Source of the DNA: Escherichia coli
GTDB lineage: Bacteria; Pseudomonadota; Gammaproteobacteria; Enterobacterales; Enterobacteriaceae
Reading direction: 5' to 3' (one strand)
DNA length: 64,000 nt
Assembly (NCBI RefSeq): GCF_003334305.1
Contig: NZ_QOWS01000003.1
The position numbers and the translations under genes were made by a program. The notes beneath the pieces are model-generated. The model had not been told where the DNA came from. It made no database searches and saw nothing but the letters and a program-made list of their open reading frames with translations. Numbering within the stretch: the stretch's first letter is position 1; each line of letters opens with the position of its first letter. Shown here piece by piece: positions 1 through 64,000 of the stretch.

Positions 1-320
1 CGCGCATTATTGCTGTGCTGGAGCCGCGCTCGAATACCATGAAAATGGGGATCTGCAAAGACGATCTGGCACCTTCATTAGGTCGTGCCGATGAAGTCTT
101 CCTGCTGCAACCGGCGCATATTCCGTGGCAGGTGGCAGAAGTGGCAGAAGCCTGCGTTCAGCCTGCACACTGGAGTGGCGATGTGGATACGCTGGCAGAT
201 ATGGTGGTGAAAACCGCTCAGCCTGGCGACCATATTCTGGTGATGAGCAACGGCGGTTTTGGTGGGATCCATCAGAAACTGCTGGATGGTCTGGCGAAGA
301 AGGCGGAAGCTGCGCAGTAA
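1..320 (+). CDS. mpl: Murein peptide ligase Mpl, 3' end only (CDS enters from upstream of the window)
   Basis: The frame is open from the window edge to TAA at 318-320. The C-terminal peptide ...MSNGGFGGIHQKLLDGLAKKAEAAQ and the position upstream of yjgA/pmbA match the E. coli mpl locus. Confidence 0.8.
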   Translation, partial: RIIAVLEPRSNTMKMGICKDDLAPSLGRADEVFLLQPAHIPWQVAEVAEACVQPAHWSGDVDTLADMVVKTAQPGDHILVMSNGGFGGIHQKLLDGLAKKAEAAQ

Positions 321-342
321 TTCGGCTTCAGCCTGATATAGC

Positions 343-448
343 ATTGCCGGATAAGGCGTTTACGCCGCATCCGGCATTTGAGCATAGTGCCTGATGCGAC
401 GCTTGATGCGTCTTATCCGGCCTACAGGTGCACCGCATCCGGCAAACC
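343..448. repeat. REP/BIME cluster (2-3 REP palindromic units)
   Basis: Contains tgccggataaggcgtttacgccgcatccggca and gcctgatgcgacgc...cttatccggcctac, the classic E. coli REP consensus, in an intergenic position. Confidence 0.8.
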
Positions 449-470
449 ATACTCACATCAACAACGAAAA

Positions 471-1022
471 TTACCCTTCATTCTCCGCCAGTTCGCGCAG
501 ATACTGGAAAATCTGGCGTGCGGATTTCGGCGGCTTATTCCCTTCTTTCTCTTTCTTCGCGTTACGGATCAGAGTACGCAGTTGCTGACGATCGGCATCG
601 GGCCACAGATTCAATACTTCAGCGATGGCGTCATCACCTTGATCGATCAGACGATCGCGCAGGTTTTCCAGTTTATGGAACAGCACCACCTGCTGGTTGT
701 GACGGTTTTTCAGCTTATCCAGCGCCTGACGAATAGGCTCTACGTCGCGCTGGCGCAGCATCTTACCGATGAGCTGCAACTGGCGGCGGCGACCTTCCAT
801 CTTAATACGCTGGGCGAGCTCAATAGCCGCGCGCAGATCCGCATCTAACGGGATCTTATCCAGCGCGTTTTTCCCCAGATCAACAATTTCCGCGCCAAGG
901 CGTTTTAGCTCCTCGGCATCACGTTTAATTTCACTTTTACTGACCCAGATAATTTCATCGTCTTCGTCTTCGATGTCATCACCGGGAACGTCGTCGAGCC
1001 AGTCTTCGGGCTGCTTAGTCAT
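471..1022 (-). CDS. yjgA: DUF615 ribosome-associated protein YjgA (DarP)
   Basis: 183-aa ORF with an acidic N-terminus ([23 protein letters not shown]). Size and synteny between mpl and pmbA fit yjgA. Confidence 0.9.
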
Positions 1023-1115
1023 CTCAGGCTCCTTAAAAAAAGAGGCTAATGTTACCAGTTAAGATGCGCACTGAAAAACGGTTCTCTGTTAGACTTCAGA
1101 GAAACTCTCTACATT

Positions 1116-2468
1116 ATGGCACTTGCAATGAAAGTAATCTCTCAAGTTGAAGCGCAGCGCAAGATTCTGGAAGAAGCAGTTTCCACTGCGCTGGAGTTGG
1201 CCTCAGGCAAATCGGACGGTGCGGAAGTTGCCGTCAGCAAGACCACCGGCATTAGCGTAAGCACGCGTTATGGTGAAGTGGAGAATGTTGAATTCAATAG
1301 CGATGGCGCGCTGGGGATCACTGTTTATCACCAGAACCGCAAAGGTAGCGCATCATCCACCGATTTAAGCCCGCAGGCCATTGCCCGCACCGTACAGGCG
1401 GCGCTGGATATTGCCCGTTATACCTCGCCAGATCCCTGTGCCGGCGTGGCAGACAAAGAGCTGCTGGCCTTTGACGCACCAGATCTCGACTTGTTCCACC
1501 CTGCGGAAGTTTCCCCGGATGAAGCCATTGAACTGGCGGCCCGCGCAGAACAGGCGGCATTGCAGGCGGACAAACGCATTACCAATACCGAAGGCGGCAG
1601 TTTTAACAGCCACTACGGTGTCAAAGTTTTTGGCAACAGCCACGGCATGTTGCAGGGTTACTGCTCTACGCGTCATTCACTCTCCAGCTGTGTAATTGCC
1701 GAAGAAAATGGCGATATGGAGCGTGATTACGCCTACACCATTGGTCGTGCGATGAGCGATCTGCAAACGCCAGAGTGGGTTGGGGCCGACTGTGCTCGCC
1801 GTACTTTATCGCGCCTGTCACCGCGTAAACTCTCCACCATGAAAGCGCCAGTCATTTTTGCCAATGAAGTGGCAACCGGGCTTTTTGGCCATCTGGTGGG
1901 GGCGATAGCGGGTGGCTCGGTTTACCGTAAATCTACCTTTCTGCTGGATTCGCTGGGTAAACAAATTCTGCCGGACTGGCTGACCATTGAAGAGCATCCG
2001 CATCTGCTGAAAGGGCTGGCGTCGACGCCATTCGACAGCGAAGGTGTGCGCACCGAGCGTCGCGATATTATTAAAGATGGCATCCTGACTCAGTGGCTGC
2101 TGACCAGCTACTCGGCGCGGAAACTGGGGCTGAAAAGCACCGGACATGCGGGCGGTATTCACAACTGGCGGATTGCCGGACAAGGGCTAAGCTTCGAACA
2201 AATGCTCAAAGAGATGGGCACCGGGCTGGTGGTGACGGAGCTGATGGGCCAGGGCGTGAGTGCCATTACCGGTGATTATTCCCGTGGTGCAGCGGGCTTC
2301 TGGGTAGAGAATGGCGAAATTCAGTATCCCGTTAGTGAAATCACCATCGCAGGTAATTTAAAAGATATGTGGCGCAATATTGTCACCGTCGGTAACGATA
2401 TTGAAACACGCAGTAATATACAGTGTGGTTCTGTGCTGTTGCCGGAGATGAAAATCGCCGGGCAGTAA
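1116..2468 (+). CDS. pmbA: Metalloprotease PmbA (TldE)
   Basis: 450-aa ORF starting [22 protein letters not shown]. The length and synteny are those of E. coli PmbA. Confidence 0.93.
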
Positions 2469-2509
2469 AAAACTGGCGCGACCTGCCGCGCTATAAACTA
2501 AAAAATTAC

Positions 2510-2632
2510 ACAAAATCATTCGCACTGCATCGAGACGGAAAGTGAATGAGGGCCGGGGAGCGTACTCGCAGTACGTGACCCGGGCGAATGAGCGTAGCCG
2601 TCGATGAGGCAGTGTGAAGGATGAAGTGTAAA
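2510..2632. repeat. Degenerate ERIC/IRU-like imperfect palindrome
   Basis: The core agtgaatgagggccggggagcgtactcgcagtacgtgacccgggcgaatgagcgtagcc parallels the ERIC consensus GTGAATCCCCAGGAGCTTACATAAGTAAGTGACTGGGGTGAGCG. The flanking arms cattcgcactgcatcgagacgg and ccgtcgatgaggcagtgtgaaggatg are inverted. Confidence 0.55.
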
Positions 2633-2647
2633 TAAAAAAGGAAGTGA

Positions 2648-3037
<390 letters not shown>

Positions 3038-3081
3038 TTCCTCATTTCCCTGTTGCCTGCACTCAGGTAACAGGGAACTTA

Positions 3082-3546
3082 TCATCGCAAATGATGCACC
3101 ACCTGATTGCTGCTGCCGCGCCAGATCAGGGAAGGGTCTTTTAAATCCTGCACAAATTTGCCGTCGACCAGTACGTTAATCAAATCAACAACCTGCATTT
3201 GCGCAGCGTTGAGTTCGTCGAGTTTATAGCCTGTCCACACCCAGATGTCTTTACCCGGACACTCGGCGCGGATGCGTTTTACCAGTTTCAGAATATCCGG
3301 CACGTTTTGCGGATGCAGCGGATCGCCGCCGGAGAGGGAAATCCCCTGGCGTTTGATACGAGTGTCATTCAGATCTTTAATGATCTTGTCTTCCATTGCT
3401 TTGGTAAATGGCTGACCAGAATTTACCCGCCATGTGCTTTTGTTATAGCAACCGGGGCATTCATGAACACACCCGGAGACAAACAGGGTGCAGCGAGTGC
3501 CGGGGCCGTTGACGATGTCGACAGGATAGTACTGATGATAATTCAT
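3082..3546 (-). CDS. nrdG: Anaerobic ribonucleotide reductase activating protein (radical SAM)
   Basis: 154 aa with a CxxxCxxC-type cluster motif (GCVHECPGCYNKSTW). It lies downstream of nrdD. Confidence 0.95.
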   Translation of the reverse strand: MNYHQYYPVDIVNGPGTRCTLFVSGCVHECPGCYNKSTWRVNSGQPFTKAMEDKIIKDLNDTRIKRQGISLSGGDPLHPQNVPDILKLVKRIRAECPGKDIWVWTGYKLDELNAAQMQVVDLINVLVDGKFVQDLKDPSLIWRGSSNQVVHHLR

Positions 3547-3571
3547 TATTTCGCCTGGCTTATCAGTCCGC

Positions 3572-3696
<125 letters not shown>

Positions 3697-3703
3697 GTGA
3701 AGA

Positions 3704-5842
3704 TTAACCTATCTGCCCATTCCCCAAATGTTTAACGCGGCGCTTAACTTCTTCCTGCTTACCAGCGTTAAACGGACGTGCATCCGGGCTACCTAAATAT
3801 CCGCACACGCGGCGAGTCACCGACACACGGGAGGCGTCATGGTTACCACATTTCGGGCAAGTGAAGCCTTTGCTGGTGCACTCGAACTCACCGGTAAAGC
3901 CACACTCGTAGCACTCATCAATCGGTGTATTGGTGCCGTAATACGGTACATGCTGATAGCTGTAATCCCAGACATCTTCCAGCGCCTTCAGGTTGTGCTG
4001 AATGTTTGGATACTCGCCGTAGCAAATGAAACCACCGTTCGCTAGCGGCGGGTAAGGCGCTTCAAAGTCGATCTTGTCGTACGGGTTCACCTTCTTCTCC
4101 ACATCGAGGTGGAAACTGTTGGTGTAGTAACCTTTATCGGTCACGCCCGGCACCACGCCAAACTCAGCAGTATCGAGACGGCAGAAGCGGTCGCACAGGT
4201 TTTCACTCGGCGTGCTGTAGAGACTGAAACCATAACCCGTTTCTTCTTTCCACTGATCCACTGCCTGGCGCAGACGTTCAACAATGGCGATACCTTTCGC
4301 GCGAAGCTGCTCGTTGTCGTAAACATGCTCGCCGCCGAACAGCGCGTTAATGGTTTCGTGGATGCCGATGTAACCCAGCGAAATAGACGCACGACCGTTT
4401 TTGAAGATTTCAGAAACATCATCGTCAGCATTCAGACGTACGCCACAAGCACCTTCCATATAGAGGATCGGGGCGACGCGCGCTTTCACGCCTTCGAGAC
4501 GAGCGATACGGGTCATCAGTGCCTTACGTGCCAGCACCAGACGTTCATCCAGCAGCTTCCAGAAGGTGGCTTCATCGCCTTTTGCTTCCAGAGCAATACG
4601 CGGCAGGTTCAGGCTGATCACGCCGAGGTTGTTACGACCATCGTGGATCTGCTCGCCGTTTTCATTTTCCCACACGCCGAGGAAGCTGCGGCAGCCCATC
4701 GGGGTTTTAAACGAACCGGTGACTTTCACTACCTGATCGTAGTTCAGGATATCCGGATACATGCGCTTGCTTGCGCACTCCAGCGCCAGCTGTTTGATGT
4801 CGTAGTTCGGATCGCCTTTTTTATGGTTCAGGCCATCGCGAATCGCAAACACCAGTTTCGGGAACACCGCAGTTTTACGGTTTTTACCAAGGCCTGCGAT
4901 ACGGTTACGCAGGATAGATTCCTGAATCAGGCGCGATTCCCAGCTGGTGCCCAGACCAAAACCAAAGGTTACAAACGGCGTCTGACCGTTGGCGGTGTGC
5001 AGGGTGTTTACTTCGTACTCCAGCGACTGGAAGGCATCGTAGCACTCTTTGATGGTACGAGAGTTTGCGTAGCCTTCGGCGTCCGGGATGTTCCACTCTT
5101 CTGCGGTCTTGCGATGTTTGTTGTAGCTGGCGGTAACAAACGGCGCCAGCACTTCATCGATACGGTTAATGGTGGTGCCGCCATAAATATGGCTGGCGAC
5201 CTGAGCAATAATCTGCGCAGTTACCGCGGTTGCCGTAGAGATCGACTTCGGCGGTTCAATCTCGGCGTTCCCCATTTTAAAGCCCTGGGTCAGCATGCCT
5301 TTCAGGTCGATCAACATGCAGTTGAACATCGGGAAGAACGGCGAGTAATCGAGATCGTGATAGTGAATATCGCCACGCTCATGTGCCTGCACCACGTCAC
5401 GCGGCAGCAGGTGCTGGCGTGCATAGTGTTTAGCCACGATCCCGGCCAGCAGGTCGCGCTGGGTTGGAATCACCTTGCTGTCTTTGTTGGCGTTTTCGTT
5501 GAGTAACGAGGCGTTGGTCTGCTCGACCAGACCACGGATCTCCTGGTTCAGGCGACCGCGTTTTTCACGTTCAATGTCGCGATCGTGACGGTACTCGATG
5601 TAAGCACGAGCCAGTTGTTTGTATGGACCCGACATCAGCTGGTTTTCAACTGCGGTCTGGATCTCGTTGATATCCACCTGGTTGCGGCCCTGCATCTGCT
5701 CGCTGACAACCGCGGCAACAGTGGCGCAATAATCGGCATCATCGACTTCCGCTGCTTTAGCTGCACGCAGAATCGCTTCTTTGATGCGCTCTGATTTAAA
5801 CGGCACTTTGCAGCCGTCTCGTTTCATCACATGCGGTGTCAT
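3704..5842 (-). CDS. nrdD: Anaerobic (class III) ribonucleoside-triphosphate reductase
   Basis: 712 aa with an N-terminal ATP-cone (MTPHVMKRDGCKVPFKSERIKEAI), a C-terminal Zn-Cys cluster (CYECGF...CPKCG) and the glycyl-radical motif RRVCGYLG. Confidence 0.96.
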   Translation of the reverse strand: MTPHVMKRDGCKVPFKSERIKEAILRAAKAAEVDDADYCATVAAVVSEQMQGRNQVDINEIQTAVENQLMSGPYKQLARAYIEYRHDRDIEREKRGRLNQEIRGLVEQTNASLLNENANKDSKVIPTQRDLLAGIVAKHYARQHLLPRDVVQAHERGDIHYHDLDYSPFFPMFNCMLIDLKGMLTQGFKMGNAEIEPPKSISTATAVTAQIIAQVASHIYGGTTINRIDEVLAPFVTASYNKHRKTAEEWNIPDAEGYANSRTIKECYDAFQSLEYEVNTLHTANGQTPFVTFGFGLGTSWESRLIQESILRNRIAGLGKNRKTAVFPKLVFAIRDGLNHKKGDPNYDIKQLALECASKRMYPDILNYDQVVKVTGSFKTPMGCRSFLGVWENENGEQIHDGRNNLGVISLNLPRIALEAKGDEATFWKLLDERLVLARKALMTRIARLEGVKARVAPILYMEGACGVRLNADDDVSEIFKNGRASISLGYIGIHETINALFGGEHVYDNEQLRAKGIAIVERLRQAVDQWKEETGYGFSLYSTPSENLCDRFCRLDTAEFGVVPGVTDKGYYTNSFHLDVEKKVNPYDKIDFEAPYPPLANGGFICYGEYPNIQHNLKALEDVWDYSYQHVPYYGTNTPIDECYECGFTGEFECTSKGFTCPKCGNHDASRVSVTRRVCGYLGSPDARPFNAGKQEEVKRRVKHLGNGQIG

Positions 5843-6002
5843 GATCGCTCCATATTTTTAAGAACAGGTTATCCACAGAAATTGGGAAAGGCGTTTTCCG
5901 GTTTTTTCGTTTCGTTTTCCGGTGCTTTCCGCAATCGCCATCCGCTTATCCACAACGCCGCACCTTTTTCGTGGGGAGCTGTAGTAGCAATTATAGTCGA
6001 TT

Positions 6003-6049
6003 AATACAACATATTGGGTTGGGACGCATTTTAAAGTCTATATATAGTG
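6003..6049 (-). promoter_or_regulatory. Tandem NrdR boxes in the nrdDG promoter
   Basis: Two 16-mers, atacaacatattgggt (6003-6018) and agtctatatatagtgc (6034-6049), fit the NrdR palindrome acaCwAtATaTwGtgt. Their starts are 31 bp apart, which is the typical tandem spacing. Confidence 0.65.
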
Positions 6050-6077
6050 CTTTGCATCAAGGATGTTTGAACTTTTT

Positions 6078-6091
6078 TTGATGTAGCTCAA
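6078..6091 (-). promoter_or_regulatory. FNR-type site upstream of nrdD
   Basis: ttgatgtagctcaa matches TTGAT-N4-ATCAA at 9 of 10 positions. nrdDG is known to be FNR-activated. Confidence 0.6.
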
Positions 6092-6193
6092 AGTAAAAAG
6101 CAGAGCGTACGGATGACGGGCGCTACAGCGTTATGTAAATTTTTTAATGAATTTGCTGGTTGAAAAATCAACAAAAACAACATGCTGACAGAC

Positions 6194-6226
6194 AAAACCC
6201 CGGAATGACAGGCATTCCCGGGGCTT
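6194..6226 (-). terminator. Rho-independent terminator after treC
   Basis: On the minus strand, the hairpin ccccgggaatgcctgtcattccgggg is followed by ttttg immediately after the treC stop. Confidence 0.75.
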
Positions 6227-6235
6227 AGCGGATAC

Positions 6236-7891
6236 TTACTTCTGTAACCACCAGACAGCCTCAAAAGGCCGTAAAGTCATGGCACAGGGTTGTGGTGAGG
6301 CTTCTTCGTAGTTATGCATCACAAGCTGCCAGTTGCCGCGCATTTGCCCTGGCTGCCAGGGTTGGATCTCACGGCTAAGGTTGGCAATGACCAGCAAGGT
6401 TTGCCCCTTCCATTCACGGCGATAGCACCACAATACAGGGCTGTTTGGCAGCAGATCCTGGTAATTGCCCCATGTCAGGATGGCTTCTTGCTTACGCAGT
6501 GCGATTAACTTTTGGTAGGTGTAAAACACCGAGGAGTCATCGGCCAGCGCGGCTTCTACGTTGATTTGTTGATAGTTATCGCCCAGGCCAATCCACGGTT
6601 CGCCAGCCGTAAACCCGGCATTATCGCCGTTGCTCCATTGCATGGGCGTGCGGCTGTTGTCACGGGATTTACTGGCGAGGATTGCCAATAACTCGTCGGC
6701 ATCACGACCATCGTTGCGCAGCTCGGCAAACATATTGAGGCTCTCCACGTCGCGATAGTCAGTAATGCGCGTGAAATGCGGGTTGGTCATGCCAATCTCT
6801 TCGCCCTGGTAGATATACGGCGTTCCCTGCATGCCATGCAGCACCATCGCCAGCATTTTTGCCGCAGGCACGCGGTATTCACCTTCATCACCAAAGCGAG
6901 AAATAATGCGCGGCTGATCGTGGTTACACCAGAACAAGGCATTCCATGCCACGTTGTGCATTCCTTGTTGCCAGTGGCGGAACAATGTTTTCAACGCCAC
7001 AAAGTCAGGTTTAGCCAGCGTCCATTTTTCACCACCGGGATAATCGACCTTCAGGTGATGAAAATTAAAGGTCATCGACAATTCACTGCCTGTCAGTGCC
7101 GCGTATCGCTGGCAATGCTCAAGGCTGGTGGAGGACATTTCACCTACGGTCATTAACCCGCGTGGCGTAAACACATCGCGGTTCATCTCGTGCAAAAACT
7201 CGTGTGCTCGTGGCCCGTCGGTGTAAAAGCGACGCCCGTCGCCATCCAGGTCTTCAGGGAAACGCGGGTCTTTGGAGATCAGATTCACCACATCCAGGCG
7301 CAACCCGTCGACCCCACGATCGGCCCAGAATTCACAGACTTTTTTCAGCTCTGCGCGTACCGCTGGATTCTCCCAGTTGAGATCCGCCTGTTCTGGTGCA
7401 AAGAGATGCAAATAGTACTGTTCGCTTTCCGCATGCCAGCGCCACGCACTACCGCCAAATTTTGAACGCCAGTTGTTCGGTGGCGTTTCTGGTTCGCCAT
7501 CGCGCCAGATATAAAACTGGCGGTAAGGGCTTTCTTTGTTCAGCGCCTCGCGAAACCAGGCATGTTGGGTAGAGGTATGGTTAAACACCATATCAAGAAT
7601 GATACGAATCCCGCGCGATTTTGCCTGCGTCACCAGTTCGTCAAAATCGTCCAGCGTGCCGTAGGTGGGATCAATCGCCGTATAGTTCGCTACGTCGTAA
7701 CCGTTATCGACCTGGGGAGAGATATAAAAGGGGGTTAGCCAGATGGCATCAACGCCCAGTTTATGCAGATAGTCCAGGCGTTGGATAACGCCACGTAAAT
7801 CGCCGGTGCCGCTACCCGTGGTGTCCTGAAAACTCTTTGGATAAATCTGGTAGATAACGCCGTTTTGCCACCAGTGGGGAAGATTAGTCAT
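6236..7891 (-). CDS. treC: Trehalose-6-phosphate hydrolase
   Basis: The ORF-track frame was trimmed to the internal ATG giving MTNLPHWWQNGVIYQIYPKSF (551 aa), a GH13 alpha-amylase-family N-terminus. The longer 600-aa extension overlaps treB. Confidence 0.93.
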   Translation of the reverse strand: MTNLPHWWQNGVIYQIYPKSFQDTTGSGTGDLRGVIQRLDYLHKLGVDAIWLTPFYISPQVDNGYDVANYTAIDPTYGTLDDFDELVTQAKSRGIRIILDMVFNHTSTQHAWFREALNKESPYRQFYIWRDGEPETPPNNWRSKFGGSAWRWHAESEQYYLHLFAPEQADLNWENPAVRAELKKVCEFWADRGVDGLRLDVVNLISKDPRFPEDLDGDGRRFYTDGPRAHEFLHEMNRDVFTPRGLMTVGEMSSTSLEHCQRYAALTGSELSMTFNFHHLKVDYPGGEKWTLAKPDFVALKTLFRHWQQGMHNVAWNALFWCNHDQPRIISRFGDEGEYRVPAAKMLAMVLHGMQGTPYIYQGEEIGMTNPHFTRITDYRDVESLNMFAELRNDGRDADELLAILASKSRDNSRTPMQWSNGDNAGFTAGEPWIGLGDNYQQINVEAALADDSSVFYTYQKLIALRKQEAILTWGNYQDLLPNSPVLWCYRREWKGQTLLVIANLSREIQPWQPGQMRGNWQLVMHNYEEASPQPCAMTLRPFEAVWWLQK

Positions 7892-7940
7892 TACGTTATT
7901 CCTGCAAATGCGAGGGGGCGCAATTGCGCCCCGAAGAAAA

Positions 7941-9362
7941 TTAAACAATATCCAGCGTGCCCAGGCGGTATTTCCGCTGATAGATAAACGAGGTGAGTAC
8001 AATCGGGATGATGATGGCGATAACCATTGCCAGCGCAAATACCTGCCAGTAGCTCGGTTGAATCGAGAGAATTCCCGGCAGGCCGCCTACGCCGATACCA
8101 TTCGCCATAACGCCGTTCAGGCCGCATAGTAATCCTGCCAGACCAGAACCAATCATCGCGCACAGCATCGGGAAGCGATATTTCAGGTTGATGCCGTACA
8201 TTGCAGGCTCAGTGACCCCAAGCCAGGCGGAGATAGCGGCAGGCACGGAGATCTCGCGTTCATTGTGCTTGCGGCTGGAAATGATAATGCCTATCACGGC
8301 GGAGCCCTGAGCGATATTCGACAGCGCAATCAGCGGCCACACTGGCGTGCCACCCATGCTTTGAATCATCTGCAAATCAATAGCAAGGGTGGTCTGGTGT
8401 ACGCCGGTGATCACCAGCGGCGCGTACAGGAAGCCAAACAATGCCGCACCAATCGGAGCAAAGCTGCCGGTCATCAGGTGACGTACCGCAAAGGCAACGC
8501 CATCGCCAATCATGCGACCAAACGGACCAATCAGCGCATGGGCGAGGAACACCGCGAGGATCAGCGAACAGACGGGCACCACCACCAGATAGAGGTAATC
8601 CGGTACGATGCGTTTAAGGCGAGTTTCAATAACGCCCAGCGCCAGCCCGGCTAACAGTGCCGGGATCACCTGCGCCTGATAGCCCACTTTGGCGATGCTG
8701 AACATGCCAAAGTCCCACACTTCCGGCAGCTGCTGCCCGAGCAGATAAGCGTTCATCAGCTGGGGGGAAACCAGTGTCACGCCAAGCACGATACCAAGGA
8801 TCGGCGTGCCGCCCATTTTTTTCACCGCTGACCAGCAAATCCCGACCGGCAGGTAGAAGAAGATCGCTTCACCGATCAACCACAGAAAATCGTAGATCGT
8901 TTGCAGGGAAGGGTACATTTGCGCCAGCGTTTGACCGTTGCTCATGGGCAAATCGCCGATCACATTACGAAAACCGAGGATCAAACCGCCGCTAATCAAC
9001 GCGGGCAGCAACGGGAAGAAGATCTCCGCGAAATGAGAGATCAACTGCTCATGCCATTTCATATTCTGCCGGGCGGCTTTTTTTACCTGCTCTTTATCAA
9101 CCTGCGCCTGTCCGGTTGACGCTATTAGTGCTTGATAGTAATCACCCACGTTGGTGCCAATCACCACCTGAAATTGCCCGGCATTGGTGAAACAGCCTTT
9201 CACCATGGGGAGTTGCTCAATTTCTTTCGGTCTGGCATTGGCCGGTTGGTTGAGGACAAAGCGCAGGCGAGTAATACAGTGGCTCACCGTCGCAATATTG
9301 CCGCGCCCGCCGACCAGTTCAATCAACCGATCGATATCCGTTTGGTTTATTTTGCTCATCAT
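7941..9362 (-). CDS. treB: PTS trehalose-specific EIIBC component
   Basis: 473 aa with an EIIB Cys motif (VSHCITRLRF) followed by a polytopic EIIC domain. Synteny is treR-treB-treC. Confidence 0.95.
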   Translation of the reverse strand: MMSKINQTDIDRLIELVGGRGNIATVSHCITRLRFVLNQPANARPKEIEQLPMVKGCFTNAGQFQVVIGTNVGDYYQALIASTGQAQVDKEQVKKAARQNMKWHEQLISHFAEIFFPLLPALISGGLILGFRNVIGDLPMSNGQTLAQMYPSLQTIYDFLWLIGEAIFFYLPVGICWSAVKKMGGTPILGIVLGVTLVSPQLMNAYLLGQQLPEVWDFGMFSIAKVGYQAQVIPALLAGLALGVIETRLKRIVPDYLYLVVVPVCSLILAVFLAHALIGPFGRMIGDGVAFAVRHLMTGSFAPIGAALFGFLYAPLVITGVHQTTLAIDLQMIQSMGGTPVWPLIALSNIAQGSAVIGIIISSRKHNEREISVPAAISAWLGVTEPAMYGINLKYRFPMLCAMIGSGLAGLLCGLNGVMANGIGVGGLPGILSIQPSYWQVFALAMVIAIIIPIVLTSFIYQRKYRLGTLDIV

Positions 9363-9427
9363 AAAGCCCCATGGCAGATGACATTTTTGGTTGGCTGCAG
9401 AATATATTGCGCGGAAAAATTTAAAAA

Positions 9428-9441
9428 CGGGAACGTTCCCG
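9428..9441. promoter_or_regulatory. Perfect 14-bp palindrome, candidate TreR (LacI-family) operator in the treB promoter
   Basis: cgggaacgttcccg is a perfect inverted repeat with a central CG, typical of LacI/GalR operators. It lies in the treR-treB intergenic region. Confidence 0.55.
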
Positions 9442-9480
9442 AAACGCAGCGAAGATCACAATTTATCGTTCAGGAAACGA

Positions 9481-10428
9481 TCAGGACAGGGTGGCGGGGA
9501 TGATGATTTGTTGCGGTTCGCTGCGCCCGGTTACCTGTGCGATCAATTGGCAGGCCGCCTGGCGTCCAGCTTCGGCGTAGCCAGGATCTACGGTGACGAT
9601 CTCCGGATGAAGGAATTTCATTAACGGCGTATTACCGACGCTCGCCAGTTGCAAGGTGTCGATGCGTTGCTCTTGCAGGTATTTACTTGCGCCAAGAGCC
9701 AGAGTGTCGGTTGCGCACAGTAACGCGGTAGTTTCAGGCGTAATCACTTTTGCTACGTTTTCATAGCCTTGCTTCATAGCAAGCCCTGGCAGAGCGGCAA
9801 CGGGATGCAGTTTATGCGCTTTGCAGAACGCCAGGTAGGCTTCGTGACGTCGCTTCCCGGTCGTCACGTCACTATGCGGCACGCCGAGATAACTGATATT
9901 GCGATGCCCCTGGTCATAGAGCCGTTGCATCAGGATCTTGATTGCCCCTTCGTCGTCATAACAGACCGAAGCAAAGCCTTTTGCGTCACGCGCCAGCAGA
10001 ACCAGCGATGACTGCCAGTGGGCTAACATTTCTTCTGTTATGCCAGTAAAACCGAACAACACTACGCCGTCGATATTACGCCGTTTCAGCACCCCCAAAT
10101 GTTCGGCAACTAATTGCGGGGAAAACTGACTTTCCATCATGATTGGGTCGTAACCTTGTTCATAGAACGCTGGCAGCATGGTTTGAACAGCGAGATTTTC
10201 TGACAACGAATCCAGGCGGGTAACAATGATGGCGACCACTTTATCGCTTTGCCCACGCATAGCGCGCGCAGAGCGGGAAGGGGAAAATCCATGCTGATTC
10301 ATCACTGCTTCAACACGCTCGCGGGTGCGCTGGCTCACGCCGCTTTCGTTATTCAGCACCCGGGAAACCGTAGATTTCCCCACGCCGCTTAAGCGCGCGA
10401 TGTCTTTGATGGTCAGCCGATTTTGCAT
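9481..10428 (-). CDS. treR: Trehalose repressor, LacI family
   Basis: 315 aa with an N-terminal HTH (LTIKDIARLSGVGKSTVSRVLNN) and a periplasmic-binding-protein-like core. Confidence 0.95.
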   Translation of the reverse strand: MQNRLTIKDIARLSGVGKSTVSRVLNNESGVSQRTRERVEAVMNQHGFSPSRSARAMRGQSDKVVAIIVTRLDSLSENLAVQTMLPAFYEQGYDPIMMESQFSPQLVAEHLGVLKRRNIDGVVLFGFTGITEEMLAHWQSSLVLLARDAKGFASVCYDDEGAIKILMQRLYDQGHRNISYLGVPHSDVTTGKRRHEAYLAFCKAHKLHPVAALPGLAMKQGYENVAKVITPETTALLCATDTLALGASKYLQEQRIDTLQLASVGNTPLMKFLHPEIVTVDPGYAEAGRQAACQLIAQVTGRSEPQQIIIPATLS

Positions 10429-10502
10429 CCTGTTGTCCTGTAACGTGTTGTTTAATTATTTGAGCCTAACTTTACCCGTGCATTCAGCAATGGGTAAAGT
10501 CT

Positions 10503-10519
10503 GGTTTATCGTTGGTTTA
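10503..10519 (+). promoter_or_regulatory. PhoP box of the mgtA promoter
   Basis: ggtttatcgttggttta is a direct repeat of GGTTTA spaced by 5 nt (consensus (T/G)GTTTA-N5-(T/G)GTTTA). It sits 12 bp upstream of a tattat -10 at 10532-10537. Confidence 0.75.
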
Positions 10520-10542
10520 GTTGCCAGCAGGTATTATATCGC

Positions 10543-10806
10543 CATAGATGCTACGAATATTATTGGATTCTCCTTATTATTTGCGGCGCTTTTTTCACTT
10601 ACCGGAGGTTATATGGAACCTGATCCCACGCCTCTCCCTCGACGGAGATTAAAACTTTTCCGGTAAGCCCGTCTTTTCACGGCGTTACCGGATGCGTAAG
10701 GCCGTGACGTTTTAACGTCCCTGCTCAGCTTTATTACCTTCAGGTAAGGCTTCGCCACGCCTGAAGACATTTCTGTACTGTTTCAGACAGTGCGGAGGGA
10801 CTCCTT
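10543..10806 (+). promoter_or_regulatory. mgtA 5' leader (Mg2+/proline-responsive attenuator region containing mgtL)
   Basis: This is a long untranslated interval between the PhoP-dependent promoter and the mgtA ATG, and it holds the proline-rich mgtL ORF. The extent is inferred from the promoter position and the known leader of about 264 nt. Confidence 0.55.
10613..10666 (+). CDS. mgtL: mgtA leader peptide MgtL
   Basis: 17-codon [20 protein letters not shown] with a GGAGG Shine-Dalgarno sequence at 10604-10608. It is the last 17 codons of the 113-aa track ORF. Confidence 0.85.
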
Positions 10807-13503
10807 ATGTTTAAAGAAATTTTTACCCGGCTCATTCGCCATTTACCTTCCCGTCTGGTTCATCGCGATCCATTGCCTGGCGCGCAGCAGACAGTGAATA
10901 CGGCGGTCCCGCCGTCCTTAAGTGCGCATTGCCTGAAAATGGCGGTGATGCCCGAAGAAGAATTATGGAAAACGTTCGACACCCATCCGGAAGGGTTAAA
11001 TCAGGCGGAAGTGGAATCTGCCCGCGAACAACATGGTGAAAATAAATTACCCGCACAACAACCGTCGCCGTGGTGGGTACATTTATGGGTCTGCTATCGC
11101 AACCCCTTTAATATTTTACTCACCATTCTCGGCGCTATTTCTTACGCCACGGAAGATTTATTTGCCGCGGGCGTTATTGCGCTAATGGTCGCTATTTCAA
11201 CGTTACTGAACTTTATTCAGGAAGCACGTTCCACTAAAGCGGCAGATGCCCTGAAAGCGATGGTCAGCAATACCGCGACGGTGCTGCGCGTAATTAACGA
11301 CAAAGGCGAAAATGGCTGGCTGGAGATCCCGATCGACCAGCTGGTGCCCGGCGATATTATAAAACTGGCGGCGGGAGATATGATCCCGGCAGATTTACGT
11401 ATCTTGCAGGCGCGGGATCTGTTCGTCGCTCAGGCGTCGTTAACCGGTGAGTCTCTGCCCGTGGAAAAAGCCGCTACCACTCGCCAGCCGGAGCACAGCA
11501 ATCCGCTGGAGTGCGACACGCTGTGTTTTATGGGCACCACCGTGGTGAGCGGCACGGCACAAGCAATGGTGATTGCTACAGGTGCCAATACCTGGTTTGG
11601 TCAACTGGCGGGGCGTGTTAGTGAGCAGGAAAGCGAGCCGAATGCCTTTCAGCAGGGGATCAGCCGCGTCAGTATGCTGCTGATTCGCTTTATGCTGGTG
11701 ATGGCTCCGGTGGTGTTGCTTATCAACGGTTACACCAAAGGCGACTGGTGGGAAGCGGCACTGTTTGCGCTTTCGGTCGCGGTAGGCTTAACGCCGGAAA
11801 TGTTGCCGATGATTGTTACCTCGACGCTGGCGCGCGGCGCAGTAAAGCTGTCGAAACAGAAAGTGATCGTCAAACATCTGGATGCTATTCAGAACTTTGG
11901 CGCAATGGATATTCTGTGCACTGATAAAACTGGCACCCTGACACAGGACAAAATTGTGCTGGAGAATCATACCGATATCTCCGGTAAAACCAGCGAACGC
12001 GTGCTGCATAGCGCGTGGTTGAACAGTCATTATCAGACCGGACTTAAAAACCTGCTCGATACAGCGGTGCTCGAAGGTACGGATGAAGAGTCAGCGCGCT
12101 CGCTGGCCAGTCGTTGGCAAAAAATTGATGAGATTCCGTTTGATTTCGAGCGTCGCCGGATGTCGGTGGTAGTGGCAGAAAATACCGAGCACCATCAGCT
12201 GGTTTGCAAAGGTGCATTGCAGGAAATCCTCAATGTGTGTTCGCAGGTGCGTCACAATGGCGAGATTGTGCCGCTCGATGACATCATGCTGCGTAAGATT
12301 AAGCGGGTTACTGATACGCTGAATCGTCAGGGGCTGCGCGTGGTTGCGGTGGCGACGAAATACCTGCCAGCGCGTGAAGGAGATTACCAGCGGGCGGATG
12401 AATCCGACCTGATCCTCGAAGGATATATTGCTTTCCTTGATCCGCCAAAAGAGACAACCGCTCCGGCACTGAAGGCATTAAAAGCGAGTGGCATTACCGT
12501 AAAAATCCTTACTGGCGACAGTGAGTTAGTTGCAGCGAAAGTGTGCCATGAAGTGGGGCTGGACGCGGGAGAGGTGGTCATTGGTAGTGATATTGAAACG
12601 CTATCTGACGACGAACTGGCAAATCTTGCACAGCGCACCACGCTGTTTGCCCGCCTGACGCCGATGCATAAAGAACGCATTGTGACCTTACTGAAGCGCG
12701 AAGGGCATGTGGTTGGCTTTATGGGCGATGGTATTAATGATGCGCCCGCCTTACGCGCTGCGGATATCGGCATTTCTGTGGACGGCGCGGTAGATATTGC
12801 CCGTGAAGCGGCTGATATCATCCTGCTGGAAAAAAGCCTGATGGTGCTGGAAGAGGGGGTTATTGAAGGACGTCGCACTTTCGCCAACATGCTGAAATAC
12901 ATCAAAATGACGGCGAGCTCCAACTTCGGTAATGTGTTCAGCGTGCTGGTGGCGAGTGCTTTCTTGCCCTTCCTGCCGATGTTGCCGTTACACTTGCTTA
13001 TTCAGAACCTGCTGTATGATGTGTCACAGGTGGCGATCCCGTTTGATAACGTCGACGACGAGCAAATTCAAAAGCCGCAGCGTTGGAATCCGGCGGATCT
13101 GGGGCGCTTTATGATCTTCTTCGGACCGATCAGCTCGATCTTCGATATTCTGACGTTTTGCCTGATGTGGTGGGTATTCCATGCCAACACGCCGGAAACG
13201 CAAACGCTGTTCCAGTCGGGATGGTTTGTGGTGGGCTTACTGTCGCAAACGCTGATTGTGCATATGATCCGCACCCGCCGTGTGCCGTTTATTCAGAGCT
13301 GTGCATCGTGGCCGTTAATGATCATGACCGTGATCGTGATGATTGTCGGGATCGCATTGCCGTTTTCACCGCTGGCCAGTTATCTGCAGCTGCAGGCGCT
13401 GCCGTTAAGCTATTTCCCGTGGCTGGTTGCGATTCTGGCAGGGTATATGACATTAACTCAGTTGGTGAAAGGATTTTATAGCCGTCGTTACGGCTGGCAG
13501 TAA
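10807..13503 (+). CDS. mgtA: Mg2+-importing P-type ATPase
   Basis: 898 aa with P-type motifs DKTGTLT, TGES, MGDGINDAPAL and 10 predicted TM segments. Confidence 0.96.
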   Translation: MFKEIFTRLIRHLPSRLVHRDPLPGAQQTVNTAVPPSLSAHCLKMAVMPEEELWKTFDTHPEGLNQAEVESAREQHGENKLPAQQPSPWWVHLWVCYRNPFNILLTILGAISYATEDLFAAGVIALMVAISTLLNFIQEARSTKAADALKAMVSNTATVLRVINDKGENGWLEIPIDQLVPGDIIKLAAGDMIPADLRILQARDLFVAQASLTGESLPVEKAATTRQPEHSNPLECDTLCFMGTTVVSGTAQAMVIATGANTWFGQLAGRVSEQESEPNAFQQGISRVSMLLIRFMLVMAPVVLLINGYTKGDWWEAALFALSVAVGLTPEMLPMIVTSTLARGAVKLSKQKVIVKHLDAIQNFGAMDILCTDKTGTLTQDKIVLENHTDISGKTSERVLHSAWLNSHYQTGLKNLLDTAVLEGTDEESARSLASRWQKIDEIPFDFERRRMSVVVAENTEHHQLVCKGALQEILNVCSQVRHNGEIVPLDDIMLRKIKRVTDTLNRQGLRVVAVATKYLPAREGDYQRADESDLILEGYIAFLDPPKETTAPALKALKASGITVKILTGDSELVAAKVCHEVGLDAGEVVIGSDIETLSDDELANLAQRTTLFARLTPMHKERIVTLLKREGHVVGFMGDGINDAPALRAADIGISVDGAVDIAREAADIILLEKSLMVLEEGVIEGRRTFANMLKYIKMTASSNFGNVFSVLVASAFLPFLPMLPLHLLIQNLLYDVSQVAIPFDNVDDEQIQKPQRWNPADLGRFMIFFGPISSIFDILTFCLMWWVFHANTPETQTLFQSGWFVVGLLSQTLIVHMIRTRRVPFIQSCASWPLMIMTVIVMIVGIALPFSPLASYLQLQALPLSYFPWLVAILAGYMTLTQLVKGFYSRRYGWQ

Positions 13504-13560
13504 AGAATAAACTGGGCACGATAGCCCCGATTCAGATTGCAGACAAAGTAAGCTTTGTTC

Positions 13561-13651
13561 ATGCCGGATGCGGCGTAAATGCCTTATCCGGCCAACAAAT
13601 TCAATAAATTGCAGGAATCACGTAGGCCTGATAAGCGTAGCGTATCAGGCG
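13561..13651. repeat. REP elements downstream of mgtA
   Basis: Contains atgccggatgcggcgtaaatgccttatccggcc and gtaggcctgataagcgtagcgtatcaggcg. Confidence 0.8.
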
Positions 13652-13708
13652 ATTTTGCGTTTGTCATCAGACTTAATCCGGGCATGATAGCCCGGATTTC
13701 CATCAAGA

Positions 13709-14095
13709 TTAGCGACGAACAGCGATCGCTTCGATCTCAATCTTCACGTCTTTCGGCAGACGGGCAACTTCAACGCAAGAACGTGCCGGGAAGGTGGCAT
13801 TGTGTTCGGTGAAGAAGGCTTCGTAGGTAGCATTAACGGTTGCGAAGTCGTTCAGATCTTTCACAAACACGGTGGTTTTAACGATGTCGCCCACTTTCAG
13901 GCCTGCGGCTTCGACGATCGCTTTTACGTTATCCAGCGACTGACGTGCCTGTGCAGCGACGTCTGCCGGTACTTCACCCGTTTTCGGATTTACCGGGATC
14001 TGACCGGAGGTGATGATCATATTGCCCAGATCAACGCCCTGTACGTAAGGACCGATAGCTGCCGGTGCATTTTCCGTCGCGATAGTTTTGCTCAT
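13709..14095 (-). CDS. ridA: Enamine/imine deaminase RidA (YjgF)
   Basis: Trimmed to MSKTIATENAPAAIGPYVQG... (128 aa), a YjgF/YER057c/UK114 family sequence. A GGAG Shine-Dalgarno sequence precedes this ATG. Confidence 0.94.
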   Translation of the reverse strand: MSKTIATENAPAAIGPYVQGVDLGNMIITSGQIPVNPKTGEVPADVAAQARQSLDNVKAIVEAAGLKVGDIVKTTVFVKDLNDFATVNATYEAFFTEHNATFPARSCVEVARLPKDVKIEIEAIAVRR

Positions 14096-14167
14096 GATTT
14101 CTCCTTTATTACAGCGGTAAAAAGTCTGGCTCATTATAGGGAGCCAGACTTTTATTACCAACCGCAA

Positions 14168-14629
14168 TTAATTGGCCAGCACCACATTATGGGAAAACTC
14201 TTTTTCACAGTATTTGCATTTGAGCGCGATGTCATTGGCGCGTTTTCGCACGGCAAAGCTGGAAGAAACCGGTTCGGCATGGCTGATACAGTTGCTGTTC
14301 GGGCAGACCAGCACATTGTCGATGCGCTCTGGCAGACTGGGGCGCGATTTACCCACCACTTCATAGTTGTCGATACGGTTAACCGTGGCTTGCGGCGCAT
14401 ACAATGCCAGTTGATCTACCTGATCTTCACTCAAAAAGGTATTTTCGATTTTGATCAGATCTTTGCGGCCCATCTCGCCAGAAGGCAAGTTCAGACCGAT
14501 GGTGATGCGCTGATCCGTTTCGGTCAGCTTGAACAGACTCAACAGCTTAAAACCGATCTGGGCGGGGATATGGTCAATTACCGTGCCGCGTTTAATAGCT
14601 TCAACCTGCAATTTATTATCGTGTGTCAT
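14168..14629 (-). CDS. pyrI: Aspartate carbamoyltransferase regulatory chain
   Basis: 153 aa starting [23 protein letters not shown], with the Zn domain CPNSNCISH...CKYCEKEF. Confidence 0.96.
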
Positions 14630-14641
14630 CTCTATTTCCCC

Positions 14642-15577
14642 TTACAGTACCAGATCGCGATTCAGAACCAGTGCCAGTAACGCCTGGCGAGCGAAAATCC
14701 CGTTGCCTGCCTGCTGGAAGTACCAGGCGTGTGGCGTTTTATCAACATCCGTCGCAATCTCATCAACACGCGGCAGCGGATGCAGCACTTTCATATTGGC
14801 TTTGGCGTTGTGGAGATCGCTGGCGCGAAGAACAAACTGCGCTTTCACGTTGGCGTACTCGGACGGGTCCAGACGCTCTTTTTGCACGCGGGTCATGTAC
14901 AGGATGTCTACTTCCGCCATCACTTCTTCAATAGAGCTGTGCAGACTCCATGCGATCCCTTTTTCATCGAGCATATCCAGAATGTATTGCGGCATTGCCA
15001 GCGCGTCCGGCGCGATGAAGTAAAAACGGTTGCCGTCGAACTTCGCTAACGCCTGAGTCAGGGAGTGAACGGTGCGGCCATATTTCAGGTCACCAACCAT
15101 TGCGACGTGGAGATTGTCCAGACGCCCCTGGGTTTCCTGAATAGTGAATAAGTCCAGCAAGGTTTGCGTCGGATGTTGGTTGGAGCCATCACCGGCATTC
15201 AGTACCGGTACATTGCCGGAAAACTCGGTGGCCAGGCGCGCCGCACCTTCCTGCGGATGACGCATCACTATCGCATCGACGTAAGTGCTGATAACCGAAA
15301 TGGTATCGGCCAGCGTTTCGCCCTTTTTACCCAGTGATGTATTGGCGCTGTCGGAGAAGCCCACCACGCTGGCACCCAGGCGGTGCATAGATGTTTCGAA
15401 AGAGAGGCGGGTACGGGTAGAGGCTTCGAAGAAACAGCTGGCAATGACTTTGTGCTTCAACAGCTCTGGTTGCGGGTTTGCTTTCAGTTTCGCCGCTGTC
15501 GCCAGCACCAGATTAAGGTCATCGCGACTAAGGTCGTTTATGGAAATGATATGTTTCTGATATAGCGGATTAGCCAT
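14642..15577 (-). CDS. pyrB: Aspartate carbamoyltransferase catalytic chain
   Basis: 311 aa starting [20 protein letters not shown], with the STRTR and HPLPR motifs. Confidence 0.96.
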
Positions 15578-15580
15578 CTT

Positions 15581-15715
15581 TTATCTCCTGACGCCTGGGC
15601 AAAAAAAAGCCCCTCGATTGAGGGGCTGGGAATGGGTGATCAACGGGAAGAAAAACGGCAGGCCAGCGTCTTTTTTCAGACGCGGTAAGACAAAATGTCG
15701 AACACACTGAACCAT
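15581..15715 (-). CDS. pyrL: pyrBI operon leader peptide
   Basis: 44-aa ORF MVQCVRHFVLPRLKKDAGLPFFFPLITHSQPLNRGAFFCPGVRR that runs across the attenuator hairpin. Confidence 0.85.
   Translation of the reverse strand: MVQCVRHFVLPRLKKDAGLPFFFPLITHSQPLNRGAFFCPGVRR
15601..15626 (-). terminator. pyrBI attenuator (intrinsic terminator inside pyrL)
   Basis: On the minus strand, the hairpin gcccctcaatcgaggggc is followed by T8. This is the UTP-sensitive attenuator upstream of pyrB. Confidence 0.85.
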
Positions 15716-15995
15716 ACATCCTCCCGGCAAATTGTCCGGCATTATACTCATCGTCAGAAGCGGTGCAAGCATTTGATGCAATATTTTGTCAGCGCAAACG
15801 GTTTATTTGAATTATAAGTCAAAATGCATGCATTTTTATTTGTTGTGATTCTGCAGGGGAACGGTCGTTCGGTATCAATAATTGCAGACATTTCCTGCTT
15901 TTTTCTTTTTCACTTTCACGCAATCAGATATGCATTTTATTCCATTCATCCGACTTATAGGGCGGAGTGTGAAAACGAACGGCTAACACTATTGC

Positions 15996-16391
15996 TTACT
16001 GCTCAGGGATGCGCGCTATCACTTTAATTTCAAAATCAAAGCCTGCCAGCCATGTAACACCTACCGCCGTCCAGTTTGGATAAGGTGGGGCGCTAAATAT
16101 TTCATTTTTCACCGTCATGATGTCTTCAAATTGGTTTTCTGGATCGGTATGGAAGCTCGTAACATCAATGATATCGTCAAAAGTGCATCCCGCAGCAGCC
16201 AGGGTCGCATGCAAATTATCAAATGCCAGTCTGACTTGTTGCTGAAAATCGGGTTCTGGTGTTCCGTCCTCTCGACTTCCTACTTGCCCGGAAACAAACA
16301 GCAAATCGCCGGAGCGAATAGCCGCAGAATAACGATGTTCAGCATACAGTGAATGTCGGCCTGCAGGGAAAACAGCGGTTCTTTCTACCAT
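15996..16391 (-). CDS. yjgH: RidA/RutC-family protein YjgH
   Basis: 131-aa ORF with YjgF-like fold sequence. The synteny fits. Confidence 0.88.
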   Translation of the reverse strand: MVERTAVFPAGRHSLYAEHRYSAAIRSGDLLFVSGQVGSREDGTPEPDFQQQVRLAFDNLHATLAAAGCTFDDIIDVTSFHTDPENQFEDIMTVKNEIFSAPPYPNWTAVGVTWLAGFDFEIKVIARIPEQ

Positions 16392-16521
16392 TTGGTTATC
16401 CTCAAGATTTACGACATGAACAGAAGATTTATATTTACCAGGAGCCGCTTTTAGCGGACGACGTGAGTAAACAAAACCCAGACATCATGGGAAATGGCTG
16501 GGCTTAATTGAGCGTAGTCGG

Positions 16522-17235
16522 TTATGCGCCAAACGCGCCATCAATGGTATGCATCGCGCCGGTAACAAAACTGGCTTCTGGCCCTGCTAACCATGCGACC
16601 ATACCAGCGACCTCTTCCGGTTGCCCATGTCTTTTGATAGCCATAAAACTATGCAACATATCGCGCATTGGCCCGTTGGCGGGATTAGCGTCGGTATCAA
16701 TTGGCCCTGGCTGGACGACGTTAATGGTGATCCCACGCGGTCCGAAATCACGGGCCAGCCCGCGCGCCATGCCTTGCAGGGCAGATTTACTGGCGGCATA
16801 AGCAGCCATGCCTGCAACAGGCATACGATCGCCATTCACGGAGCCGATGATTAAGATGCGCCCGCCTTCGGGCATCTGCCGGGCGGCTTCAACAGAGGCA
16901 TGATAAGGAGCATGAATATTGATTTTGAAAAGGCGATCAATATCGTCGGCATTCAATTCCAGGGCATCGCCAAAGACGCCAATACCTGCATTTACCACCA
17001 GGATATCCAATGCGCCGCTCTTACGAACGACATCAATGACAGCGTCTCTGTCAGTACTATCTGTGAATACTGCTGTCGCTCCAGTCTCTTGTGCCAGGTG
17101 TTCAGCGGCATCTTTCGACCCCGCATAGGTGAATCGTACATTGGCCCCATCGGTGACGAAACGACGTACGATAGCGGCACCGATACCACGACTGCCACCG
17201 AGGATGAGAACTGTCTTACCTGTAAAAGCGCCCAT
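16522..17235 (-). CDS. bdcA: Short-chain dehydrogenase/c-di-GMP-binding biofilm dispersal protein BdcA (YjgI)
   Basis: Trimmed to MGAFTGKTVLILGGSRGIGAAI (237 aa). SDR motifs GGSRGIG and YAASK are present. Confidence 0.9.
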   Translation of the reverse strand: MGAFTGKTVLILGGSRGIGAAIVRRFVTDGANVRFTYAGSKDAAEHLAQETGATAVFTDSTDRDAVIDVVRKSGALDILVVNAGIGVFGDALELNADDIDRLFKINIHAPYHASVEAARQMPEGGRILIIGSVNGDRMPVAGMAAYAASKSALQGMARGLARDFGPRGITINVVQPGPIDTDANPANGPMRDMLHSFMAIKRHGQPEEVAGMVAWLAGPEASFVTGAMHTIDGAFGA

Positions 17236-17305
17236 AAGGACTCCTTGATTTATTATGTAACATGCATTACAAAACTGTTTTAACTTTCTGTCAACAGGTT
17301 TTGTA

Positions 17306-17899
17306 ATGGTCACTAAAAAACAATCTCGCGTTCCAGGTCGTCCCAGACGTTTCGCTCCTGAGCAGGCAATCTCTGCGGCAAAAGTGCTTTTTCACCAAAA
17401 AGGTTTCGATGCTGTCAGTGTTGCTGAAGTTACTGATTATCTTGGTATTAACCCCCCGAGCCTCTACGCGGCTTTTGGCAGTAAAGCTGGGTTATTTAGC
17501 CGTGTACTCAATGAATACGTCGGTACGGAAGCTATTCCGCTTGCCGATATTCTTCGTGATGATCGTCCAGTAGGCGAGTGCCTGGTTGAGGTATTAAAAG
17601 AAGCGGCGCGCAGATATAGCCAAAACGGCGGCTGCGCTGGCTGTATGGTTCTTGAAGGTATTCATAGTCATGATCCACTAGCGCGTGATATTGCCGTTCA
17701 ATATTATCACGCCGCAGAAACGACCATTTATGACTATATCGCCAGGCGGCATCCACAAAGCGCACAATGTGTGACTGATTTTATGAGTACCGTGATGTCA
17801 GGGCTTTCTGCGAAGGCACGGGAGGGGCACTCAATCGAACAACTCTGTGCAACAGCTGCACTGGCGGGGGAAGCGATAAAAACTCTTCTCAAGGAGTGA
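17306..17899 (+). CDS. bdcR: TetR-family regulator BdcR (YjgJ)
   Basis: 197 aa with an N-terminal TetR HTH (GFDAVSVAEVTDYLGINPPSLYAAFGSK). It is divergent from bdcA. Confidence 0.9.
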   Translation: MVTKKQSRVPGRPRRFAPEQAISAAKVLFHQKGFDAVSVAEVTDYLGINPPSLYAAFGSKAGLFSRVLNEYVGTEAIPLADILRDDRPVGECLVEVLKEAARRYSQNGGCAGCMVLEGIHSHDPLARDIAVQYYHAAETTIYDYIARRHPQSAQCVTDFMSTVMSGLSAKAREGHSIEQLCATAALAGEAIKTLLKE

Positions 17900-18031
17900 T
17901 GCTGGCCTTGATCCGAAAGGCGGGAACGCGCCTGCCGATAAGTTGTGATAAGACAATAATTCACGCGTTAAGGCTAGCGGAATTGATCATCTTTTCGTAT
18001 AACGATAGAAATGAAACGTTGTTTTAATTAA

Positions 18032-18496
<465 letters not shown>

Positions 18497-18618
18497 TGAC
18501 TTTTCGCCGTAAATAACTCCAGATTTACGGCGAGTTTGTGAAAAGAGCGTTTTTTGATATTTTTTTGTGAGTAAAATTTGTAATGCTTAGACGTTCTTAT
18601 TAACTCAAGGAGTCCGTC

Positions 18619-20179
18619 ATGAGCAAAATATCAGGTTGGAATTTTTCTCAAAACATTACATCAGCCGACAATTGTAAACAAAAAAATGAAGACTTAGATA
18701 CCTGGTATGTGGGAATGAATGATTTTGCCCGAATTGCCGGAGGGCAGAATAGCAGAAGCAATATTCTTTCTCCCAGAGCATTTTTGGAGTTTTTGGCTAA
18801 GATATTTACCCTGGGTTATGTGGATTTTAGCAAACGCTCCAACGAAGCGGGTAGAAATATGATGGCTCATATTAAGTCCTCATCTTATATCAAAAATAAT
18901 GATGGTAGTGAGATAATGAAGTTTGTTATGAATAATCCTGAAGGGGAGCGAGCGGATTTATCTAAGGTGGAAATAGAAATTACACTTGCCTCAGCTTTTA
19001 ATAATGGGATTCGTGAAGGACATACAGTCATTATATTTACACAACCTGATGGTTCGACTAATCGTTATGAAGGGAAGTCCTTTGAAAGAAAAGATGAGAG
19101 TTCATTACACCTGATTACTAACAAGATTCTGGCGTGTTACCAACGCGAAGCTAACAAGGAAATAGCTCGTCTATTAAATATTCCGCAGGAGTTAAATAAT
19201 TCTCAGGACTTGAATAACTCGCAGGTGAGTTGTAAAGATTCAGTTGATTCTACGATTACGGATTTATTAGAAAAACCATTGAATAATGCATTATTAGCAA
19301 TAAGGAAAGAACATCTGCTATTAATGCCTTATGTATGTAATGAATCGATTTCATACTTGCTTGGTGAAAAAGGGATACTGAAAGAAATAGATGACCTTAA
19401 CGCAGTAAATAATTATCTTCTTAATAATAAGAAAGCTACTGACAATGAAATTAATGACATCAAAGTTAACCTGTCTCATATTCTTATTGATTCCTTAGAT
19501 GATGCAAAAGTTAACCTTACACCGGTCATCGATTCGATTCTGGAGATTTTTTTAAAATTCCCATATATTAATGATGTAAGAATACTGGATTGATGTTTTA
19601 ATAAAAGAATGCAATATTTTGGTGATTCTGAAAAGATAAAGTATGCATGCTCCGTGATAAATCATATTGATTTTAGCCGCGATCAATCTAAAGATTTTAG
19701 CTGCGATCAATCTAAAATTAAAATAGCTGAGACCTTATTTTTCAATCTCGATAAAGAACACTATAAAAATAGCCGTAAATTACAGGAATTGATTTGGGAT
19801 AAGTTGGTTGCATATGTCAATGATTTTAACTTAAGCAATCAAGAAAAATCACGCTTAATACTAAGGTTATTTGATGATGTTAAGTTGCTATTTAATGAAG
19901 TGCCTGTCAGCATTTTAGTAAATGATATTTTTTTTGAAGGATTTTTTCATGAAGCAACCTGATTTTGCTAAGTGGTATTTCTATCAATTACTTAAAGATT
20001 ATGAGGGCGAACAGCTGTATCTTAATGAGTTAGGATATGTTTATGGTAATGAAGAAAAAACAAATGAAATTGTAAAAAACAATCCGGGTTATGTCGTTAA
20101 GATTTTTGAAGAAAAGATGGTTAATGAATTAAAAATTAGAACAAGAATGATGAAAATCCTCCGGAAGATTTACGTATAG
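18619..20179 (+). pseudogene. yjgL: yjgL, disrupted (in-frame TGA at 19591-19593 plus a frame change in a T-rich tract near 19928-19947)
   Basis: Three consecutive ORFs of 324, 117 and 85 aa. The first two share a frame and are separated by a single TGA. The third overlaps the second in the +1 frame at T8/T6 runs. The region is very AT-rich. K-12 carries one long yjgL at this position. Confidence 0.65.
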
Positions 20180-20231
20180 CAATAGAAAAATATGGATGGA
20201 ATAATTGAACTATTACTGCATAAAATAATGT

Positions 20232-20263
20232 GATGCCGGGATGTTTTTGTATTTCCCGGCATC
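20232..20263. terminator. Hairpin between convergent yjgL and argI
   Basis: gatgccggga-N12-tcccggcatc is a 10-bp perfect stem flanked by T/A runs. Confidence 0.6.
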
Positions 20264-20279
20264 TTTATAGCGATATCAA

Positions 20280-21284
20280 TTATTTACTGAGCGTCGCGAC
20301 CATCACCGCTTTGATGGTATGCATGCGGTTTTCCGCCTGATCAAAAACAATGCTGGCGGCAGATTCGAAGACCTCATCAGTCACTTCCATTCCGCCATGT
20401 AGGCCAAACTCTTCCGCCATTTTCTTACCAAGCGTCGTCTGGTCGTCATGAAACGCGGGCAGGCAGTGGAGGAATTTGACCTCCGGGTTACCGGTCAACT
20501 GCATCATCTTGCTGTTCACCTGATAATCACGCAGTAATGCAATCCGTTCTGCCCATTTCTCTTTTGCTTCCCCCATCGACACCCATACATCGGTATAGAT
20601 AAAGTCAGCACCTTCAACTCCTTTGGCTACATCTTCCGTCAGCGTAATATTCCCGCCATTTTGCTGTGCCAGGGCGCGGCATTCCGTAACCAGCGCAGCT
20701 TCCGGCCAGCATGCCTGTGGCGCGACCAGACGCAAATCCAGACCGGTAAGCGCCGCAGCTTCGAGCATCGAATTGCCCATGTTGTTACGTGCGTCACCTG
20801 CATAGACCAGCGTCATTTCGTTGAATGCTTTACCGGGTAAATGCTCCTGCATGGTGAGGAGATCCGCCAGCAACTGCGTGGGGTGAAACTCATTGGTCAG
20901 GCCGTTCCATACCGGCACGCCAGCGTATTCCGCCAGTGTTTCGACAATCTCCTGACCATAGCCGCGATACTGAATACCGTCATACATGCGACCCAGCACG
21001 CGGGCAGTGTCTTTAATCGACTCTTTATGACCAATCTGACTGCCGCTTGGGCCGAGATAAGTAACGCGAGCACCCTGGTCATATGCGGCAACTTCGAAAG
21101 AGCATCGGGTACGGGTCGAGTCTTTTTCGAAGATGAGCGCGATGTTTTTACCAGTGAGTTTGGCTTCTTCTTTGCCGCTTTTCTTATCGGCTTTCAGCTT
21201 CGCGGCTAACTGCAGCAGGCTGTTGAGTTCAGCTGGCGTGAAATCGAGTAATTTCAGGAAATGCTTATGATAAAACCCGGACAT
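20280..21284 (-). CDS. argI: Ornithine carbamoyltransferase chain I
   Basis: 334 aa starting [20 protein letters not shown], with the motifs STRTR, HPTQ and HCLPA. Confidence 0.96.
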
Positions 21285-21309
21285 AGATCCCTCCTGTGGC
21301 TAACGCCTT

Positions 21310-21348
21310 AATGAATTAAAATTCAATTTATATGGATGATTATTCATT
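21310..21348 (-). promoter_or_regulatory. Tandem ARG boxes (ArgR operator) of argI
   Basis: aatgaattaaaattcaat (21310-21327) and tatggatgattattcatt (21331-21348) are separated by 3 bp. Both fit wnTGAATwwwwATTCAnw. Confidence 0.8.
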
Positions 21349-21445
21349 TGCAAGTCTAAAGCATAAATCTTTGTCACAAAGGTGGAGGCAATGTCAGTGG
21401 TGTGTGACAATAAGAGTATCGGCAGGACATTAAGAGGAATGAGCC

Positions 21446-21862
21446 ATGGCAAACCCGGAACAACTGGAAGAACAGCGTGAAGAAACACGTTTGATTATTG
21501 AAGAATTACTGGAAGATGGCAGCGATCCGGACGCGCTGTACACCATCGAACACCATCTTTCCGCAGACGATCTGGAAACCCTGGAAAAAGCAGCAGTTGA
21601 AGCGTTTAAACTCGGTTACGAAGTGACCGATCCAGAAGAGCTGGAAGTTGAAGATGGTGATATCGTGATTTGCTGCGACATCCTCAGCGAGTGCGCGTTG
21701 AATGCCGATCTGATCGATGCCCAGGTTGAACAACTGATGACGCTGGCGGAGAAATTTGACGTTGAGTACGACGGTTGGGGCACTTACTTTGAAGATCCCA
21801 ATGGCGAAGACGGCGACGATGAAGATTTTGTCGATGAAGACGATGACGGGGTTCGCCACTAA
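21446..21862 (+). CDS. rraB: Regulator of RNase E activity B
   Basis: 138-aa highly acidic protein starting [29 protein letters not shown]. The synteny fits. Confidence 0.93.
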
Positions 21863-21872
21863 TTAATTGATT

Positions 21873-21908
21873 AAAATGCCCGATAGCACACACTAGCGGG
21901 CATTTTTT
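21873..21908. terminator. Bidirectional hairpin terminator between rraB and yjgM
   Basis: aaaatgcccg...cgggcattttttt, with stem atgcccg/cgggcat flanked by A and T runs. Confidence 0.65.
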
Positions 21909-22411
21909 TAGAGTTCGCGTAGCATCCGCACTTCACAATCTACATGGCCCGTGCAGCCAAGTGCATAGTCGATATGTTGAAAACCTAAATGTTCATACAA
22001 ACCAATCGCTTCTTTCAAAAAAGCGGTCGTTTCCAGATAGCAGCGTTTGAAGCCCATCTCTCGTGCCTGCTCCATCGCCATTAAGGCCAGTTTTTTCGCC
22101 AGCCCTTTACCGCGAATAGCCGGAAGAAAATACATCTTCTGCAGTTCGCAAATGTCCGACTCACTCCCGGTTAATGGCGCAATCCCACCGCCGCCGACCA
22201 CTTCACCATCGTACTCAACCACCCAATATGCATGACCCGGCTGACTATACACTTGATACAACTCGTCCAGGTTCGGATCGGCGACGGTGTAGCCTTTATC
22301 AGCGGTAAGACCGTATTCGGCGGATACCTGACGAATGACGCGGGCGATGGCGGGATTATCCTGCTGCGTCAGGCGACGCATTACAGGTGATTGCGGCGCA
22401 ATGTTATTCAT
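21908..22411 (-). CDS. yjgM: GNAT-family N-acetyltransferase YjgM
   Basis: 167 aa with the GNAT acetyl-CoA motif ([17 protein letters not shown]). Confidence 0.9.
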
Positions 22412-22603
22412 AGTTTAACCCAATAAAAATAAAGTAATTATACATTTGTTTAATACCACTCTCTTCTTACGTGCGCAAGCGACTTATAAAGTAATAAAGT
22501 TTTTGCCAGCCTATTACTGATAAGAGTATTGTAACGTGGCAGAACATTTTACTGTCTGTATATATAAATTATATCAATGGATTTTTTAATTCAGGGAATT
22601 TTT

Positions 22604-23800
22604 ATGGCTCAAGTTATTAATGAAATGGATGTTCCGTCCCATTCGTTTGTTTTTCATGGTACAGGTGAGAGATATTTTCTTATTTGTGTGGTGAATGTGT
22701 TGTTAACGATTATAACGCTAGGTATCTATTTGCCATGGGCATTAATGAAATGTAAGCGTTATCTCTATGCTAATATGGAAGTTAACGGACAACGATTTTC
22801 TTATGGAATTACTGGTGGGAATGTTTTTGTTAGTTGTCTTGTTTTTGTTTTTTGCTATTTCGCAATCTTAATGACAGTGTCAGCAGATATGCCACTTGTT
22901 GGCTGTGTTTTGACTTTGTTACTGTTGGTTTTGCTTATATTTATGGCAGCAAAAGGACTGCGTTATCAGGCCTTGATGACCAGTCTCAACGGCGTAAGAT
23001 TTAGTTTTAATTGCTCTATGAAAGGGTTCTGGTGGGTAACCTTTTTCTTGCCGATTTTAATGGCCATTGGGATGGGGACTGTTTTCTTTATCTCGACAAA
23101 GATGCTACATGCCAATAGTTCAAGTAGTGTTATTATATCTGTGGTTCTGATGGCAATAGTTGGTATTGTTTCCATTGGTATTTTTAATGGTACTTTATAT
23201 AGCCTGGTAATGAGTTTTCTCTGGAGCAATACCAGTTTCGGTATACATCGTTTCAAGGTGAAATTAGATACTACGTATTGTATAAAATATGCCATTCTCG
23301 CATTTTTAGCTTTATTACCTTTTCTCGCTGTTGCTGGTTATATTATCTTCGATCAAATATTAAATGCGTATGATAGTTCTGTGTATGCAAATGATGATAT
23401 TGAGAATTTACAGCAATTTATGGAAATGCAACGTAAAATGATAATCGCGCAGTTAATCTATTATTTTGGGATTGCTGTTAGCACCAGTTATTTAACGGTG
23501 TCGTTGCGAAATCATTTTATGAGCAACCTGTCACTGAATGATGGGCGTATTCGTTTTCGCTCAACTTTAACGTACCACGGTATGCTTTATCGCATGTGTG
23601 CGTTGGTGGTGATATCCGGGATTACGGGCGGTCTGGCTTATCCACTGCTGAAAATATGGATGATTGACTGGCAGGCAAAAAATACGTATTTGCTGGGCGA
23701 TTTGGATGACCTTCCTTTAATCAATAAAGAAGAACAACCAGATAAAGGCTTCTTAGCCAGGATTTCACGGGGAATTATGCCTTCTTTACCATTTCTGTAA
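22604..23800 (+). CDS. yjgN: DUF898 inner-membrane protein YjgN
   Basis: Trimmed to MAQVINEMDVPSHSFVFHGTG (398 aa). It is polytopic and hydrophobic, and its coding sequence is AT-rich. Confidence 0.88.
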   Translation: MAQVINEMDVPSHSFVFHGTGERYFLICVVNVLLTIITLGIYLPWALMKCKRYLYANMEVNGQRFSYGITGGNVFVSCLVFVFCYFAILMTVSADMPLVGCVLTLLLLVLLIFMAAKGLRYQALMTSLNGVRFSFNCSMKGFWWVTFFLPILMAIGMGTVFFISTKMLHANSSSSVIISVVLMAIVGIVSIGIFNGTLYSLVMSFLWSNTSFGIHRFKVKLDTTYCIKYAILAFLALLPFLAVAGYIIFDQILNAYDSSVYANDDIENLQQFMEMQRKMIIAQLIYYFGIAVSTSYLTVSLRNHFMSNLSLNDGRIRFRSTLTYHGMLYRMCALVVISGITGGLAYPLLKIWMIDWQAKNTYLLGDLDDLPLINKEEQPDKGFLARISRGIMPSLPFL

Positions 23801-23811
23801 GAGATAAAAAA

Positions 23812-23831
23812 GGCCGGAGCATGCTCCGGCC
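23812..23831. terminator. Bidirectional terminator between convergent yjgN and valS
   Basis: ggccggagcatgctccggcc is a perfect hairpin preceded by an A-run and followed by a T-rich stretch. Confidence 0.8.
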
Positions 23832-23855
23832 TTCGTTTTCATTACTGTGTTTTGA

Positions 23856-26711
23856 TTACAGCGCGGCGATAACAGCCTGCTGTTCAATCAGCTTCGCTTT
23901 CGCTTCTGCATAGCCTTCCAGCTTTTCACGCTCTTTCGCGATGACCGCTTCCGGTGCGCGGGCGACAAAGCCTTCATTCGCCAGCTTGTTCTCGATACGG
24001 CTGATTTCGCCTTCGATCTTCGCCACTTCTTTCGCCAGACGCGCCAGCTCATCTTCTTTGTTGATGAGGCCAGCCATCGGGATCAGCAGCTCTGCGCCGT
24101 CGATGATCTTAGTAACGGAAACCGGACCTTTGTCATCGGCAGGCAGCACGGTGATGCTTTCCAGACGCGCCAGCGTTTGCAGGAAGCCACGGTTTTCATT
24201 TACGCGACGTTCTGCATCCGCGCTGCAACCACGCAGTAGCAGCTCCAGCGGTTTGCCCGGCGCGATGTTCATTTCTGCACGGATGTTACGTACCGCAACG
24301 ATCGCCTGCTTCAGCCACTCTGTGTCGGCCAGTGCGGCTTCATCAACCTGAGATGCATCGTACTGCGGGAACGGCTGCAGCATGATGGTGTCGGCAGTGA
24401 TACCGCAAAGTACTTTCACACGCTGCCAGATGGTTTCGGTGATGAACGGAATGATCGGATGCGCGAGGCGCAGCAGACCTTCCAGCACGGTCACCAGCGT
24501 ATGGCGAGTACCGCGCAGTTCGGCTTCGGTGCCACCGTTCATTACCGGCTTAGTCAGTTCCAGATACCAGTCACAGAACTGGTTCCAGGTGAACTCATAC
24601 AGAATGCCTGCGGCGATATCGAAGCGGAAGCTGTCCAGCGCTTCGCGGTACGCTTTGATGGTCTGGTTGAACTCCGCCAGAATCCAGCGATCCGCCAGCG
24701 ACAGCGTCATTTCGCCGCCGTTGAAGCCGCAATCCTGACCTTCTGTGTTCATCAGCACAAAGCGGCTGGCGTTCCACAGCTTGTTACAGAAGTTACGGTA
24801 ACCTTCCAGGCGTTTCATATCCCAGTTGATATCGCGACCGGTAGAAGCCAGCGCCGCCAGGGTGAAGCGCAGCGCGTCAGTACCGTGCGGTTCAATACCG
24901 TTCGGGAACTGCTTCTCGGTGCGCTTACGGATTTTGTCCGCCAGCTGTGGCTGCATCATATTGCCGGTGCGTTTTTCCAGCAGTTCTGGCAGCGAAATAC
25001 CGTCAACCATATCCAGTGGGTCAATAACGTTACCCTTGGATTTGGACATCTTCTGGCCTTCGTCGTCACGAATCAGGCCGGTCATGTAAACAGTGTGGAA
25101 CGGCACCTGCGGTTTGCCATTTTCATCTTTGATGAAGTGCATGGTCATCATGATCATGCGGGCAATCCAGAAGAAGATGATGTCGAAACCAGATACCATC
25201 ACGCTGGTTGGGTGGAACTGACGCAGGGCGTCGGTATTTTCCGGCCAGCCAAGGGTAGAGAAGGTCCACAGCGCAGAAGAGAACCAGGTGTCGAGAACGT
25301 CTTCGTCCTGACGCAGGACAACATCAGCACCGAGGTTATTTTCTTTACGCACTTCGTCTTCGTTGCGGCCAACATAAACGTTACCCGCTTCGTCATACCA
25401 TGCCGGGATACGGTGACCCCACCACAACTGACGAGAGATACACCAGTCCTGAATATCGCGCATCCAGGAGAAGTACATGTTTTCGTACTGCTTCGGTACG
25501 AACTGAATGTCGCCGTTCTCAACCGCTTCAACTGCCGGTTTCGCCAGGACATCGGCACGCACGTACCACTGGTCGGTCAGCATCGGTTCGATGACCACGC
25601 CACCACGGTCGCCATAAGGAACGGTCAGGTCATGTGGTTTAATTTCTTCCAGCAGGCCGAGTGCGTCAACCGCAGCAACGACCGCTTTACGTGCAGCAAA
25701 ACGCTCCAGTTTCTGGAATTCTGCGGGGATCTCGCTGGAATAAACGTCAGATTCGTTACCTTTGGTATCGAACACCTGGGCACTTTCACGGATATCGCCG
25801 TCAAAGGTCAGGATGTTGATCATCGGCAGGGCGTGACGTTTACCGACTTCATAGTCGTTAAAGTCGTGCGCCGGGGTGATCTTCACGCAGCCGGTGCCTT
25901 TTTCCATGTCGGCGTGTTCGTCGCCAACGATCGGAATACGACGGTTAACCAGCGGCAGAATGACATATTTGCCAATCAGATCTTTGTAACGCGGATCTTC
26001 CGGGTTAACGGCCACGCCGGTATCGCCCAGCAGGGTTTCCGGACGAGTAGTCGCAACCACCAGATAATCTTTACCATCTGCGGTTTTCGCGCCGTCAGCC
26101 AGCGGATAGCGGATGTGCCACATCGAACCTTTCGATTCGCGGTTTTCCACTTCCAGGTCAGAGATAGCGGTGCGCAGTTTCGGATCCCAGTTTACCAGGC
26201 GTTTGCCACGGTAAATCAGGTCTTCTTTATACAGACGAACGAAAACTTCTTTCACCGCATTGGACAGGCCTTCGTCCATGGTGAAGCGTTCACGCTCCCA
26301 GTCCACGGAGTTGCCGAGACGGCGCATCTGACGGGTAATGGTGCCGCCGGATTCCGCTTTCCATTCCCAGATTTTGTCGATGAAAGCTTCGCGGCCGTAG
26401 TCGTGACGGGTTTTACCTTCTTCTGCGGCAATCTTGCGCTCAACGACCATCTGGGTAGCGATCCCTGCGTGGTCAGTACCGACCTGCCACAGGGTGTTTT
26501 TGCCCTGCATGCGCTGATAGCGGATCATGGTATCCATGATGGTTTGCTGGAAGGCGTGACCCATATGCAAACTGCCGGTGACGTTCGGCGGCGGGATCAT
26601 GATGCAGAAACTTTCCTGGCTTTCATCGCCATTAGGCTTAAAGTAGCCCTGCTTTTCCCAGTGCTCGTAAAGCGGCTGTTCGATATCTTGTGGGTTATAT
26701 GTCTTTTCCAT
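23856..26711 (-). CDS. valS: Valine--tRNA ligase
   Basis: 951 aa with class I motifs [14 protein letters not shown] (HIGH) and KMSKS, and a C-terminal coiled coil. Confidence 0.97.
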
Positions 26712-27154
26712 TATTTCCAGGTTGCCGTATTCAGGTTGAAACCAGCCACGCGGTAGGCTTTATAGCGTTCGCGCGCCAGTTGTTTCAGAGAATCTTCATA
26801 AGGAACGAAGTCTACCACTTCTGTGAAAGCGGTGGCAAAATCTGCAAAGCTTGTTCGCAGACTAATCAATATATCGCGCGGGCTGCTGCTGCGTTTTTGC
26901 GGCCAGGCGATCTCCACCGGCGCACCGCCGCGCGGTCCTTCTCCCGCTAAATTATGCGGAACAAAGCTTTCTGCCGGACGCGCCCACAGGGCTTCATCCA
27001 GCCGGTAAGCCTGCTTTTCATCTTCACAGGCGATGAGCACGCGCTTACCACTGCGCCAACGTTCTGCGGCAATTTCACACACCAGCTGCTCAACGGCGCT
27101 TAAGCCATCGACGGTGGTGTCATTGTCCAGAAGGTAGAACGTCGCGTTTTTCAT
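26711..27154 (-). CDS. holC: DNA polymerase III chi subunit
   Basis: Trimmed to [24 protein letters not shown] (147 aa). Its TAA overlaps the valS ATG (TAATG). Confidence 0.93.
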
Positions 27155-27233
27155 AAATGGGGCTTCTTGTGGTGGATTTAAATATTGCTGCATTCCTCAC
27201 CCTAAAAGATGAGCAATGAATTTCTATTGCGCT

Positions 27234-27275
27234 CGATCGGTTCCCTCTCCCTTAGGGAGAGGGTTAGGGTGAGGG
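27234..27275. repeat. boxC-like intergenic repeat, copy 1
   Basis: cgatcggttccctctcccttagggagagggttagggtgaggg contains the hairpin ccctctccc/gggagaggg. A near-identical copy lies at 31304-31349. Confidence 0.6.
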
Positions 27276-27287
27276 TAAAACGCAAAC

Positions 27288-28802
<1,515 letters not shown>

Positions 28803-29065
28803 CTACGCTCCTGAATCTTAAAGACAACGGCGGTGGCTACAGATAGAATTGCAAGCTTTCGTAACTCATGTCCGCTGTTGCGATGACTTCGTGTTAATCT
28901 TAACGTTATTACGGCATTGGCACGTCAGAACAAAATCTGAGAGGTGAATCCGTTGAGTATAATTATCTTAGCGACGATTTCGACGACTCAAGAGAATAAA
29001 TGACGTTTAAGCCATGAAACAAGCTAAAATCCTGCAAAAGACGAGTTTTTACGGGCGTATTTAAA

Positions 29066-30166
29066 GTGATAATCATAAGATATCTGGTGCGGGAGACGCT
29101 CAAAAGCCAGCTGGCGATACTCTTCATCTTGCTTTTGATCTTCTTCTGTCAAAAGTTAGTGAGGATCCTCGGCGCAGCGGTTGACGGCGATATTCCGGCG
29201 AATCTGGTGCTCTCCCTTCTCGGGTTGGGCGTGCCGGAAATGGCGCAGCTTATCCTGCCATTAAGCCTGTTCCTCGGGCTGCTGATGACGCTGGGCAAAC
29301 TGTATACCGAAAGTGAAATTACGGTAATGCATGCCTGCGGCCTGAGCAAAGCGGTTCTGGTGAAAGCGGCAATGATCCTTGCGGTATTCACGGCAATCGT
29401 CGCGGCGGTTAACGTGATGTGGGCGGGACCGTGGTCATCGCGTCATCAGGATGAAGTGTTAGCAGAAGCGAAAGCGAACCCTGGCATGGCGGCGCTGGCG
29501 CAAGGGCAATTCCAGCAAGCGACTAATGGCAGTTCGGTGCTGTTCATCGAAAGCGTTGACGGCAGCGATTTCAAAGATGTGTTCCTCGCGCAAATTCGAC
29601 CAAAAGGTAATGCACGTCCTTCTGTGGTGGTGGCCGATTCCGGACATTTAACCCAGATGCGCGACGGCTCCCAGGTCGTCACTCTCAACCAGGGAACGCG
29701 CTTCGAAGGCACTGCACTGTTACGTGATTTCCGCATTACGGACTTCCAGGATTATCAGGCGATCATTGGTCACCAGGCGGTGGCGCTCGACCCGAACGAT
29801 ACCGACCAGATGGACATGCGTACATTGTGGAACACTGACACCGATCGTGCCCGCGCAGAACTGAACTGGCGTATCACGTTGGTATTCACCGTGTTTATGA
29901 TGGCACTTATGGTCGTACCGCTGAGCGTGGTTAACCCACGTCAGGGACGCGTACTGTCGATGCTGCCAGCCATGCTGCTGTATCTACTTTTCTTCCTGAT
30001 CCAGACCTCCCTGAAATCGAACGGCGGTAAAGGTAAGCTGGACCCGACGCTGTGGATGTGGACCGTTAACCTGATTTATCTGGCTTTGGCGATTGTTCTC
30101 AACCTTTGGGACACCGTGCCGGTCCGCCGCCTGCGCGCCAGTTTTTCGCGTAAAGGAGCGGTGTGA
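29066..30166 (+). CDS. lptF: LPS export ABC permease LptF
   Basis: 366 aa with a GTG start, MIIIRYLVRETLKSQLAILF. It belongs to the YjgP/YjgQ permease family and is divergent from pepA. Confidence 0.94.
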   Translation: MIIIRYLVRETLKSQLAILFILLLIFFCQKLVRILGAAVDGDIPANLVLSLLGLGVPEMAQLILPLSLFLGLLMTLGKLYTESEITVMHACGLSKAVLVKAAMILAVFTAIVAAVNVMWAGPWSSRHQDEVLAEAKANPGMAALAQGQFQQATNGSSVLFIESVDGSDFKDVFLAQIRPKGNARPSVVVADSGHLTQMRDGSQVVTLNQGTRFEGTALLRDFRITDFQDYQAIIGHQAVALDPNDTDQMDMRTLWNTDTDRARAELNWRITLVFTVFMMALMVVPLSVVNPRQGRVLSMLPAMLLYLLFFLIQTSLKSNGGKGKLDPTLWMWTVNLIYLALAIVLNLWDTVPVRRLRASFSRKGAV

Positions 30167-31248
30167 TGCAACCTTTTGGCGTACTTGACCGCTATATCGG
30201 TAAAACTATTTTCACCACCATCATGATGACGCTGTTCATGCTGGTGTCGCTGTCGGGCATTATCAAGTTTGTCGATCAGCTGAAAAAAGCCGGGCAGGGG
30301 AGTTACGACGCGTTAGGCGCAGGAATGTATACCTTGCTGAGCGTGCCGAAAGATGTGCAAATCTTCTTCCCGATGGCAGCTCTGCTTGGGGCGTTGCTTG
30401 GTCTTGGGATGCTGGCGCAGCGCAGCGAACTGGTGGTGATGCAGGCTTCTGGTTTCACCCGTATGCAGGTTGCGCTGTCGGTGATGAAAACCGCCATTCC
30501 GCTAGTCTTGCTGACGATGGCGATTGGTGAATGGGTCGCGCCGCAGGGCGAGCAGATGGCGCGTAACTACCGTGCGCAGGCGATGTACGGCGGCTCGTTG
30601 CTCTCTACCCAGCAAGGCTTATGGGCGAAAGATGGCAACAACTTCGTCTACATTGAGCGGGTTAAAGGTGACGAAGAGTTAGGTGGCATCAGCATTTATG
30701 CCTTTAACGAAAATCGTCGTCTGCAATCCGTACGCTATGCCGCTACTGCGAAGTTTGACCCGGAACATAAAGTCTGGCGTCTGTCGCAGGTTGATGAATC
30801 TGATCTGACCAATCCGAAACAGATCACCGGTTCGCAGACGGTGAGCGGCACCTGGAAAACCAACCTCACGCCAGACAAACTGGGCGTGGTGGCGCTGGAC
30901 CCGGATGCACTCTCAATCAGCGGTTTGCACAACTACGTGAAGTATCTGAAGTCGAGCGGTCAGGACGCTGGACGTTATCAGCTCAACATGTGGAGCAAAA
31001 TCTTCCAGCCGCTATCCGTGGCGGTGATGATGCTGATGGCGCTGTCGTTCATCTTTGGCCCACTGCGTAGCGTACCGATGGGCGTGCGTGTGGTCACCGG
31101 TATCAGCTTCGGTTTTGTCTTCTACGTACTGGACCAGATCTTCGGCCCGCTGACGTTGGTTTATGGCATCCCGCCGATCATCGGCGCACTGTTGCCAAGC
31201 GCCAGCTTCTTCTTAATCAGCCTGTGGCTGTTAATGAGAAAATCGTAA
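30166..31248 (+). CDS. lptG: LPS export ABC permease LptG
   Basis: The ATG at 30166 overlaps the lptF TGA. 360 aa starting MQPFGVLDRYIGKTIFTTI. Confidence 0.94.
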   Translation: MQPFGVLDRYIGKTIFTTIMMTLFMLVSLSGIIKFVDQLKKAGQGSYDALGAGMYTLLSVPKDVQIFFPMAALLGALLGLGMLAQRSELVVMQASGFTRMQVALSVMKTAIPLVLLTMAIGEWVAPQGEQMARNYRAQAMYGGSLLSTQQGLWAKDGNNFVYIERVKGDEELGGISIYAFNENRRLQSVRYAATAKFDPEHKVWRLSQVDESDLTNPKQITGSQTVSGTWKTNLTPDKLGVVALDPDALSISGLHNYVKYLKSSGQDAGRYQLNMWSKIFQPLSVAVMMLMALSFIFGPLRSVPMGVRVVTGISFGFVFYVLDQIFGPLTLVYGIPPIIGALLPSASFFLISLWLLMRKS

Positions 31249-31303
31249 CCAAGCAAGGGAGCGAAAGCTCCCTTTCACATTGTTGATAAAGTCAAATACG
31301 AGT

Positions 31304-31349
31304 TCGATCGGTCCCCTCGCCCCTTTGGGGAGAGGGTTAGGGTGAGGGG
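31304..31349. repeat. boxC-like intergenic repeat, copy 2
   Basis: cgatcggtcccctcgcccctttggggagagggttagggtgagggg has the same orientation and core as copy 1. Confidence 0.6.
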
Positions 31350-31366
31350 CACAGACCGCACCTGAC

Positions 31367-32869
31367 TTACCTTCTTCTTCCCCCCAGCAAACTCCCCAAC
31401 ATCCCGCGTACAATCTGATTCGTCACCTGGCGGGCGGCGCTTTTCGCCATTGTTTGCACCACACCATCTTTCTTCCCGCCGCGTGGTCCGGTAGTGCCAA
31501 ACAAAATATCCTTTAATCCACCAAGAATGCCGTCATCCACCGCCACCTCTTTCCCTTTCGCGGGGGGATTATTTTGCTGCTCGGCGCTTGCCTGTACGCC
31601 TTTTTGCAACATCTCATAGGCGGATTCCCGGTCCACCTCATCCTCGTACTTGCCATACACCGGAGAGTGATTAATCAAGCCATTACGCTCATCTTCCGTC
31701 ACCGGTCCCATCCGCGAACAAGGCGCAATCACCATCGCCCGTTCCACCACTGAAGGACTTCCTTTCACATCAAGAAACGAGATTAACGCCTCGCCGGTCC
31801 CCAGTTCCTGGATTGCCTTTTCGGTATCAAATGCCGGATTGGCCCGCATGGTTTGCGCCGCAGCTTTTACCGCTTTCTGATCTTTGGGCGTAAAAGCCCG
31901 CAAAGCGTGTTGAACGCGATTACCGAGCTGCCCGAGCACATTATCCGGAATATCAGACGGGTTTTGCGAAACGAACCAGACGCCTACGCCTTTTGAGCGA
32001 ATAAGCCGTATCACCTGCTCAATCTTATCCAGCAGTACCTGCGGTGCATCGTTAAACAGCAGATGTGCCTCGTCGAAGAAAAACACCAGTTTTGGTTTCT
32101 CCAGATCGCCCGCTTCCGGCAATTGTTCATACAACTCTGAAAGCATCCACAGCAGGCTGGCGGCGTACAGTTTCGGCATCTGATAAAGCTTCTCGGCGCT
32201 GAGGATATTGATAACGCCTTTACCGTTGGTATCGGTGCGCATCCAGTCTTTGATATCCAGCATCGGCTCGCCAAAGAAGTGTGCTGCGCCTTGCTGTTCC
32301 AGCGACAACAGTCCGCGCTGGATGGCACCAACCGATGCGCTACTGATATTACCGTACTGATTCTGGAAAGATTTGGCGTTATCGCCGATGTACTGGGTAA
32401 TCGCCCGCAGATCTTTAAAGTCGAGCAGCAACAATCCCTGATCGTCAGCAATACGGAAGATGATATTCAGCACGCCAGATTGCACATCGTTGAGATTCAA
32501 CAGCCGCGCCAGCAACAGCGGCCCCAGATCCGAAACCGTCGCCCGCACCGGATGGCCTTTCTCGCCAAAGATATCCCACACCACCACCGGATTAGCATGC
32601 GGTTGCCAGTCATTGACGCCGATATTTTTAAGCCTTGCGAGTAGTTTTTCCGATGCCGTTCCTGCCTGCGCGATGCCGGTCAGATCGCCTTTCACATCGG
32701 CCATAAACACCGGAACACCGATTTCCGATAGAGACTCCGCCAGTTTTTGCAGCGTGACAGTTTTACCCGTCCCCGTTGCGCCAGTAATCAGCCCGTGACG
32801 GTTAGCCATTCCCGGCAGTAAAAACAGTTCTGTGTCCGGCGTGCGGGCAATTAACAGGGGTTCGCTCAT
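31367..32869 (-). CDS. yjgR: DUF853-family P-loop NTPase YjgR
   Basis: Trimmed to [39 protein letters not shown] (500 aa). Walker A GATGTGKT and Walker B VFFFDEAH are present. Confidence 0.9.
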
Positions 32870-32998
32870 GAGATATCCTCCAGTTTCCTGCCTGGAGTAT
32901 AGGCAACGGCTGTGCACTCTTCACCGCTAAATTCAGCAGATTGCGAGACGCCTTCCAAAGAGATTTAAGTGCCGGGCGACAGGCACCCGGCAAAGGGA

Positions 32999-34018
32999 TC
33001 AGAAGTCGGCTTTCAGAACCACGCGATAACGCGCCTTACCGTCGCGCACATGCTGGATGGCGTCGTTAATTTTCGACATCGGGAACAGTTCGGTGGTCGG
33101 CGCAACCTTGCTGCGGGCGGCAAAACGCATCAGCTTACGCAGCTCATAAGGTGTGCCGGTTGCTGAACCAGAGACGCTGCGGTCGCCCGCAATTAACGTA
33201 AAGGCCGGAACAGACAGCGGCGTGAGAACCGCACCGACCGTATGGAAATTACCGCCATAGGTCAGCGCCTCAAAATAAGGCTGCCAGTCGAGGCTGACGT
33301 TGACGGTGTTGATAATGAGATCAAACTGCCCCGCCAGTGCTTTCAGTGCCTGCGGATCGCGGCTATTCACCACTTTATCGGCACCCATCGCCAGCACTTC
33401 CTGCTCTTTCGCCGGATTAGAACTAAAGGCTGTCACCTCGCATCCCATTGCGTGCAGAAGTTTTATAGCGATATGCCCCAGCCCGCCAATACCAATTACC
33501 CCAACGCGGCTGGTGGCAGTGATATGGTGCATCAACAGTGGTTTAAAGACCGTGATACCGCCGCACAACAGCGGCCCGGCAGACTCGATATCAATATTTT
33601 CTGGCAGCGGAATCACCCATTGCCAGTCCGCACGCAACTTCTCGGCAAAACCGCCGCGATTCATAATTGTTGGCACCGCACCTTGCTCGCAGTTGATCTG
33701 ATTACCGCTAATACAGGCATCGCAATGCCCGCAGCTGCGTGCCGTCCAGCCAATCCCGACACGCTGACCGACCTGCAAACCTTTATCCTGTGCGGCGCTC
33801 CCGAGCGCCACCACGCGACCAATCACCTCATGCCCGGCAACCAGCGGATACTGTGAAAATCCCCATTCGTTGTCGATCATCGACAGATCGGAATGGCAGA
33901 TCCCGCAGTAATCCACCTGCACTTCAACATCTTGTGGCTTCAGTTCACCGGGATCGTACTCATAAACTTCCAGTTCGCCGCCCGCTTCTTTTGCGGCATA
34001 GCATTTTATCATCGACAT
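32999..34018 (-). CDS. ahr: NADPH-dependent aldehyde reductase Ahr (YjgB), Zn-ADH family
   Basis: Trimmed to [26 protein letters not shown] (339 aa). Motifs CGICHSD, GHEVIG and GIGGLGH are present. Confidence 0.92.
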
Positions 34019-34213
34019 TTTTTGATCCTTCTCTGGTGTTGTCTGGGAAGTGTAGAGCATGGCAGGGCGGGGTGCCTGGAGTGTGACAAAGGTTACACAT
34101 CGCTGTATGCAATGCTGAAAATTTCAGCACTTAGCGAAGTGGGAGCAAGCTGGCGCTTGCATGGTGGCGTGCGCTAGGTATAATCCACAACGTTTTCCGC
34201 ATACCTCTTCAGT

Positions 34214-34298
34214 GCCGAAGTGGCGAAATCGGTAGACGCAGTTGATTCAAAATCAACCGTAGAAATACGTGCCGGTTCGAGTCCGGCCTTCGGCACCA
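34214..34298 (+). tRNA. leuX: tRNA-Leu (anticodon CAA)
   Basis: 85 nt, gccgaagtggcgaaatcggtagacgcagttgattcaaaatcaaccgtagaaatacgtgccggttcgagtccggccttcggcacca. It has an acceptor stem gccgaag/cttcggc, anticodon loop tt-CAA-aa, a long variable arm, GGTTCGAGTCC in the T-arm and an encoded CCA. Confidence 0.97.
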
Positions 34299-34499
34299 CA
34301 TCGTATGCAAATCGAGTCGCTCAAGGGCGGCTTTTTTTGTGCCTGAAATCCAGTATCCGCAAGGCTTTCCTCGCTTTTTCACTCAACCTAAGTCAACCTG
34401 ATTCAATCTACATCAACTTACTGATGCGGGTACAACTGCGGGTATTTCCCGGTTCGATTATGTTTGTACCCACACAGGGCCCTTGAAAGGATACTCATC

Positions 34500-35764
34500 A
34501 TGGCTCTGAGTGATGTGAAGGTCCGTTCGGCTAAGCCGGAAGCAAAAGCCTATAAACTTACTGACGGTGAAGGCATGGTTTTGTTGGTCACCCTAATGGC
34601 TCCAAATACTGGCGACTTCGTTATCGTTTTGGCGGTAAGGAGAAGATGCTGGCGCTGGGGAAATACCCTGAAGTCTCGCTGGTCGATGCCAGAGGTCGCC
34701 GGGATGAAGCCCGTAAGTTGTTAGCTAACGGCGTCGATCCTAGTGAGAACAAGAAAGCTGTTAAGGTAGAGCATGAGCAAGAGGTGATAACGTTTGAAGT
34801 GGTAGCCAGAGAGTGGCACGCCAGCAATCAGAAGTGGTCTGCATCGCATAGCGCTCGTGTATTGAAAAGCCTCGAAGATAATCTCTTTGCTGCTATCGGT
34901 AAGCGGAACATTGCTGATCTGAAGACTCGGGATCTGCTTGTCCCCATCAAAGCGGTGGAGTCGTCTGGGCGTCTCGAAGTCGCTGCTCGTTTGCAGCAGC
35001 ATACTACCGCGATTATACGCTTTGCTGTACACAGTGGATTAATCGACTACAACCCCGCTCAAGAGATTGCTGGTGCGGTTGCTACGGCGAAAAGACAGCA
35101 TCGTGCTGCTCTGGAACTTAACCGCATTCCTGAATTGCTTCAACGCATCTATCACTATTCTGGCAGGCCGTTAACCCGACTGGCGGTTGAACTCACATTG
35201 TTAGTTTTCATCCGTTCAAGCGAGTTGCGTTTTGCTCGCTGGTCAGAAGTTGATTTTGATACTGCCATGTGGACGATTCCGGGAGAACGTGAGCCACTGG
35301 AGGGAGTTAAGCATTCTCAGCGTGGTTCGAAGATGCGGACTCCACATCTTGTACCCTTATCTCGACAAGCTCTCACCATTCTGGAAAAAATCAAAAGCAT
35401 GAGTGGAAACCGTGAGCTGATCTTCGTTGGTGATCACGATCCGCGTAAGCCAATGAGTGAGAATACGCTTAACAAGGCCTTGCGAGTGATGGGCTATGAC
35501 ACGAAAACGGAAGTGTGTGGACATGGTTTCAGGACGATGGCGTGTAGTTCTTTGATTGAATCGGGATTGTGGTCGAGGGATGCAGTAGAGCGGCAGATGA
35601 GTCATCAGGAACGTAGCTCAGTACGGGCGGCTTATATCCATAAGGCGGAACATCTTGGGGAGCGAATGTTGATGCTGCAGTGGTGGGCTGATTATCTGGA
35701 TGCGAATAGAATGGCGGCTATCACTCCATTTGACTATGCAAAGATTAATAGTTCTTTTCGATAA
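34500..35764 (+). pseudogene. P4/CP4-57-type tyrosine integrase with -1 frameshift near 34589-34591
   Basis: The N-terminus MALSDVKVRSAKPEAKAYKLTDGEGMVLLV (frame of 34500) continues only in another frame as (H)PNGSKYWRLRYRFGGKEKMLALGKYPEVSLVDAR..., which joins the 372-aa ORF. Catalytic HGFRTMA and RAAYIHKAEH are present downstream. Confidence 0.8.
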
Positions 35765-35820
35765 TTCTATCTAAGTATATGAATATTAACTGTTTTTTAA
35801 TTAAAGGCTTATAACTGAGA

Positions 35821-35850
35821 AGCCTCCGCCCTAATGGGGAGAGGCTTTTG
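35821..35850 (+). terminator. Putative terminator after the integrase gene
   Basis: agcctccgccctaatggggagaggct hairpin followed by tttt. Confidence 0.55.
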
Positions 35851-35965
35851 TCTTAACTCAATCAAGAAGGAAATCGTTATGTAAAACTTTATTTTTTTGT
35901 CCGGTATGTGAACGGAAGTGTTAAATATCCACTATGCCTTGTTCGCGCAATGGTCATCCTTTCAA

Positions 35966-37435
35966 TCAAATAACTCCAAGCTTTGCATACAATTCTTTTT
36001 TCTCTTTCATGCTGTTATCCAATGGTGCTACTCGCAATGCCGCTTTCAAATAAGCCGCAGCACCAGAGTAATCACGCATTTGCTCGCAAACTAAAATGAG
36101 TTGGCTTAACACATGGAACTTCATTGGAGTTGTTTGGTTTACTTTCTCCAATAGTACTCTTGCTTCAGAATATTTCGCTTCAAGGCCAAGGATAGATGAT
36201 TCTAAATACATGGTGGCCGCGTTTTCTGCTTCAGCTTGCTTTCGTTGCAACAGCCAGAAATTTGCTTGACTGATATTGCGTAACTGTAGGTTTGCCTTAA
36301 CTATCAACTCGAACAAAGCTGCTGGTTGAGTCAATTTACCCTCAAGTAAGATCGCTTTATTATCTTCTACAACTTTTTCAAAGTCGAATAAGCGATTGGC
36401 GCGATACAAGGCAATAAGTTGCTGATGTAAAGCTTGTAGATCTTTACTGCGGCTATACTCCTGCGACGCTAATTGAGCAGCTTTTTGGTAAGATTGATCG
36501 GACATTGCTTCAAGTACCGCACTTGACCAGTCCTGAGCAGGTTTAGTTTGAAAAACGGGAGCAATAGCACCAACTTTTAATTGCTTAGTGGCAGCAGAAT
36601 CAAATGCATGAATTAAGTCGGAAATAGTGGAAAAGCGATCCTCCGCTCGTTTTTGTAAACAAGTAAGAACCACTTGTTCCAGGTCCGTATGAATAGAGCT
36701 ATTAATCTCTGTCGGAAGCTTGAAAGGTGCGTGGCGCTGAACTTGTGCTGGCGTATCATGGGGCAGCTTTCCTGTCAGCAGCTGGTATAGCAAAACACCT
36801 AAGCTATAGATGTCGCCCAATAGTAGCTCTTCCAGGCTGCCTCTACGGCTATCGACGTTGGAGAACTCTGGGGCCGAATACAGCACAGTCCCGCCATTTT
36901 CACGGGTACGAACGTAAATTTCTTCTGGTAAAGCTGAGCTGCCAAAGTCCGTCAACTTCACCAGGTCCCGCTCTCCAACCAAAATGTTATGTGGCTTAAT
37001 ATCTCCATGAGATATTGGTACTGGTAATTCGGCCAAATAATGCACAGCACAGAGCACTTGACGATATATTCTGAACAACCGTTCATAGGTCTGGCCAAAA
37101 TTACGCTGCCTGTCATCGAGCTTTTGCGCCAGGGTTTGGCTGGGAAAATACTCCATTTCAATATAGAACCATTCATTATCTATACGGCCCATATCAAAAA
37201 TTTGCACAATATTTTCGTGCGGCTCGACGTTTAAAAGCTCTTTACCTTCGGCAAGCTGACGGTCTTCCCGAGTAATATCCTTAGGGATTTTTACTGCGAC
37301 AATTTTTCCATCTTTCAGGCGTTCCGCCCGCCATACCCAGCCATGGCTGCCATCACCAAGGCATTCAAGTAACAGGTATTTGTCACCAAGGCGTTTATTC
37401 GTCCCTGGCAAAAAATGTGCTGATTTTATATTCAC
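35966..37435 (-). CDS. Hanks-type Ser/Thr protein kinase with C-terminal helical (TPR-like) repeat domain; last gene of the nine-gene operon
   Basis: 489 aa with a GTG start overlapping the upstream stop (GTGA). Kinase subdomains are LGDGSHGWVW (Gly loop), VAVKIPK, HGDIKPHNILV, DFGSS, LYSAPE and DIYSLGVLLYQLLTG. The last roughly 200 aa are alpha-helical repeats. Confidence 0.85.
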   Translation of the reverse strand: MNIKSAHFLPGTNKRLGDKYLLLECLGDGSHGWVWRAERLKDGKIVAVKIPKDITREDRQLAEGKELLNVEPHENIVQIFDMGRIDNEWFYIEMEYFPSQTLAQKLDDRQRNFGQTYERLFRIYRQVLCAVHYLAELPVPISHGDIKPHNILVGERDLVKLTDFGSSALPEEIYVRTRENGGTVLYSAPEFSNVDSRRGSLEELLLGDIYSLGVLLYQLLTGKLPHDTPAQVQRHAPFKLPTEINSSIHTDLEQVVLTCLQKRAEDRFSTISDLIHAFDSAATKQLKVGAIAPVFQTKPAQDWSSAVLEAMSDQSYQKAAQLASQEYSRSKDLQALHQQLIALYRANRLFDFEKVVEDNKAILLEGKLTQPAALFELIVKANLQLRNISQANFWLLQRKQAEAENAATMYLESSILGLEAKYSEARVLLEKVNQTTPMKFHVLSQLILVCEQMRDYSGAAAYLKAALRVAPLDNSMKEKKELYAKLGVI

Positions 37436-37974
37436 ATCAACACCTCATAGTGAATTCTGTCCAAAACAATCATGTTCAGGTTTTTGATAAATAAAAAGCG
37501 ACTAAATACCACCTCAACATCAGGAGCGGCGATTACTTGGGTACCCGTGGACGAAGTAAAACCCATACGGCATATGTCTTTCAGTTTTTGAGTATCAGGT
37601 ACACCTACTAAGCCTTGGCTCCAGGCACTGAGGACCAGGGTTTTGGGGCAATGATTCCAGCGCTGTGCTGCTTCCAGTAAGTTTTTTAATTTTTCTTCCA
37701 GCTTTTGCTGCCCCTTCGCTGAACCATCAAAGCGTTCAAATTCGATTAAACACACAGGCGATGCAGAAGATTTATGAAACCAGCCCGAGTCAGAGCGAAT
37801 ATCAGCACCAAATGTCCCTGGAGCCGGGCATTCCACTACCGCCATAAATGACTGTTCATGCCCGAATGTATTCCAAACGCTACAGCCCAGGCTGTGGACC
37901 AATACATCCTGGTCCAATAGCTTACCGCTTGCTAAAAGTGGAAATGTCTCATTTACCCAGGCAACTTCAGGCAT
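37432..37974 (-). CDS. Hypothetical protein (about 180 aa); a possible nuclease-like fold is speculative
   Basis: The ATG at 37974 is preceded by AAGGTG, which overlaps the HerA-like stop (TAAGGTGCCTATG). The track GTG start at 38031 is less likely. The only hint of a PD-(D/E)xK-type site is ADIRSD...CLIEFERFDG...K. No motif was confidently recognised. Confidence 0.55.
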   Translation of the reverse strand: MPEVAWVNETFPLLASGKLLDQDVLVHSLGCSVWNTFGHEQSFMAVVECPAPGTFGADIRSDSGWFHKSSASPVCLIEFERFDGSAKGQQKLEEKLKNLLEAAQRWNHCPKTLVLSAWSQGLVGVPDTQKLKDICRMGFTSSTGTQVIAAPDVEVVFSRFLFIKNLNMIVLDRIHYEVLM

Positions 37975-37981
37975 AGGCACC

Positions 37982-39667
37982 TTAGCCACTGAAAGAGCCC
38001 CAAACACGCAGTACCTCTGGTGATTCACCACCGTGAATTAATGCCTTACTACCAACTTTAACAAGCAGTGGTGCAGGGATTGAACGACCACACACCAAAG
38101 CTTCACCGGTTGATAAACTCGGGAGTTCCTCCAGATCAGCTTTGCTCACCATATCTGATGCTTTAGCTATAAATCGTTGATCGTCAGGGTTCTTTAAGCG
38201 CATCGTAATTAGCGTATTGCACTGAGAGGTCACATCTGAATCTAATTTCGATGGACGCTGGCTCACAATGCCAAATCCAACGCCAAATTTACGACCTTCA
38301 CCAGCGATCTTTTTAATAATGCGGTGACTGACTGCGTTGCCGCCGGCCGGGGCAAAATTATGACCCTCTTCGTAAATGATAAAGCATGGGCGCAGCGGGT
38401 CCGTTTTGCTCGAGGCTGCTTTTAATATTTCACTAGATAACAGTGCACAAATGACTTGCTTAGCGGTATCACTCAAACCTTGTAAGTCAACAACGACTAA
38501 ACGCCCCTGTTGATTGCTCGGGCGACCCACCATTTTGTAAATATCAGTTGGCTCAGCCATTGTTGCGCTGTAAAAACTTTTAGCTTCATTAAGCACACGT
38601 GAAAGCTTCATCGAGGCGACGGCGGCACTACGGCCTGATAACGCCTTCGCCTCAGCTTCAGAAAGGTCGTCCCACTCTTTTAACTCTTCAATACCATCAC
38701 CTAATAAGAAGCGTAGGCGGTTAATATCTCGTGGCTCAGTCTTATCTGCAGAGCGCCAATAACGAATTGCAACATCGAGTACTCGTTGCTGCGGTTCCGT
38801 TAAGCCAGGTAATATTTCAGCAATATCGTCCATTTCAAAATGGTCAAACTGAAGCGCTAATGGCGTATTCTTACTGGCGTATTTATGTTTAAAAGATTCA
38901 TGCTGCGGCGAGTAAACCTGAATACCTGCACCGGCGGCTTGCAGCTTTTCAAAGGTCTGTTTTATCAGTGGCAGTGCTTCTTGATCACGCTTATCGTCAG
39001 TGGCTTCTAAGAAGCTTGAGAATTGCAGATTACCGCCAGCGAGGGCTTTACCGTATTCACCATGTGGGTCAAATACTACTACCGTACCGTTATTAACCGC
39101 AACTAAACGCTCAATAATGCGGCCAACTGTATAAGACTTACCTGAACCCGTCATTGCCAGAACAGCCAAATGCTCAGTGACCAACTTGTTCACGTCAATA
39201 AAAACAGGAACTGTATTCTCACCTTTGTCGTAGCCTACTAAGTTACCTAAGTGCAAACTGGAGTGTTCATTAAATTCGTAAAAATCACTCAAAAACTGAA
39301 AATCGACGGTTTCAACAGCGGTACCCGGGTTAAGCGGGCGACGTGGAATTTTGATTTGACGAGTAACAGGATCGCGGTAACCAACCAGCTCGACCTGAGC
39401 AAACATATTCTCACCAGTTACATTCGCACCGGGCAAAAGCTCAAGCTCGGTTACACCATCGCCAAAGCCGGCGTTATAGAGCATATTAGTACGGCTTATC
39501 TTGGTCACTCGCCCCAGTACGGCGACTTGCCCCTCATCTTTGCGTTCCTGGTGCATAATGCGTACAAACTCACCACGGCGTACTGAAAACGAGTCTTGTA
39601 CAACCATAGTTAACTGACTGGCATCACCAGTGTTACCGACTAATTTACCTAAAACTTTATAAGCCAT
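37982..39667 (-). CDS. HerA/FtsK-like (DUF87-type) P-loop ATPase
   Basis: 561 aa with an N-terminal barrel-like segment, Walker A LAMTGSGKSYTV and Walker B-like PCFIIYEEGHNFAP, the typical HerA arrangement. The start overlaps the upstream gene by 11 nt. Confidence 0.8.
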   Translation of the reverse strand: MAYKVLGKLVGNTGDASQLTMVVQDSFSVRRGEFVRIMHQERKDEGQVAVLGRVTKISRTNMLYNAGFGDGVTELELLPGANVTGENMFAQVELVGYRDPVTRQIKIPRRPLNPGTAVETVDFQFLSDFYEFNEHSSLHLGNLVGYDKGENTVPVFIDVNKLVTEHLAVLAMTGSGKSYTVGRIIERLVAVNNGTVVVFDPHGEYGKALAGGNLQFSSFLEATDDKRDQEALPLIKQTFEKLQAAGAGIQVYSPQHESFKHKYASKNTPLALQFDHFEMDDIAEILPGLTEPQQRVLDVAIRYWRSADKTEPRDINRLRFLLGDGIEELKEWDDLSEAEAKALSGRSAAVASMKLSRVLNEAKSFYSATMAEPTDIYKMVGRPSNQQGRLVVVDLQGLSDTAKQVICALLSSEILKAASSKTDPLRPCFIIYEEGHNFAPAGGNAVSHRIIKKIAGEGRKFGVGFGIVSQRPSKLDSDVTSQCNTLITMRLKNPDDQRFIAKASDMVSKADLEELPSLSTGEALVCGRSIPAPLLVKVGSKALIHGGESPEVLRVWGSFSG

Positions 39668-40814
39668 TATTCAATCCCTCATCGAGGCCTGCCAACCACC
39701 CTGCCTCAATATCATTATTCTTTAGTGCCTGGTGTAAACCCTGGCGATAAAACGTAGCAAATTTAGGTAAAATACCAAGCTGTTGATAACCAAGTAATTG
39801 TGGCAACGGCATTGCATTACCTTTGTTTTGCATATCCAGCACCATCAGGCGAGAGGCAACTAAATCGAGATCAGCACTTTTCCATTCTGGTTCGTCACCC
39901 GCTAATTGCACCATTTTTATCTGTCCACCTCGGGCACTACGGAAGTGAAAACCAATTAGACCTTGCTTAGCTTCAATATTGGGTTCAATGCGCTTTTCTT
40001 GTTCAGACAAACGAAATGCGATGGTGCGCGAATAGTTGCCTAAAATGCCATTGATAAATCGCAAATCTCCCACGCCAACCAAACTTTCATCCAGTCCTTC
40101 CAGATTTTGCATCAACTCTTTAGAAAACCCATCAGATGCTAAAATTTGTTTGCGTCCTTGTTCGGTACGTAAATCTTGTTTGGCGATACTTACAATGGCA
40201 CTAAAGCGCTCAGCCAAAATGCTCGCAAGTACTACACCATTTTGATTCCAGGGAAAAATTCTGGAGCGATGGTTTTGCCAAAAAGTTTCTATCACTTGTC
40301 TGGTTTTTTCGTACTCTTGTTTATGACGGACATTTCTCTCCAGCGGAGCCATATCCCGTGCTAAAAACAACGGCGTATCCAGCAAAATTAAATCGCCAGG
40401 CTCATAACCTAAAAGTTTTTTCTCAACTAACTGATAAGCCTGACGAATTTCAATTAAATCAAGCCGTTTACGCTGAGCTTCAAAATCAATATCATCCAGT
40501 TCTGATACCGAGTCGCTACCCACCGTGCTGACTTTATTGTCATCTATTAACAAATCTGTGCGCACTGCTGCACTGGCATAAATAAAACCACCCAATACCT
40601 TGTCTAAGCACGATTTAGTCGCAATACCGGCTACGCGTAAATTAACAATTGTGGGCTTGGGGACCGCTTTCACTAAGCCAGCATCACGGAATAGCGGCGC
40701 CACTTGCTCAATATCACGGACCTGTTTAAGCAAGCGTCCTGCACTTCCCGGTAAGCGAAGCTGGCTATCGATGGCGAGCGATTGCGCTAAATTCATCGTT
40801 TTGTTCTCATTCAT
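39657..40814 (-). CDS. Hypothetical protein (about 385 aa) in the nuclease-partner slot upstream of HerA
   Basis: The ATG at 40814 lies 2 nt after the upstream TAA. There is no clear catalytic motif. LILLDTPLFL faintly recalls the NurA hhhDGxL motif. The gene position matches NurA, DUF4297 or SIR2 partners in HerA systems. Confidence 0.5.
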   Translation of the reverse strand: MNENKTMNLAQSLAIDSQLRLPGSAGRLLKQVRDIEQVAPLFRDAGLVKAVPKPTIVNLRVAGIATKSCLDKVLGGFIYASAAVRTDLLIDDNKVSTVGSDSVSELDDIDFEAQRKRLDLIEIRQAYQLVEKKLLGYEPGDLILLDTPLFLARDMAPLERNVRHKQEYEKTRQVIETFWQNHRSRIFPWNQNGVVLASILAERFSAIVSIAKQDLRTEQGRKQILASDGFSKELMQNLEGLDESLVGVGDLRFINGILGNYSRTIAFRLSEQEKRIEPNIEAKQGLIGFHFRSARGGQIKMVQLAGDEPEWKSADLDLVASRLMVLDMQNKGNAMPLPQLLGYQQLGILPKFATFYRQGLHQALKNNDIEAGWLAGLDEGLNNGL

Positions 40815-40816
40815 GC

Positions 40817-41665
40817 TTATAGCGTTCCTGTGTGTAGCTGCTCGCCAAGTAATGGGGCATAAGCCCAATATTGCGAGGCTTGTAGGCATGTTTTACCGGT
40901 AGCTGTTATGCCCGCGTCGTCGATAAAATCGTGCTGCCGCAACATCTCACCCCGCTTGACAATATCAAGGCTATTAACATCAAACATCAGCTTAACCGCA
41001 TTATGCTCAGACAACGCTTGTAAGTTCATGCCACCGCCAGCGTAGAGTAATAGCAATACAACTAGATCGTGCTTATCTGGCGTGTAGTCAGTTGATGGCG
41101 CTTTAGGTTCGATTATTCGTTCAGCAATGCCTGCATGGTCCACAAACCAATTCAACCAGCTCACCAGGAGCTCACTATGATCGAGTAAAGTCAGCGACCA
41201 CAAAGGTAACGTGGTAAAGGCTAATAGCCCACTGTTGCTGTGTTTTCGTATGTAGCGGGTATGCACTACATCACCGGCCTGGTGCTGGTAGCGATCTGCG
41301 CTGCCAGTAAAGCCAGCAATAGCCTGGTCTGTTTCACTGGCTAGCAAAGCGGTTAGCCCCGGTTCCTGCCCCCTCAAGCTCGCTGGTACTAACTGCCAAT
41401 CCAGTGGATAGGGCAATTGCGCTAATAAGGTAAATTGTTCTGCTTTCAGGTTTATTACCAAAGCGGCACAACCTGCCTGCATAGCCCAGTGATACAGGTG
41501 CTGCATAGTATTAGCGTCAGTCAACTCTTCTGCTTGCACTATTAACAAACCGCTGGCTGGCGGCGAGCTAATCCAATCCTTCATTAAGGGGGTAGCCCCC
41601 GCAACAGTTTGCAAAAAACGGCCTTTACGATTACTGGCCAGTGCCGCAGATAAATAACGACTCAT
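40817..41665 (-). CDS. Hypothetical protein (about 282 aa)
   Basis: The ATG at 41665 is preceded by a GAGGTGA Shine-Dalgarno sequence that overlaps the TAG of the 1428-aa gene. No recognisable motif. Confidence 0.55.
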   Translation of the reverse strand: MSRYLSAALASNRKGRFLQTVAGATPLMKDWISSPPASGLLIVQAEELTDANTMQHLYHWAMQAGCAALVINLKAEQFTLLAQLPYPLDWQLVPASLRGQEPGLTALLASETDQAIAGFTGSADRYQHQAGDVVHTRYIRKHSNSGLLAFTTLPLWSLTLLDHSELLVSWLNWFVDHAGIAERIIEPKAPSTDYTPDKHDLVVLLLLYAGGGMNLQALSEHNAVKLMFDVNSLDIVKRGEMLRQHDFIDDAGITATGKTCLQASQYWAYAPLLGEQLHTGTL

Positions 41666-41675
41666 CGCGTCACCT

Positions 41676-44600
41676 CTACAAACCAGTGGCAAAGGTAAGG
41701 CGCATTTTTACAATGCCTTTGTCTACAAGTCCTTTCTGTTGCTCAGGTGTTAACACGGGTTCCTGATTTTGGCTCAAAGCCTTATAAATCGGTTGCCAAT
41801 CCGCCAGTGTTAAGCCTGTATCATTTAATATTTGCTCACCTTGACTCTGCCATTTGGCCTGGGTGCTTTCACACACCTGTTGAAGTTCTCTGACACCCAA
41901 ATTGCTCACATCCTCCAGAGTCAACGCTGCTGGTTCCGCTTGCTTTTGAGAAGCCAATAGCGGTTTTAATAACGGCAGCCAGCTGTTTACCTGTGCGATG
42001 GAGTTGCGTCTTACTTGGTTTAGACGCTCTTCAATTTTAAGTAGCTGGCCTTGAATCGGTGTAAGTTGACCGCGTGCCGGTTTTAAAAGCTCTTCTGGTA
42101 AATCCCGTAACGATGAAAACTGCCCATTGCGCAAACTGTTTTGCATACTTTGACGCTTGCTCTCTGCATCACTGGGGAGATCGGCAATAGCATCTTCAAT
42201 GAGCTGTAATTTCATTACCAGTTTTGGTAGCTCTGCAATGTCATCGGCGAACTGATACTCAGCCGTGGCGCTACTAAGCCATTCTTGCAGTTGTTGTGCA
42301 CGTAGTTTTTGCTCTGTGAGGTTATTAACCAGCTTACTAAATCGTTCTTTGCAGTTGCGGTAGCTGGACAAAATATGCCCCTGAATCTCCGCTATCGGCA
42401 ACTGTTGATCATTGTGCAGGTTTAAACCCACTTCTTGCGCTAAGGCTGAAAGCTTGTCATGCGCTCTACCTAAATCGAGTTTACGCAGGTAATGCAGTAA
42501 GGTATCGCTATCTGCTTGCTGCTCTTTTCGGCCAGTGGCACTGCTGGTATCGTCTTTTAACGCTCCATCTAAAATATGACCTATGGTGCGCAGCGTGTTG
42601 GTGTACAGACGTTTCGGAAAATTCGTCAGCGGGGCACACTCTGTTTCAACATCTATGATTAAATCAACGAGTCGGTTGTTGATACGCTCAGCGCTGCACT
42701 CAACAAACTCGGCAAATAAACAGGCCTGTTCAATCCGTTGATAAAGCGAGGTCGTTTTGTCTTCTAAGCTGAGAATATGGGCATCTTTTAGCATAGGCCT
42801 GGAACTATTAAGCGGTTTAACCTTTGCTACCAGCTCCAGCACTTCAGCGCGTTTGTGGATAAGCCCTGCCAATACTTTCGTGTCGTTGGCCTCGACCATA
42901 TCAGCCAATTGTTCTTCTTGCTGTTTGAGCACGTTAAATAGCGATTGTGCTTTTTCCAGCTGCTCTTTAGCTTCCACGGTGACGAAACCCAGCTTATTTT
43001 TACCCAGTGGCGCGAACATTTCATTAATGCGTGCATAACCATACACGCGGCTCATGACTTCCACATTGGCTGCATAGCTGCCCATATCGTTACCACGGAA
43101 CCAGTTTTGCGCTTCTCTAATGGCATTTTCTAAGCGGGAGCGCGGGTAGTGCTCCCAAATTGCCTGTTTTTCTGTTGGATTGGTTAAAGTGAGTAAGTTC
43201 AGCTCTCCACACCACCACATCCAGTCATTAAACACGCCTTTGGCGGTAACACTCGTTTCAGCCACATAGGCGAAATAAAACTGTTGCTTAAAGCCTTCGA
43301 ATTGCCACTTGTGCTTTTTATTAGGGTGAGCAATACGGGCTAAAAATAATGGGATCTGCGCCTGGCTTCGCTGCACATTATTAAGTTCAGTAAATAGCCC
43401 GGCATGTTCATCGGCAGTGTAACCTTTGGCAATATAGCTGCCCGGCACCTTAAGTTTATCCAACAAGCTGCTCAGCTCATTCACTGGCACGCCGTGTTGC
43501 TGCTGTAAATCGAGAATGCCATTTAACTCAGGGTGAGCAATGGCCAGCTGATACCAGCCTTTAAACAACAGGTCTCGGTCATTCGGTGATAATTTACCAT
43601 CTACCTTTAACGGCCAGGCAATTAAACCGCGCTGCTGCAAACGCTGGCGCCACTTGTGAATGGCATCCGTGGCAAAGGTTGTCAGGGCATGCAGCTTGTT
43701 TTTGAATTTCGCGGTAAAGCTGTCGGCAGTTAAATTCACGCCGTGCAACTGACATGCTGCCAAACTTAAGCCAATACGCTCTAACTGGTCTGCTTCGCTT
43801 GGGTTGACATAATGCAGCAGTATCGCATCACGCAACTCATTTCTTTCATCCAGTCGGCTGTATTGCTCCATGAGATGTGCAGAAGCAGTTAACGCTAATA
43901 CTGGCGTGCGACCATTTTGGTGGCTGTGGTTTGCCGCAAAGGTGTGAAGATTGTTCAGCTCAATTAGGTTGCTGACCCAGGCAAACAAGGCTTTACCTTC
44001 TGGGTGAAGCTTAAATCCATCCAGGGTAAGTAAACCACCCTGGCGGCCACGGGGCTCGGTTAAAATGGCCAAAGGTGCATCGTCGCTGCCCGCTTTATTA
44101 CTCAGCAAGTTTTCATCATAGGTCCAGTTGTTATCAAGTAATCTCACAAAGCCCGTTACACGGGCTAATGCCTTGATGAGCGGCTTCTGGCTACTTTGTT
44201 TGCTAAGTTCACTCATTGCCTGTTCATGAGCGTCGCCCATGGCGGGATCTTTAAAAATCAGTGAGTTTTGCTGGGCACTGCGATAGCGCAAATCCAGGCG
44301 CAGTAACATCGCCACACTGGGGCCAATATGCGTTGCTTCGCTGGCGTCCAGTTCGGTAGTTTCACCCACTAGCTTGTGCCATAAGGCATCGGCAGCGAAT
44401 TCAATCGCTGGGTGGTCATACAGCAAGCTGAGTAAGTATTTAAACTCACCTTTTGACAGAGGTAGTAATACCGCGCCTTTATCGCCGCTTGCGGCTTGTT
44501 CTTTAATTGAAAAAGTACGCAGGTTATCCAGCAAAGTATCTAAGTTCAGCGCTTGATCTACTGCAGGGTAGTACCATTCATCTTTATCGCGGCGGAATTT

Positions 44601-45962
44601 GGCTTGCTCCAGGGCTTGTCGGCACTGTAGGCGGTCAATGCTCAGTTTGCGGTAATGAGCGGCTATGGGTTCCAGATCTTCGTTTTTCAGCGCCAGCAAT
44701 TCTGTGGCATAGCCCATTTCAGCTAAGCGCACGGGTAATTGGCCGTAGAGCAAACTACGACATTCGGTCAATAGTGCCTGGTCGCGAGTTTGAATGCCTT
44801 CTATCGCGCCTTTATCCAGCACATGCCTGGCTACGCGGCCAGAGCCTGCCAGCACAGCTTCAAATAAATCGCCCACATCCTTGATACTGCGGCCTGCTTG
44901 TTGGTATTGGCTCAGCACTGCATCCACATTAGCCATGACCACGTTAAACCAACCGAAGTTGGCACCACTCATGGCGTATGCAGCTTCCACTAAACCAGCA
45001 GGGTAATTAAAACCCAGCTTGCCGTCTTTTAAGAGGCTTGCCACATAGTCTGATACATCGGCAAAGGCATTATGCTCAAGTTCCACTAACTCAAAGCGGC
45101 GTGCGACCGATTGAATTTCGCGCAATTGCTGGCCAAGCAGTGGTGAACACAGCGCTACATAGCGCAACCATGGAAGTTTACGGCGAGGGTCTTCCTCTTT
45201 AATTGCTTTACCAATCAGGCGAATGGCCTGGCCATCGAGGCGTTTATTTTGTTCATCTTCCAGGCCAAAGGTGGCGGCTTCTGCAACGGTTTCCAGCTCA
45301 TCCAGCACCACCAACATATACTGCACGCCAAAGCTCTTTAATACTTTATAGGCGGCTTGCACCAAACTGACTACCAGCGTTTGGTCAGTATAGAGGTCTT
45401 CTTCGCTGTGGTTGGCGTTCAGCTGTAAGGCATCTGCTAACAGTTCAGATTTAAAGCCAAATGGCATTAAGCGTTCATAGGCTTGTTTGGCAATTTCACT
45501 TTGAATCGATCCATCAAAGGTTTGGGTGGCCAGTGGTAATAGCGCCTGATATAAACCAAAAGCAAACCAGTTATCCGAGTTTTGATAATCTGATGCCACT
45601 TGCGAGTAGCGAATGTAGAGCGCCAGGTATTTGTCTTGCGTGTCGCGATTAAACAGCTGCTTATCGTGCAGTTGGCCTTGTTCGTCGCGGACAAACCAGC
45701 CCCTTGAACAGTCGTTAATTTGTGCAACCAATTCATGGCCTAAACGTGATTTACCCCGACCCCATTCGGCTTCGACGGCAAACACATGGGCAAAGCGATC
45801 ATCGTCGTGATCCACCGTATGCAAAAAGGTTTGAAAGCGTTTAAAAAAGCGGCTCTGGCCCACTAACGGGTCGCGAGGTGGATAATCTGATACGCCCGTC
45901 GCCGCCCAGCGATGTTGTTTTGCCAGGCTATCAACCATCTGTTCGTTTAATTCAAAACTCAT
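41676..45962 (-). CDS. Giant (1428 aa) P-loop NTPase with long helical C-terminal region
   Basis: Walker A-like EAEWGRGKSRLGHE sits near residue 65 and Walker B-like YMLVVLDELE near residue 215. The remainder is helix-rich with no motif I can name. Its ATG overlaps the upstream TGA (ATGA). Confidence 0.7.
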   Translation of the reverse strand: MSFELNEQMVDSLAKQHRWAATGVSDYPPRDPLVGQSRFFKRFQTFLHTVDHDDDRFAHVFAVEAEWGRGKSRLGHELVAQINDCSRGWFVRDEQGQLHDKQLFNRDTQDKYLALYIRYSQVASDYQNSDNWFAFGLYQALLPLATQTFDGSIQSEIAKQAYERLMPFGFKSELLADALQLNANHSEEDLYTDQTLVVSLVQAAYKVLKSFGVQYMLVVLDELETVAEAATFGLEDEQNKRLDGQAIRLIGKAIKEEDPRRKLPWLRYVALCSPLLGQQLREIQSVARRFELVELEHNAFADVSDYVASLLKDGKLGFNYPAGLVEAAYAMSGANFGWFNVVMANVDAVLSQYQQAGRSIKDVGDLFEAVLAGSGRVARHVLDKGAIEGIQTRDQALLTECRSLLYGQLPVRLAEMGYATELLALKNEDLEPIAAHYRKLSIDRLQCRQALEQAKFRRDKDEWYYPAVDQALNLDTLLDNLRTFSIKEQAASGDKGAVLLPLSKGEFKYLLSLLYDHPAIEFAADALWHKLVGETTELDASEATHIGPSVAMLLRLDLRYRSAQQNSLIFKDPAMGDAHEQAMSELSKQSSQKPLIKALARVTGFVRLLDNNWTYDENLLSNKAGSDDAPLAILTEPRGRQGGLLTLDGFKLHPEGKALFAWVSNLIELNNLHTFAANHSHQNGRTPVLALTASAHLMEQYSRLDERNELRDAILLHYVNPSEADQLERIGLSLAACQLHGVNLTADSFTAKFKNKLHALTTFATDAIHKWRQRLQQRGLIAWPLKVDGKLSPNDRDLLFKGWYQLAIAHPELNGILDLQQQHGVPVNELSSLLDKLKVPGSYIAKGYTADEHAGLFTELNNVQRSQAQIPLFLARIAHPNKKHKWQFEGFKQQFYFAYVAETSVTAKGVFNDWMWWCGELNLLTLTNPTEKQAIWEHYPRSRLENAIREAQNWFRGNDMGSYAANVEVMSRVYGYARINEMFAPLGKNKLGFVTVEAKEQLEKAQSLFNVLKQQEEQLADMVEANDTKVLAGLIHKRAEVLELVAKVKPLNSSRPMLKDAHILSLEDKTTSLYQRIEQACLFAEFVECSAERINNRLVDLIIDVETECAPLTNFPKRLYTNTLRTIGHILDGALKDDTSSATGRKEQQADSDTLLHYLRKLDLGRAHDKLSALAQEVGLNLHNDQQLPIAEIQGHILSSYRNCKERFSKLVNNLTEQKLRAQQLQEWLSSATAEYQFADDIAELPKLVMKLQLIEDAIADLPSDAESKRQSMQNSLRNGQFSSLRDLPEELLKPARGQLTPIQGQLLKIEERLNQVRRNSIAQVNSWLPLLKPLLASQKQAEPAALTLEDVSNLGVRELQQVCESTQAKWQSQGEQILNDTGLTLADWQPIYKALSQNQEPVLTPEQQKGLVDKGIVKMRLTFATGL

Positions 45963-47260
45963 AACGACGATCCTTGAAGGTTTATTCTATTGGCGGCGCG
46001 TTTTTTATTGGCATAGCAGTTTTGCGCCAGTTGCTTAATGGTCCGTTGTAACGTTTGGCTTTTGTAGCCAAATAGTGGTGCTAACGGCAGGCTATAACAG
46101 GCATCGCTGAAGCTTGTATGAATTCGATATTGGCCGGCCTCTCCACGACCCGCCTCGGTAAATTGCCAGATTTTTTTTGCCAACAATTCGGCAATGAATG
46201 AGCTCAGGACGCGGTTTAGGCGGTTGATGCTTTCCGTGTTCGCATCGAGTGCCGGGTAGAGGGGTATATTGAGCTCACCGAGCAGAAGCACAAGAAACTC
46301 GGCCAAACTACCCAGACTCACCTCATCACCTTCAATGCCCTGTACCGCCACATTTATTTGACCGGGGGCAAAGGCATTTTGCCCGGCAGGTAAGGTGAGC
46401 AACAAACCGCCACGTTGCTCGGCAGCCCAGGCATCTTGCACAAAGATAATTAGACTGAGTAAAAATAACCAGGGCTGTTGGGCGAATAGCTCGGTAAGCG
46501 GCATGTTGTCATGACCCGAGCGGGACACCAATAACCAATCGGCATTGGGTTTAAGGTTATGTTCATCAAGCAAGGTATTAGGGAGTGCTAACAACCGCCC
46601 ACTACACCAGTTATTTGTCAGTTGTTTTGCGGTGACATCCACCGCTTGTATAGGTGCCGGTGGTTCATTTTGTTCGCTCACGGTAAACAAGGTATAGCTG
46701 GTGCGCAAAATACGACATAGCGCGGGAATGGCAGCATTGTCGTTTAGGCTATGACCGAGCAAATCGCGTTCGGTTTGTGCCAGAGGGCCGGCAATGATTT
46801 GCGGCGTGGTGGCAGTGCTTTCCAGCTGGGCTAAGACCCATTCACTGGCATTGCCCAGTTGCTGAATGAGTTTAACCAATACCATTGTGTCACTCATCGT
46901 GCCTGCTTCCTGGCAGCGAGCGGCGGCTAAATTGATCCAATGTTGGCGAACATCTGGGTTTAAGCCCAACAACGCTAATTGCCATTCACCTGACTGGCTT
47001 AAATCGTTAAAGGCATCAAGCAATGGTGCAGTGAGGCTAAAGGCGCTAACGATATCCGTTTCAGCGTCGTTCTTTTTCGGCTGTATTATTGGTTGTAGCA
47101 GTGACCTAAGGGCAGGCACAGCCGCCAATAACAATGCTGCTTTGTTGGCGTTCAAACCACCTTGTTGCCAAAGCTGCAGGCAGAGGTTAAGTGCCGCTTC
47201 GCTATTTACGGGGTCGTTATATTGCCTGGTTGTACTGCTGTCCGTGCCCCTTGTCTCCAT
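45959..47260 (-). CDS. Hypothetical protein (433 aa)
   Basis: The ORF starts 2 nt after the S-subunit TAA and ends in an ATGA overlap with the giant NTPase gene. No recognisable motif. Confidence 0.6.
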   Translation of the reverse strand: METRGTDSSTTRQYNDPVNSEAALNLCLQLWQQGGLNANKAALLLAAVPALRSLLQPIIQPKKNDAETDIVSAFSLTAPLLDAFNDLSQSGEWQLALLGLNPDVRQHWINLAAARCQEAGTMSDTMVLVKLIQQLGNASEWVLAQLESTATTPQIIAGPLAQTERDLLGHSLNDNAAIPALCRILRTSYTLFTVSEQNEPPAPIQAVDVTAKQLTNNWCSGRLLALPNTLLDEHNLKPNADWLLVSRSGHDNMPLTELFAQQPWLFLLSLIIFVQDAWAAEQRGGLLLTLPAGQNAFAPGQINVAVQGIEGDEVSLGSLAEFLVLLLGELNIPLYPALDANTESINRLNRVLSSFIAELLAKKIWQFTEAGRGEAGQYRIHTSFSDACYSLPLAPLFGYKSQTLQRTIKQLAQNCYANKKRAANRINLQGSSL

Positions 47261-47262
47261 CT

Positions 47263-48738
47263 TTACTCTTCAGCCTCCGCTTGCGCCGCCTCTTCCAGCA
47301 AACTGTATAACTCATCCACATCGCTAAATAGCGGTGTGGCACCTTCAATGGCATAACCCTCAGCGCTCAGTTTGCTTAAAATCGCTTGATCAAAGCTGCT
47401 GTCGCCATCTTCCAGGGCTTGTTGGGCCTGGATTAGTTGTTGCTCAGTCAGTTGGCCTTCGATTAATGACTCAACTAGAGTTTTGGCAGATGCTGTTAAC
47501 TTTTTTGCATATGCTGCCGTAGTAACGGCTAGTCTCAGCTTACTTCCTATTTCTCTATTCTTCGCTATGTCAATCGGAATCAGAATATTTAACAGGTTTT
47601 CTGAAGTCACTTTTGGTACAACGCTGCCAGTAGTCACACCTTTCCAACACGGAAAGTGTTTATCCAGGAACCTACAAATAGACTCAATATCATATTCATC
47701 TTTTACCTTTAAAACCCAAACATGGTTGTTTGCCCAAAACTTTCCATCAGCTACATTTGCACAGCCAATAGAGCCATCTTGCGCAATAATCAGATATTTA
47801 CCGTTGAAATTGAATTCGGTATGAGTATCTATTGGACCTGATGCGCCATAGTAAAAATATGGTCCGGGTACTCTGTCTTCCGATTTAATAGGGTCGCCAC
47901 ATTTGCATTTACTAATGAAATTAGATAGTTTTGATGAATTCCTAAAGGTCATTTGACTATCGGCCGCACGTGCAAACTCAGGAGCTAAAGACACTGCTGA
48001 TAATACCTGTTGTTTCATTCTTCTAGGTTTCAATGTTAATGAATCAACAAGGTTGAAGTGAAATAAATCTTTAATTTTTCTATCAGCCATTCCTTCAAGT
48101 CGTTTCGCCCAAGCGCGTAACTGCTCGGCTTGGCGAACTTTATCCCCGATGTATTTTTGGGCTAGAGGTAAAACTTTAGGAACCGCTAGCGAGCGGACAC
48201 TTGGGAAGTCAATTGCAGGGCGAGTTGCGCCATATGCTTCCTTCCAGATCGCTACTTGTCCGGTTTTGCTATTCAAATATGCCACCAAGAAATAGGCGTC
48301 AACTTTTTTGGGATCGGGCTTGAATCTGACTGAGTGCTGACTAATGTTGGCCGGTAGATGTTTAGCTGACACAACAGCCGATTTACCAAATTTTGCACCA
48401 GTAATCGTAAGTAAAACGTCGCCATCCACTAATCGGCTGCGCTTTAATTTTTCATCATCTTCATCGTTAATAAAAACAGCTTCTTCAGCTTGCAAGAACA
48501 TTTCTTCAACTTCAGAAGTGCGATAAAACTTAACACGGCCTTTTTCTAAATAATTTGCTCCTAAAGGTGTTGCGCCACTAGCCACCCCGCGCTTTGAATC
48601 AATTACCGCTTCTAGGGGCAAAGCACCTAGGTTGTCTTTTATCTTATTAATTTGTCTTTCAAATCGCGGTTGATAGTGCCAAGGATCAATCCGCCTTTCA
48701 GACAATTGTTCGGGTGTTCTTTTAAAAATAGTTGCCAT
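47263..48738 (-). CDS. Type I-like restriction-modification specificity (HsdS-like) subunit with two target-recognition domains
   Basis: About 491 aa. TRD1 carries RIDPWHY..., GDVLLTITGAKFGKSAVV and NISQHSVRF. A conserved helical spacer (QKYIGDKVRQAEQLRAWAKRLE) follows, then a second TRD (YYGASGPI...IIAQDGSIG...NNHVWVLK) and a C-terminal helix plus acidic tail. The ATG overlaps the methyltransferase TGA (TGATG). Confidence 0.8.
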   Translation of the reverse strand: MATIFKRTPEQLSERRIDPWHYQPRFERQINKIKDNLGALPLEAVIDSKRGVASGATPLGANYLEKGRVKFYRTSEVEEMFLQAEEAVFINDEDDEKLKRSRLVDGDVLLTITGAKFGKSAVVSAKHLPANISQHSVRFKPDPKKVDAYFLVAYLNSKTGQVAIWKEAYGATRPAIDFPSVRSLAVPKVLPLAQKYIGDKVRQAEQLRAWAKRLEGMADRKIKDLFHFNLVDSLTLKPRRMKQQVLSAVSLAPEFARAADSQMTFRNSSKLSNFISKCKCGDPIKSEDRVPGPYFYYGASGPIDTHTEFNFNGKYLIIAQDGSIGCANVADGKFWANNHVWVLKVKDEYDIESICRFLDKHFPCWKGVTTGSVVPKVTSENLLNILIPIDIAKNREIGSKLRLAVTTAAYAKKLTASAKTLVESLIEGQLTEQQLIQAQQALEDGDSSFDQAILSKLSAEGYAIEGATPLFSDVDELYSLLEEAAQAEAEE

Positions 48739-50885
48739 CACTCACCCCGCTTATAAGCCGATACAATCTTATCCAGATCGTTTGCGACACCGGCGTTATA
48801 GTCTTCGATATTGTTTTTCACCACATAACCCAATGTTTCAGCCACTGCCATAAACACGTCGGTTTGTGGCTCGGGCAAAAATTGCTCTGGCTGGTTGGGG
48901 TTAGCATGGCGTTTTTGTAAATACAAAATCGAGGTTTTGGCCCCCGTACCGGAGAGTTTAAAGCAGTCGCTCGGCAATGAAATTACTGCTTTTACAATAG
49001 CTTTACCGCCAACAAACTCGCCGGTTTTTTCGTCTTTTTTCCCCATAATGTACTCACGGACATAACGGTCGCCGGAGTTACATAAAATACCATCAGGCAG
49101 CACTATTAACAGGCGGCCACCGGGTTTAAGCAGTTGCAGGCAGCGGTCGATAAAAAGTACTGCTGGGTCAATAGTGGCACCTACCGGTTGCCAGTTGCCC
49201 TTGCTATCGGGCTTGCTGCCCAGCGCGAGCCCTGCGGTTGTAGGCTGCAGGCTGTAAAACGGCTTTTTATCAGTCCCGCCCGTTCTGCGCAAATCGGTAC
49301 GGTAGCCCGCCCATTTAGGCTCGCCGTTTTCATCCAGCTCTAAATCACCGATATCCTGCCACTTCATTTTCACGTGGTCATACCAGGCGTTGTAGCTATC
49401 AACGACTTTTTTGGTCGGACGAAAACCACCGAGCACTTGCTCCATATTGGCTTCGTAATTGGCTTTTGAGTTTTGACCATTTTTGCCTTTATCAAATTTA
49501 GGCGTACCGAACGGCGGGTTGGTGCAAATCAGGTCAAAGCTATTCGGCTTCAGAGCGTTAGTAGTGAGTGAGTTGTCGGTATAAAAAATCTGCGCTTTGG
49601 GGGCACCTTGCAATGCCATATTCACGCGGGCCAGCATTACCATGCGTGGTGCAGCATCGGCACCGGTAAATGCACAGTCGCGTAATTTTTGTTTCAATGA
49701 TTCTTTTTTATCGTCGGCCAGCACCAGCTTAAAATCGATCCATTTATCAATCTGGCTTAACGCCACCGAGCCAAAACCAAAGGAGCCACAGGTGGGGTCG
49801 CAGAAACGAAAATCGCCATTGGCTAAGCGCGATCGCATTTCATCGTCATCGTCGATGTCGTGCATAGCAATTTCTAGCATGGCCTGTTTTACTGGGTTTG
49901 GTGTTAAATAAACGCCAAGGCCACCTTTGGATTCAAAGTTAGCGCGTAGGAATACATCAAACACTCTGCCTAGTAAATCTCCTGACACATCAGCCAACGT
50001 GCCGTGTTCTTTCGCGATTTTACCGTCGTTGGTTTTTACCGGACCCAGGTTTTGTATTGCTTCCAGCAAATCCTGATAGTTTTTCGCAACAGACAGTCGC
50101 AGGTGTGTTTCTTTACTAAAGATGGGGTTACGTGAGCCATCATCTGAGATCACAACGTAGTTTTCGTGGCTTTTAAATTCCTCAAAGGCGGCTTTGATTT
50201 GGGCAACGGCTTTATCGCCGTGGCTCTCCACATATTGCCAATCAAAGACATCACGAAAACGCAGGGTATTTCCCTCATCATCTTTAAAGGTAAGGTCTTC
50301 ATCGTGATGCAGGCGGAAAGTTTCTAAAAACAGAAGCTTAGCTACTTCTTCAATAATGTCGTTCTTGTCGTTTACCTTGTCTTTGGTAACGCGATAAACA
50401 TTTTCATGGAAGGCATCAAATCGCTGCATTAAGCGTGTATAAACACGCATCGACCAGCGAAAGGTTGGATCACGCTCCATGCGATCAAAGCTACGTAATT
50501 CTTCCAGACCAGGCAGGGTATCTGCACCGTGGGTACCGTCAGATCCATCGGCACCGAACAAGGCCAAAATACGTTGGTTCAAGCCATCGTCCACAACGGC
50601 ATATACTGGCCAGTCACCTTCGATATCACTTAACAGCTGATAGGCTAAATCATCAAACTTTGCAGTGTCAGCGGCGTATTCCCAATGGCCTTCTGTCAGC
50701 GCAATCAACATGACTGGTGGCGTTAAGTTGCCTTCAACCAGGCCTTGAATGAGACCAGCCTTGGCGAATTCATGCTCGGGTAATTCGACCAATGGCTGAG
50801 TAAACTCGGAGTGCTGTTTGACCAGTTTATTGAACAGTGCTTCTAGCTGCTGTTGCGGGTCTTGTTTTTTTGCTTCTTTTGCCAT
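48738..50885 (-). CDS. N6-adenine DNA methyltransferase (gamma class, HsdM-like) with N-terminal extension of about 330 aa
   Basis: 715 aa with motif I FCDPTCGSFGFG, motif IV LICTNPPFG, and an HsdM-like segment DLLGRVFDVFLR...GVYLTPNPV upstream. Confidence 0.85.
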   Translation of the reverse strand: MAKEAKKQDPQQQLEALFNKLVKQHSEFTQPLVELPEHEFAKAGLIQGLVEGNLTPPVMLIALTEGHWEYAADTAKFDDLAYQLLSDIEGDWPVYAVVDDGLNQRILALFGADGSDGTHGADTLPGLEELRSFDRMERDPTFRWSMRVYTRLMQRFDAFHENVYRVTKDKVNDKNDIIEEVAKLLFLETFRLHHDEDLTFKDDEGNTLRFRDVFDWQYVESHGDKAVAQIKAAFEEFKSHENYVVISDDGSRNPIFSKETHLRLSVAKNYQDLLEAIQNLGPVKTNDGKIAKEHGTLADVSGDLLGRVFDVFLRANFESKGGLGVYLTPNPVKQAMLEIAMHDIDDDDEMRSRLANGDFRFCDPTCGSFGFGSVALSQIDKWIDFKLVLADDKKESLKQKLRDCAFTGADAAPRMVMLARVNMALQGAPKAQIFYTDNSLTTNALKPNSFDLICTNPPFGTPKFDKGKNGQNSKANYEANMEQVLGGFRPTKKVVDSYNAWYDHVKMKWQDIGDLELDENGEPKWAGYRTDLRRTGGTDKKPFYSLQPTTAGLALGSKPDSKGNWQPVGATIDPAVLFIDRCLQLLKPGGRLLIVLPDGILCNSGDRYVREYIMGKKDEKTGEFVGGKAIVKAVISLPSDCFKLSGTGAKTSILYLQKRHANPNQPEQFLPEPQTDVFMAVAETLGYVVKNNIEDYNAGVANDLDKIVSAYKRGE

Positions 50886-50935
50886 GATGTTTTCTAAAAT
50901 CCTTTAATACAGCCAATGGTTACTACAAATGCCGG

Positions 50936-51322
50936 CTAATTTATCAGTACCAGCAAGGGGCCTTTAATCTCTATCTGCGCGTGCTTCTGTGCCAGTTTGC
51001 GTATCTGCTGTTCACTGGTCGTAATACCAGCAGGGAGCTTTTTCAGTACTTGTGCAAGGGGCATGCGCCCACCAGCTTGATGCAACAATGATACCAAATG
51101 TGCCGCGATATCAGGTATAACCTGGTACGTTGCCGTTGTGGGCCCTTTTAGATGATTACTTTGAGGCAATGAGGCAAGCCATAGCGAAACTTGAGACTGG
51201 CTAAAGCCAAGTGTTTGCCAGAGGGTTTGGTTCTCATTAAATACAACGGCGGCGCTTCTGGGAGTTGCTGTTTGCTGAGTTATTAGTTGTTCCAGGCTTT
51301 GTCGCTGGTATTCATGGGTCAT
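50936..51322 (-). CDS. Hypothetical 128-aa protein translationally coupled to McrC
   Basis: Its ATG overlaps the McrC TGA (ATGA). No motif was recognised. It ends 50 nt upstream of the methyltransferase ATG. Confidence 0.55.
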   Translation of the reverse strand: MTHEYQRQSLEQLITQQTATPRSAAVVFNENQTLWQTLGFSQSQVSLWLASLPQSNHLKGPTTATYQVIPDIAAHLVSLLHQAGGRMPLAQVLKKLPAGITTSEQQIRKLAQKHAQIEIKGPLLVLIN

Positions 51323-52662
51323 CTCATGCCTCCACTATAGGATACTGAAGCAGCCATCCGATCCAGTTTGGGGCTCATTGTACAGGACACGTCATTCGGC
51401 CACATCATCCTCTCACCGCGTTTTGCCATTATCCGGTATGGCACAACCCATAATTTTAAAGTCTCCGAGAAAGCAAAATGCTGCGCTATAGGTTGGCTAA
51501 AGTCATCATGCGCAGGGTAAATCAGATACATTTCGCCATTCCCACCAAGATATTTTTGTCCGTAGGCAAACATTTGATAGAAGTCAGCTTGTGCCAGTCC
51601 ATAGAGTGATTTTGTCTGCTGGCTGCTATTCACCAGCTTCCATTTTGTATCCATCACCATTTCGGTTTGAACTGGTTTGTGTGATTGAATCAGCAAGTCG
51701 GGGCGAAGCTTAAAGCAATCTTTAAGTCCATGCTTTACCAAAGAATAAGTTGCTGCTTGAGGTAAAACTTTGAGGTGAGGTGGTAACTCGTCGGGTAGGG
51801 TCTGTGCCACAAAGGATTCAAATACCGCTTCCATAGGGAACAAAAGTGATATCGCTTTGGTGTTTCCCTGCAAAGCACTCGGGCTCATTCCCCTCAGGAT
51901 CAATTGCGCCCATGCCATTGGCTCGTTGTAATGAGCCATACCACGCTCGAGGCGTAAGTTGTTTATATCACGTTCAATATCCCGGCTAAGTGGAATACCG
52001 TCAAACGCAAAACGCAGTTCGTAAAGCCAGCGTTGATTATCTGATGACAGCTGCAGACTAAGAAGCTTATCTAGTGCGGAGTGTAAGAGCCGATTGGCTG
52101 CACAATCAGGCATGTAGTCATCATAATCGACACAAAACTTATGGCGATTCACCGCGTTATGTCGCAGCTGTGCAGAAAGCATCAGCTTGCCCTTCATAAA
52201 AGCCAGATTACCTTGCTTGCTCACATAGTCGGAGCGTAAACCCTGTTTAAGCAATTGGCTGACGCTATGCAAAAACTGGTTAATAAAAATCTCAAGCAAA
52301 GGCATACGCTGAGCCTGAAGAGTGGCTTGCTGGGTTTGAATATGTCGGAACCCAGGCAGATGGCTTAGCATCGTCAGCAATGTTTGACGTGCATTAGCCG
52401 CTGTGAGGTTTTTACCAACCTTGGGCAGTATCTCAAGCTGGAAACCGTGAGGTGTTGAAAGCATCCCTGCGTAGTTTTGAACCTGAAGCAATTTGAAGCC
52501 TGAGCGAGAGGTGAGTTTGAGGAACTGGCTCCCTTGATTACTTGCCAGGCTAAGCGCTTCTAAATAATTAAAGACCTGTGGAGGCACCGGTTTTGCGCCA
52601 ACTGAAGCCGCTTTTCCACTCCCCAAGAGGTCATATTCAAAAACGGAGATAACTTCACCCAT
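51319..52662 (-). CDS. McrC-like endonuclease subunit
   Basis: 447 aa immediately downstream of, and overlapping, the McrB-like gene. The PD-(D/E)xK-type motif RPDLLI...EMVMDTKWK resembles the McrC catalytic core. Confidence 0.75.
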   Translation of the reverse strand: MGEVISVFEYDLLGSGKAASVGAKPVPPQVFNYLEALSLASNQGSQFLKLTSRSGFKLLQVQNYAGMLSTPHGFQLEILPKVGKNLTAANARQTLLTMLSHLPGFRHIQTQQATLQAQRMPLLEIFINQFLHSVSQLLKQGLRSDYVSKQGNLAFMKGKLMLSAQLRHNAVNRHKFCVDYDDYMPDCAANRLLHSALDKLLSLQLSSDNQRWLYELRFAFDGIPLSRDIERDINNLRLERGMAHYNEPMAWAQLILRGMSPSALQGNTKAISLLFPMEAVFESFVAQTLPDELPPHLKVLPQAATYSLVKHGLKDCFKLRPDLLIQSHKPVQTEMVMDTKWKLVNSSQQTKSLYGLAQADFYQMFAYGQKYLGGNGEMYLIYPAHDDFSQPIAQHFAFSETLKLWVVPYRIMAKRGERMMWPNDVSCTMSPKLDRMAASVSYSGGMR

Positions 52663-54730
52663 GATTTACTGCCTGCTCATCAAGGGGAGTCTGTTGGGGC
52701 TGATAAATTGAACGATAAGCCTGTGGAATATTCCAGATCTCTTGATCGAAATCTTTGAGCTCATAAGCTGTTGATTGCTGATCATGGCGTCGTAAACCAT
52801 GGTTGTTACCAAAAAGCGTATCGAGATCGTCGGTTTTCTCAATCACGAATTGCAGGTTGTCGTCTTGCTTTTGATTGTCTGCCAGCACCAACCGGATCTT
52901 GTTCCAGTCATCGAAAAAGTATTCCTGTAAAAGCGGAATGATCTTTTTCTGGAATGCGATCTTCAATTGTTTAAACGCAGCTTCTTCATCACCGGCATCG
53001 AGTGCATTTTTTACCGGCATAAAGAACGCATGCCCCAGCGTATGTTCACGATCGTAAAGAGCCTCGATGCGGCTATTGAGTTTCTCTAACAACGACTCGA
53101 GCTCTATGCCTTTCACCTTAGCTTCACTCAGTAAAGAGAGATCAGGCATCATTTCGACAAAGTCAAAGCGACGGCGCAAAGCCGTGTCCATCAGAGCTAA
53201 AGAACGGTCCGCTGTATTCATGGCTCCGATGATATCGACATTGCCGGGTACGCTGAAGTGATCACCGCTATAAGCCAGTTGCAGGCTCATCGCATTGGGC
53301 ATGCCTGCACGCTTGTCTACTTCAATGAGTGAGATTAGTTCACCAAAGATCTTGGATATGTTACCGCGATTGATCTCATCAATGAAAATGGCGTAGCGAT
53401 GTCCTGGATCGGCATTCGCACGTTGGCAAAGGCGCATAAAGATACCCGGCTCAATGGGATAAGAGATATTGCCACTCTCGTCAGAGCGAGCGCGTATACC
53501 TTCAATAAATTCTTCATAGCCGTAAGATTGGTGGAACGTAACCACCGCAAAACGCTGGATGGCTTCGGCAGATTTAGGGCCACGTTTAAGTTCGGCGTAG
53601 AGCTCTACCAAATCCTCCACTTGCTCGAGCTGTGAATCAACTAGAAACCATTCGCTGTTATCTGTTTTGTTAAATACGGCAGGCTCACGCCGATTCTTAT
53701 AATCAACGGTTAACGACTCGGGAACTGTATAGGATTGCAAAGCTGCCCAGGCAGTATTCGATAGATTGCCATTACGACCGTTTAATAATGCCTTACGTTG
53801 AAACCACATATGTTCAATAATTTGGCGAACTTTCGCTCGTTTCCCAAGATCGAGCAGCACCAGCGTTATAACCTGCATCCAGTTCAACGATTCAAGGCGA
53901 GAATCCAGCCAGGCATCACGATCAGCGGGAACAGCATGAGAAGTGTACTCTTTCATTTTTTGCTGCAACCTGAAGGTCTTGCCAGTGCCAGGGGGGCCAA
54001 AGAAGATCACGTTAGTTGGTGAATGTAGGATGATCTTGTTCTCGATGGGCTCACTGCGGGTTATGGATGTAGTGCTAGCTACTTTCTCCTGCTTTTGTTC
54101 ATTATCGCGTTCACGGAGCAATTCATAGAGATGCCAGATGGCCATATTCACATAATAAGGATCTGTATCAGGAGATTGGGCGTGTATGGCTTGTTTCAAT
54201 TCATAGTTTTTCTGTAACCAATTTCCGGTCAGTACCAAACCGAGATGGAAGTGCTGATTTAAGAATTCTGCTGCTTTATTAAAAGCATTCTCATCCACAG
54301 TACTGGTGTAGTTTTCTGGCGAGAACGCGGCAAAGACGCGATTTCTCAAACTCCAATACATACGCTTGAGAAGTCCGTTTTCTTTAGCTTGTTGAAGTGC
54401 ATTGCCAACATATTGGTAAGTTTCTTCATCCGGCTGTTGCCGAATTCGTTCAGTTAGTTCTCTAAGCAGTGGCAGGCTTTGCTGATATTCTGCTAAGGAT
54501 GGAACGCCCTGGCGAATACTTGCAATGCCGTTGTCACGCTCATACCAAAGCTGTTTGACCAGACCATCTGTTGCAGGCTCAGCAAAAGTTGAGGTTTGCT
54601 GTAGCAAAGTCGTAAATGCACGGTATCGCTGATACCATCTGGAAGCTGTGTAATTTTTATCTTTCGCCAGGGCATCAATCAATTCACTAATCGTTAGCCT
54701 ACCTGCTTCGACACTATCTACAAGAGTCAT
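52655..54730 (-). CDS. McrB-like AAA+ GTPase subunit with non-K-12 N-terminal domain
   Basis: 691 aa with Walker A FFGPPGTGKT, the McrB signature FIDEINRGNISKIFGELISLIE, and IIGAMNTADRSLALMDTALRRRFDF. The first roughly 230 aa are unrelated to what I recall of the EcoKMcrB DNA-binding domain. Confidence 0.85.
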   Translation of the reverse strand: MTLVDSVEAGRLTISELIDALAKDKNYTASRWYQRYRAFTTLLQQTSTFAEPATDGLVKQLWYERDNGIASIRQGVPSLAEYQQSLPLLRELTERIRQQPDEETYQYVGNALQQAKENGLLKRMYWSLRNRVFAAFSPENYTSTVDENAFNKAAEFLNQHFHLGLVLTGNWLQKNYELKQAIHAQSPDTDPYYVNMAIWHLYELLRERDNEQKQEKVASTTSITRSEPIENKIILHSPTNVIFFGPPGTGKTFRLQQKMKEYTSHAVPADRDAWLDSRLESLNWMQVITLVLLDLGKRAKVRQIIEHMWFQRKALLNGRNGNLSNTAWAALQSYTVPESLTVDYKNRREPAVFNKTDNSEWFLVDSQLEQVEDLVELYAELKRGPKSAEAIQRFAVVTFHQSYGYEEFIEGIRARSDESGNISYPIEPGIFMRLCQRANADPGHRYAIFIDEINRGNISKIFGELISLIEVDKRAGMPNAMSLQLAYSGDHFSVPGNVDIIGAMNTADRSLALMDTALRRRFDFVEMMPDLSLLSEAKVKGIELESLLEKLNSRIEALYDREHTLGHAFFMPVKNALDAGDEEAAFKQLKIAFQKKIIPLLQEYFFDDWNKIRLVLADNQKQDDNLQFVIEKTDDLDTLFGNNHGLRRHDQQSTAYELKDFDQEIWNIPQAYRSIYQPQQTPLDEQAVNHG

Positions 54731-54899
54731 CGTGACTTTTCCTCTGTTGTGACATTACTTATTTTTTAATTAATATGAGGTATTCTAACTATATTGAGTT
54801 AATCGTTGTGACAAGTGCCTGTTATATATACAACTATCTGTTAACTCAGCTCTAATTTAAATACAATGTAAGGTTGTAGGGTGAATGCTGTTATCAACC

Positions 54900-55772
54900 T
54901 CACCCCCTAAAAACCTCTTTCCGATGCCACTCTACAAACACCTCATAAGGGTAATTTTTACGCACCTGCGGCAACGCAATAGTTTTCCCGTCAAAATCCC
55001 AGAATAATCTCTCAACGATCCCTCCGCCGTTTACCGCATCTGATACCAGTACCCGCATATTTTCATCCAGGCCAATCGATCCTTTATCAAAGGCTTTATG
55101 GTGAATTGCGCAAAGCGCCAGGCCATTAGGAATTTCACAAGGACCTCCTTGCTGTTTCCATTTTATATGCGCCGCTTCCAACGCTACGGTGGTGTCGTCG
55201 TGGCGCATATTAAAGCCACATATCGCGCACTGGTAGTTATAAGCGCGTAATACATTTTTGCGAAATAAAGGGTCGCGCTGTTTACGGATTTGCTGGAGAT
55301 CAAAACCCAGCTCGTCAGCAATTTCTTCCTGAATACTCTCGGTGAAGTGCGCTTCGAGTATCTGTTGCGCCAGAGTATTGATGAGTTTTTTATTGCCGGT
55401 TACCAGGGCGTAGTGCTGTTCATCGAAACCGCCTGCAACGTGGTATTCGTTCAGTTCCTTCACTGGCGGTTGTCGGCTGCTCCCTGCTGTTGAGCAAAGC
55501 TCGGCATTGTGTAATTGCCAGAATCCGTCGCCTTGTAATCGCCAGAACGGCATATCAGGTCGGTAATGTGAACGCTGTGGCCCAAAACGTTCCAGTAAAC
55601 TGTGCAGAGGTTCGTAGATTTCCGATCCATAATCGAAAAGGCGTGGATGTCCATTCAGGTATCCCGCTAATACGTATAGCAATAACAATGGCTTATGCGG
55701 CGCGCGCTGTTCACCTTTGTGCCAGATTTTTATGTTGGCAATTGCCTGCTGTAGCGATTTACTGGAAGCCAT
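54900..55772 (-). CDS. HNH_2-family endonuclease with N-terminal putative DNA-reader domain (candidate modification-dependent nuclease)
   Basis: The C-terminus has CAICGF...LEAAHIKWKQQGG...NGLALCAIHHKAFDKG, an HNH with a Cys pair. The preferred ATG at 55772 (MASSKSLQQA...) has an AGGGA Shine-Dalgarno sequence. The track ORF extends to 55829. Confidence 0.75.
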   Translation of the reverse strand: MASSKSLQQAIANIKIWHKGEQRAPHKPLLLLYVLAGYLNGHPRLFDYGSEIYEPLHSLLERFGPQRSHYRPDMPFWRLQGDGFWQLHNAELCSTAGSSRQPPVKELNEYHVAGGFDEQHYALVTGNKKLINTLAQQILEAHFTESIQEEIADELGFDLQQIRKQRDPLFRKNVLRAYNYQCAICGFNMRHDDTTVALEAAHIKWKQQGGPCEIPNGLALCAIHHKAFDKGSIGLDENMRVLVSDAVNGGGIVERLFWDFDGKTIALPQVRKNYPYEVFVEWHRKEVFRG

Positions 55773-55983
55773 TGATATCCCTGGCAGTGAAATAATTGCG
55801 ATCATGCTCGCAAATTTTCGGCTGTTCAAGCCTGCAAGTGAAGATATATTACTTTGATCTCATTTGTTTTTTTGCTGCCTGTGTACCCTAATTGCCATGC
55901 GATGTTGCACCGACGCAAACCACCTTTTACGCCGGAGGAGTTAAAAGCGTTGATGGATGCGAATAAATCAAATTAATGAACGC

Positions 55984-56964
55984 TCACTTTTCGCGCCAAA
56001 ACTGCAAAATTGCTTCTACAAACCTGTCAGAAATAACCCCCCGACGGGCTGCCGTGCTGAAATGACTGCTTCGCAGTGCCGTCGTCCAGTTCTCCGGTGA
56101 CCGGTACGCTGAACCGTAATATCCCGTGCTTAAATCGTCCGGGTCTTCATCAGGCGCGTTCGTCAGTCCTCTTTCACCTTGTTGCTGGAAGTCGACGAAA
56201 ATAATATTGGCTAAAACATTATTTTGATAATTGCCATAAATAGCTTCATACGAATGCGGGAAATTTTCTTTCCAGTACCAGGTGGTATCGCCGCAAAACC
56301 ACGGCGCGTCAGTAATATTATTAAGCTGAGAATGGTATTGTTTTAGATCCCTACGAAAGGCTTCAACCATATGATTAAAGTGTTGAGGGTGTGACGCGTA
56401 GTCACTGGTCATTAAGTCAAATTCGCCTTGCATCCAGCATACGCCGAGGAATTTGTTCTGCGGATTTTTTGCCAGTGCGGCTCGCGTTCTGCTGACTAAA
56501 TCCTGGTATAGCGGAGTATCCGATCCCCAACGACAAGCATCATGGCTGGCTCCGTGCCGTTCTGAATATGTCCCTTCGCTGCCCGCGATAAAAGCCGAGC
56601 CGCCACGACAACATGGAACGATGAGAACCCCTGCATTATCAGGAATAGAGGGCAGTAATTTCCGTGCAATATGCAGTGCCTGGCCAACGGTGCCGTACTG
56701 TGTTTGATGATTCGTTGCCAGAGGATGGTGATAACCCTGCATATCCTGAACATCGTGTGGGCAGTGAGTCAGTGGAATAATGTCGTTAAAGTGACATGAC
56801 GGGCCTCCGGGATGCGTATGCGCAAATCTCGCTAATTGTTTAATTCTGGGATGAGGCGCATCTTCCCTGTCCGGTAATGGCAGTCCTTCGCCATACGCCA
56901 TGGCATTAGACTGACCAGCAACGGTAAGAACATAGTAATAATCGGGCGATATTATTGCGTTCAT
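55984..56964 (-). CDS. nanS: 9-O-acetyl-N-acetylneuraminate esterase NanS (YjhS)
   Basis: Trimmed to MNAIISPDYYYVLTVAGQSNAMAYGEG (326 aa), which carries an SGNH-like GQSN motif. It lies downstream of nanM/nanC. Confidence 0.88.
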   Translation of the reverse strand: MNAIISPDYYYVLTVAGQSNAMAYGEGLPLPDREDAPHPRIKQLARFAHTHPGGPSCHFNDIIPLTHCPHDVQDMQGYHHPLATNHQTQYGTVGQALHIARKLLPSIPDNAGVLIVPCCRGGSAFIAGSEGTYSERHGASHDACRWGSDTPLYQDLVSRTRAALAKNPQNKFLGVCWMQGEFDLMTSDYASHPQHFNHMVEAFRRDLKQYHSQLNNITDAPWFCGDTTWYWKENFPHSYEAIYGNYQNNVLANIIFVDFQQQGERGLTNAPDEDPDDLSTGYYGSAYRSPENWTTALRSSHFSTAARRGVISDRFVEAILQFWREK

Positions 56965-57028
56965 ATAAATTTCGCGTAATTGAAATGACAAATTGATAGC
57001 AGGGCCCCTTTACCGGGGCCCTGAAGCG

Positions 57029-58135
57029 TTAATTTTGTACTGTGACTTTATTATCCTTCACAGAGATCAAAACTGAATCCGTCACCGCTTTGCCGCCTGC
57101 AGTTTCACCGCCAATAATCAATAGACTATTATTCCAGGGCAATGATACTCCGTAGGCCCGACCTTGCGATAATTCACCCGATTTATCCCATTTCCCGTTA
57201 TGCCAAAGATGAATATCAGTGCTATATGATTTTTTTAGGCCTTCATGCGCATAGTTCTTACCGTTCTGGTAATTTTCTCGTGAACCTTTGAATCCGGCCC
57301 CTCCGGCAAATATAAGAGAATCATTGCTTATCCCCGCAAAACCGCCAGCGACGCCATCTGGTGATGAGACGGGAGCAAGCTTATTCCATTTTAAATTATT
57401 ACCGGTGAAATCAAGTTCAAATACGGCATCCGTTCGCAATCCTGGTTTGGCTTCGCCATTAATAAGCCAGGTTTTATCACCTTTATTCACAAGCGCCGCA
57501 CCAGCCGTTCCGTACCAGGGAGATTCGCCAGCGTAACTCCATTGCTGTGTTGAGGGATCAAAAGACAACAGAAACTTATTGAAGAAATAATCTTCTGCTT
57601 TTTTGTCAAAATAATGGGCATTGATCTTGTCTATAGTTGCTGAATCTTTTCCAGCCTCGTTGAGATCTTCAAAATAGCCATTGAAGATATTCTGGTTAAC
57701 ACCGCCAGTAACATAAGCCTTGCCGTTGTGTACAAAAGTCACATGACCCGCCATGCCCATCGGTGCATGCGACATCAATTTAACCCAACTATTGGTTTTG
57801 GGGTTGTATTTGTGTACGTCATTAAATACCTGAGTCAAGCCCTTGCTATTTTTGCCAATGCCGCCAAACACATACAGATTGCCATCAATAAATGCCGAGG
57901 TTGCTTGATCTCTTGGTCCACCAGGGAATGCAGCTAACGCTGTCCATTTTTTATCTTTGGCCTGTGTATCCAGCTTGTACCATGCCGTACCTGCGCTACC
58001 TAAACCAATGTAGACAGTGTCGTTATCAATTGCTCCGGTACCACTTTTAAATGGCACAGGAGTTTCAGGTAATACAGACGCGTTTGCGGCAAATGAAGCC
58101 ATCATGATAGCAAGCGCCGTTATTGTTTTATTCAT
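57029..58135 (-). CDS. nanM: N-acetylneuraminate mutarotase NanM (YjhT), Kelch-repeat beta-propeller
   Basis: Trimmed to MNKTITALAIMMASFAANASVLPETP (368 aa, with a signal peptide). Repeated GG/W Kelch-like blades are present. Confidence 0.9.
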   Translation of the reverse strand: MNKTITALAIMMASFAANASVLPETPVPFKSGTGAIDNDTVYIGLGSAGTAWYKLDTQAKDKKWTALAAFPGGPRDQATSAFIDGNLYVFGGIGKNSKGLTQVFNDVHKYNPKTNSWVKLMSHAPMGMAGHVTFVHNGKAYVTGGVNQNIFNGYFEDLNEAGKDSATIDKINAHYFDKKAEDYFFNKFLLSFDPSTQQWSYAGESPWYGTAGAALVNKGDKTWLINGEAKPGLRTDAVFELDFTGNNLKWNKLAPVSSPDGVAGGFAGISNDSLIFAGGAGFKGSRENYQNGKNYAHEGLKKSYSTDIHLWHNGKWDKSGELSQGRAYGVSLPWNNSLLIIGGETAGGKAVTDSVLISVKDNKVTVQN

Positions 58136-58154
58136 TGTGACTGTCTCCTGTCTA

Positions 58155-58871
58155 CTACAGTTTAAATGACACACCAATGCGATAACTGTTTTCCGATAAA
58201 TTATCTCTGCCGTTGTAAACACCCTGACGGTCCAGGTAGTCATATTCTATGTATGGCGTAATATCGGGCGTCATATGGTATTGTAGAACAAATGCATTTT
58301 CCGTCGCCCATTTCTTATGGTTTGCATAGCGATAATCGTTCTGTTTGCTGTATAGCGTCGTTTGCCATGCGAAGGTGAAATCACTATTAATATGGTAAGT
58401 GACATATCCATCCCAACGATGAACGTTATCACGAGACATATCACCGGATAAGTCTTGTTGTCGGTAAGCTTTCCAGTCGTAACGATAGCGAATGCCAAAA
58501 TTAAGATCTTTTGTCGCGTCCCAGGACAGTTTTACGTAGGGTCCGTAGCGTGTGCCGTTGCTGCTAAAATGCGTTAACATTCCCGGGCGCACCGTCCATT
58601 GATCATCAAGTTTAATCGCGTAATTAACTTCAACCTGAACATCATTGAGTGCGGCATTTTCCTTTTTATTATCATGAATGGTATTCCAGGTATTACTTTC
58701 CATGCTTGCCCACCATCCATTTTGCCATCCCTCACTGACTTTGAGTCGAGTCTCATAGGCGTGGCTTCCACTACGATATCCACCACGTACGTCCAGTGTT
58801 GCAGCCTGAGAAATTAATGGTGACGAAAAGCACAGTAATAATACGCCAGAAAGTATTTTAGCCTTTTTCAT
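58155..58871 (-). CDS. nanC: N-acetylneuraminic acid outer-membrane channel NanC (KdgM family)
   Basis: Trimmed to MKKAKILSGVLLLCFSSPLISQAATLDVRGGY (238 aa). It shows a beta-barrel alternating pattern and a C-terminal ...YRIGVSFKL. Confidence 0.9.
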   Translation of the reverse strand: MKKAKILSGVLLLCFSSPLISQAATLDVRGGYRSGSHAYETRLKVSEGWQNGWWASMESNTWNTIHDNKKENAALNDVQVEVNYAIKLDDQWTVRPGMLTHFSSNGTRYGPYVKLSWDATKDLNFGIRYRYDWKAYRQQDLSGDMSRDNVHRWDGYVTYHINSDFTFAWQTTLYSKQNDYRYANHKKWATENAFVLQYHMTPDITPYIEYDYLDRQGVYNGRDNLSENSYRIGVSFKL

Positions 58872-59287
58872 AAATTTCACTCATTTGTAGGATACAGAAA
58901 GCAATACAAAGCCCGCATAAACAATTAGCATTTATGTTGTGTAGTATTTTTTGCCAGGCTTATAGTGTCTTTGGCAACCGATAGCTGTATTTTATATTTT
59001 TTGTATAATGTCTCCTGTGAAAAATCTCTTTCCACATTATTTAAATAAACAGAGAGCCAGATTAAATACTTGAGTATAAAATCTCTGCTGATGTTTAATT
59101 GATTTGAATGTTCGTAAGCTATATCACTTACTCAATTCATTTTACCCAGAGTCATAAAATAGAGTGTCTGTTGATCTCATTTTCATATTCCTTTCAGACT
59201 GAAGTGCATTTTCATCACCCGATGAGAAAGAACTGAAGTGATGTTTGCCATAGATTACGAGATGCCCAGTCTCATTGCCTATCGTGG

Positions 59288-59310
59288 TGCACCTTTATAC
59301 CTGTTATACC
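59288..59310 (-). promoter_or_regulatory. NanR operator (GGTATA repeats) in the nanC-fimB intergenic region
   Basis: The minus strand reads tGGTATAacaGGTATAaaGGTgca, two exact GGTATA hexamers plus a partial third. The same repeat type is known at nanA and in the nanC/fimB control region. Confidence 0.75.
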
Positions 59311-60324
59311 AGATCAAAAATCACGCAATCCATACAACGAAACCAGATTTGCAATTCGTGTCACAAAATATGTCGATCTTTTTCTAAGAAGAAGATGCCA
59401 TGTGAAGCCAGACGAACACTTGCGGAGGCCTTCACAAACCAAAGATTGTTGTTTAATTGTATGTTTTATAAGTAATTTATTTAAAGTATAAACAAGGAAA
59501 GATTTGCAAGCTAACTCAGTGAGCGTGGTGAAAATCAGTGTTTACCCGCCATCAGGCTGAGCATAATTCTCATCATGAAATATGTTTCCTGGTTTGTGGC
59601 TTGTAACTGGTCACTTCTGAAGTCGATCTGGAGAGGCTTGTTGATGTTGGTGTTTTCAGGATGATGTTTCACTTAGTTTGTTTGCCGTATCGCCCGGCGA
59701 ATGGCTGTGATTGAGGAAGGTTTAAGTCGTAGTGACCAAAGCTATATTTACCAACGAATGTAGATGAAAAAATCATCTCCTGCGTTCCCCATATCTCCAG
59801 GATAAAAAGGAATGTAACAATCTCATGGCGTAAGCTGACGAATCAGCCAGGAATAATCGCTAGGGACCTAAGAATTAGCATGATAATAGCCACTAAGAAA
59901 TTACTGCGCTCCATGAAATAGCCATTTTGTGGCAAATGGAGTTGACTAATAATGTCATATGTGAGACGGCTAGTTGAACGAATATTAAATTTTGCTGAAT
60001 TTTTTATGTTGATTTTACTTGTTACAGAACATATCACATGATATATAGATAAGATTAGTTGCATTAATGATGAGGGTTATTATTAGATTCGTATCCGATT
60101 GATAAATATATAAAGGTACATAGCATGCAAGAGCATGGCGTTTGTATGGCAACGTTATTATAATTAACTGTTGCTACTCCATTTAAGTTCACTCAGAAGA
60201 ACTGGTCCACTTACGTTAGTTATTAAGCAAACGTTCGCTTTTATAAACATAATCAGGATAAAAATGTTGGATTATTGCTAACCCAGCACAGCTAGTGCGC
60301 GTCTGTAATTATAAGGGAAAAACG

Positions 60325-60927
60325 ATGAAGAATAAGGCTGATAACAAAAAAAGGAACTTCCTGACCCATAGTGAAATCGAATCACTCCTTAAAGCAGCAA
60401 ATACCGGGCCTCATGCAGCACGTAATTATTGTCTGACTTTGCTTTGTTTTATTCATGGTTTCCGGGCGAGTGAAATTTGTCGATTGAGGATTTCGGATAT
60501 TGATCTTAAGGCAAAGTGTATATATATCCATCGATTAAAAAAAGGCTTTTCAACAACGCATCCGCTATTGAACAAAGAAGTTCAGGCTTTAAAAAACTGG
60601 TTGAGTATCCGTACTTCGTACCCGCATGCTGAGAGCGAGTGGGTATTTTTATCTCGTAAGGGAAATCCGCTTTCTCGGCAACAGTTTTACCATATTATCT
60701 CGACTTCCGGTGGTAATGCCGGGTTGTCACTGGAGATTCATCCGCACATGTTACGCCATTCGTGTGGTTTTGCTTTGGCGAATATGGGAATAGATACGCG
60801 ACTTATCCAGGATTATCTTGGGCATCGCAATATTCGTCATACTGTCTGGTATACCGCCAGCAATGCAGGGCGTTTTTACGGCATCTGGGATAGAGCCAGA
60901 GGACGACAGCGTCACGCTGTTTTATAG
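60325..60927 (+). CDS. fimB: Type 1 fimbriae switch recombinase FimB (tyrosine recombinase)
   Basis: Trimmed to MKNKADNKKRNFLTHSEIESLL (200 aa). The catalytic segment is HMLRHSCGFALANMGIDTRLIQDYLGHRNIRHTVWYT. Confidence 0.95.
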   Translation: MKNKADNKKRNFLTHSEIESLLKAANTGPHAARNYCLTLLCFIHGFRASEICRLRISDIDLKAKCIYIHRLKKGFSTTHPLLNKEVQALKNWLSIRTSYPHAESEWVFLSRKGNPLSRQQFYHIISTSGGNAGLSLEIHPHMLRHSCGFALANMGIDTRLIQDYLGHRNIRHTVWYTASNAGRFYGIWDRARGRQRHAVL

Positions 60928-61404
60928 AGATAGTTGAGATACCAGGGATGGTGTTAAAAACTACATTATTCTTACGATATATCAAAAATGATTAACCATT
61001 TATTAATTGATGTTATTGTAAGTGTGATTATTAATTTTCATAATAAACATTAAGTTAACCATATCCATACAAAATACAATGGTTTATGTTCTTCAAAATA
61101 AATAAACAAAATCATTCATAAATTTACACATCACTTAAATTCTCCTGTTTCCGCACTTTTTTCTTTATTTTTTAAGCAACTGGAAGTTAATCCACTGCAA
61201 TCTATTGTTATATTGAATCAAATCAATGAAAATAGATGTTATCACATCAGTGATATTTTATTTTTGTATGATATTTAATGTAATTGACTGATAGCCACAT
61301 CACTTCGTGTGTGGTTATCTTTTTATCTATTGGGCTAATTTTGACCGATTGAGGTTTCCTATAGGTATTCATTCAAATATATCTCAGTTAGGAGTACTAC
61401 TATT

Positions 61405-62001
61405 GTGAGTAAACGTCGTTATCTTACCGGTAAAGAAGTTCAGGCCATGATGCAGGCGGTTTGTTACGGGGCAACGGGAGCCAGAGATTATTGTCTTATT
61501 CTGTTGGCATATCGGCATGGGATGCGTATTAGTGAACTGCTTGATCTGCATTATCAGGATCTTGACCTTAATGAAGGTCGAATAAATATTCGCCGACTGA
61601 AGAACGGATTTTCTACCGTTCACCCGTTACGTTTTGATGAGCGTGAAGCCGTGGAACGCTGGACCCAGGAACGTGCTAACTGGAAAGGCGCTGACCGGAC
61701 CGACGCTATATTTATTTCTCGCCGCGGGAGTCGGCTTTCTCGCCAGCAGGCCTATCGCATTATTCGCGATGCCGGTATTGAAGCTGGAACCGTAACGCAG
61801 ACTCATCCTCATATGTTAAGGCATGCTTGTGGTTATGAACTGGCGGAGCGTGGTGCCGATACCCGTTTAATTCAGGATTATCTCGGGCATCGAAATATTC
61901 GCCATACTGTACGTTATACCGCCAGTAATGCTGCTCGTTTTGCCGGACTATGGGAAAGAAATAATCTCATAAACGAAAAATTAAAAAGAGAAGAGGTTTG
62001 A
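61405..62001 (+). CDS. fimE: Type 1 fimbriae switch recombinase FimE (ON-to-OFF)
   Basis: 198 aa with a GTG start, MSKRRYLTGKEVQAMMQAVCYG. It is a paralog of FimB (HMLRHACGYELAERGADTRLIQDYLGHRNIRHTVRYT). Confidence 0.95.
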   Translation: MSKRRYLTGKEVQAMMQAVCYGATGARDYCLILLAYRHGMRISELLDLHYQDLDLNEGRINIRRLKNGFSTVHPLRFDEREAVERWTQERANWKGADRTDAIFISRRGSRLSRQQAYRIIRDAGIEAGTVTQTHPHMLRHACGYELAERGADTRLIQDYLGHRNIRHTVRYTASNAARFAGLWERNNLINEKLKREEV

Positions 62002-62048
62002 TTTAACTCATTGATAATAAAGTTAAAAAACAAATAAATACAAGACAA

Positions 62049-62362
62049 TTGGGGCCAAACTGTCCATATCATAAATAAGTTACGTATTTTTTCTCAAGCA
62101 TAAAAATATTAAAAAACGACAAAAAGCATCCAACTGTTTGATATGTAAATTATTTCTCTTGTAAATTAATTTCACATCACCTCCGCTATATGTAAAGCTA
62201 ACGTTTCTGTGGCTCGACGCATCTTCCTCATTCTTCTCTCCAAAAACCACCTCATGCAATATAAAAATCTATAAATAAAGATAACAATAGAATATTAAGC
62301 CAGCAAATAAACTGAAAAAGTTTGTGCGCGATGCTTTCCTCTATGAGTCAAAATGGCCCCAA
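62049..62362. promoter_or_regulatory. fimS: fimS invertible element (314 bp) bounded by 9-bp inverted repeats
   Basis: IRL ttggggcca lies at 62049-62057 and IRR tggccccaa at 62354-62362. The span is exactly 314 bp, between fimE and fimA. Confidence 0.93.
62068..62097 (-). promoter_or_regulatory. fimA sigma70 promoter inside fimS, currently pointing toward fimE (phase OFF)
   Basis: The minus strand reads TTGAGA (62097-62092), an 18-nt spacer, then TATGAT (62073-62068), next to IRL and directed away from fimA. Confidence 0.6.
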
Positions 62363-62481
62363 ATGTTTCATCTTTTGGGGGAAAACTGTGCAGTGTTGGC
62401 AGTCAAACTCGTTGACAAAACAAAGTGTACAGAACGACTGCCCATGTCGATTTAGAAATAGTTTTTTTAAAGGAAAGCAGC

Positions 62482-63030
62482 ATGAAAATTAAAACTCTGG
62501 CAATCGTTGTTCTGTCGGCTCTGTCCCTCAGTTCCGCAGCGGCTCTGGCCGATACTACGACGGTAAATGGTGGGACCGTTCACTTTAAAGGGGAAGTTGT
62601 TAACGCCGCTTGCGCAGTTGATGCAGGCTCTGTTGATCAAACCGTTCAGTTGGGCCAGGTTCGTACCGCTAGCCTGAAGCAGGCTGGAGCAACCAGCTCT
62701 GCCGTTGGTTTTAACATTCAGCTGAATGATTGCGATACCACTGTTGCCACAAAAGCCGCTGTTGCCTTCTTAGGTACGGCAATTGATGCTACGCATACTG
62801 ATGTACTGGCTCTGCAGAGTTCAGCTGCGGGTAGCGCAACAAACGTTGGTGTGCAGATCCTGGACAGAACGGGTGCTGCGCTGGCGCTGGACGGTGCGAC
62901 ATTTAGTTCAGAAACAACCCTGAATAACGGAACCAACACCATTCCGTTCCAGGCGCGTTATTTTGCAACCGGTGCCGCAACCCCTGGCGCAGCTAATGCG
63001 GATGCGACCTTCAAGGTTCAGTATCAATAA
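62482..63030 (+). CDS. fimA: Type 1 fimbrial major subunit FimA
   Basis: Trimmed to [23 protein letters not shown] (182 aa). It has a Cys pair (AACAVDAGS...LNDC) and the C-terminal ...[10 protein letters not shown]. Confidence 0.94.
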
Positions 63031-63094
63031 CCTACCCAGGTTCAGGGACGTCATTACGGGCAGGGATGCCCACCCTTGTGCGATAAAAATAACG

Positions 63095-63634
63095 ATGAAA
63101 AGGAAGAGATTATTTCTATTAGCGTCGTTGCTGCCAATGTTTGCTCTGGCCGGAAATAAATGGAATACCACGTTGCCCGGCGGAAATATGCAATTTCAGG
63201 GCGTCATTATTGCGGAAACTTGCCGGATTGAAGCCGGTGATAAACAAATGACGGTCAATATGGGGCAAATCAGCAGTAACCGGTTTCATGCGGTTGGGGA
63301 AGATAGCGCACCGGTGCCTTTTGTTATTCATTTACGGGAATGTAGCACGGTGGTGAGTGAACATGTGGGTGTGGCGTTTTACGGTGTCGCGGATGGTAAA
63401 AATCCAGATGTGCTTTCCGTTGGAGAGGGGCCAGGGATAGCCACCAATATTGGCGTAGCGTTGTTTGATGATGAAGGAAACCTCGTACCGATTAATCGTC
63501 CTCCAGCAAACTGGAAACGGCTTTACTCAGGCTCTACTTCGCTACATTTCATCGCCAAATATCGTGCTACCGGGCGTCGGGTTACTGGCGGCATCGCCAA
63601 TGCACAGGCCTGGTTCTCTTTAACCTATCAGTAA
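63095..63634 (+). CDS. fimI: Fimbrin-like protein FimI
   Basis: Trimmed to [23 protein letters not shown] (179 aa). The C-terminal [10 protein letters not shown] is a pilin-like beta strand. Confidence 0.9.
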
Positions 63635-63670
63635 TTGTTCAGCAGATAATGTGATAACAGGAACAGGACA

Positions 63671-64000
63671 GTGAGTAATAAAAACGTCAATGTAAGGAAA
63701 TCGCAGGAAATAACATTCTGCTTGCTGGCAGGTATCCTGATGTTCATGGCAATGATGGTTGCCGGACGCGCTGAAGCGGGAGTGGCCTTAGGTGCGACTC
63801 GCGTAATTTATCCGGCAGGGCAAAAACAAGTGCAACTTGCCGTGACAAATAATGATGAAAATAGTACCTATTTAATTCAATCATGGGTGGAAAATGCCGA
63901 TGGTGTAAAGGATGGTCGTTTTATCGTGACGCCTCCTCTGTTTGCGATGAAGGGAAAAAGAGAGAATACCTTGCGTATTCTTGATGCAACTAATAACCAA
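63671..64000 (+). CDS. fimC: Periplasmic fimbrial chaperone FimC, 5' part (runs off the window)
   Basis: A GTG at 63671 opens a frame that stays open to the window end. It reads (M)SNKNVNVRKSQEITFCLLAGILMFMAMMVAGRAEAGVALGATRVIYPAGQKQVQLAVTNNDENSTYLIQSWVEN..., a PapD-like chaperone N-terminus. It is absent from the ORF track because there is no stop in the window. Confidence 0.9.
   Translation, partial: MSNKNVNVRKSQEITFCLLAGILMFMAMMVAGRAEAGVALGATRVIYPAGQKQVQLAVTNNDENSTYLIQSWVENADGVKDGRFIVTPPLFAMKGKRENTLRILDATNNQ

Follow-up and report, generated by a model that had tools for sequence, protein, structure and literature searches.

A giant P-loop ATPase and its two partners lie within a ten-gene operon predicted to be related to methylation-based anti-phage systems

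What does a 1428-aa P-loop protein do in Escherichia coli between two neighbours of 433 and 282 aa that resemble no obvious family, and do the three proteins act alone? The initial annotation of the window (the whole 64,000-nucleotide stretch analysed here) had read this trio as a possible BREX-like or KAP-type unit, leaving a methylase and specificity subunit on one side and HerA, NurA-like and kinase genes on the other unconnected to it. It is these genes that give the locus its meaning: the trio is probably the middle module of a single ten-gene operon that is most likely a methylation-based anti-phage or anti-plasmid system of the MADS, BREX or type I restriction-modification kind.

The trio and its operon across genomes

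The giant and its partners, p433 and p282, are the middle (genes 4–6) of a ten-gene minus-strand operon at 35966–51322, in the order 128-aa protein, N6-adenine methyltransferase, HsdS-like subunit, p433, giant, p282, NurA-like p385, HerA, p180 and Ser/Thr kinase (coordinates below are minus-strand unless stated). We treat these genes as one operon because the ten co-directional ORFs are separated by gaps or overlaps of only −11 to +51 nt in the window, gene junctions are equally tight in the operons of relatives, and promoter- and terminator-like sites inside the operon do not exceed shuffled expectation. The three ORFs of the trio are intact and identical ORFs are annotated in RefSeq; together with full-length homologues in 59 species-level loci, this puts the arrangement far beyond chance. 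Both translational couplings reported initially are present. The ATG of the giant (41676–45962) overlaps the TGA stop of p433 (45959–47260) as ATGA at 45959–45962, and its TAG stop directly precedes AGGTGACGCG and then the ATG of p282, so that a GAGGTG Shine–Dalgarno sequence overlaps the giant's stop. The RefSeq start places p282 at 40817–41665, and the mechanical ORF extends back to a TTG at 41692.

All seven core genes, from p433 through the kinase, were found in the same order in 53 of the 59 loci; the six that fall short are truncated contigs, leaving 53 with enough flank. All ten genes were seen in 44 loci, p433 in 57 and p282 in 55. These loci span Gamma- and Betaproteobacteria, Cyanobacteria, Acidobacteria, Fibrobacter and Desulfobacteria, with a patchy distribution across and within species. 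Each gene co-diverges with the giant (r = 0.85–0.98) except hsdS (r = 0.40). The pairing of the giant with its flanking ORFs was borne out, since both accompany it wherever the flank is long enough (r = 0.90 for p433 and 0.89 for p282), but their self-sufficiency did not. A three-gene BREX-like or KAP-type module acting alone, with the surrounding genes belonging to separate systems, would account for the start and stop coupling and for the giant's weak KAP, BrxC and BrxD-type similarities. However, tight coupling runs on through all ten genes, the trio is accompanied by NurA-like, HerA, p180 and kinase genes in all loci whose flanks are long enough, and the kinase (r = 0.975), p180 (r = 0.955) and p385 (all three within 0.94–0.98) follow the giant's divergence no less closely than its two flanking partners. 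Membership of the locus in BREX/Pgl also fails, as PglZ, a PglX-type methylase and DUF499 had no match in Pfam, NCBIfam or PADLOC. We consider such a stand-alone module very improbable.

Could two or three independent systems simply be packed together, namely an orphan methylase-specificity pair, an embedded giant trio and a HerA-NurA-kinase set? Embedded candidate systems within restriction-modification-like loci are known. Embedding also occurs in this family: in one distant locus (L061), a further gene pair of the NsnB/HEC-03B-like ATPase kind separates the specificity gene from the giant region. The modification module can be exchanged as well, with DpdA and a D12 methylase replacing it in another (L064). 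Against this, the seven-gene core is unsplit in all 53 loci with enough flank, and the distance matrices are congruent. Distant relatives, with 25–33% identity to the giant's N-terminal 420 residues, retain a gene of ~390 aa, the giant, a gene of ~260–300 aa, NurA-like, HerA, a gene of ~200 aa and the kinase; three of four such variants hold the core order, L061 being the exception, in which a gene of 275 aa precedes HerA and the kinase follows HerA with no gene in between. Furthermore, the giant family is small and isolated: a search with the ATPase region among 1.84 billion representatives gave just 129 matches, full-length members among them are all 1269–1645 aa, the same search gave no link to large ATPase families, and the four family contexts inspected were all of the operon type. 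A packing of separate systems is accordingly quite unlikely in our estimate.

The giant ATPase and its fast-evolving partners

As first proposed, the giant is a P-loop NTPase with a sole, N-terminal ATPase signature. Walker A covers residues 65–72 (AEWGRGKS, with EWGRGKS at 66–72; 45747–45770), with W67, G68, G70 and K71 invariant, and Walker B covers residues 217–224 (LVVLDELE; 45291–45314), with D221, E222, E224 and T225 invariant. This invariance holds even when relatives at 21–31% identity are included. The conserved family forms are WGxGKS, found as WG.GKS in 55 of 56 homologues, and DExET. The most conserved part of the protein, with dense invariant columns, comprises an N-terminal YPPxDPLVGQ motif and the ATPase core (residues ~17–360; 44883–45914), and the lowest pLDDT values of the AlphaFold2 model fall within it (residues 21–72 and 225–298).

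Judging from its motifs and the model, the giant appears to be a divergent KAP/BrxC-like ATPase followed by alpha/beta and winged-helix-like domains and a coiled-coil-like C-terminus. The layout initially suggested, of BrxC/PglY or KAP type, held in part. KAP_NTPase matched residues 58–224 in 17 of 21 giant homologues, always below the Pfam gathering score, and the ATPase resembles BrxC and ORC weakly by fold, but DUF499 was not matched; compared with the KAP family (PF07693), the giant has the WGxGKS form of Walker A and differs in carrying about 1000 further residues of unrelated domains. Likewise, the tail described as mostly helical does contain helical bundles and a coiled-coil-like end, but the AlphaFold2 model of residues 1–1200 (mean pLDDT 79.9) also predicts several alpha/beta and winged-helix-like domains, and only the last ~250 residues (~1181–1428; 41679–42422) look coiled-coil-like. 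The only PDB profile matches of the giant, to the haemagglutinin HA2 coiled coil (residues 1181–1294, E about 1e-3), are read as compositional. Foldseek returned nothing for the giant at E < 0.1. The giant is not a fusion of well-known domains: SMC/Rad50 and HsdR had no match in Pfam, NCBIfam, PADLOC or PDB searches by sequence or fold.

Describing the neighbours as motif-less was fair, given that neither they nor the giant had a match at E ≤ 0.01 in Pfam, NCBIfam or PADLOC; p433 had none in PDB either. p433 evolves fast (median 38% identity) yet tracks the giant, and p282, at median 32% identity, was detected in two of the distant variants (L062 and L065). The only family match among p282 homologues was DUF4350, in 4 of 19 and with a best E of 0.005; its C-terminus looks winged-helix-like by eye. 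As neither protein has a detectable fold or family, an adaptor role for them is a guess.

Modification genes, island setting and effector-side genes

Upstream of the trio lies a modification module. Gene 2 (48738–50885) encodes a 715-aa N6-adenine DNA methyltransferase of HsdM or type I-like kind (Pfam N6_Mtase, E 5.8e-22), which matches PADLOC MTase_I PDLC03023 over its full length (1577 bits) and carries at residue 456 an NPPF motif present in 51 of 51 homologues. Gene 3 (47263–48741) encodes a 492-aa HsdS-like specificity subunit with two target-recognition domains (Pfam Methylase_S; PADLOC Specificity_I, 544 bits), which is hypervariable (median 32% identity). Of 5426 complete E. coli genomes, 208 carry the giant gene, most of them with ≥99% identity, while the hsdS allele of the window is common to only 36 E. 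coli genomes. That hsdS is the sole hypervariable gene with allele swapping points to discrimination based on DNA sequence. Gene 1 (50936–51322), the first of the conserved block, encodes a 128-aa protein. It precedes the methylase in 44 of the 59 loci, also in loci without McrBC; Pfam and NCBIfam searches gave no family match, and the protein is possibly a regulator.

The operon is horizontally transferred and borne on integrative islands. In the window it sits in a leuX tRNA island of E. coli, whose insertion site is tRNA-Leu(CAA) (34214–34298, plus strand; ARAGORN and RefSeq). The island's tyrosine integrase (34646–35764, plus strand; Pfam Phage_integrase) is frameshifted according to RefSeq, and McrC, McrB and a phosphorothioate-DNA-binding HNH endonuclease (51319–55829; Pfam McrBC, AAA_5 and HNH_2, with RefSeq names) adjoin the operon in the same island. 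The leuX site with its integrase, McrBC, the phosphorothioate-dependent HNH enzyme and the difference between giant and hsdS in allele sharing make up a defence signature.

Downstream of the trio, p385 (gene 7; 39657–40814) has a NurA-like fold in an AlphaFold2 model of medium quality (pLDDT 67.9, TM about 0.3). The top seven Foldseek PDB matches are all NurA (2ygk, E 1.8e-4, probability 1.00; also the 7f6d HerA-NurA complex), and UniRef labels three homologues 'NurA domain-containing protein'. The protein is too diverged for the Pfam NurA model, which matched 2 of 17 homologues at E 0.058. Across 78 sequences, residues E105, D107, D108, D146, E277 and H290 do not vary, and D101 is aspartate in 77. 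Its 3′ end overlaps by 11 nt the start of herA (gene 8; 37982–39667), encoding a 561-aa HerA-type hexameric translocase ATPase (Pfam DUF87, 1.2e-44, with a HAS-barrel; PADLOC HerA, 1.2e-56, and mad8, 6.6e-26); no gene of the block is better conserved (median 87%), and all 55 of 55 homologues have the Walker A sequence MTGSGKS. p180 (gene 9; 37432–37974) had no family or PDB match (Pfam, PADLOC, NCBIfam, PDB), and its D…ExE…K pattern (invariant D62, E78, E80, R81, K91 and K95) would be compatible with a PD-(D/E)xK-type nuclease, a possibility raised as a hypothesis only. The 489-aa non-RD Ser/Thr kinase (gene 10; 35966–37435; Pfam Pkinase, 2.1e-34) has an HGD catalytic loop and VAVK, DFG and APE motifs; its top PADLOC match is mad6 (1.2e-45), NCBIfam PglW scores 66.7 bits, and relatives' kinases bear C-terminal TPR-family matches.

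In archaea and Deinococcus, HerA and NurA work as a pair in the resection of double-strand breaks (NCBIfam names; PDB 7f6d). With integrases adjoining the loci, the operon might thus serve DNA repair or mobile-element maintenance rather than immunity, to the advantage of the integrative elements that carry it, with HerA-NurA resecting ends and the giant as an SMC- or partition-like scaffold. We give this little credence, in view of the dedicated methylase, whose specificity subunit swaps alleles, the setting in a defence island, the patchy distribution, four parts homologous to MADS components and the giant's lack of SMC/Rad50 similarity. Abortive infection or signalling, which overlaps with our favoured explanation, is unlikely too, though less so than the other alternatives. 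Here the giant would be a STAND/KAP-like sensor, responding to a phage protein or DNA damage by activating the kinase (and HerA-NurA) to cause death or arrest, methylation merely shielding self DNA from the nuclease. Such a scheme fits the giant's weak KAP, ORC and NLR-type similarities, the fast evolution of p433 and p282, as expected for proteins meeting phage products, and a kinase family related to the PD-T4-6 and PglW defence kinases. Yet the giant's N-terminal ATPase region keeps 57–82% identity with the E. coli copy across main-clade loci of several phyla, unlike typical hypervariable sensors, and allele swapping is confined to hsdS.

Under the methylation-based reading that we favour, the methylase with its two-domain specificity subunit would place m6A marks on a strain-specific bipartite site in host DNA. 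The giant, with p433 and p282, would be an ATP-driven sensor/loader or scaffold through which the methylase-specificity complex's recognition of unmethylated sites is linked to the effector; MANTIS MtsA/MtsB offers a precedent for an ATPase and co-factor loading a methylase. The HerA translocase and NurA-like nuclease, possibly aided by p180, would then degrade foreign DNA, and the kinase may regulate the presumed complex or supply a second, PglW-like output.

Relation to known systems

Judged by its genes, the operon is predicted to be akin to methylation-based anti-phage systems of the MADS/BREX class. PADLOC models for mad6 and, more weakly, for mad2, mad5 and mad8 of MADS (mad1–8, Pseudomonas aeruginosa SMC4386) match the corresponding genes, and NCBIfam MAD2, MAD5 and MAD6 score 111.6, 90 and 116.9 bits, far under the equivalog cut-offs of 720, 400 and 460. 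Mad3 (AbiEii/OLD-type ATPase-Toprim), Mad4 (DUF4276) and Mad7 (DptG/DndG-like) were not found by Pfam, PADLOC or NCBIfam; p433, the giant, p282, the NurA-like protein and p180 stand in their place. In contrast to BREX/Pgl, with its BrxC/PglY ATPase, and the BREX-related MANTIS (Gao_RL), the E. coli locus lacks PglZ, uses a type I-like methylase with a specificity subunit in place of a PglX-type single-chain methylase, gives no DUF499 or BrxC sequence match in Pfam, NCBIfam or PADLOC and has a HerA-NurA-like effector. It shares with type I restriction-modification the HsdM-like methylase and two-domain HsdS with allele shuffling, with seven other genes instead of the HsdR motor-nuclease. As in archaeal and Deinococcus HerA-NurA, a stand-alone HAS-barrel HerA adjoins and overlaps a NurA-like gene; unlike there, and unlike HerA-based defence pairs (SIR2-HerA, DUF4297-HerA), the pair forms part of a methylase/kinase/giant-ATPase operon.

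The closest arrangement is the 11-gene 'MADS-like' locus (madl1–madl11) of P. aeruginosa, named bioinformatically by inspection in supplementary notes (Maestri et al., bioRxiv 10.1101/2023.03.30.534895), a description without experiments, an identified NurA-like gene or an account of the giant. Its methylase (madl3), specificity subunit (madl4), ATPase (madl6), helicase/translocase (madl9) and kinase (madl11) follow the same order, a likeness of madl3–madl11 at the level of described predicted functions. Unannotated genes lie in between there too, within a defence island beside a type IV restriction-modification system. By position, p433 would be Madl5, the giant Madl6 and p282 Madl7. Upstream, where the P. 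aeruginosa locus has the WYL regulator madl1, the E. coli window has McrBC instead.

The operon and its conservation

The initial annotation had described a 1428-aa P-loop NTPase (here, the giant) and suggested its stoichiometric co-production with the 433-aa and 282-aa proteins of the genes on either side (p433 and p282). All three ORFs were confirmed on the minus strand of the window (p433, 45959-47260; giant, 41676-45962; p282, 40817-41665), as were the ATGA in which the p433 stop and the giant ATG overlap, the Shine-Dalgarno sequence at the giant stop and the Walker A and B motifs. Between the TAG stop of the giant and the p282 ATG stands AGGTGACGCG, and the GAGGTG ribosome-binding site of p282 therefore overlaps the giant stop. 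The window comes from the E. coli chromosome and matches strain A7 at 100% identity (operon region at NZ_CP028767, 585007-600363); in A7, RefSeq has the same three ORFs under the product name 'hypothetical protein'. From 51322 down to 35966, ten ORFs run in one direction at spacings of -11 to +51 nt, encoding in order a 128-aa protein, a 715-aa methylase, a 492-aa HsdS-like specificity subunit, p433, the giant, p282, a 385-aa protein (p385), a 561-aa HerA, a 180-aa protein (p180) and a 489-aa kinase. Internal promoter-like and terminator-like sites in this block were not above shuffled expectation.

A pattern-plus-tblastn scan of one genome per species yielded 59 loci with a giant homologue, in hosts including Gamma- and Betaproteobacteria, Cyanobacteria, Acidobacteria, Fibrobacter and Desulfobacteria; Pseudomonas homologues are P0070, L018 and L023. 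All seven genes from p433 to the kinase were found in the same order and orientation at 53 loci, the contigs of the other six ending short, and all ten genes were detected at 44. The flanking genes are thus conserved with the giant, as had been anticipated, but co-conservation reaches far beyond them, and the true unit is the ten-gene operon rather than the trio. Median identity to the E. coli protein was highest for HerA (87%), followed by the methylase (70%), p385 (68%), the kinase (60%), the giant (54%), p180 (49%), p433 and the 128-aa protein (both 38%), and p282 and HsdS (both 32%). Pairwise distance matrices tracked that of the giant for every gene (r = 0.85-0.98) except HsdS (r = 0.40); the operon is therefore inherited as a block, with shuffling of its specificity subunit. 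These conservation data speak against independent systems that happen to be located together, which we consider quite unlikely, and also against a repair or maintenance function, which strikes us as highly improbable.

Within the species, the giant gene was present over at least 80% of its length in 208 of 5426 complete E. coli genomes; any match at all was found in 230 genomes, 217 of them at ≥99% identity. The giant had no match in the PLSDB plasmid or INPHARED phage collections.

Four distant giant representatives, which are 25-33% identical in their N-terminal 420 residues, could be located on contigs, and all four lay in the same kind of operon. The order at L062 is 122 aa, methylase, HsdS, 348 aa, 348 aa, giant, 257 aa, NurA-like, HerA, 210 aa, kinase, and L065 has the same core. 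At L061 (4685-7587), two additional genes, encoding a 628-aa ABC/OLD-type ATPase and a 338-aa protein, separate the specificity gene from the giant region. The best PADLOC matches of this extra ATPase are NsnB (3e-70) and HEC-03B (1e-57), and the pair appears to be a defence module nested within another system. We had considered the ATPase as an equivalent of Mad3 that would bridge to the methylation-associated defence system (MADS) of P. aeruginosa, and rejected this because mad3 matched at only 5e-9, on the P-loop, and less well than NsnB and HEC-03B. At L064 (1071-16097), the giant (25% identity, N-terminal 420 residues) is preceded by a DpdA-like gene (PF23859), a D12-class methylase and an unannotated 1488-aa protein, on a contig that ends before any HerA or kinase position. 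Here the DpdA-like gene and D12 methylase replace the type I-like pair of methylase and specificity subunit, so the core of giant and NurA-like protein may couple to other DNA modifications, for example 7-deazaguanine.

The giant ATPase and the other operon proteins

In the giant, the key residues of the Walker A motif (EWGRGKS, residues 66-72) and of the Walker B motif (LVVLDELE, residues 217-224) do not vary in alignments of 21 and of 85 homologues, nor in a further alignment that extends to relatives of 21-31% identity. The same holds for the WGxGKS form of Walker A, part of the pattern VGQ...WGxGKS...DExET...LC[ST]...RR, which we take to be what a KAP/ORC/BrxC-like ASCE NTPase should display. 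The initial annotation had placed the giant with BrxC/PglY- or KAP-type ATPases, and the ATPase class appears about right. In 17 of 21 homologues, residues 58-224 resemble Pfam KAP_NTPase at scores below threshold (best E 3.7e-4; for the window's own giant, E 0.14 and 11.9 bits against a gathering cut-off of 20), and PADLOC BrxD matched one distant homologue weakly. A BREX/Pgl assignment was not supported, there being no PglZ, PglX or DUF499. No SMC/Rad50 head, HsdR-like SF2 helicase-nuclease, DUF499 or Dnd similarity was recognisable in the giant, which agrees with its not being a fusion of such known domains.

PDB sequence and profile searches with the whole giant returned only coiled-coil noise (haemagglutinin HA2), and a profile of the ATPase alone had no PDB match. 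When residues 1-420 were used to search all 1.84 billion representative proteins with HMMER, no more than 129 matched at E ≤ 1e-3, and the full-length ones among them were all 1269-1645 aa long. Judged by sequence, this is a small, isolated family of fixed architecture, with no bridge to the large ATPase families. Its most conserved stretch, at residues ~17-360 (window 44883-45914), carries an almost invariant YPPxDPLVGQ motif, and main-clade loci of several phyla share 57-82% identity with the E. coli sequence there. The AlphaFold2 model was poorest in this same stretch (pLDDT <50 at residues 21-72 and 225-298) and reached pLDDT 80-95 in the more variable remainder; the low values could reflect limited sequence variation, or a need for a partner or nucleotide in folding.

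Neither the giant nor p433, p282, p385, p180 or the 128-aa protein had a Pfam, NCBIfam or PADLOC match at E ≤ 0.01, so that the earlier description of p433 and p282 as motif-less holds. For these two partners, searches that included the PDB assigned neither to a family, identified no homologue with a solved structure and gave no weak match that recurred consistently; DUF4350 appeared among 4 of 19 p282 homologues, and the p433 homologue search returned 120 near-identical E. coli sequences. Their alignments contain conserved Trp, Arg and Glu positions and no nameable catalytic motif, and by eye the C-terminus of p282 looks like a winged helix. A ~315-residue N-terminal extension of the giant homologue P0162 (1645 aa) was considered as a fused p433, which would have been Rosetta-stone evidence, and was discarded when hhalign found no similarity. 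The giant of L061 has a ~315-residue N-terminal extension that is unrelated to p433.

The methylase is an N6-adenine enzyme of the HsdM/type I kind, with an NPPF motif and a PADLOC MTase_I score of 1577 bits. The full hsdS allele (47263-48741) was present in only 36 E. coli genomes, as against 208 with an otherwise ≥99% identical operon; about 170 genomes therefore lack the full allele, and other E. coli strains keep ~61%, 21% or 14-18% of it. This indicates that target-recognition domains of hsdS have been exchanged within E. coli, as expected for an active, diversifying recognition subunit.

HerA matched Pfam DUF87 (1.2e-44) and HAS-barrel (8.8e-7), and its start overlaps p385 by 11 nt. For p385, a model built from 78 sequences had its top seven Foldseek matches in the PDB all to NurA, followed by Argonaute PIWI domains; the NurA matches included S. 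solfataricus NurA (E 1.8e-4, probability 1.00) and the NurA chain of the Deinococcus HerA-NurA complex, at a TM-score of about 0.3 and a model pLDDT of 67.9. UniRef names three p385 homologues 'NurA domain-containing protein', Pfam NurA matched 2 of 17 homologues below threshold, and E105, D107, D108, D146, E277 and H290 are invariant in the 78 sequences, with D101 conserved in 77. Given these fold matches, names, Pfam matches and invariant residues, we call p385 a predicted NurA-like nuclease, with the low TM-scores in mind. In p180, the invariant residues D62, E78, E80, R81, K91 and K95 could form a PD-(D/E)xK-type site. The Ser/Thr kinase (35966-37435) has VAVK, HGD, DFG and APE motifs, and TPR-family matches occur on relatives' copies; its catalytic loop reads HGD instead of HRD, making it a non-RD kinase, and did so in all 54 homologues checked.

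Comparison with known systems and a proposed mechanism

In place of the large single-chain methyltransferase of the PglX type found in BREX/Pgl, the operon has an HsdM-like methylase and a separate HsdS. No PglZ was found among 19 ORFs with Pfam or among the operon ORFs with PADLOC and NCBIfam, and the giant did not match DUF499/BrxC models; lacking PglZ, PglX and DUF499, the locus is, by its gene content, not BREX/Pgl. Nor is it type I restriction-modification as far as its genes tell, since HsdM and HsdS are accompanied by no ResIII, helicase or HsdR match in the operon. As in HerA-NurA pairs, a HerA with HAS barrel and DUF87 ATPase adjoins a predicted nuclease of NurA fold with conserved acidic and His residues. 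DndFGH/DptFGH systems comprise a triple-wHTH DndG, a P-loop kinase DndF with Asn in Walker B, and DndH, a restriction-endonuclease-HerA fusion (PMC10853773), whereas here HerA stands alone and the Walker B of the giant has DE, not N. PADLOC, NCBIfam and PDB profile searches gave no Dnd/Dpt matches in the operon, which is not DndFGH, and its architecture is not described in the Dnd/HerA-capture survey (PMC10853773).

MADS is an eight-gene P. aeruginosa system for which methylation-dependent phage restriction was shown experimentally (bioRxiv 10.1101/2023.03.30.534895), and like our operon it unites a methylase, specificity subunit, kinase and HerA-like ATPase. PADLOC mad2, mad5, mad6 and mad8 matched the methylase, HsdS, kinase and HerA, mad6 being the kinase's best PADLOC match, while NCBIfam scores lay far below the equivalog cut-offs (MAD2, 111.6 vs 720 bits; MAD5, 90 vs 400; MAD6, 116.9 vs 460). 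In contrast to MADS, the operon has no counterpart of Mad3 (AbiEii/OLD-type ATPase-Toprim), Mad4 (DUF4276) or the DptG/DndG-like Mad7, which is mandatory in the MADS authors' detection model; its unnamed ORFs had no PADLOC match, mad7 included, and the gene before HerA is NurA-like by fold.

The same authors' supplementary notes report an eleven-gene 'MADS-like' locus (madl1-madl11), found by inspection in 10 P. aeruginosa islands, adjoining a type IV restriction-modification system and comprising a WYL regulator, methylase madl3, specificity subunit madl4, ATPase madl6, helicase/translocase madl9, kinase madl11 and several hypothetical proteins (bioRxiv 10.1101/2023.03.30.534895). Compared with that text description, the window has the same order (methylase, specificity subunit, x, ATPase, x, x, helicase/translocase, x, kinase), so that the giant is most likely the Madl6 equivalent, on a comparison by description, not by sequence. 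Whereas 'MADS-like' starts with a WYL/HTH regulator, the window has the 128-aa ORF and then McrC/McrB; no WYL match was found among the genes upstream of the operon, nor upstream of the Pseudomonas locus L023, where an integrase and a DUF3987 protein occur instead. A literature search with the RefSeq accessions of six operon proteins found no mention, and no experiment on the operon is reported. The operon has probably already been glimpsed as 'MADS-like' and, with an uncharacterised giant ATPase family at its centre, appears to be of the multi-gene methylation-associated defence kind.

A methylation-based defence system is the best-supported reading. In it, the type I-like methylase and the swapping specificity subunit would define self, HerA and the NurA-like nuclease, perhaps with p180, would be the degradative effector, and the kinase would regulate the complex or add a PglW-like output. 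In MANTIS, the ATPase MtsA and co-factor MtsB are both required for loading the methylase on DNA. By analogy with these and with BrxC in BREX, the giant, p433 and p282 could provide an ATP-driven link from recognition of unmethylated sites to effector loading. The data show the composition of the operon, its co-inheritance, its intact motifs, its genomic context and the NurA-like fold of p385, from which a role in defence, a physical complex and the sequence of events are inferred. The giant might instead be an abortive-infection sensor, which we think unlikely. Going further with the methylation-based reading, we tentatively raise the possibility that the giant, p433 and p282 together make up a novel type of ATP-dependent reader/loader, which would connect the type I-like complex of methylase and specificity subunit with HerA-NurA as a resection machine and with the kinase. 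On this view a KAP/BrxC-like switch would license restriction, in which unmethylated DNA is destroyed by processive exonucleolytic action. Other DNA marks could be read with this seven-gene core, as the L064 variant suggests. We know of no R-M, BREX, DISARM or MADS system for which giant-licensed exonucleolytic restriction is described.

This 15-kb operon occurs in ~4% of complete E. coli genomes and in species of at least five phyla, and six of its ten proteins, the 1428-residue ATPase included, have no family model. If a defence system, it would be a large methylation-linked addition to the known repertoire of E. coli and the first case of a HerA-NurA-type motor-nuclease wired to a type I-like modification module via a giant ATPase and a kinase. 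The operon is also a tractable E. coli system in which to study a question open in BREX, MADS and related systems, namely how recognition of unmethylated sites leads to restriction without a classical restriction endonuclease, and its swapping hsdS alleles make direct motif-to-allele tests possible.

The island and its surroundings

The operon is carried on an island inserted at tRNA-Leu(CAA) (34214-34298). One flank holds an integrase next to leuX (34646-35764) that is frameshifted according to the RefSeq annotation, so the island may no longer excise in this lineage. On the other, directly upstream of the operon and on the minus strand (51319-55829), lie McrC (447 aa), McrB (691 aa) and an HNH endonuclease (309 aa) that binds phosphorothioate DNA; beyond these come the core nan genes. 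McrBC also adjoins the operon in four Enterobacterales loci (L002, L006, L007 and L013) and also in the distant variant L061, there on the opposite strand; L024 has a McrB-like match. Just outside the island, the core E. coli gene yjgR (31367-32917) encodes a HerA-like C-terminal-domain ATPase (Pfam HerA_C, E 6e-254) that is unrelated to the island HerA, and its adjacency therefore looks coincidental. Elsewhere in the window, the stretches 18001-24000 and 58001-62000 have a low G+C content (0.37-0.41 vs ~0.52 in core regions), which suggests that they are further horizontally acquired segments.

What the first reader, a model, noticed from the sequence alone, without database searches (positions are those of the whole stretch)
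50936..54730. McrBC-type module with a divergent N-terminal reader domain and a coupled third gene
The AAA+ core of the 691-aa protein is unmistakably McrB-like (DEINRGNISKIFGE, NTADRSLALMDTALRRRF), and the next gene carries a McrC-like D...DTKWK nuclease motif. The roughly 230-aa N-terminal region differs from what I recall of the EcoKMcrB 5mC-binding domain, so target specificity is unknown. A 128-aa ORF is fused to the McrC stop by an ATGA overlap, making a three-gene unit rather than the classical pair. It ends only 50 nt from the methyltransferase gene with no visible terminator. The type IV module and the nine-gene operon may therefore be co-transcribed, giving 12 genes from 54730 to 35966.
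Basis: partly seen in the sequence, partly recalled or inferred. Interest (0 to 1): 0.55.

Follow-up and report, generated by a model that had tools for sequence, protein, structure and literature searches.

The report
McrBC cassette joined to MADS-type operon
The two large genes are a real but ordinary McrBC-type restriction enzyme of an uncharacterised subfamily, and the small "third gene" is not part of it: it is the first conserved gene of the neighbouring methylation-based defence operon, which McrBC has been spliced in front of.

Summary

- **McrBC:** it is a genuine two-gene cassette. About 700 of 5426 complete E. coli genomes, including ST131, carry it at 91-95% nucleotide identity with a 428-aa McrC, without P128 and without the methyltransferase operon.
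- **P128:** in every homologue locus with downstream DNA, it sits 50-90 nt upstream of the same MTase-S-...-HerA-kinase (MADS-family) operon. In Vibrio, Pseudoalteromonas, Acinetobacter, Shewanella, Marinomonas and others no McrBC is adjacent. A small mad1-like HTH gene or an Mrr gene precedes it instead.
- **ATGA overlap:** it comes from McrC losing its stop at a recombination joint and reading 19 codons into P128's start region. Two related loci keep a 160-190-nt spacer.
- **McrB N-terminus:** the ~215 aa are unrelated to the EcoKMcrB reader. They form a conserved module of a wide McrB subfamily, which also has a 122-aa insertion inside the AAA+ domain. Neither part could be assigned a fold.

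Co-transcription of all 12 genes is plausible but untested.

The parts
52655..54730 (-). mcrB: 691-aa McrB-family AAA+ GTPase (RefSeq WP_000177023.1, 'McrB family protein')
   Evidence: It is an ORF. Pfam AAA_5 matches at 8.7e-15. The NCBIfam McrB equivalog scores 148 bits, below its 637-bit cutoff, and aligns only over residues 389-612. The best PDB matches are 6UT3 and 6HZ4. Walker A is at residue 245, Walker B (DEINR) at 451, NxxD (NTAD) at 505 and RRRF at 519.
54086..54730 (-). McrB residues 1-215: conserved N-terminal domain of unknown fold, unrelated to the EcoKMcrB DUF3578/MrcB_N reader. Residues 216-232 form a low-complexity linker.
   Evidence: 153 cluster representatives match at E<=1e-3, and all ten tested are McrB-family proteins. 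The domain ends 15-38 aa before Walker A in 79 of 83 proteins, and 59 of 84 carry an extra N-terminal extension. W62, R131, W171 and N195 are invariant. There is no match in PDB or Pfam, and none to EcoKMcrB. The AF2 model failed with pLDDT 46.
53552..53917 (-). McrB residues 272-393: 122-aa insertion inside the AAA+ domain, between the Walker A helix and strand beta-2
   Evidence: Query residues 271->394 map to chain residues 56->57 of TgMcrB. In EcoKMcrB the distance from Walker A to the next aligned block is 13 aa, against 136 aa here. Six distant subfamily members share the insertion at 24-45% identity, while others carry an insertion further downstream. There is no Pfam, PDB or Mrr_N match.
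51319..52662 (-). mcrC: 447-aa McrC-family protein (DUF2357 plus PD-(D/E)xK nuclease). The catalytic motif RPD...MDTKWK lies at residues 320-342 (nt 51637-51705).
   Evidence: Pfam McrBC matches at 1.9e-96 over profile positions 1-318 of 318. It aligns with TgMcrC 6UT5_G at 5.5e-18 with the catalytic motif aligned. The NCBIfam EcoKMcrC equivalog scores 95 bits, below its 338-bit cutoff.
51322..51378 (-). 19-codon C-terminal tail of McrC (…CTMSPKLDRMAASVSYSGGMR): read-through of junction DNA, ending in the TGA of the ATGA overlap
   Evidence: Stand-alone orthologues are 428 aa and stop where the tail begins (ST131 ATA TAA against window ACA ATG). Homology to them ends at about 51381. In AR_0061 an IS21 changes the tail again.
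50936..51322 (-). P128: 128-aa two-domain protein with an N-terminal 4-helix part, a disordered linker and a C-terminal winged helix. It is the first conserved gene of the downstream MADS-family operon, not a McrBC component.
50886..50935 (-). 50-nt gap between P128 and the methyltransferase gene, with no terminator or promoter match. The sequence just before the MTase start (AAGAAAACATCATGGC) is conserved across genera.
35966..50885 (-). Nine-gene remainder of the MADS-family operon that P128 heads: HsdM-like MTase, HsdS, 433-aa, 1428-aa, ~283-aa, ~385-aa, HerA ATPase, ~181-aa and Ser/Thr kinase genes
   Evidence: Pfam matches N6_Mtase, Methylase_S, DUF87/HerA and Pkinase. PADLOC matches mad2 (2e-20), mad5 (6e-16), mad8 (7e-26) and mad6 (1.2e-45, the best hit for the kinase). 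RefSeq gene spacing is 10 nt or less.
54731..54899 (-). AT-rich 169-nt region upstream of mcrB with a good Shine-Dalgarno sequence (AGAGGAAAAG) and two GTCACAAC repeats. It is the presumed promoter region of the block.
   Evidence: The sequence is shown. The consensus scan found no sigma-70 site on this strand. The region is not conserved among the composite loci.

Best explanation
The region contains two separate things that have been joined.

**1. mcrB-mcrC is an autonomous Type IV (modification-dependent) restriction cassette of a distinct McrB subfamily.**
- McrB has five parts:
  - a conserved ~215-aa N-domain of unknown fold;
  - a short linker;
  - an NxxD-type AAA+ GTPase interrupted by a 122-aa insertion after the Walker A helix;
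  - a lid;
  - a 60-aa tail.
- McrC has a DUF2357 domain plus an intact PD-(D/E)xK nuclease.
- By analogy with EcoKMcrBC and TgMcrBC (inferred, not shown), McrB hexamers bind some modified DNA. McrC stimulates GTP hydrolysis and cuts when translocating complexes stall.
- The modification recognised is unknown. The recognising element is the N-domain or the insertion, or both.

**2. The 128-aa gene (P128) is the first conserved gene of the downstream MADS-family operon.**
- It lies in the position between mad1 and mad2.
- It encodes a small winged-helix protein that most likely binds DNA as a regulator or accessory subunit of that system (inferred from fold and position).

**How the two were joined**
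- In Enterobacterales the McrBC cassette sits where other taxa have the small mad1-like HTH gene.
- In the Escherichia/Klebsiella/Pantoea/Erwinia/Ewingella version McrC lost its stop at the joint. It reads 19 codons through junction DNA to a TGA embedded in P128's start, which creates the ATGA overlap.
- The operon's own head gene and upstream region are gone, and no gap among the 12 genes exceeds 50 nt. The whole array is therefore probably transcribed from the mcrB promoter (inferred, untested).
For: **McrBC identity:**

**McrBC without P128**
- This McrBC family is present in 1015 of 5426 E. coli genomes, but P128 in only 281.
- In ST131 (next to an Eco31I-like R-M system) and in strain 2452 it is a plain pair with a 428-aa McrC.

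**P128 without McrBC, always followed by MTase-S-~430-1428-~282**
- Vibrio (three loci), Pseudoalteromonas (three), Acinetobacter and contig L013 have a small HTH gene directly upstream.
- Shewanella (two species) and Marinomonas have Mrr upstream.
- Rheinheimera, Hahellaceae and L027 have unrelated neighbours.
- The Vibrio 60-aa HTH gene hits PADLOC mad1 over its full length (1.6e-11). The window kinase hits mad6 (1.2e-45), the MTase mad2, the S subunit mad5 and HerA mad8.

**Junction anatomy**
- Homology to the stand-alone mcrC ends exactly at its stop codon.
- Homology to the HTH-P128 junctions of L013 and L023 starts at GGAGGCATGAGATGA.
- Rosenbergiella and MAG L026 have McrC (own stop), then 160-190 nt, then P128.

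**Block conservation:** McrB through the operon is conserved across Escherichia, Klebsiella, Ewingella, Pantoea and Erwinia, while the DNA upstream of mcrB is unrelated.

**P128 fold:**

**Packing and absence of a terminator:**
Against: - No experiment or transcript data were available, so co-transcription, McrBC activity and the role of P128 are all inferred.
- A Type IV enzyme (McrBC or Mrr) lies directly upstream of P128 in 5 of about 13 distinct contexts. This could mean the Type IV gene is a functional part of the system and not merely a neighbour.
- The composite block is conserved across several genera, which is also compatible with selection for linkage.
- P128's wHTH half is far more conserved than expected for a regulator with a co-evolving operator. 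It may be a structural subunit.
Confidence: 0.75

Rival explanations
1. One reading: McrB, McrC and the 128-aa protein (P128) form a three-gene Type IV unit. P128 is translationally coupled to McrC and serves McrBC, for example as a specificity or regulatory subunit.
For: The ATGA overlap is real, and a strong GGAGG Shine-Dalgarno sequence lies inside the mcrC tail. The arrangement is conserved in Escherichia, Klebsiella, Pantoea, Erwinia and Ewingella.
Against: About 700 E. coli genomes have the same McrBC at 91-95% identity without P128. P128 is found without adjacent McrBC in at least nine lineages, always with the MTase operon. Rosenbergiella and L026 have the same order but a 160-190-nt spacer and a normal 428-aa McrC. 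The overlap arises from loss of the McrC stop.
Confidence: 0.05
2. Integrated composite system: the 5' end of this MADS-family operon is a docking site for Type IV restriction modules (McrBC or Mrr). These are co-expressed with the methylation-based system and act with it. They may cover phages whose modified DNA escapes the methylation-based arm, and P128 may link or co-regulate the two.
For: A Type IV gene lies directly upstream on the same strand in five context classes. Three are McrBC junction types (the ATGA-fused type, Rosenbergiella and L026). Two are Mrr arrangements: Shewanella with a 9-nt gap, and Marinomonas with Mrr between the mad1-like HTH gene and P128. Shewanella also carries a second McrBC 3.4 kb upstream. 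The MADS preprint notes Type IV R-M and DUF2357 proteins in P. aeruginosa MADS-like islands. The CoCoNuT census reports an ancestral McrB-methyltransferase association. The 12-gene block is conserved across genera.
Against: Defence islands cluster Type IV enzymes by default, and the window has a third one (a PT-DNA endonuclease) just upstream. No enrichment test against a background was done. Five context classes have only the small HTH gene and three have neither, so the Type IV gene is dispensable to the operon. McrBC keeps its own upstream region in Pantoea and Erwinia, as in stand-alone loci.
Confidence: 0.2
3. The McrBC here is a decaying or inactive passenger. Its 447-aa McrC is a fusion artefact, the N-domain lacks a reader, and the cassette no longer restricts.
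For: The McrC tail is an accidental read-through. The McrB lacks the extra N-terminal domains that 70% of subfamily members carry. IS disruptions occur in some strains, such as Nissle and AR_0061.
Against: All catalytic motifs are intact in both proteins. The ORFs are full length and 100% identical across many unrelated strains, and 82-91% conserved at the protein level across genera without frameshifts. 24 of 84 subfamily representatives share the same minimal architecture.
Confidence: 0.08

Closest known systems
EcoKMcrBC (E. coli K-12 mcrB/mcrC, Type IV 5mC/5hmC-dependent restriction; PDB 6HZ4, 7VSR)
   Same: Both are two overlapping genes. McrB is an AAA+ GTPase with Walker A, Walker B (DEINR), the NxxD signature and RRRF. 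It is 40% identical over residues 389-608. McrC has a PD-(D/E)xK nuclease.
   Different: The N-terminal DUF3578/MrcB_N reader is absent and is replaced by an unrelated ~215-aa domain. A 122-aa insertion follows Walker A. There is a 60-aa C-terminal tail. McrC is 447 aa against 348 aa. The NCBIfam equivalog cutoffs are not reached for either protein. Specificity is unknown.
Thermococcus gammatolerans McrBC (PDB 6UT3-6UT8)
   Same: It is the best solved-structure match for both proteins: McrB at 5.7e-55 and McrC at 5.5e-18 over residues 60-411.
   Different: TgMcrB has a YTH-like N-terminal reader, and its extra segment lies at a different place in the AAA+ domain (chain residues 101-165). The window protein's insertion is between chain residues 56 and 57.
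ST131 'McrBC' EC958_0011/0012 and orthologues in about 700 complete E. coli genomes
   Same: It is the same subfamily at 91-95% nucleotide identity, with the same N-domain and insertion. The ST131 methylome paper notes it lies upstream of an Eco31I-like R-M system (PMC4659465).
   Different: It is a stand-alone pair with a 428-aa McrC, no P128 and no MADS-family operon. The paper assumed K-12-like 5mC specificity from 'sequence conservation'. The N-terminal comparison here does not support that assumption.
MADS and 'MADS-like' defence systems of P. aeruginosa (Maestri et al. preprint, doi 10.1101/2023.03.30.534895)
   Same: The operon that P128 heads has homologues of mad2 (MTase), mad5 (S), mad6 (kinase) and mad8 (HerA). 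In other taxa it also has a mad1-like HTH gene directly before P128. The order of the MTase, S, HerA-like and kinase genes matches positions 3, 4, 9 and 11 of the 11-gene 'MADS-like' description. The preprint names Escherichia as the genus with the most MADS hits.
   Different: P128 has no counterpart among the PADLOC mad1-8 models. The sequences of the P. aeruginosa madl genes were not available for comparison. In the window the mad1-type head gene is replaced by McrBC.
Controller (C) proteins and other small HTH genes at the head of R-M and BREX operons (e.g. BrxR)
   Same: These are small DNA-binding proteins encoded first in a methylation-based defence operon and tightly abutting the next gene. 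This is a functional analogy for P128.
   Different: P128 is a two-domain winged-helix protein, not an XRE or WYL type. Most operons also carry a separate mad1-like HTH gene. No operator was identified, and a regulatory role is untested.

Membership tests
McrB family (GTP-specific AAA+ motor of McrBC Type IV restriction) | AAA+ core with Walker A, Walker B (DExNR) and the McrB signature NxxD motif | tested here: met
   GPPGTGKT is at residue 245, DEINRG at 451 and MNTAD at 505. The core aligns with TgMcrB and EcoKMcrB.
McrB family (GTP-specific AAA+ motor of McrBC Type IV restriction) | Adjacent, co-oriented McrC partner gene | tested here: met
   mcrC overlaps mcrB by 8 nt. The pair is conserved together in all loci examined.
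McrB family (GTP-specific AAA+ motor of McrBC Type IV restriction) | GTP hydrolysis stimulated by McrC, and modification-dependent cleavage | not testable with these tools
   This needs biochemistry or phage and plasmid challenge.
EcoKMcrB equivalog (5mC-specific McrB with DUF3578/MrcB_N reader) | N-terminal MrcB_N (PF12102) DNA-binding domain, and full-length match above the NCBIfam NF008457 cutoff | tested here: not met
   There is no PF12102 hit. NF008457 scores 148 bits against a 637-bit cutoff and matches only residues 389-612. hhalign of the N-domain profile against EcoKMcrB 1-180 gives probability 0.2%.
McrC family | DUF2357/McrBC domain plus a PD-(D/E)xK catalytic motif | tested here: met
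   PF10117 matches over its full length at 1.9e-96. RPD...DTK aligns with kPD...DaK of TgMcrC.
CoCoNuT-type McrBC | NxD (not NxxD) GTPase signature and coiled-coil insertions | tested here: not met
   The signature is NTAD, that is NxxD. No CoCoNuT-associated domains were found in Pfam.
   It is absent from about 700 E. coli loci with the same McrBC. It is present without adjacent McrBC in at least nine lineages.
MADS-family operon (membership of P128) | Constant position at the head of an operon with mad2, mad5, mad6 and mad8 homologues, between the mad1-like HTH gene and the MTase | tested here: met
   All loci with downstream DNA show P128, then 50-90 nt, then MTase-S-~430-1428-~282.
MADS-family operon (membership of P128) | P128 is homologous to a named mad or madl protein | tested here: inconclusive
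   P128 gives no PADLOC mad1-8 hit.
Winged-helix DNA-binding proteins (P128 C-terminal half) | H-H-H plus beta-hairpin wing fold | tested here: met

The most novel reading that the evidence does not exclude
The 5' end of this MADS-family operon, between the mad1-like HTH gene and P128, is a recurrent docking site where Type IV restriction modules are recruited. McrBC was recruited in Enterobacterales with two junction types, and Mrr in Shewanella and Marinomonas. The result is single-transcript composite systems that pair a modification-dependent nuclease with a methylation-protected defence. The conserved winged-helix protein P128 would act as the shared regulator or adaptor.
Probability: 0.2. 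Interest if true: 0.55.

Novelty: new member of a known kind. Interest (0 to 1): 0.3.

Why it matters
The practical value is mostly corrective.
- **Operon boundaries:** the work redraws them in a common E. coli leuX defence island. P128 belongs to the MADS-family system, and McrBC is a separable cassette.
- **Specificity of a common enzyme:** the McrBC found in about 19% of complete E. coli genomes, including ST131, cannot be assumed to have K-12 (5mC) specificity. Its N-terminal domain and an internal 122-aa insertion are uncharacterised. This affects predictions about which modified DNAs, phages and cloning vectors these strains restrict.
- **A domain family worth solving:** the ~215-aa N-domain family has 153 clusters and is often combined with further N-terminal domains or with EVE/MrcB_N readers. 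It is a defined target for structure determination.
- **A possible design principle:** if the recurrent placement of Type IV genes at the head of MADS-family operons proves to be more than island clustering, it would show how complementary restriction logics are wired together.

Tried and rejected
2. **Profile HMMs against PDB sequences.** Neither the N-domain (A3) nor the insertion (A4) gave a credible hit.
3. **Per-member Pfam scans of A3 and A4 at E<=5.** No family recurred.
4. **Insertion as an Mrr_N-type winged helix.** This was my reading of its sequence pattern. hhalign against the Shewanella Mrr N-domain gave probability 0.7%. It remains an unsupported impression.
5. **McrC tail as a remnant of the displaced HTH gene.** Only the last ~14 nt (P128's SD plus ATGA) are shared with the HTH-P128 junctions. 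The other ~47 nt are unique, so I rejected this in favour of read-through of junction DNA.
6. **A WYL or HTH regulator relocated upstream of mcrB in the composite loci.** None was found, and the upstream genes are unrelated (DUF1173, IS, metabolic genes).
7. **Consensus promoter and terminator scans.** I scanned the window junctions and the Rosenbergiella and L026 spacers. Nothing rose above the shuffled expectation, which is uninformative either way.
8. **P128 on plasmids.** No tblastn match.
9. **Homologous-protein searches with McrB.** The N-terminus alone returned only fragments, and the full-length query returned only proteins at >=88% identity. They did not give a deep alignment.
10. **Literature on this McrBC variant or on 'madl2'.** I found nothing beyond the MADS preprint, the CoCoNuT census and the ST131 methylome paper.

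Full report
**Setting.** The window is E. coli chromosome. The finding lies in the island integrated at tRNA-Leu(CAA) (leuX, 34214-34298) with an integrase beside it, bounded on the other side by nanM/nanC/fim. This is the leuX 'hotspot 37' defence island described in the EcoSal review (PMC12707154). The GC content of the island is about 45-49%, against 52-55% in the flanks.

**Observation.** All the ORFs exist as described: mcrB-like 52655-54730(-) 691 aa, mcrC-like 51319-52662(-) 447 aa, and a 128-aa ORF (called P128 here) at 50936-51322(-).
- The quoted motifs are at McrB residues 451 and 505. Walker A is at residue 245.
- McrB's AAA+ core matches T. gammatolerans McrB (6UT3, 5.7e-55) and EcoKMcrB (40% identity over 389-608).
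- McrC gives a full-length Pfam McrBC hit (1.9e-96). Its RPD...DTK motif aligns with the catalytic PD...DxK of TgMcrC.
- mcrB and mcrC overlap by 8 nt. The mcrC stop and the P128 start share ATGA, and a GGAGG Shine-Dalgarno sequence lies 6 nt upstream.
- The 50-nt gap to the methyltransferase gene has no terminator-like or promoter-like site and no stable hairpin.

**What the 128-aa gene belongs to.** P128 has 88 homologue clusters, all in Gammaproteobacteria, down to 52% identity. I examined 20-odd loci from public assemblies.
- In every locus with downstream DNA, the P128 homologue is followed 50-90 nt later by the same operon. That operon is an HsdM-like MTase (72-97% identical to the window's), an HsdS, a ~430-aa protein, a 1428-aa protein (84-98% identical) and a ~282-aa protein.
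- The upstream neighbour varies:

| Upstream neighbour of P128 | Taxa or loci | Gap to P128 |
|---|---|---|
| 58-64-aa HTH_17 gene | Vibrio (3 loci), Pseudoalteromonas (2) | 5-23 nt |
| 73-82-aa Cro/C1 HTH_26 gene | Pseudoalteromonas fenneropenaei, Acinetobacter, contig L013 | -4 to 14 nt |
| Mrr | two Shewanella species | 9 nt |
| HTH_17 then Mrr | Marinomonas | 434 nt |
| unrelated genes | Rheinheimera, Hahellaceae (Tn7-like), L027 | 57-272 nt |
| McrBC | Enterobacterales and one MAG | ATGA overlap, or 160-190 nt |

- The Vibrio HTH_17 gene hits the PADLOC mad1 model over its full length (1.6e-11).
- The window's kinase hits mad6 best (1.2e-45). The MTase hits mad2, the S subunit mad5 and HerA mad8.
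- P128 is thus an internal, constant gene of a MADS-family operon, lying between the mad1-type head gene and the methyltransferase.
- The positions of the MTase, S, HerA-like and kinase genes fit positions 3, 4, 9 and 11 of the 11-gene 'MADS-like' system sketched in the MADS preprint's supplementary notes. I could not compare sequences.

**McrBC without P128.** The same McrBC family is present in 1015 of 5426 complete E. coli genomes, but P128 in only 281.
- In about 700 genomes, including ST131 O25b:H4, the pair is 91-95% identical at the nucleotide level, and the match stops at window ~51381.
- There McrC is 428 aa and nothing like P128 or the operon follows. In ST131 the neighbour is an Eco31I-like R-M system, as the ST131 methylome paper described for EC958_0011/0012.

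**Anatomy of the junction.**
- Stand-alone McrC ends ...RGERMMWVKDVSSI*. The window protein continues ...WPNDVSCTMSPKLDRMAASVSYSGGMR*.
- Homology to stand-alone mcrC ends exactly at the position of its stop codon (ST131 ATA TAA against window ACA ATG).
- Homology to the HTH_26-P128 junctions of L013 and L023 begins at GGAGGCATGAGATGA, which is P128's own SD and start. The ~47 nt between are unique.
- In L013 the upstream HTH gene also ends ...SMR* with the same ATGA.
- Rosenbergiella and MAG L026 have the same McrB-McrC-P128-MTase order. There McrC is 428 aa with its own stop, and a 160-190-nt spacer follows.
- The ATGA overlap is therefore a by-product of one particular joint and not a conserved coupling device. 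That joint is shared by Escherichia, Klebsiella, Pantoea, Erwinia and Ewingella.

**The McrB protein.**
- The N-terminal 232 residues have no Pfam, NCBIfam or PDB match. They do not align with EcoKMcrB.
- A HMMER scan of 1.84 billion cluster representatives shows that residues ~10-215 are a conserved domain. 153 clusters match at E<=1e-3, and all ten tested are McrB-family proteins.
- In 79 of 83 near-full-length representatives the domain ends 15-38 residues before Walker A.
- 59 of 84 carry an additional 90-500-aa N-terminal extension in front of it.
- In four, another ~280 aa lie between the domain and Walker A, including an EVE domain in P0253 and a weak MrcB_N match in P0282.
- The domain thus coexists with classical modified-base readers.
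- The window protein has the minimal architecture, which it shares with 24 of the 84 representatives.
- A second unrecognised feature is a 122-aa insertion (residues 272-393) between the Walker A helix and the next strand. Six distant members share it at 24-45% identity. Others carry an insertion further downstream.
- The CoCoNuT census already reported that McrB GTPase domains frequently contain insertions 'likely encoding specificity domains', and that association with methyltransferases is ancestral (PMC11090510).

**Mechanism and transcription.**
- McrBC most likely works as other McrBC enzymes do, against an unknown DNA modification. This is inferred from intact motifs and homology.
- P128 most likely is a DNA-binding regulator or accessory subunit of the MADS-family system. 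This is inferred from its fold and position.
- In the window the mad1-type gene and whatever promoter preceded it are gone.
- McrB marks the 5' edge of the block that is conserved across genera. The DNA upstream of it is unrelated, and no regulator gene is there.
- RefSeq gene spacing across the 12 genes never exceeds 50 nt.
No transcript data or convincing promoter or terminator predictions were obtainable.

**Residual novelty.** A Type IV enzyme (McrBC or Mrr) abuts P128 on the same strand in 5 of about 13 context classes. In Marinomonas, Mrr sits between the mad1-like gene and P128. This could be ordinary defence-island clustering, since the window also has a phosphorothioate-DNA endonuclease just upstream. 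It could instead be recurrent recruitment of Type IV modules into the operon. I give the second reading about 0.2.

**Verdict.**
McrBC with an unknown specificity domain is supported, the three-gene unit is not, and co-transcription is plausible but untested.
- It is a new member of a known kind: an uncharacterised but very common McrB subfamily, joined to a MADS-family operon.

Noticed in passing
window 54900-55829 (-): A phosphorothioated-DNA-binding restriction endonuclease (NCBIfam NF045808, 437 bits; HNH) lies 169 nt upstream of mcrB. It is one more modification-dependent nuclease in the island besides McrBC. It is linked to McrBC only in E. coli, not in the other genera.
   Followed up: partly
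window 34214-35764: tRNA-Leu(CAA) (leuX) followed by a tyrosine integrase marks the island boundary. The whole 35966-55829 block is the cargo of the leuX 'hotspot 37' island.
   Followed up: partly
window 47263-48741 (HsdS) compared with L003-L027: The specificity subunit is only about 30% identical between loci whose MTase is about 90% identical and whose 1428-aa protein is about 85% identical. In some loci (Ewingella) only one half matches at 87%. This suggests target-recognition-domain swapping within this operon family.
   Followed up: no
L002 (E. coli strain 41), L022 (AR_0061), H65-H70: There are natural deletion variants of the island. Strain 41 lacks MTase through the ~283-aa gene but keeps McrBC, P128 and HerA-kinase. 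AR_0061 has an IS21 directly after mcrC, with P128 and the operon gone. Other strains retain only part of P128 fused to the integrase side.
   Followed up: partly
L010, L011, L009, L020, L021: about 170 nt upstream of mcrB: The stand-alone and some composite McrBC cassettes share a conserved upstream region. It contains a perfect palindrome, ATGTACTGTACAT, and a CCAGACTAGCTGCCTGG hairpin, which may be an operator or promoter. The window and Ewingella have a different upstream sequence, and the window's contains two GTCACAAC repeats.
   Followed up: no
L028/L029 1238-2173 and L020 12454-12708: A family-2 glycosyltransferase gene lies about 420 nt upstream of mcrB in Klebsiella. A remnant of one lies upstream of the stand-alone ST131 mcrB. 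This may be a former passenger of the cassette.
   Followed up: no
L004 1271-6629 (Shewanella xiamenensis): A WYL regulator, a 228-aa protein and a second, more distant McrBC lie 3.4 kb upstream of the Mrr-P128-MTase operon. This McrB is 734 aa and carries Pfam DUF8426, listed between the AAA and AAA_5 hits, so possibly an insertion.
   Followed up: no
window 18001-24000: A low-GC stretch (0.37-0.47, against about 0.52 in the surrounding sequence) lies well outside the finding. It is presumably another horizontally acquired segment.
   Followed up: no
literature: PMC4659465: The ST131 methylome paper treats EC958_0011/0012 as equivalent to K-12 McrBC (R-mC specificity, 'syntenic location'). 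The orthologous proteins here lack the K-12 reader domain and fall far below the NCBIfam equivalog cutoffs, so that assumption looks unsafe.
   Followed up: partly
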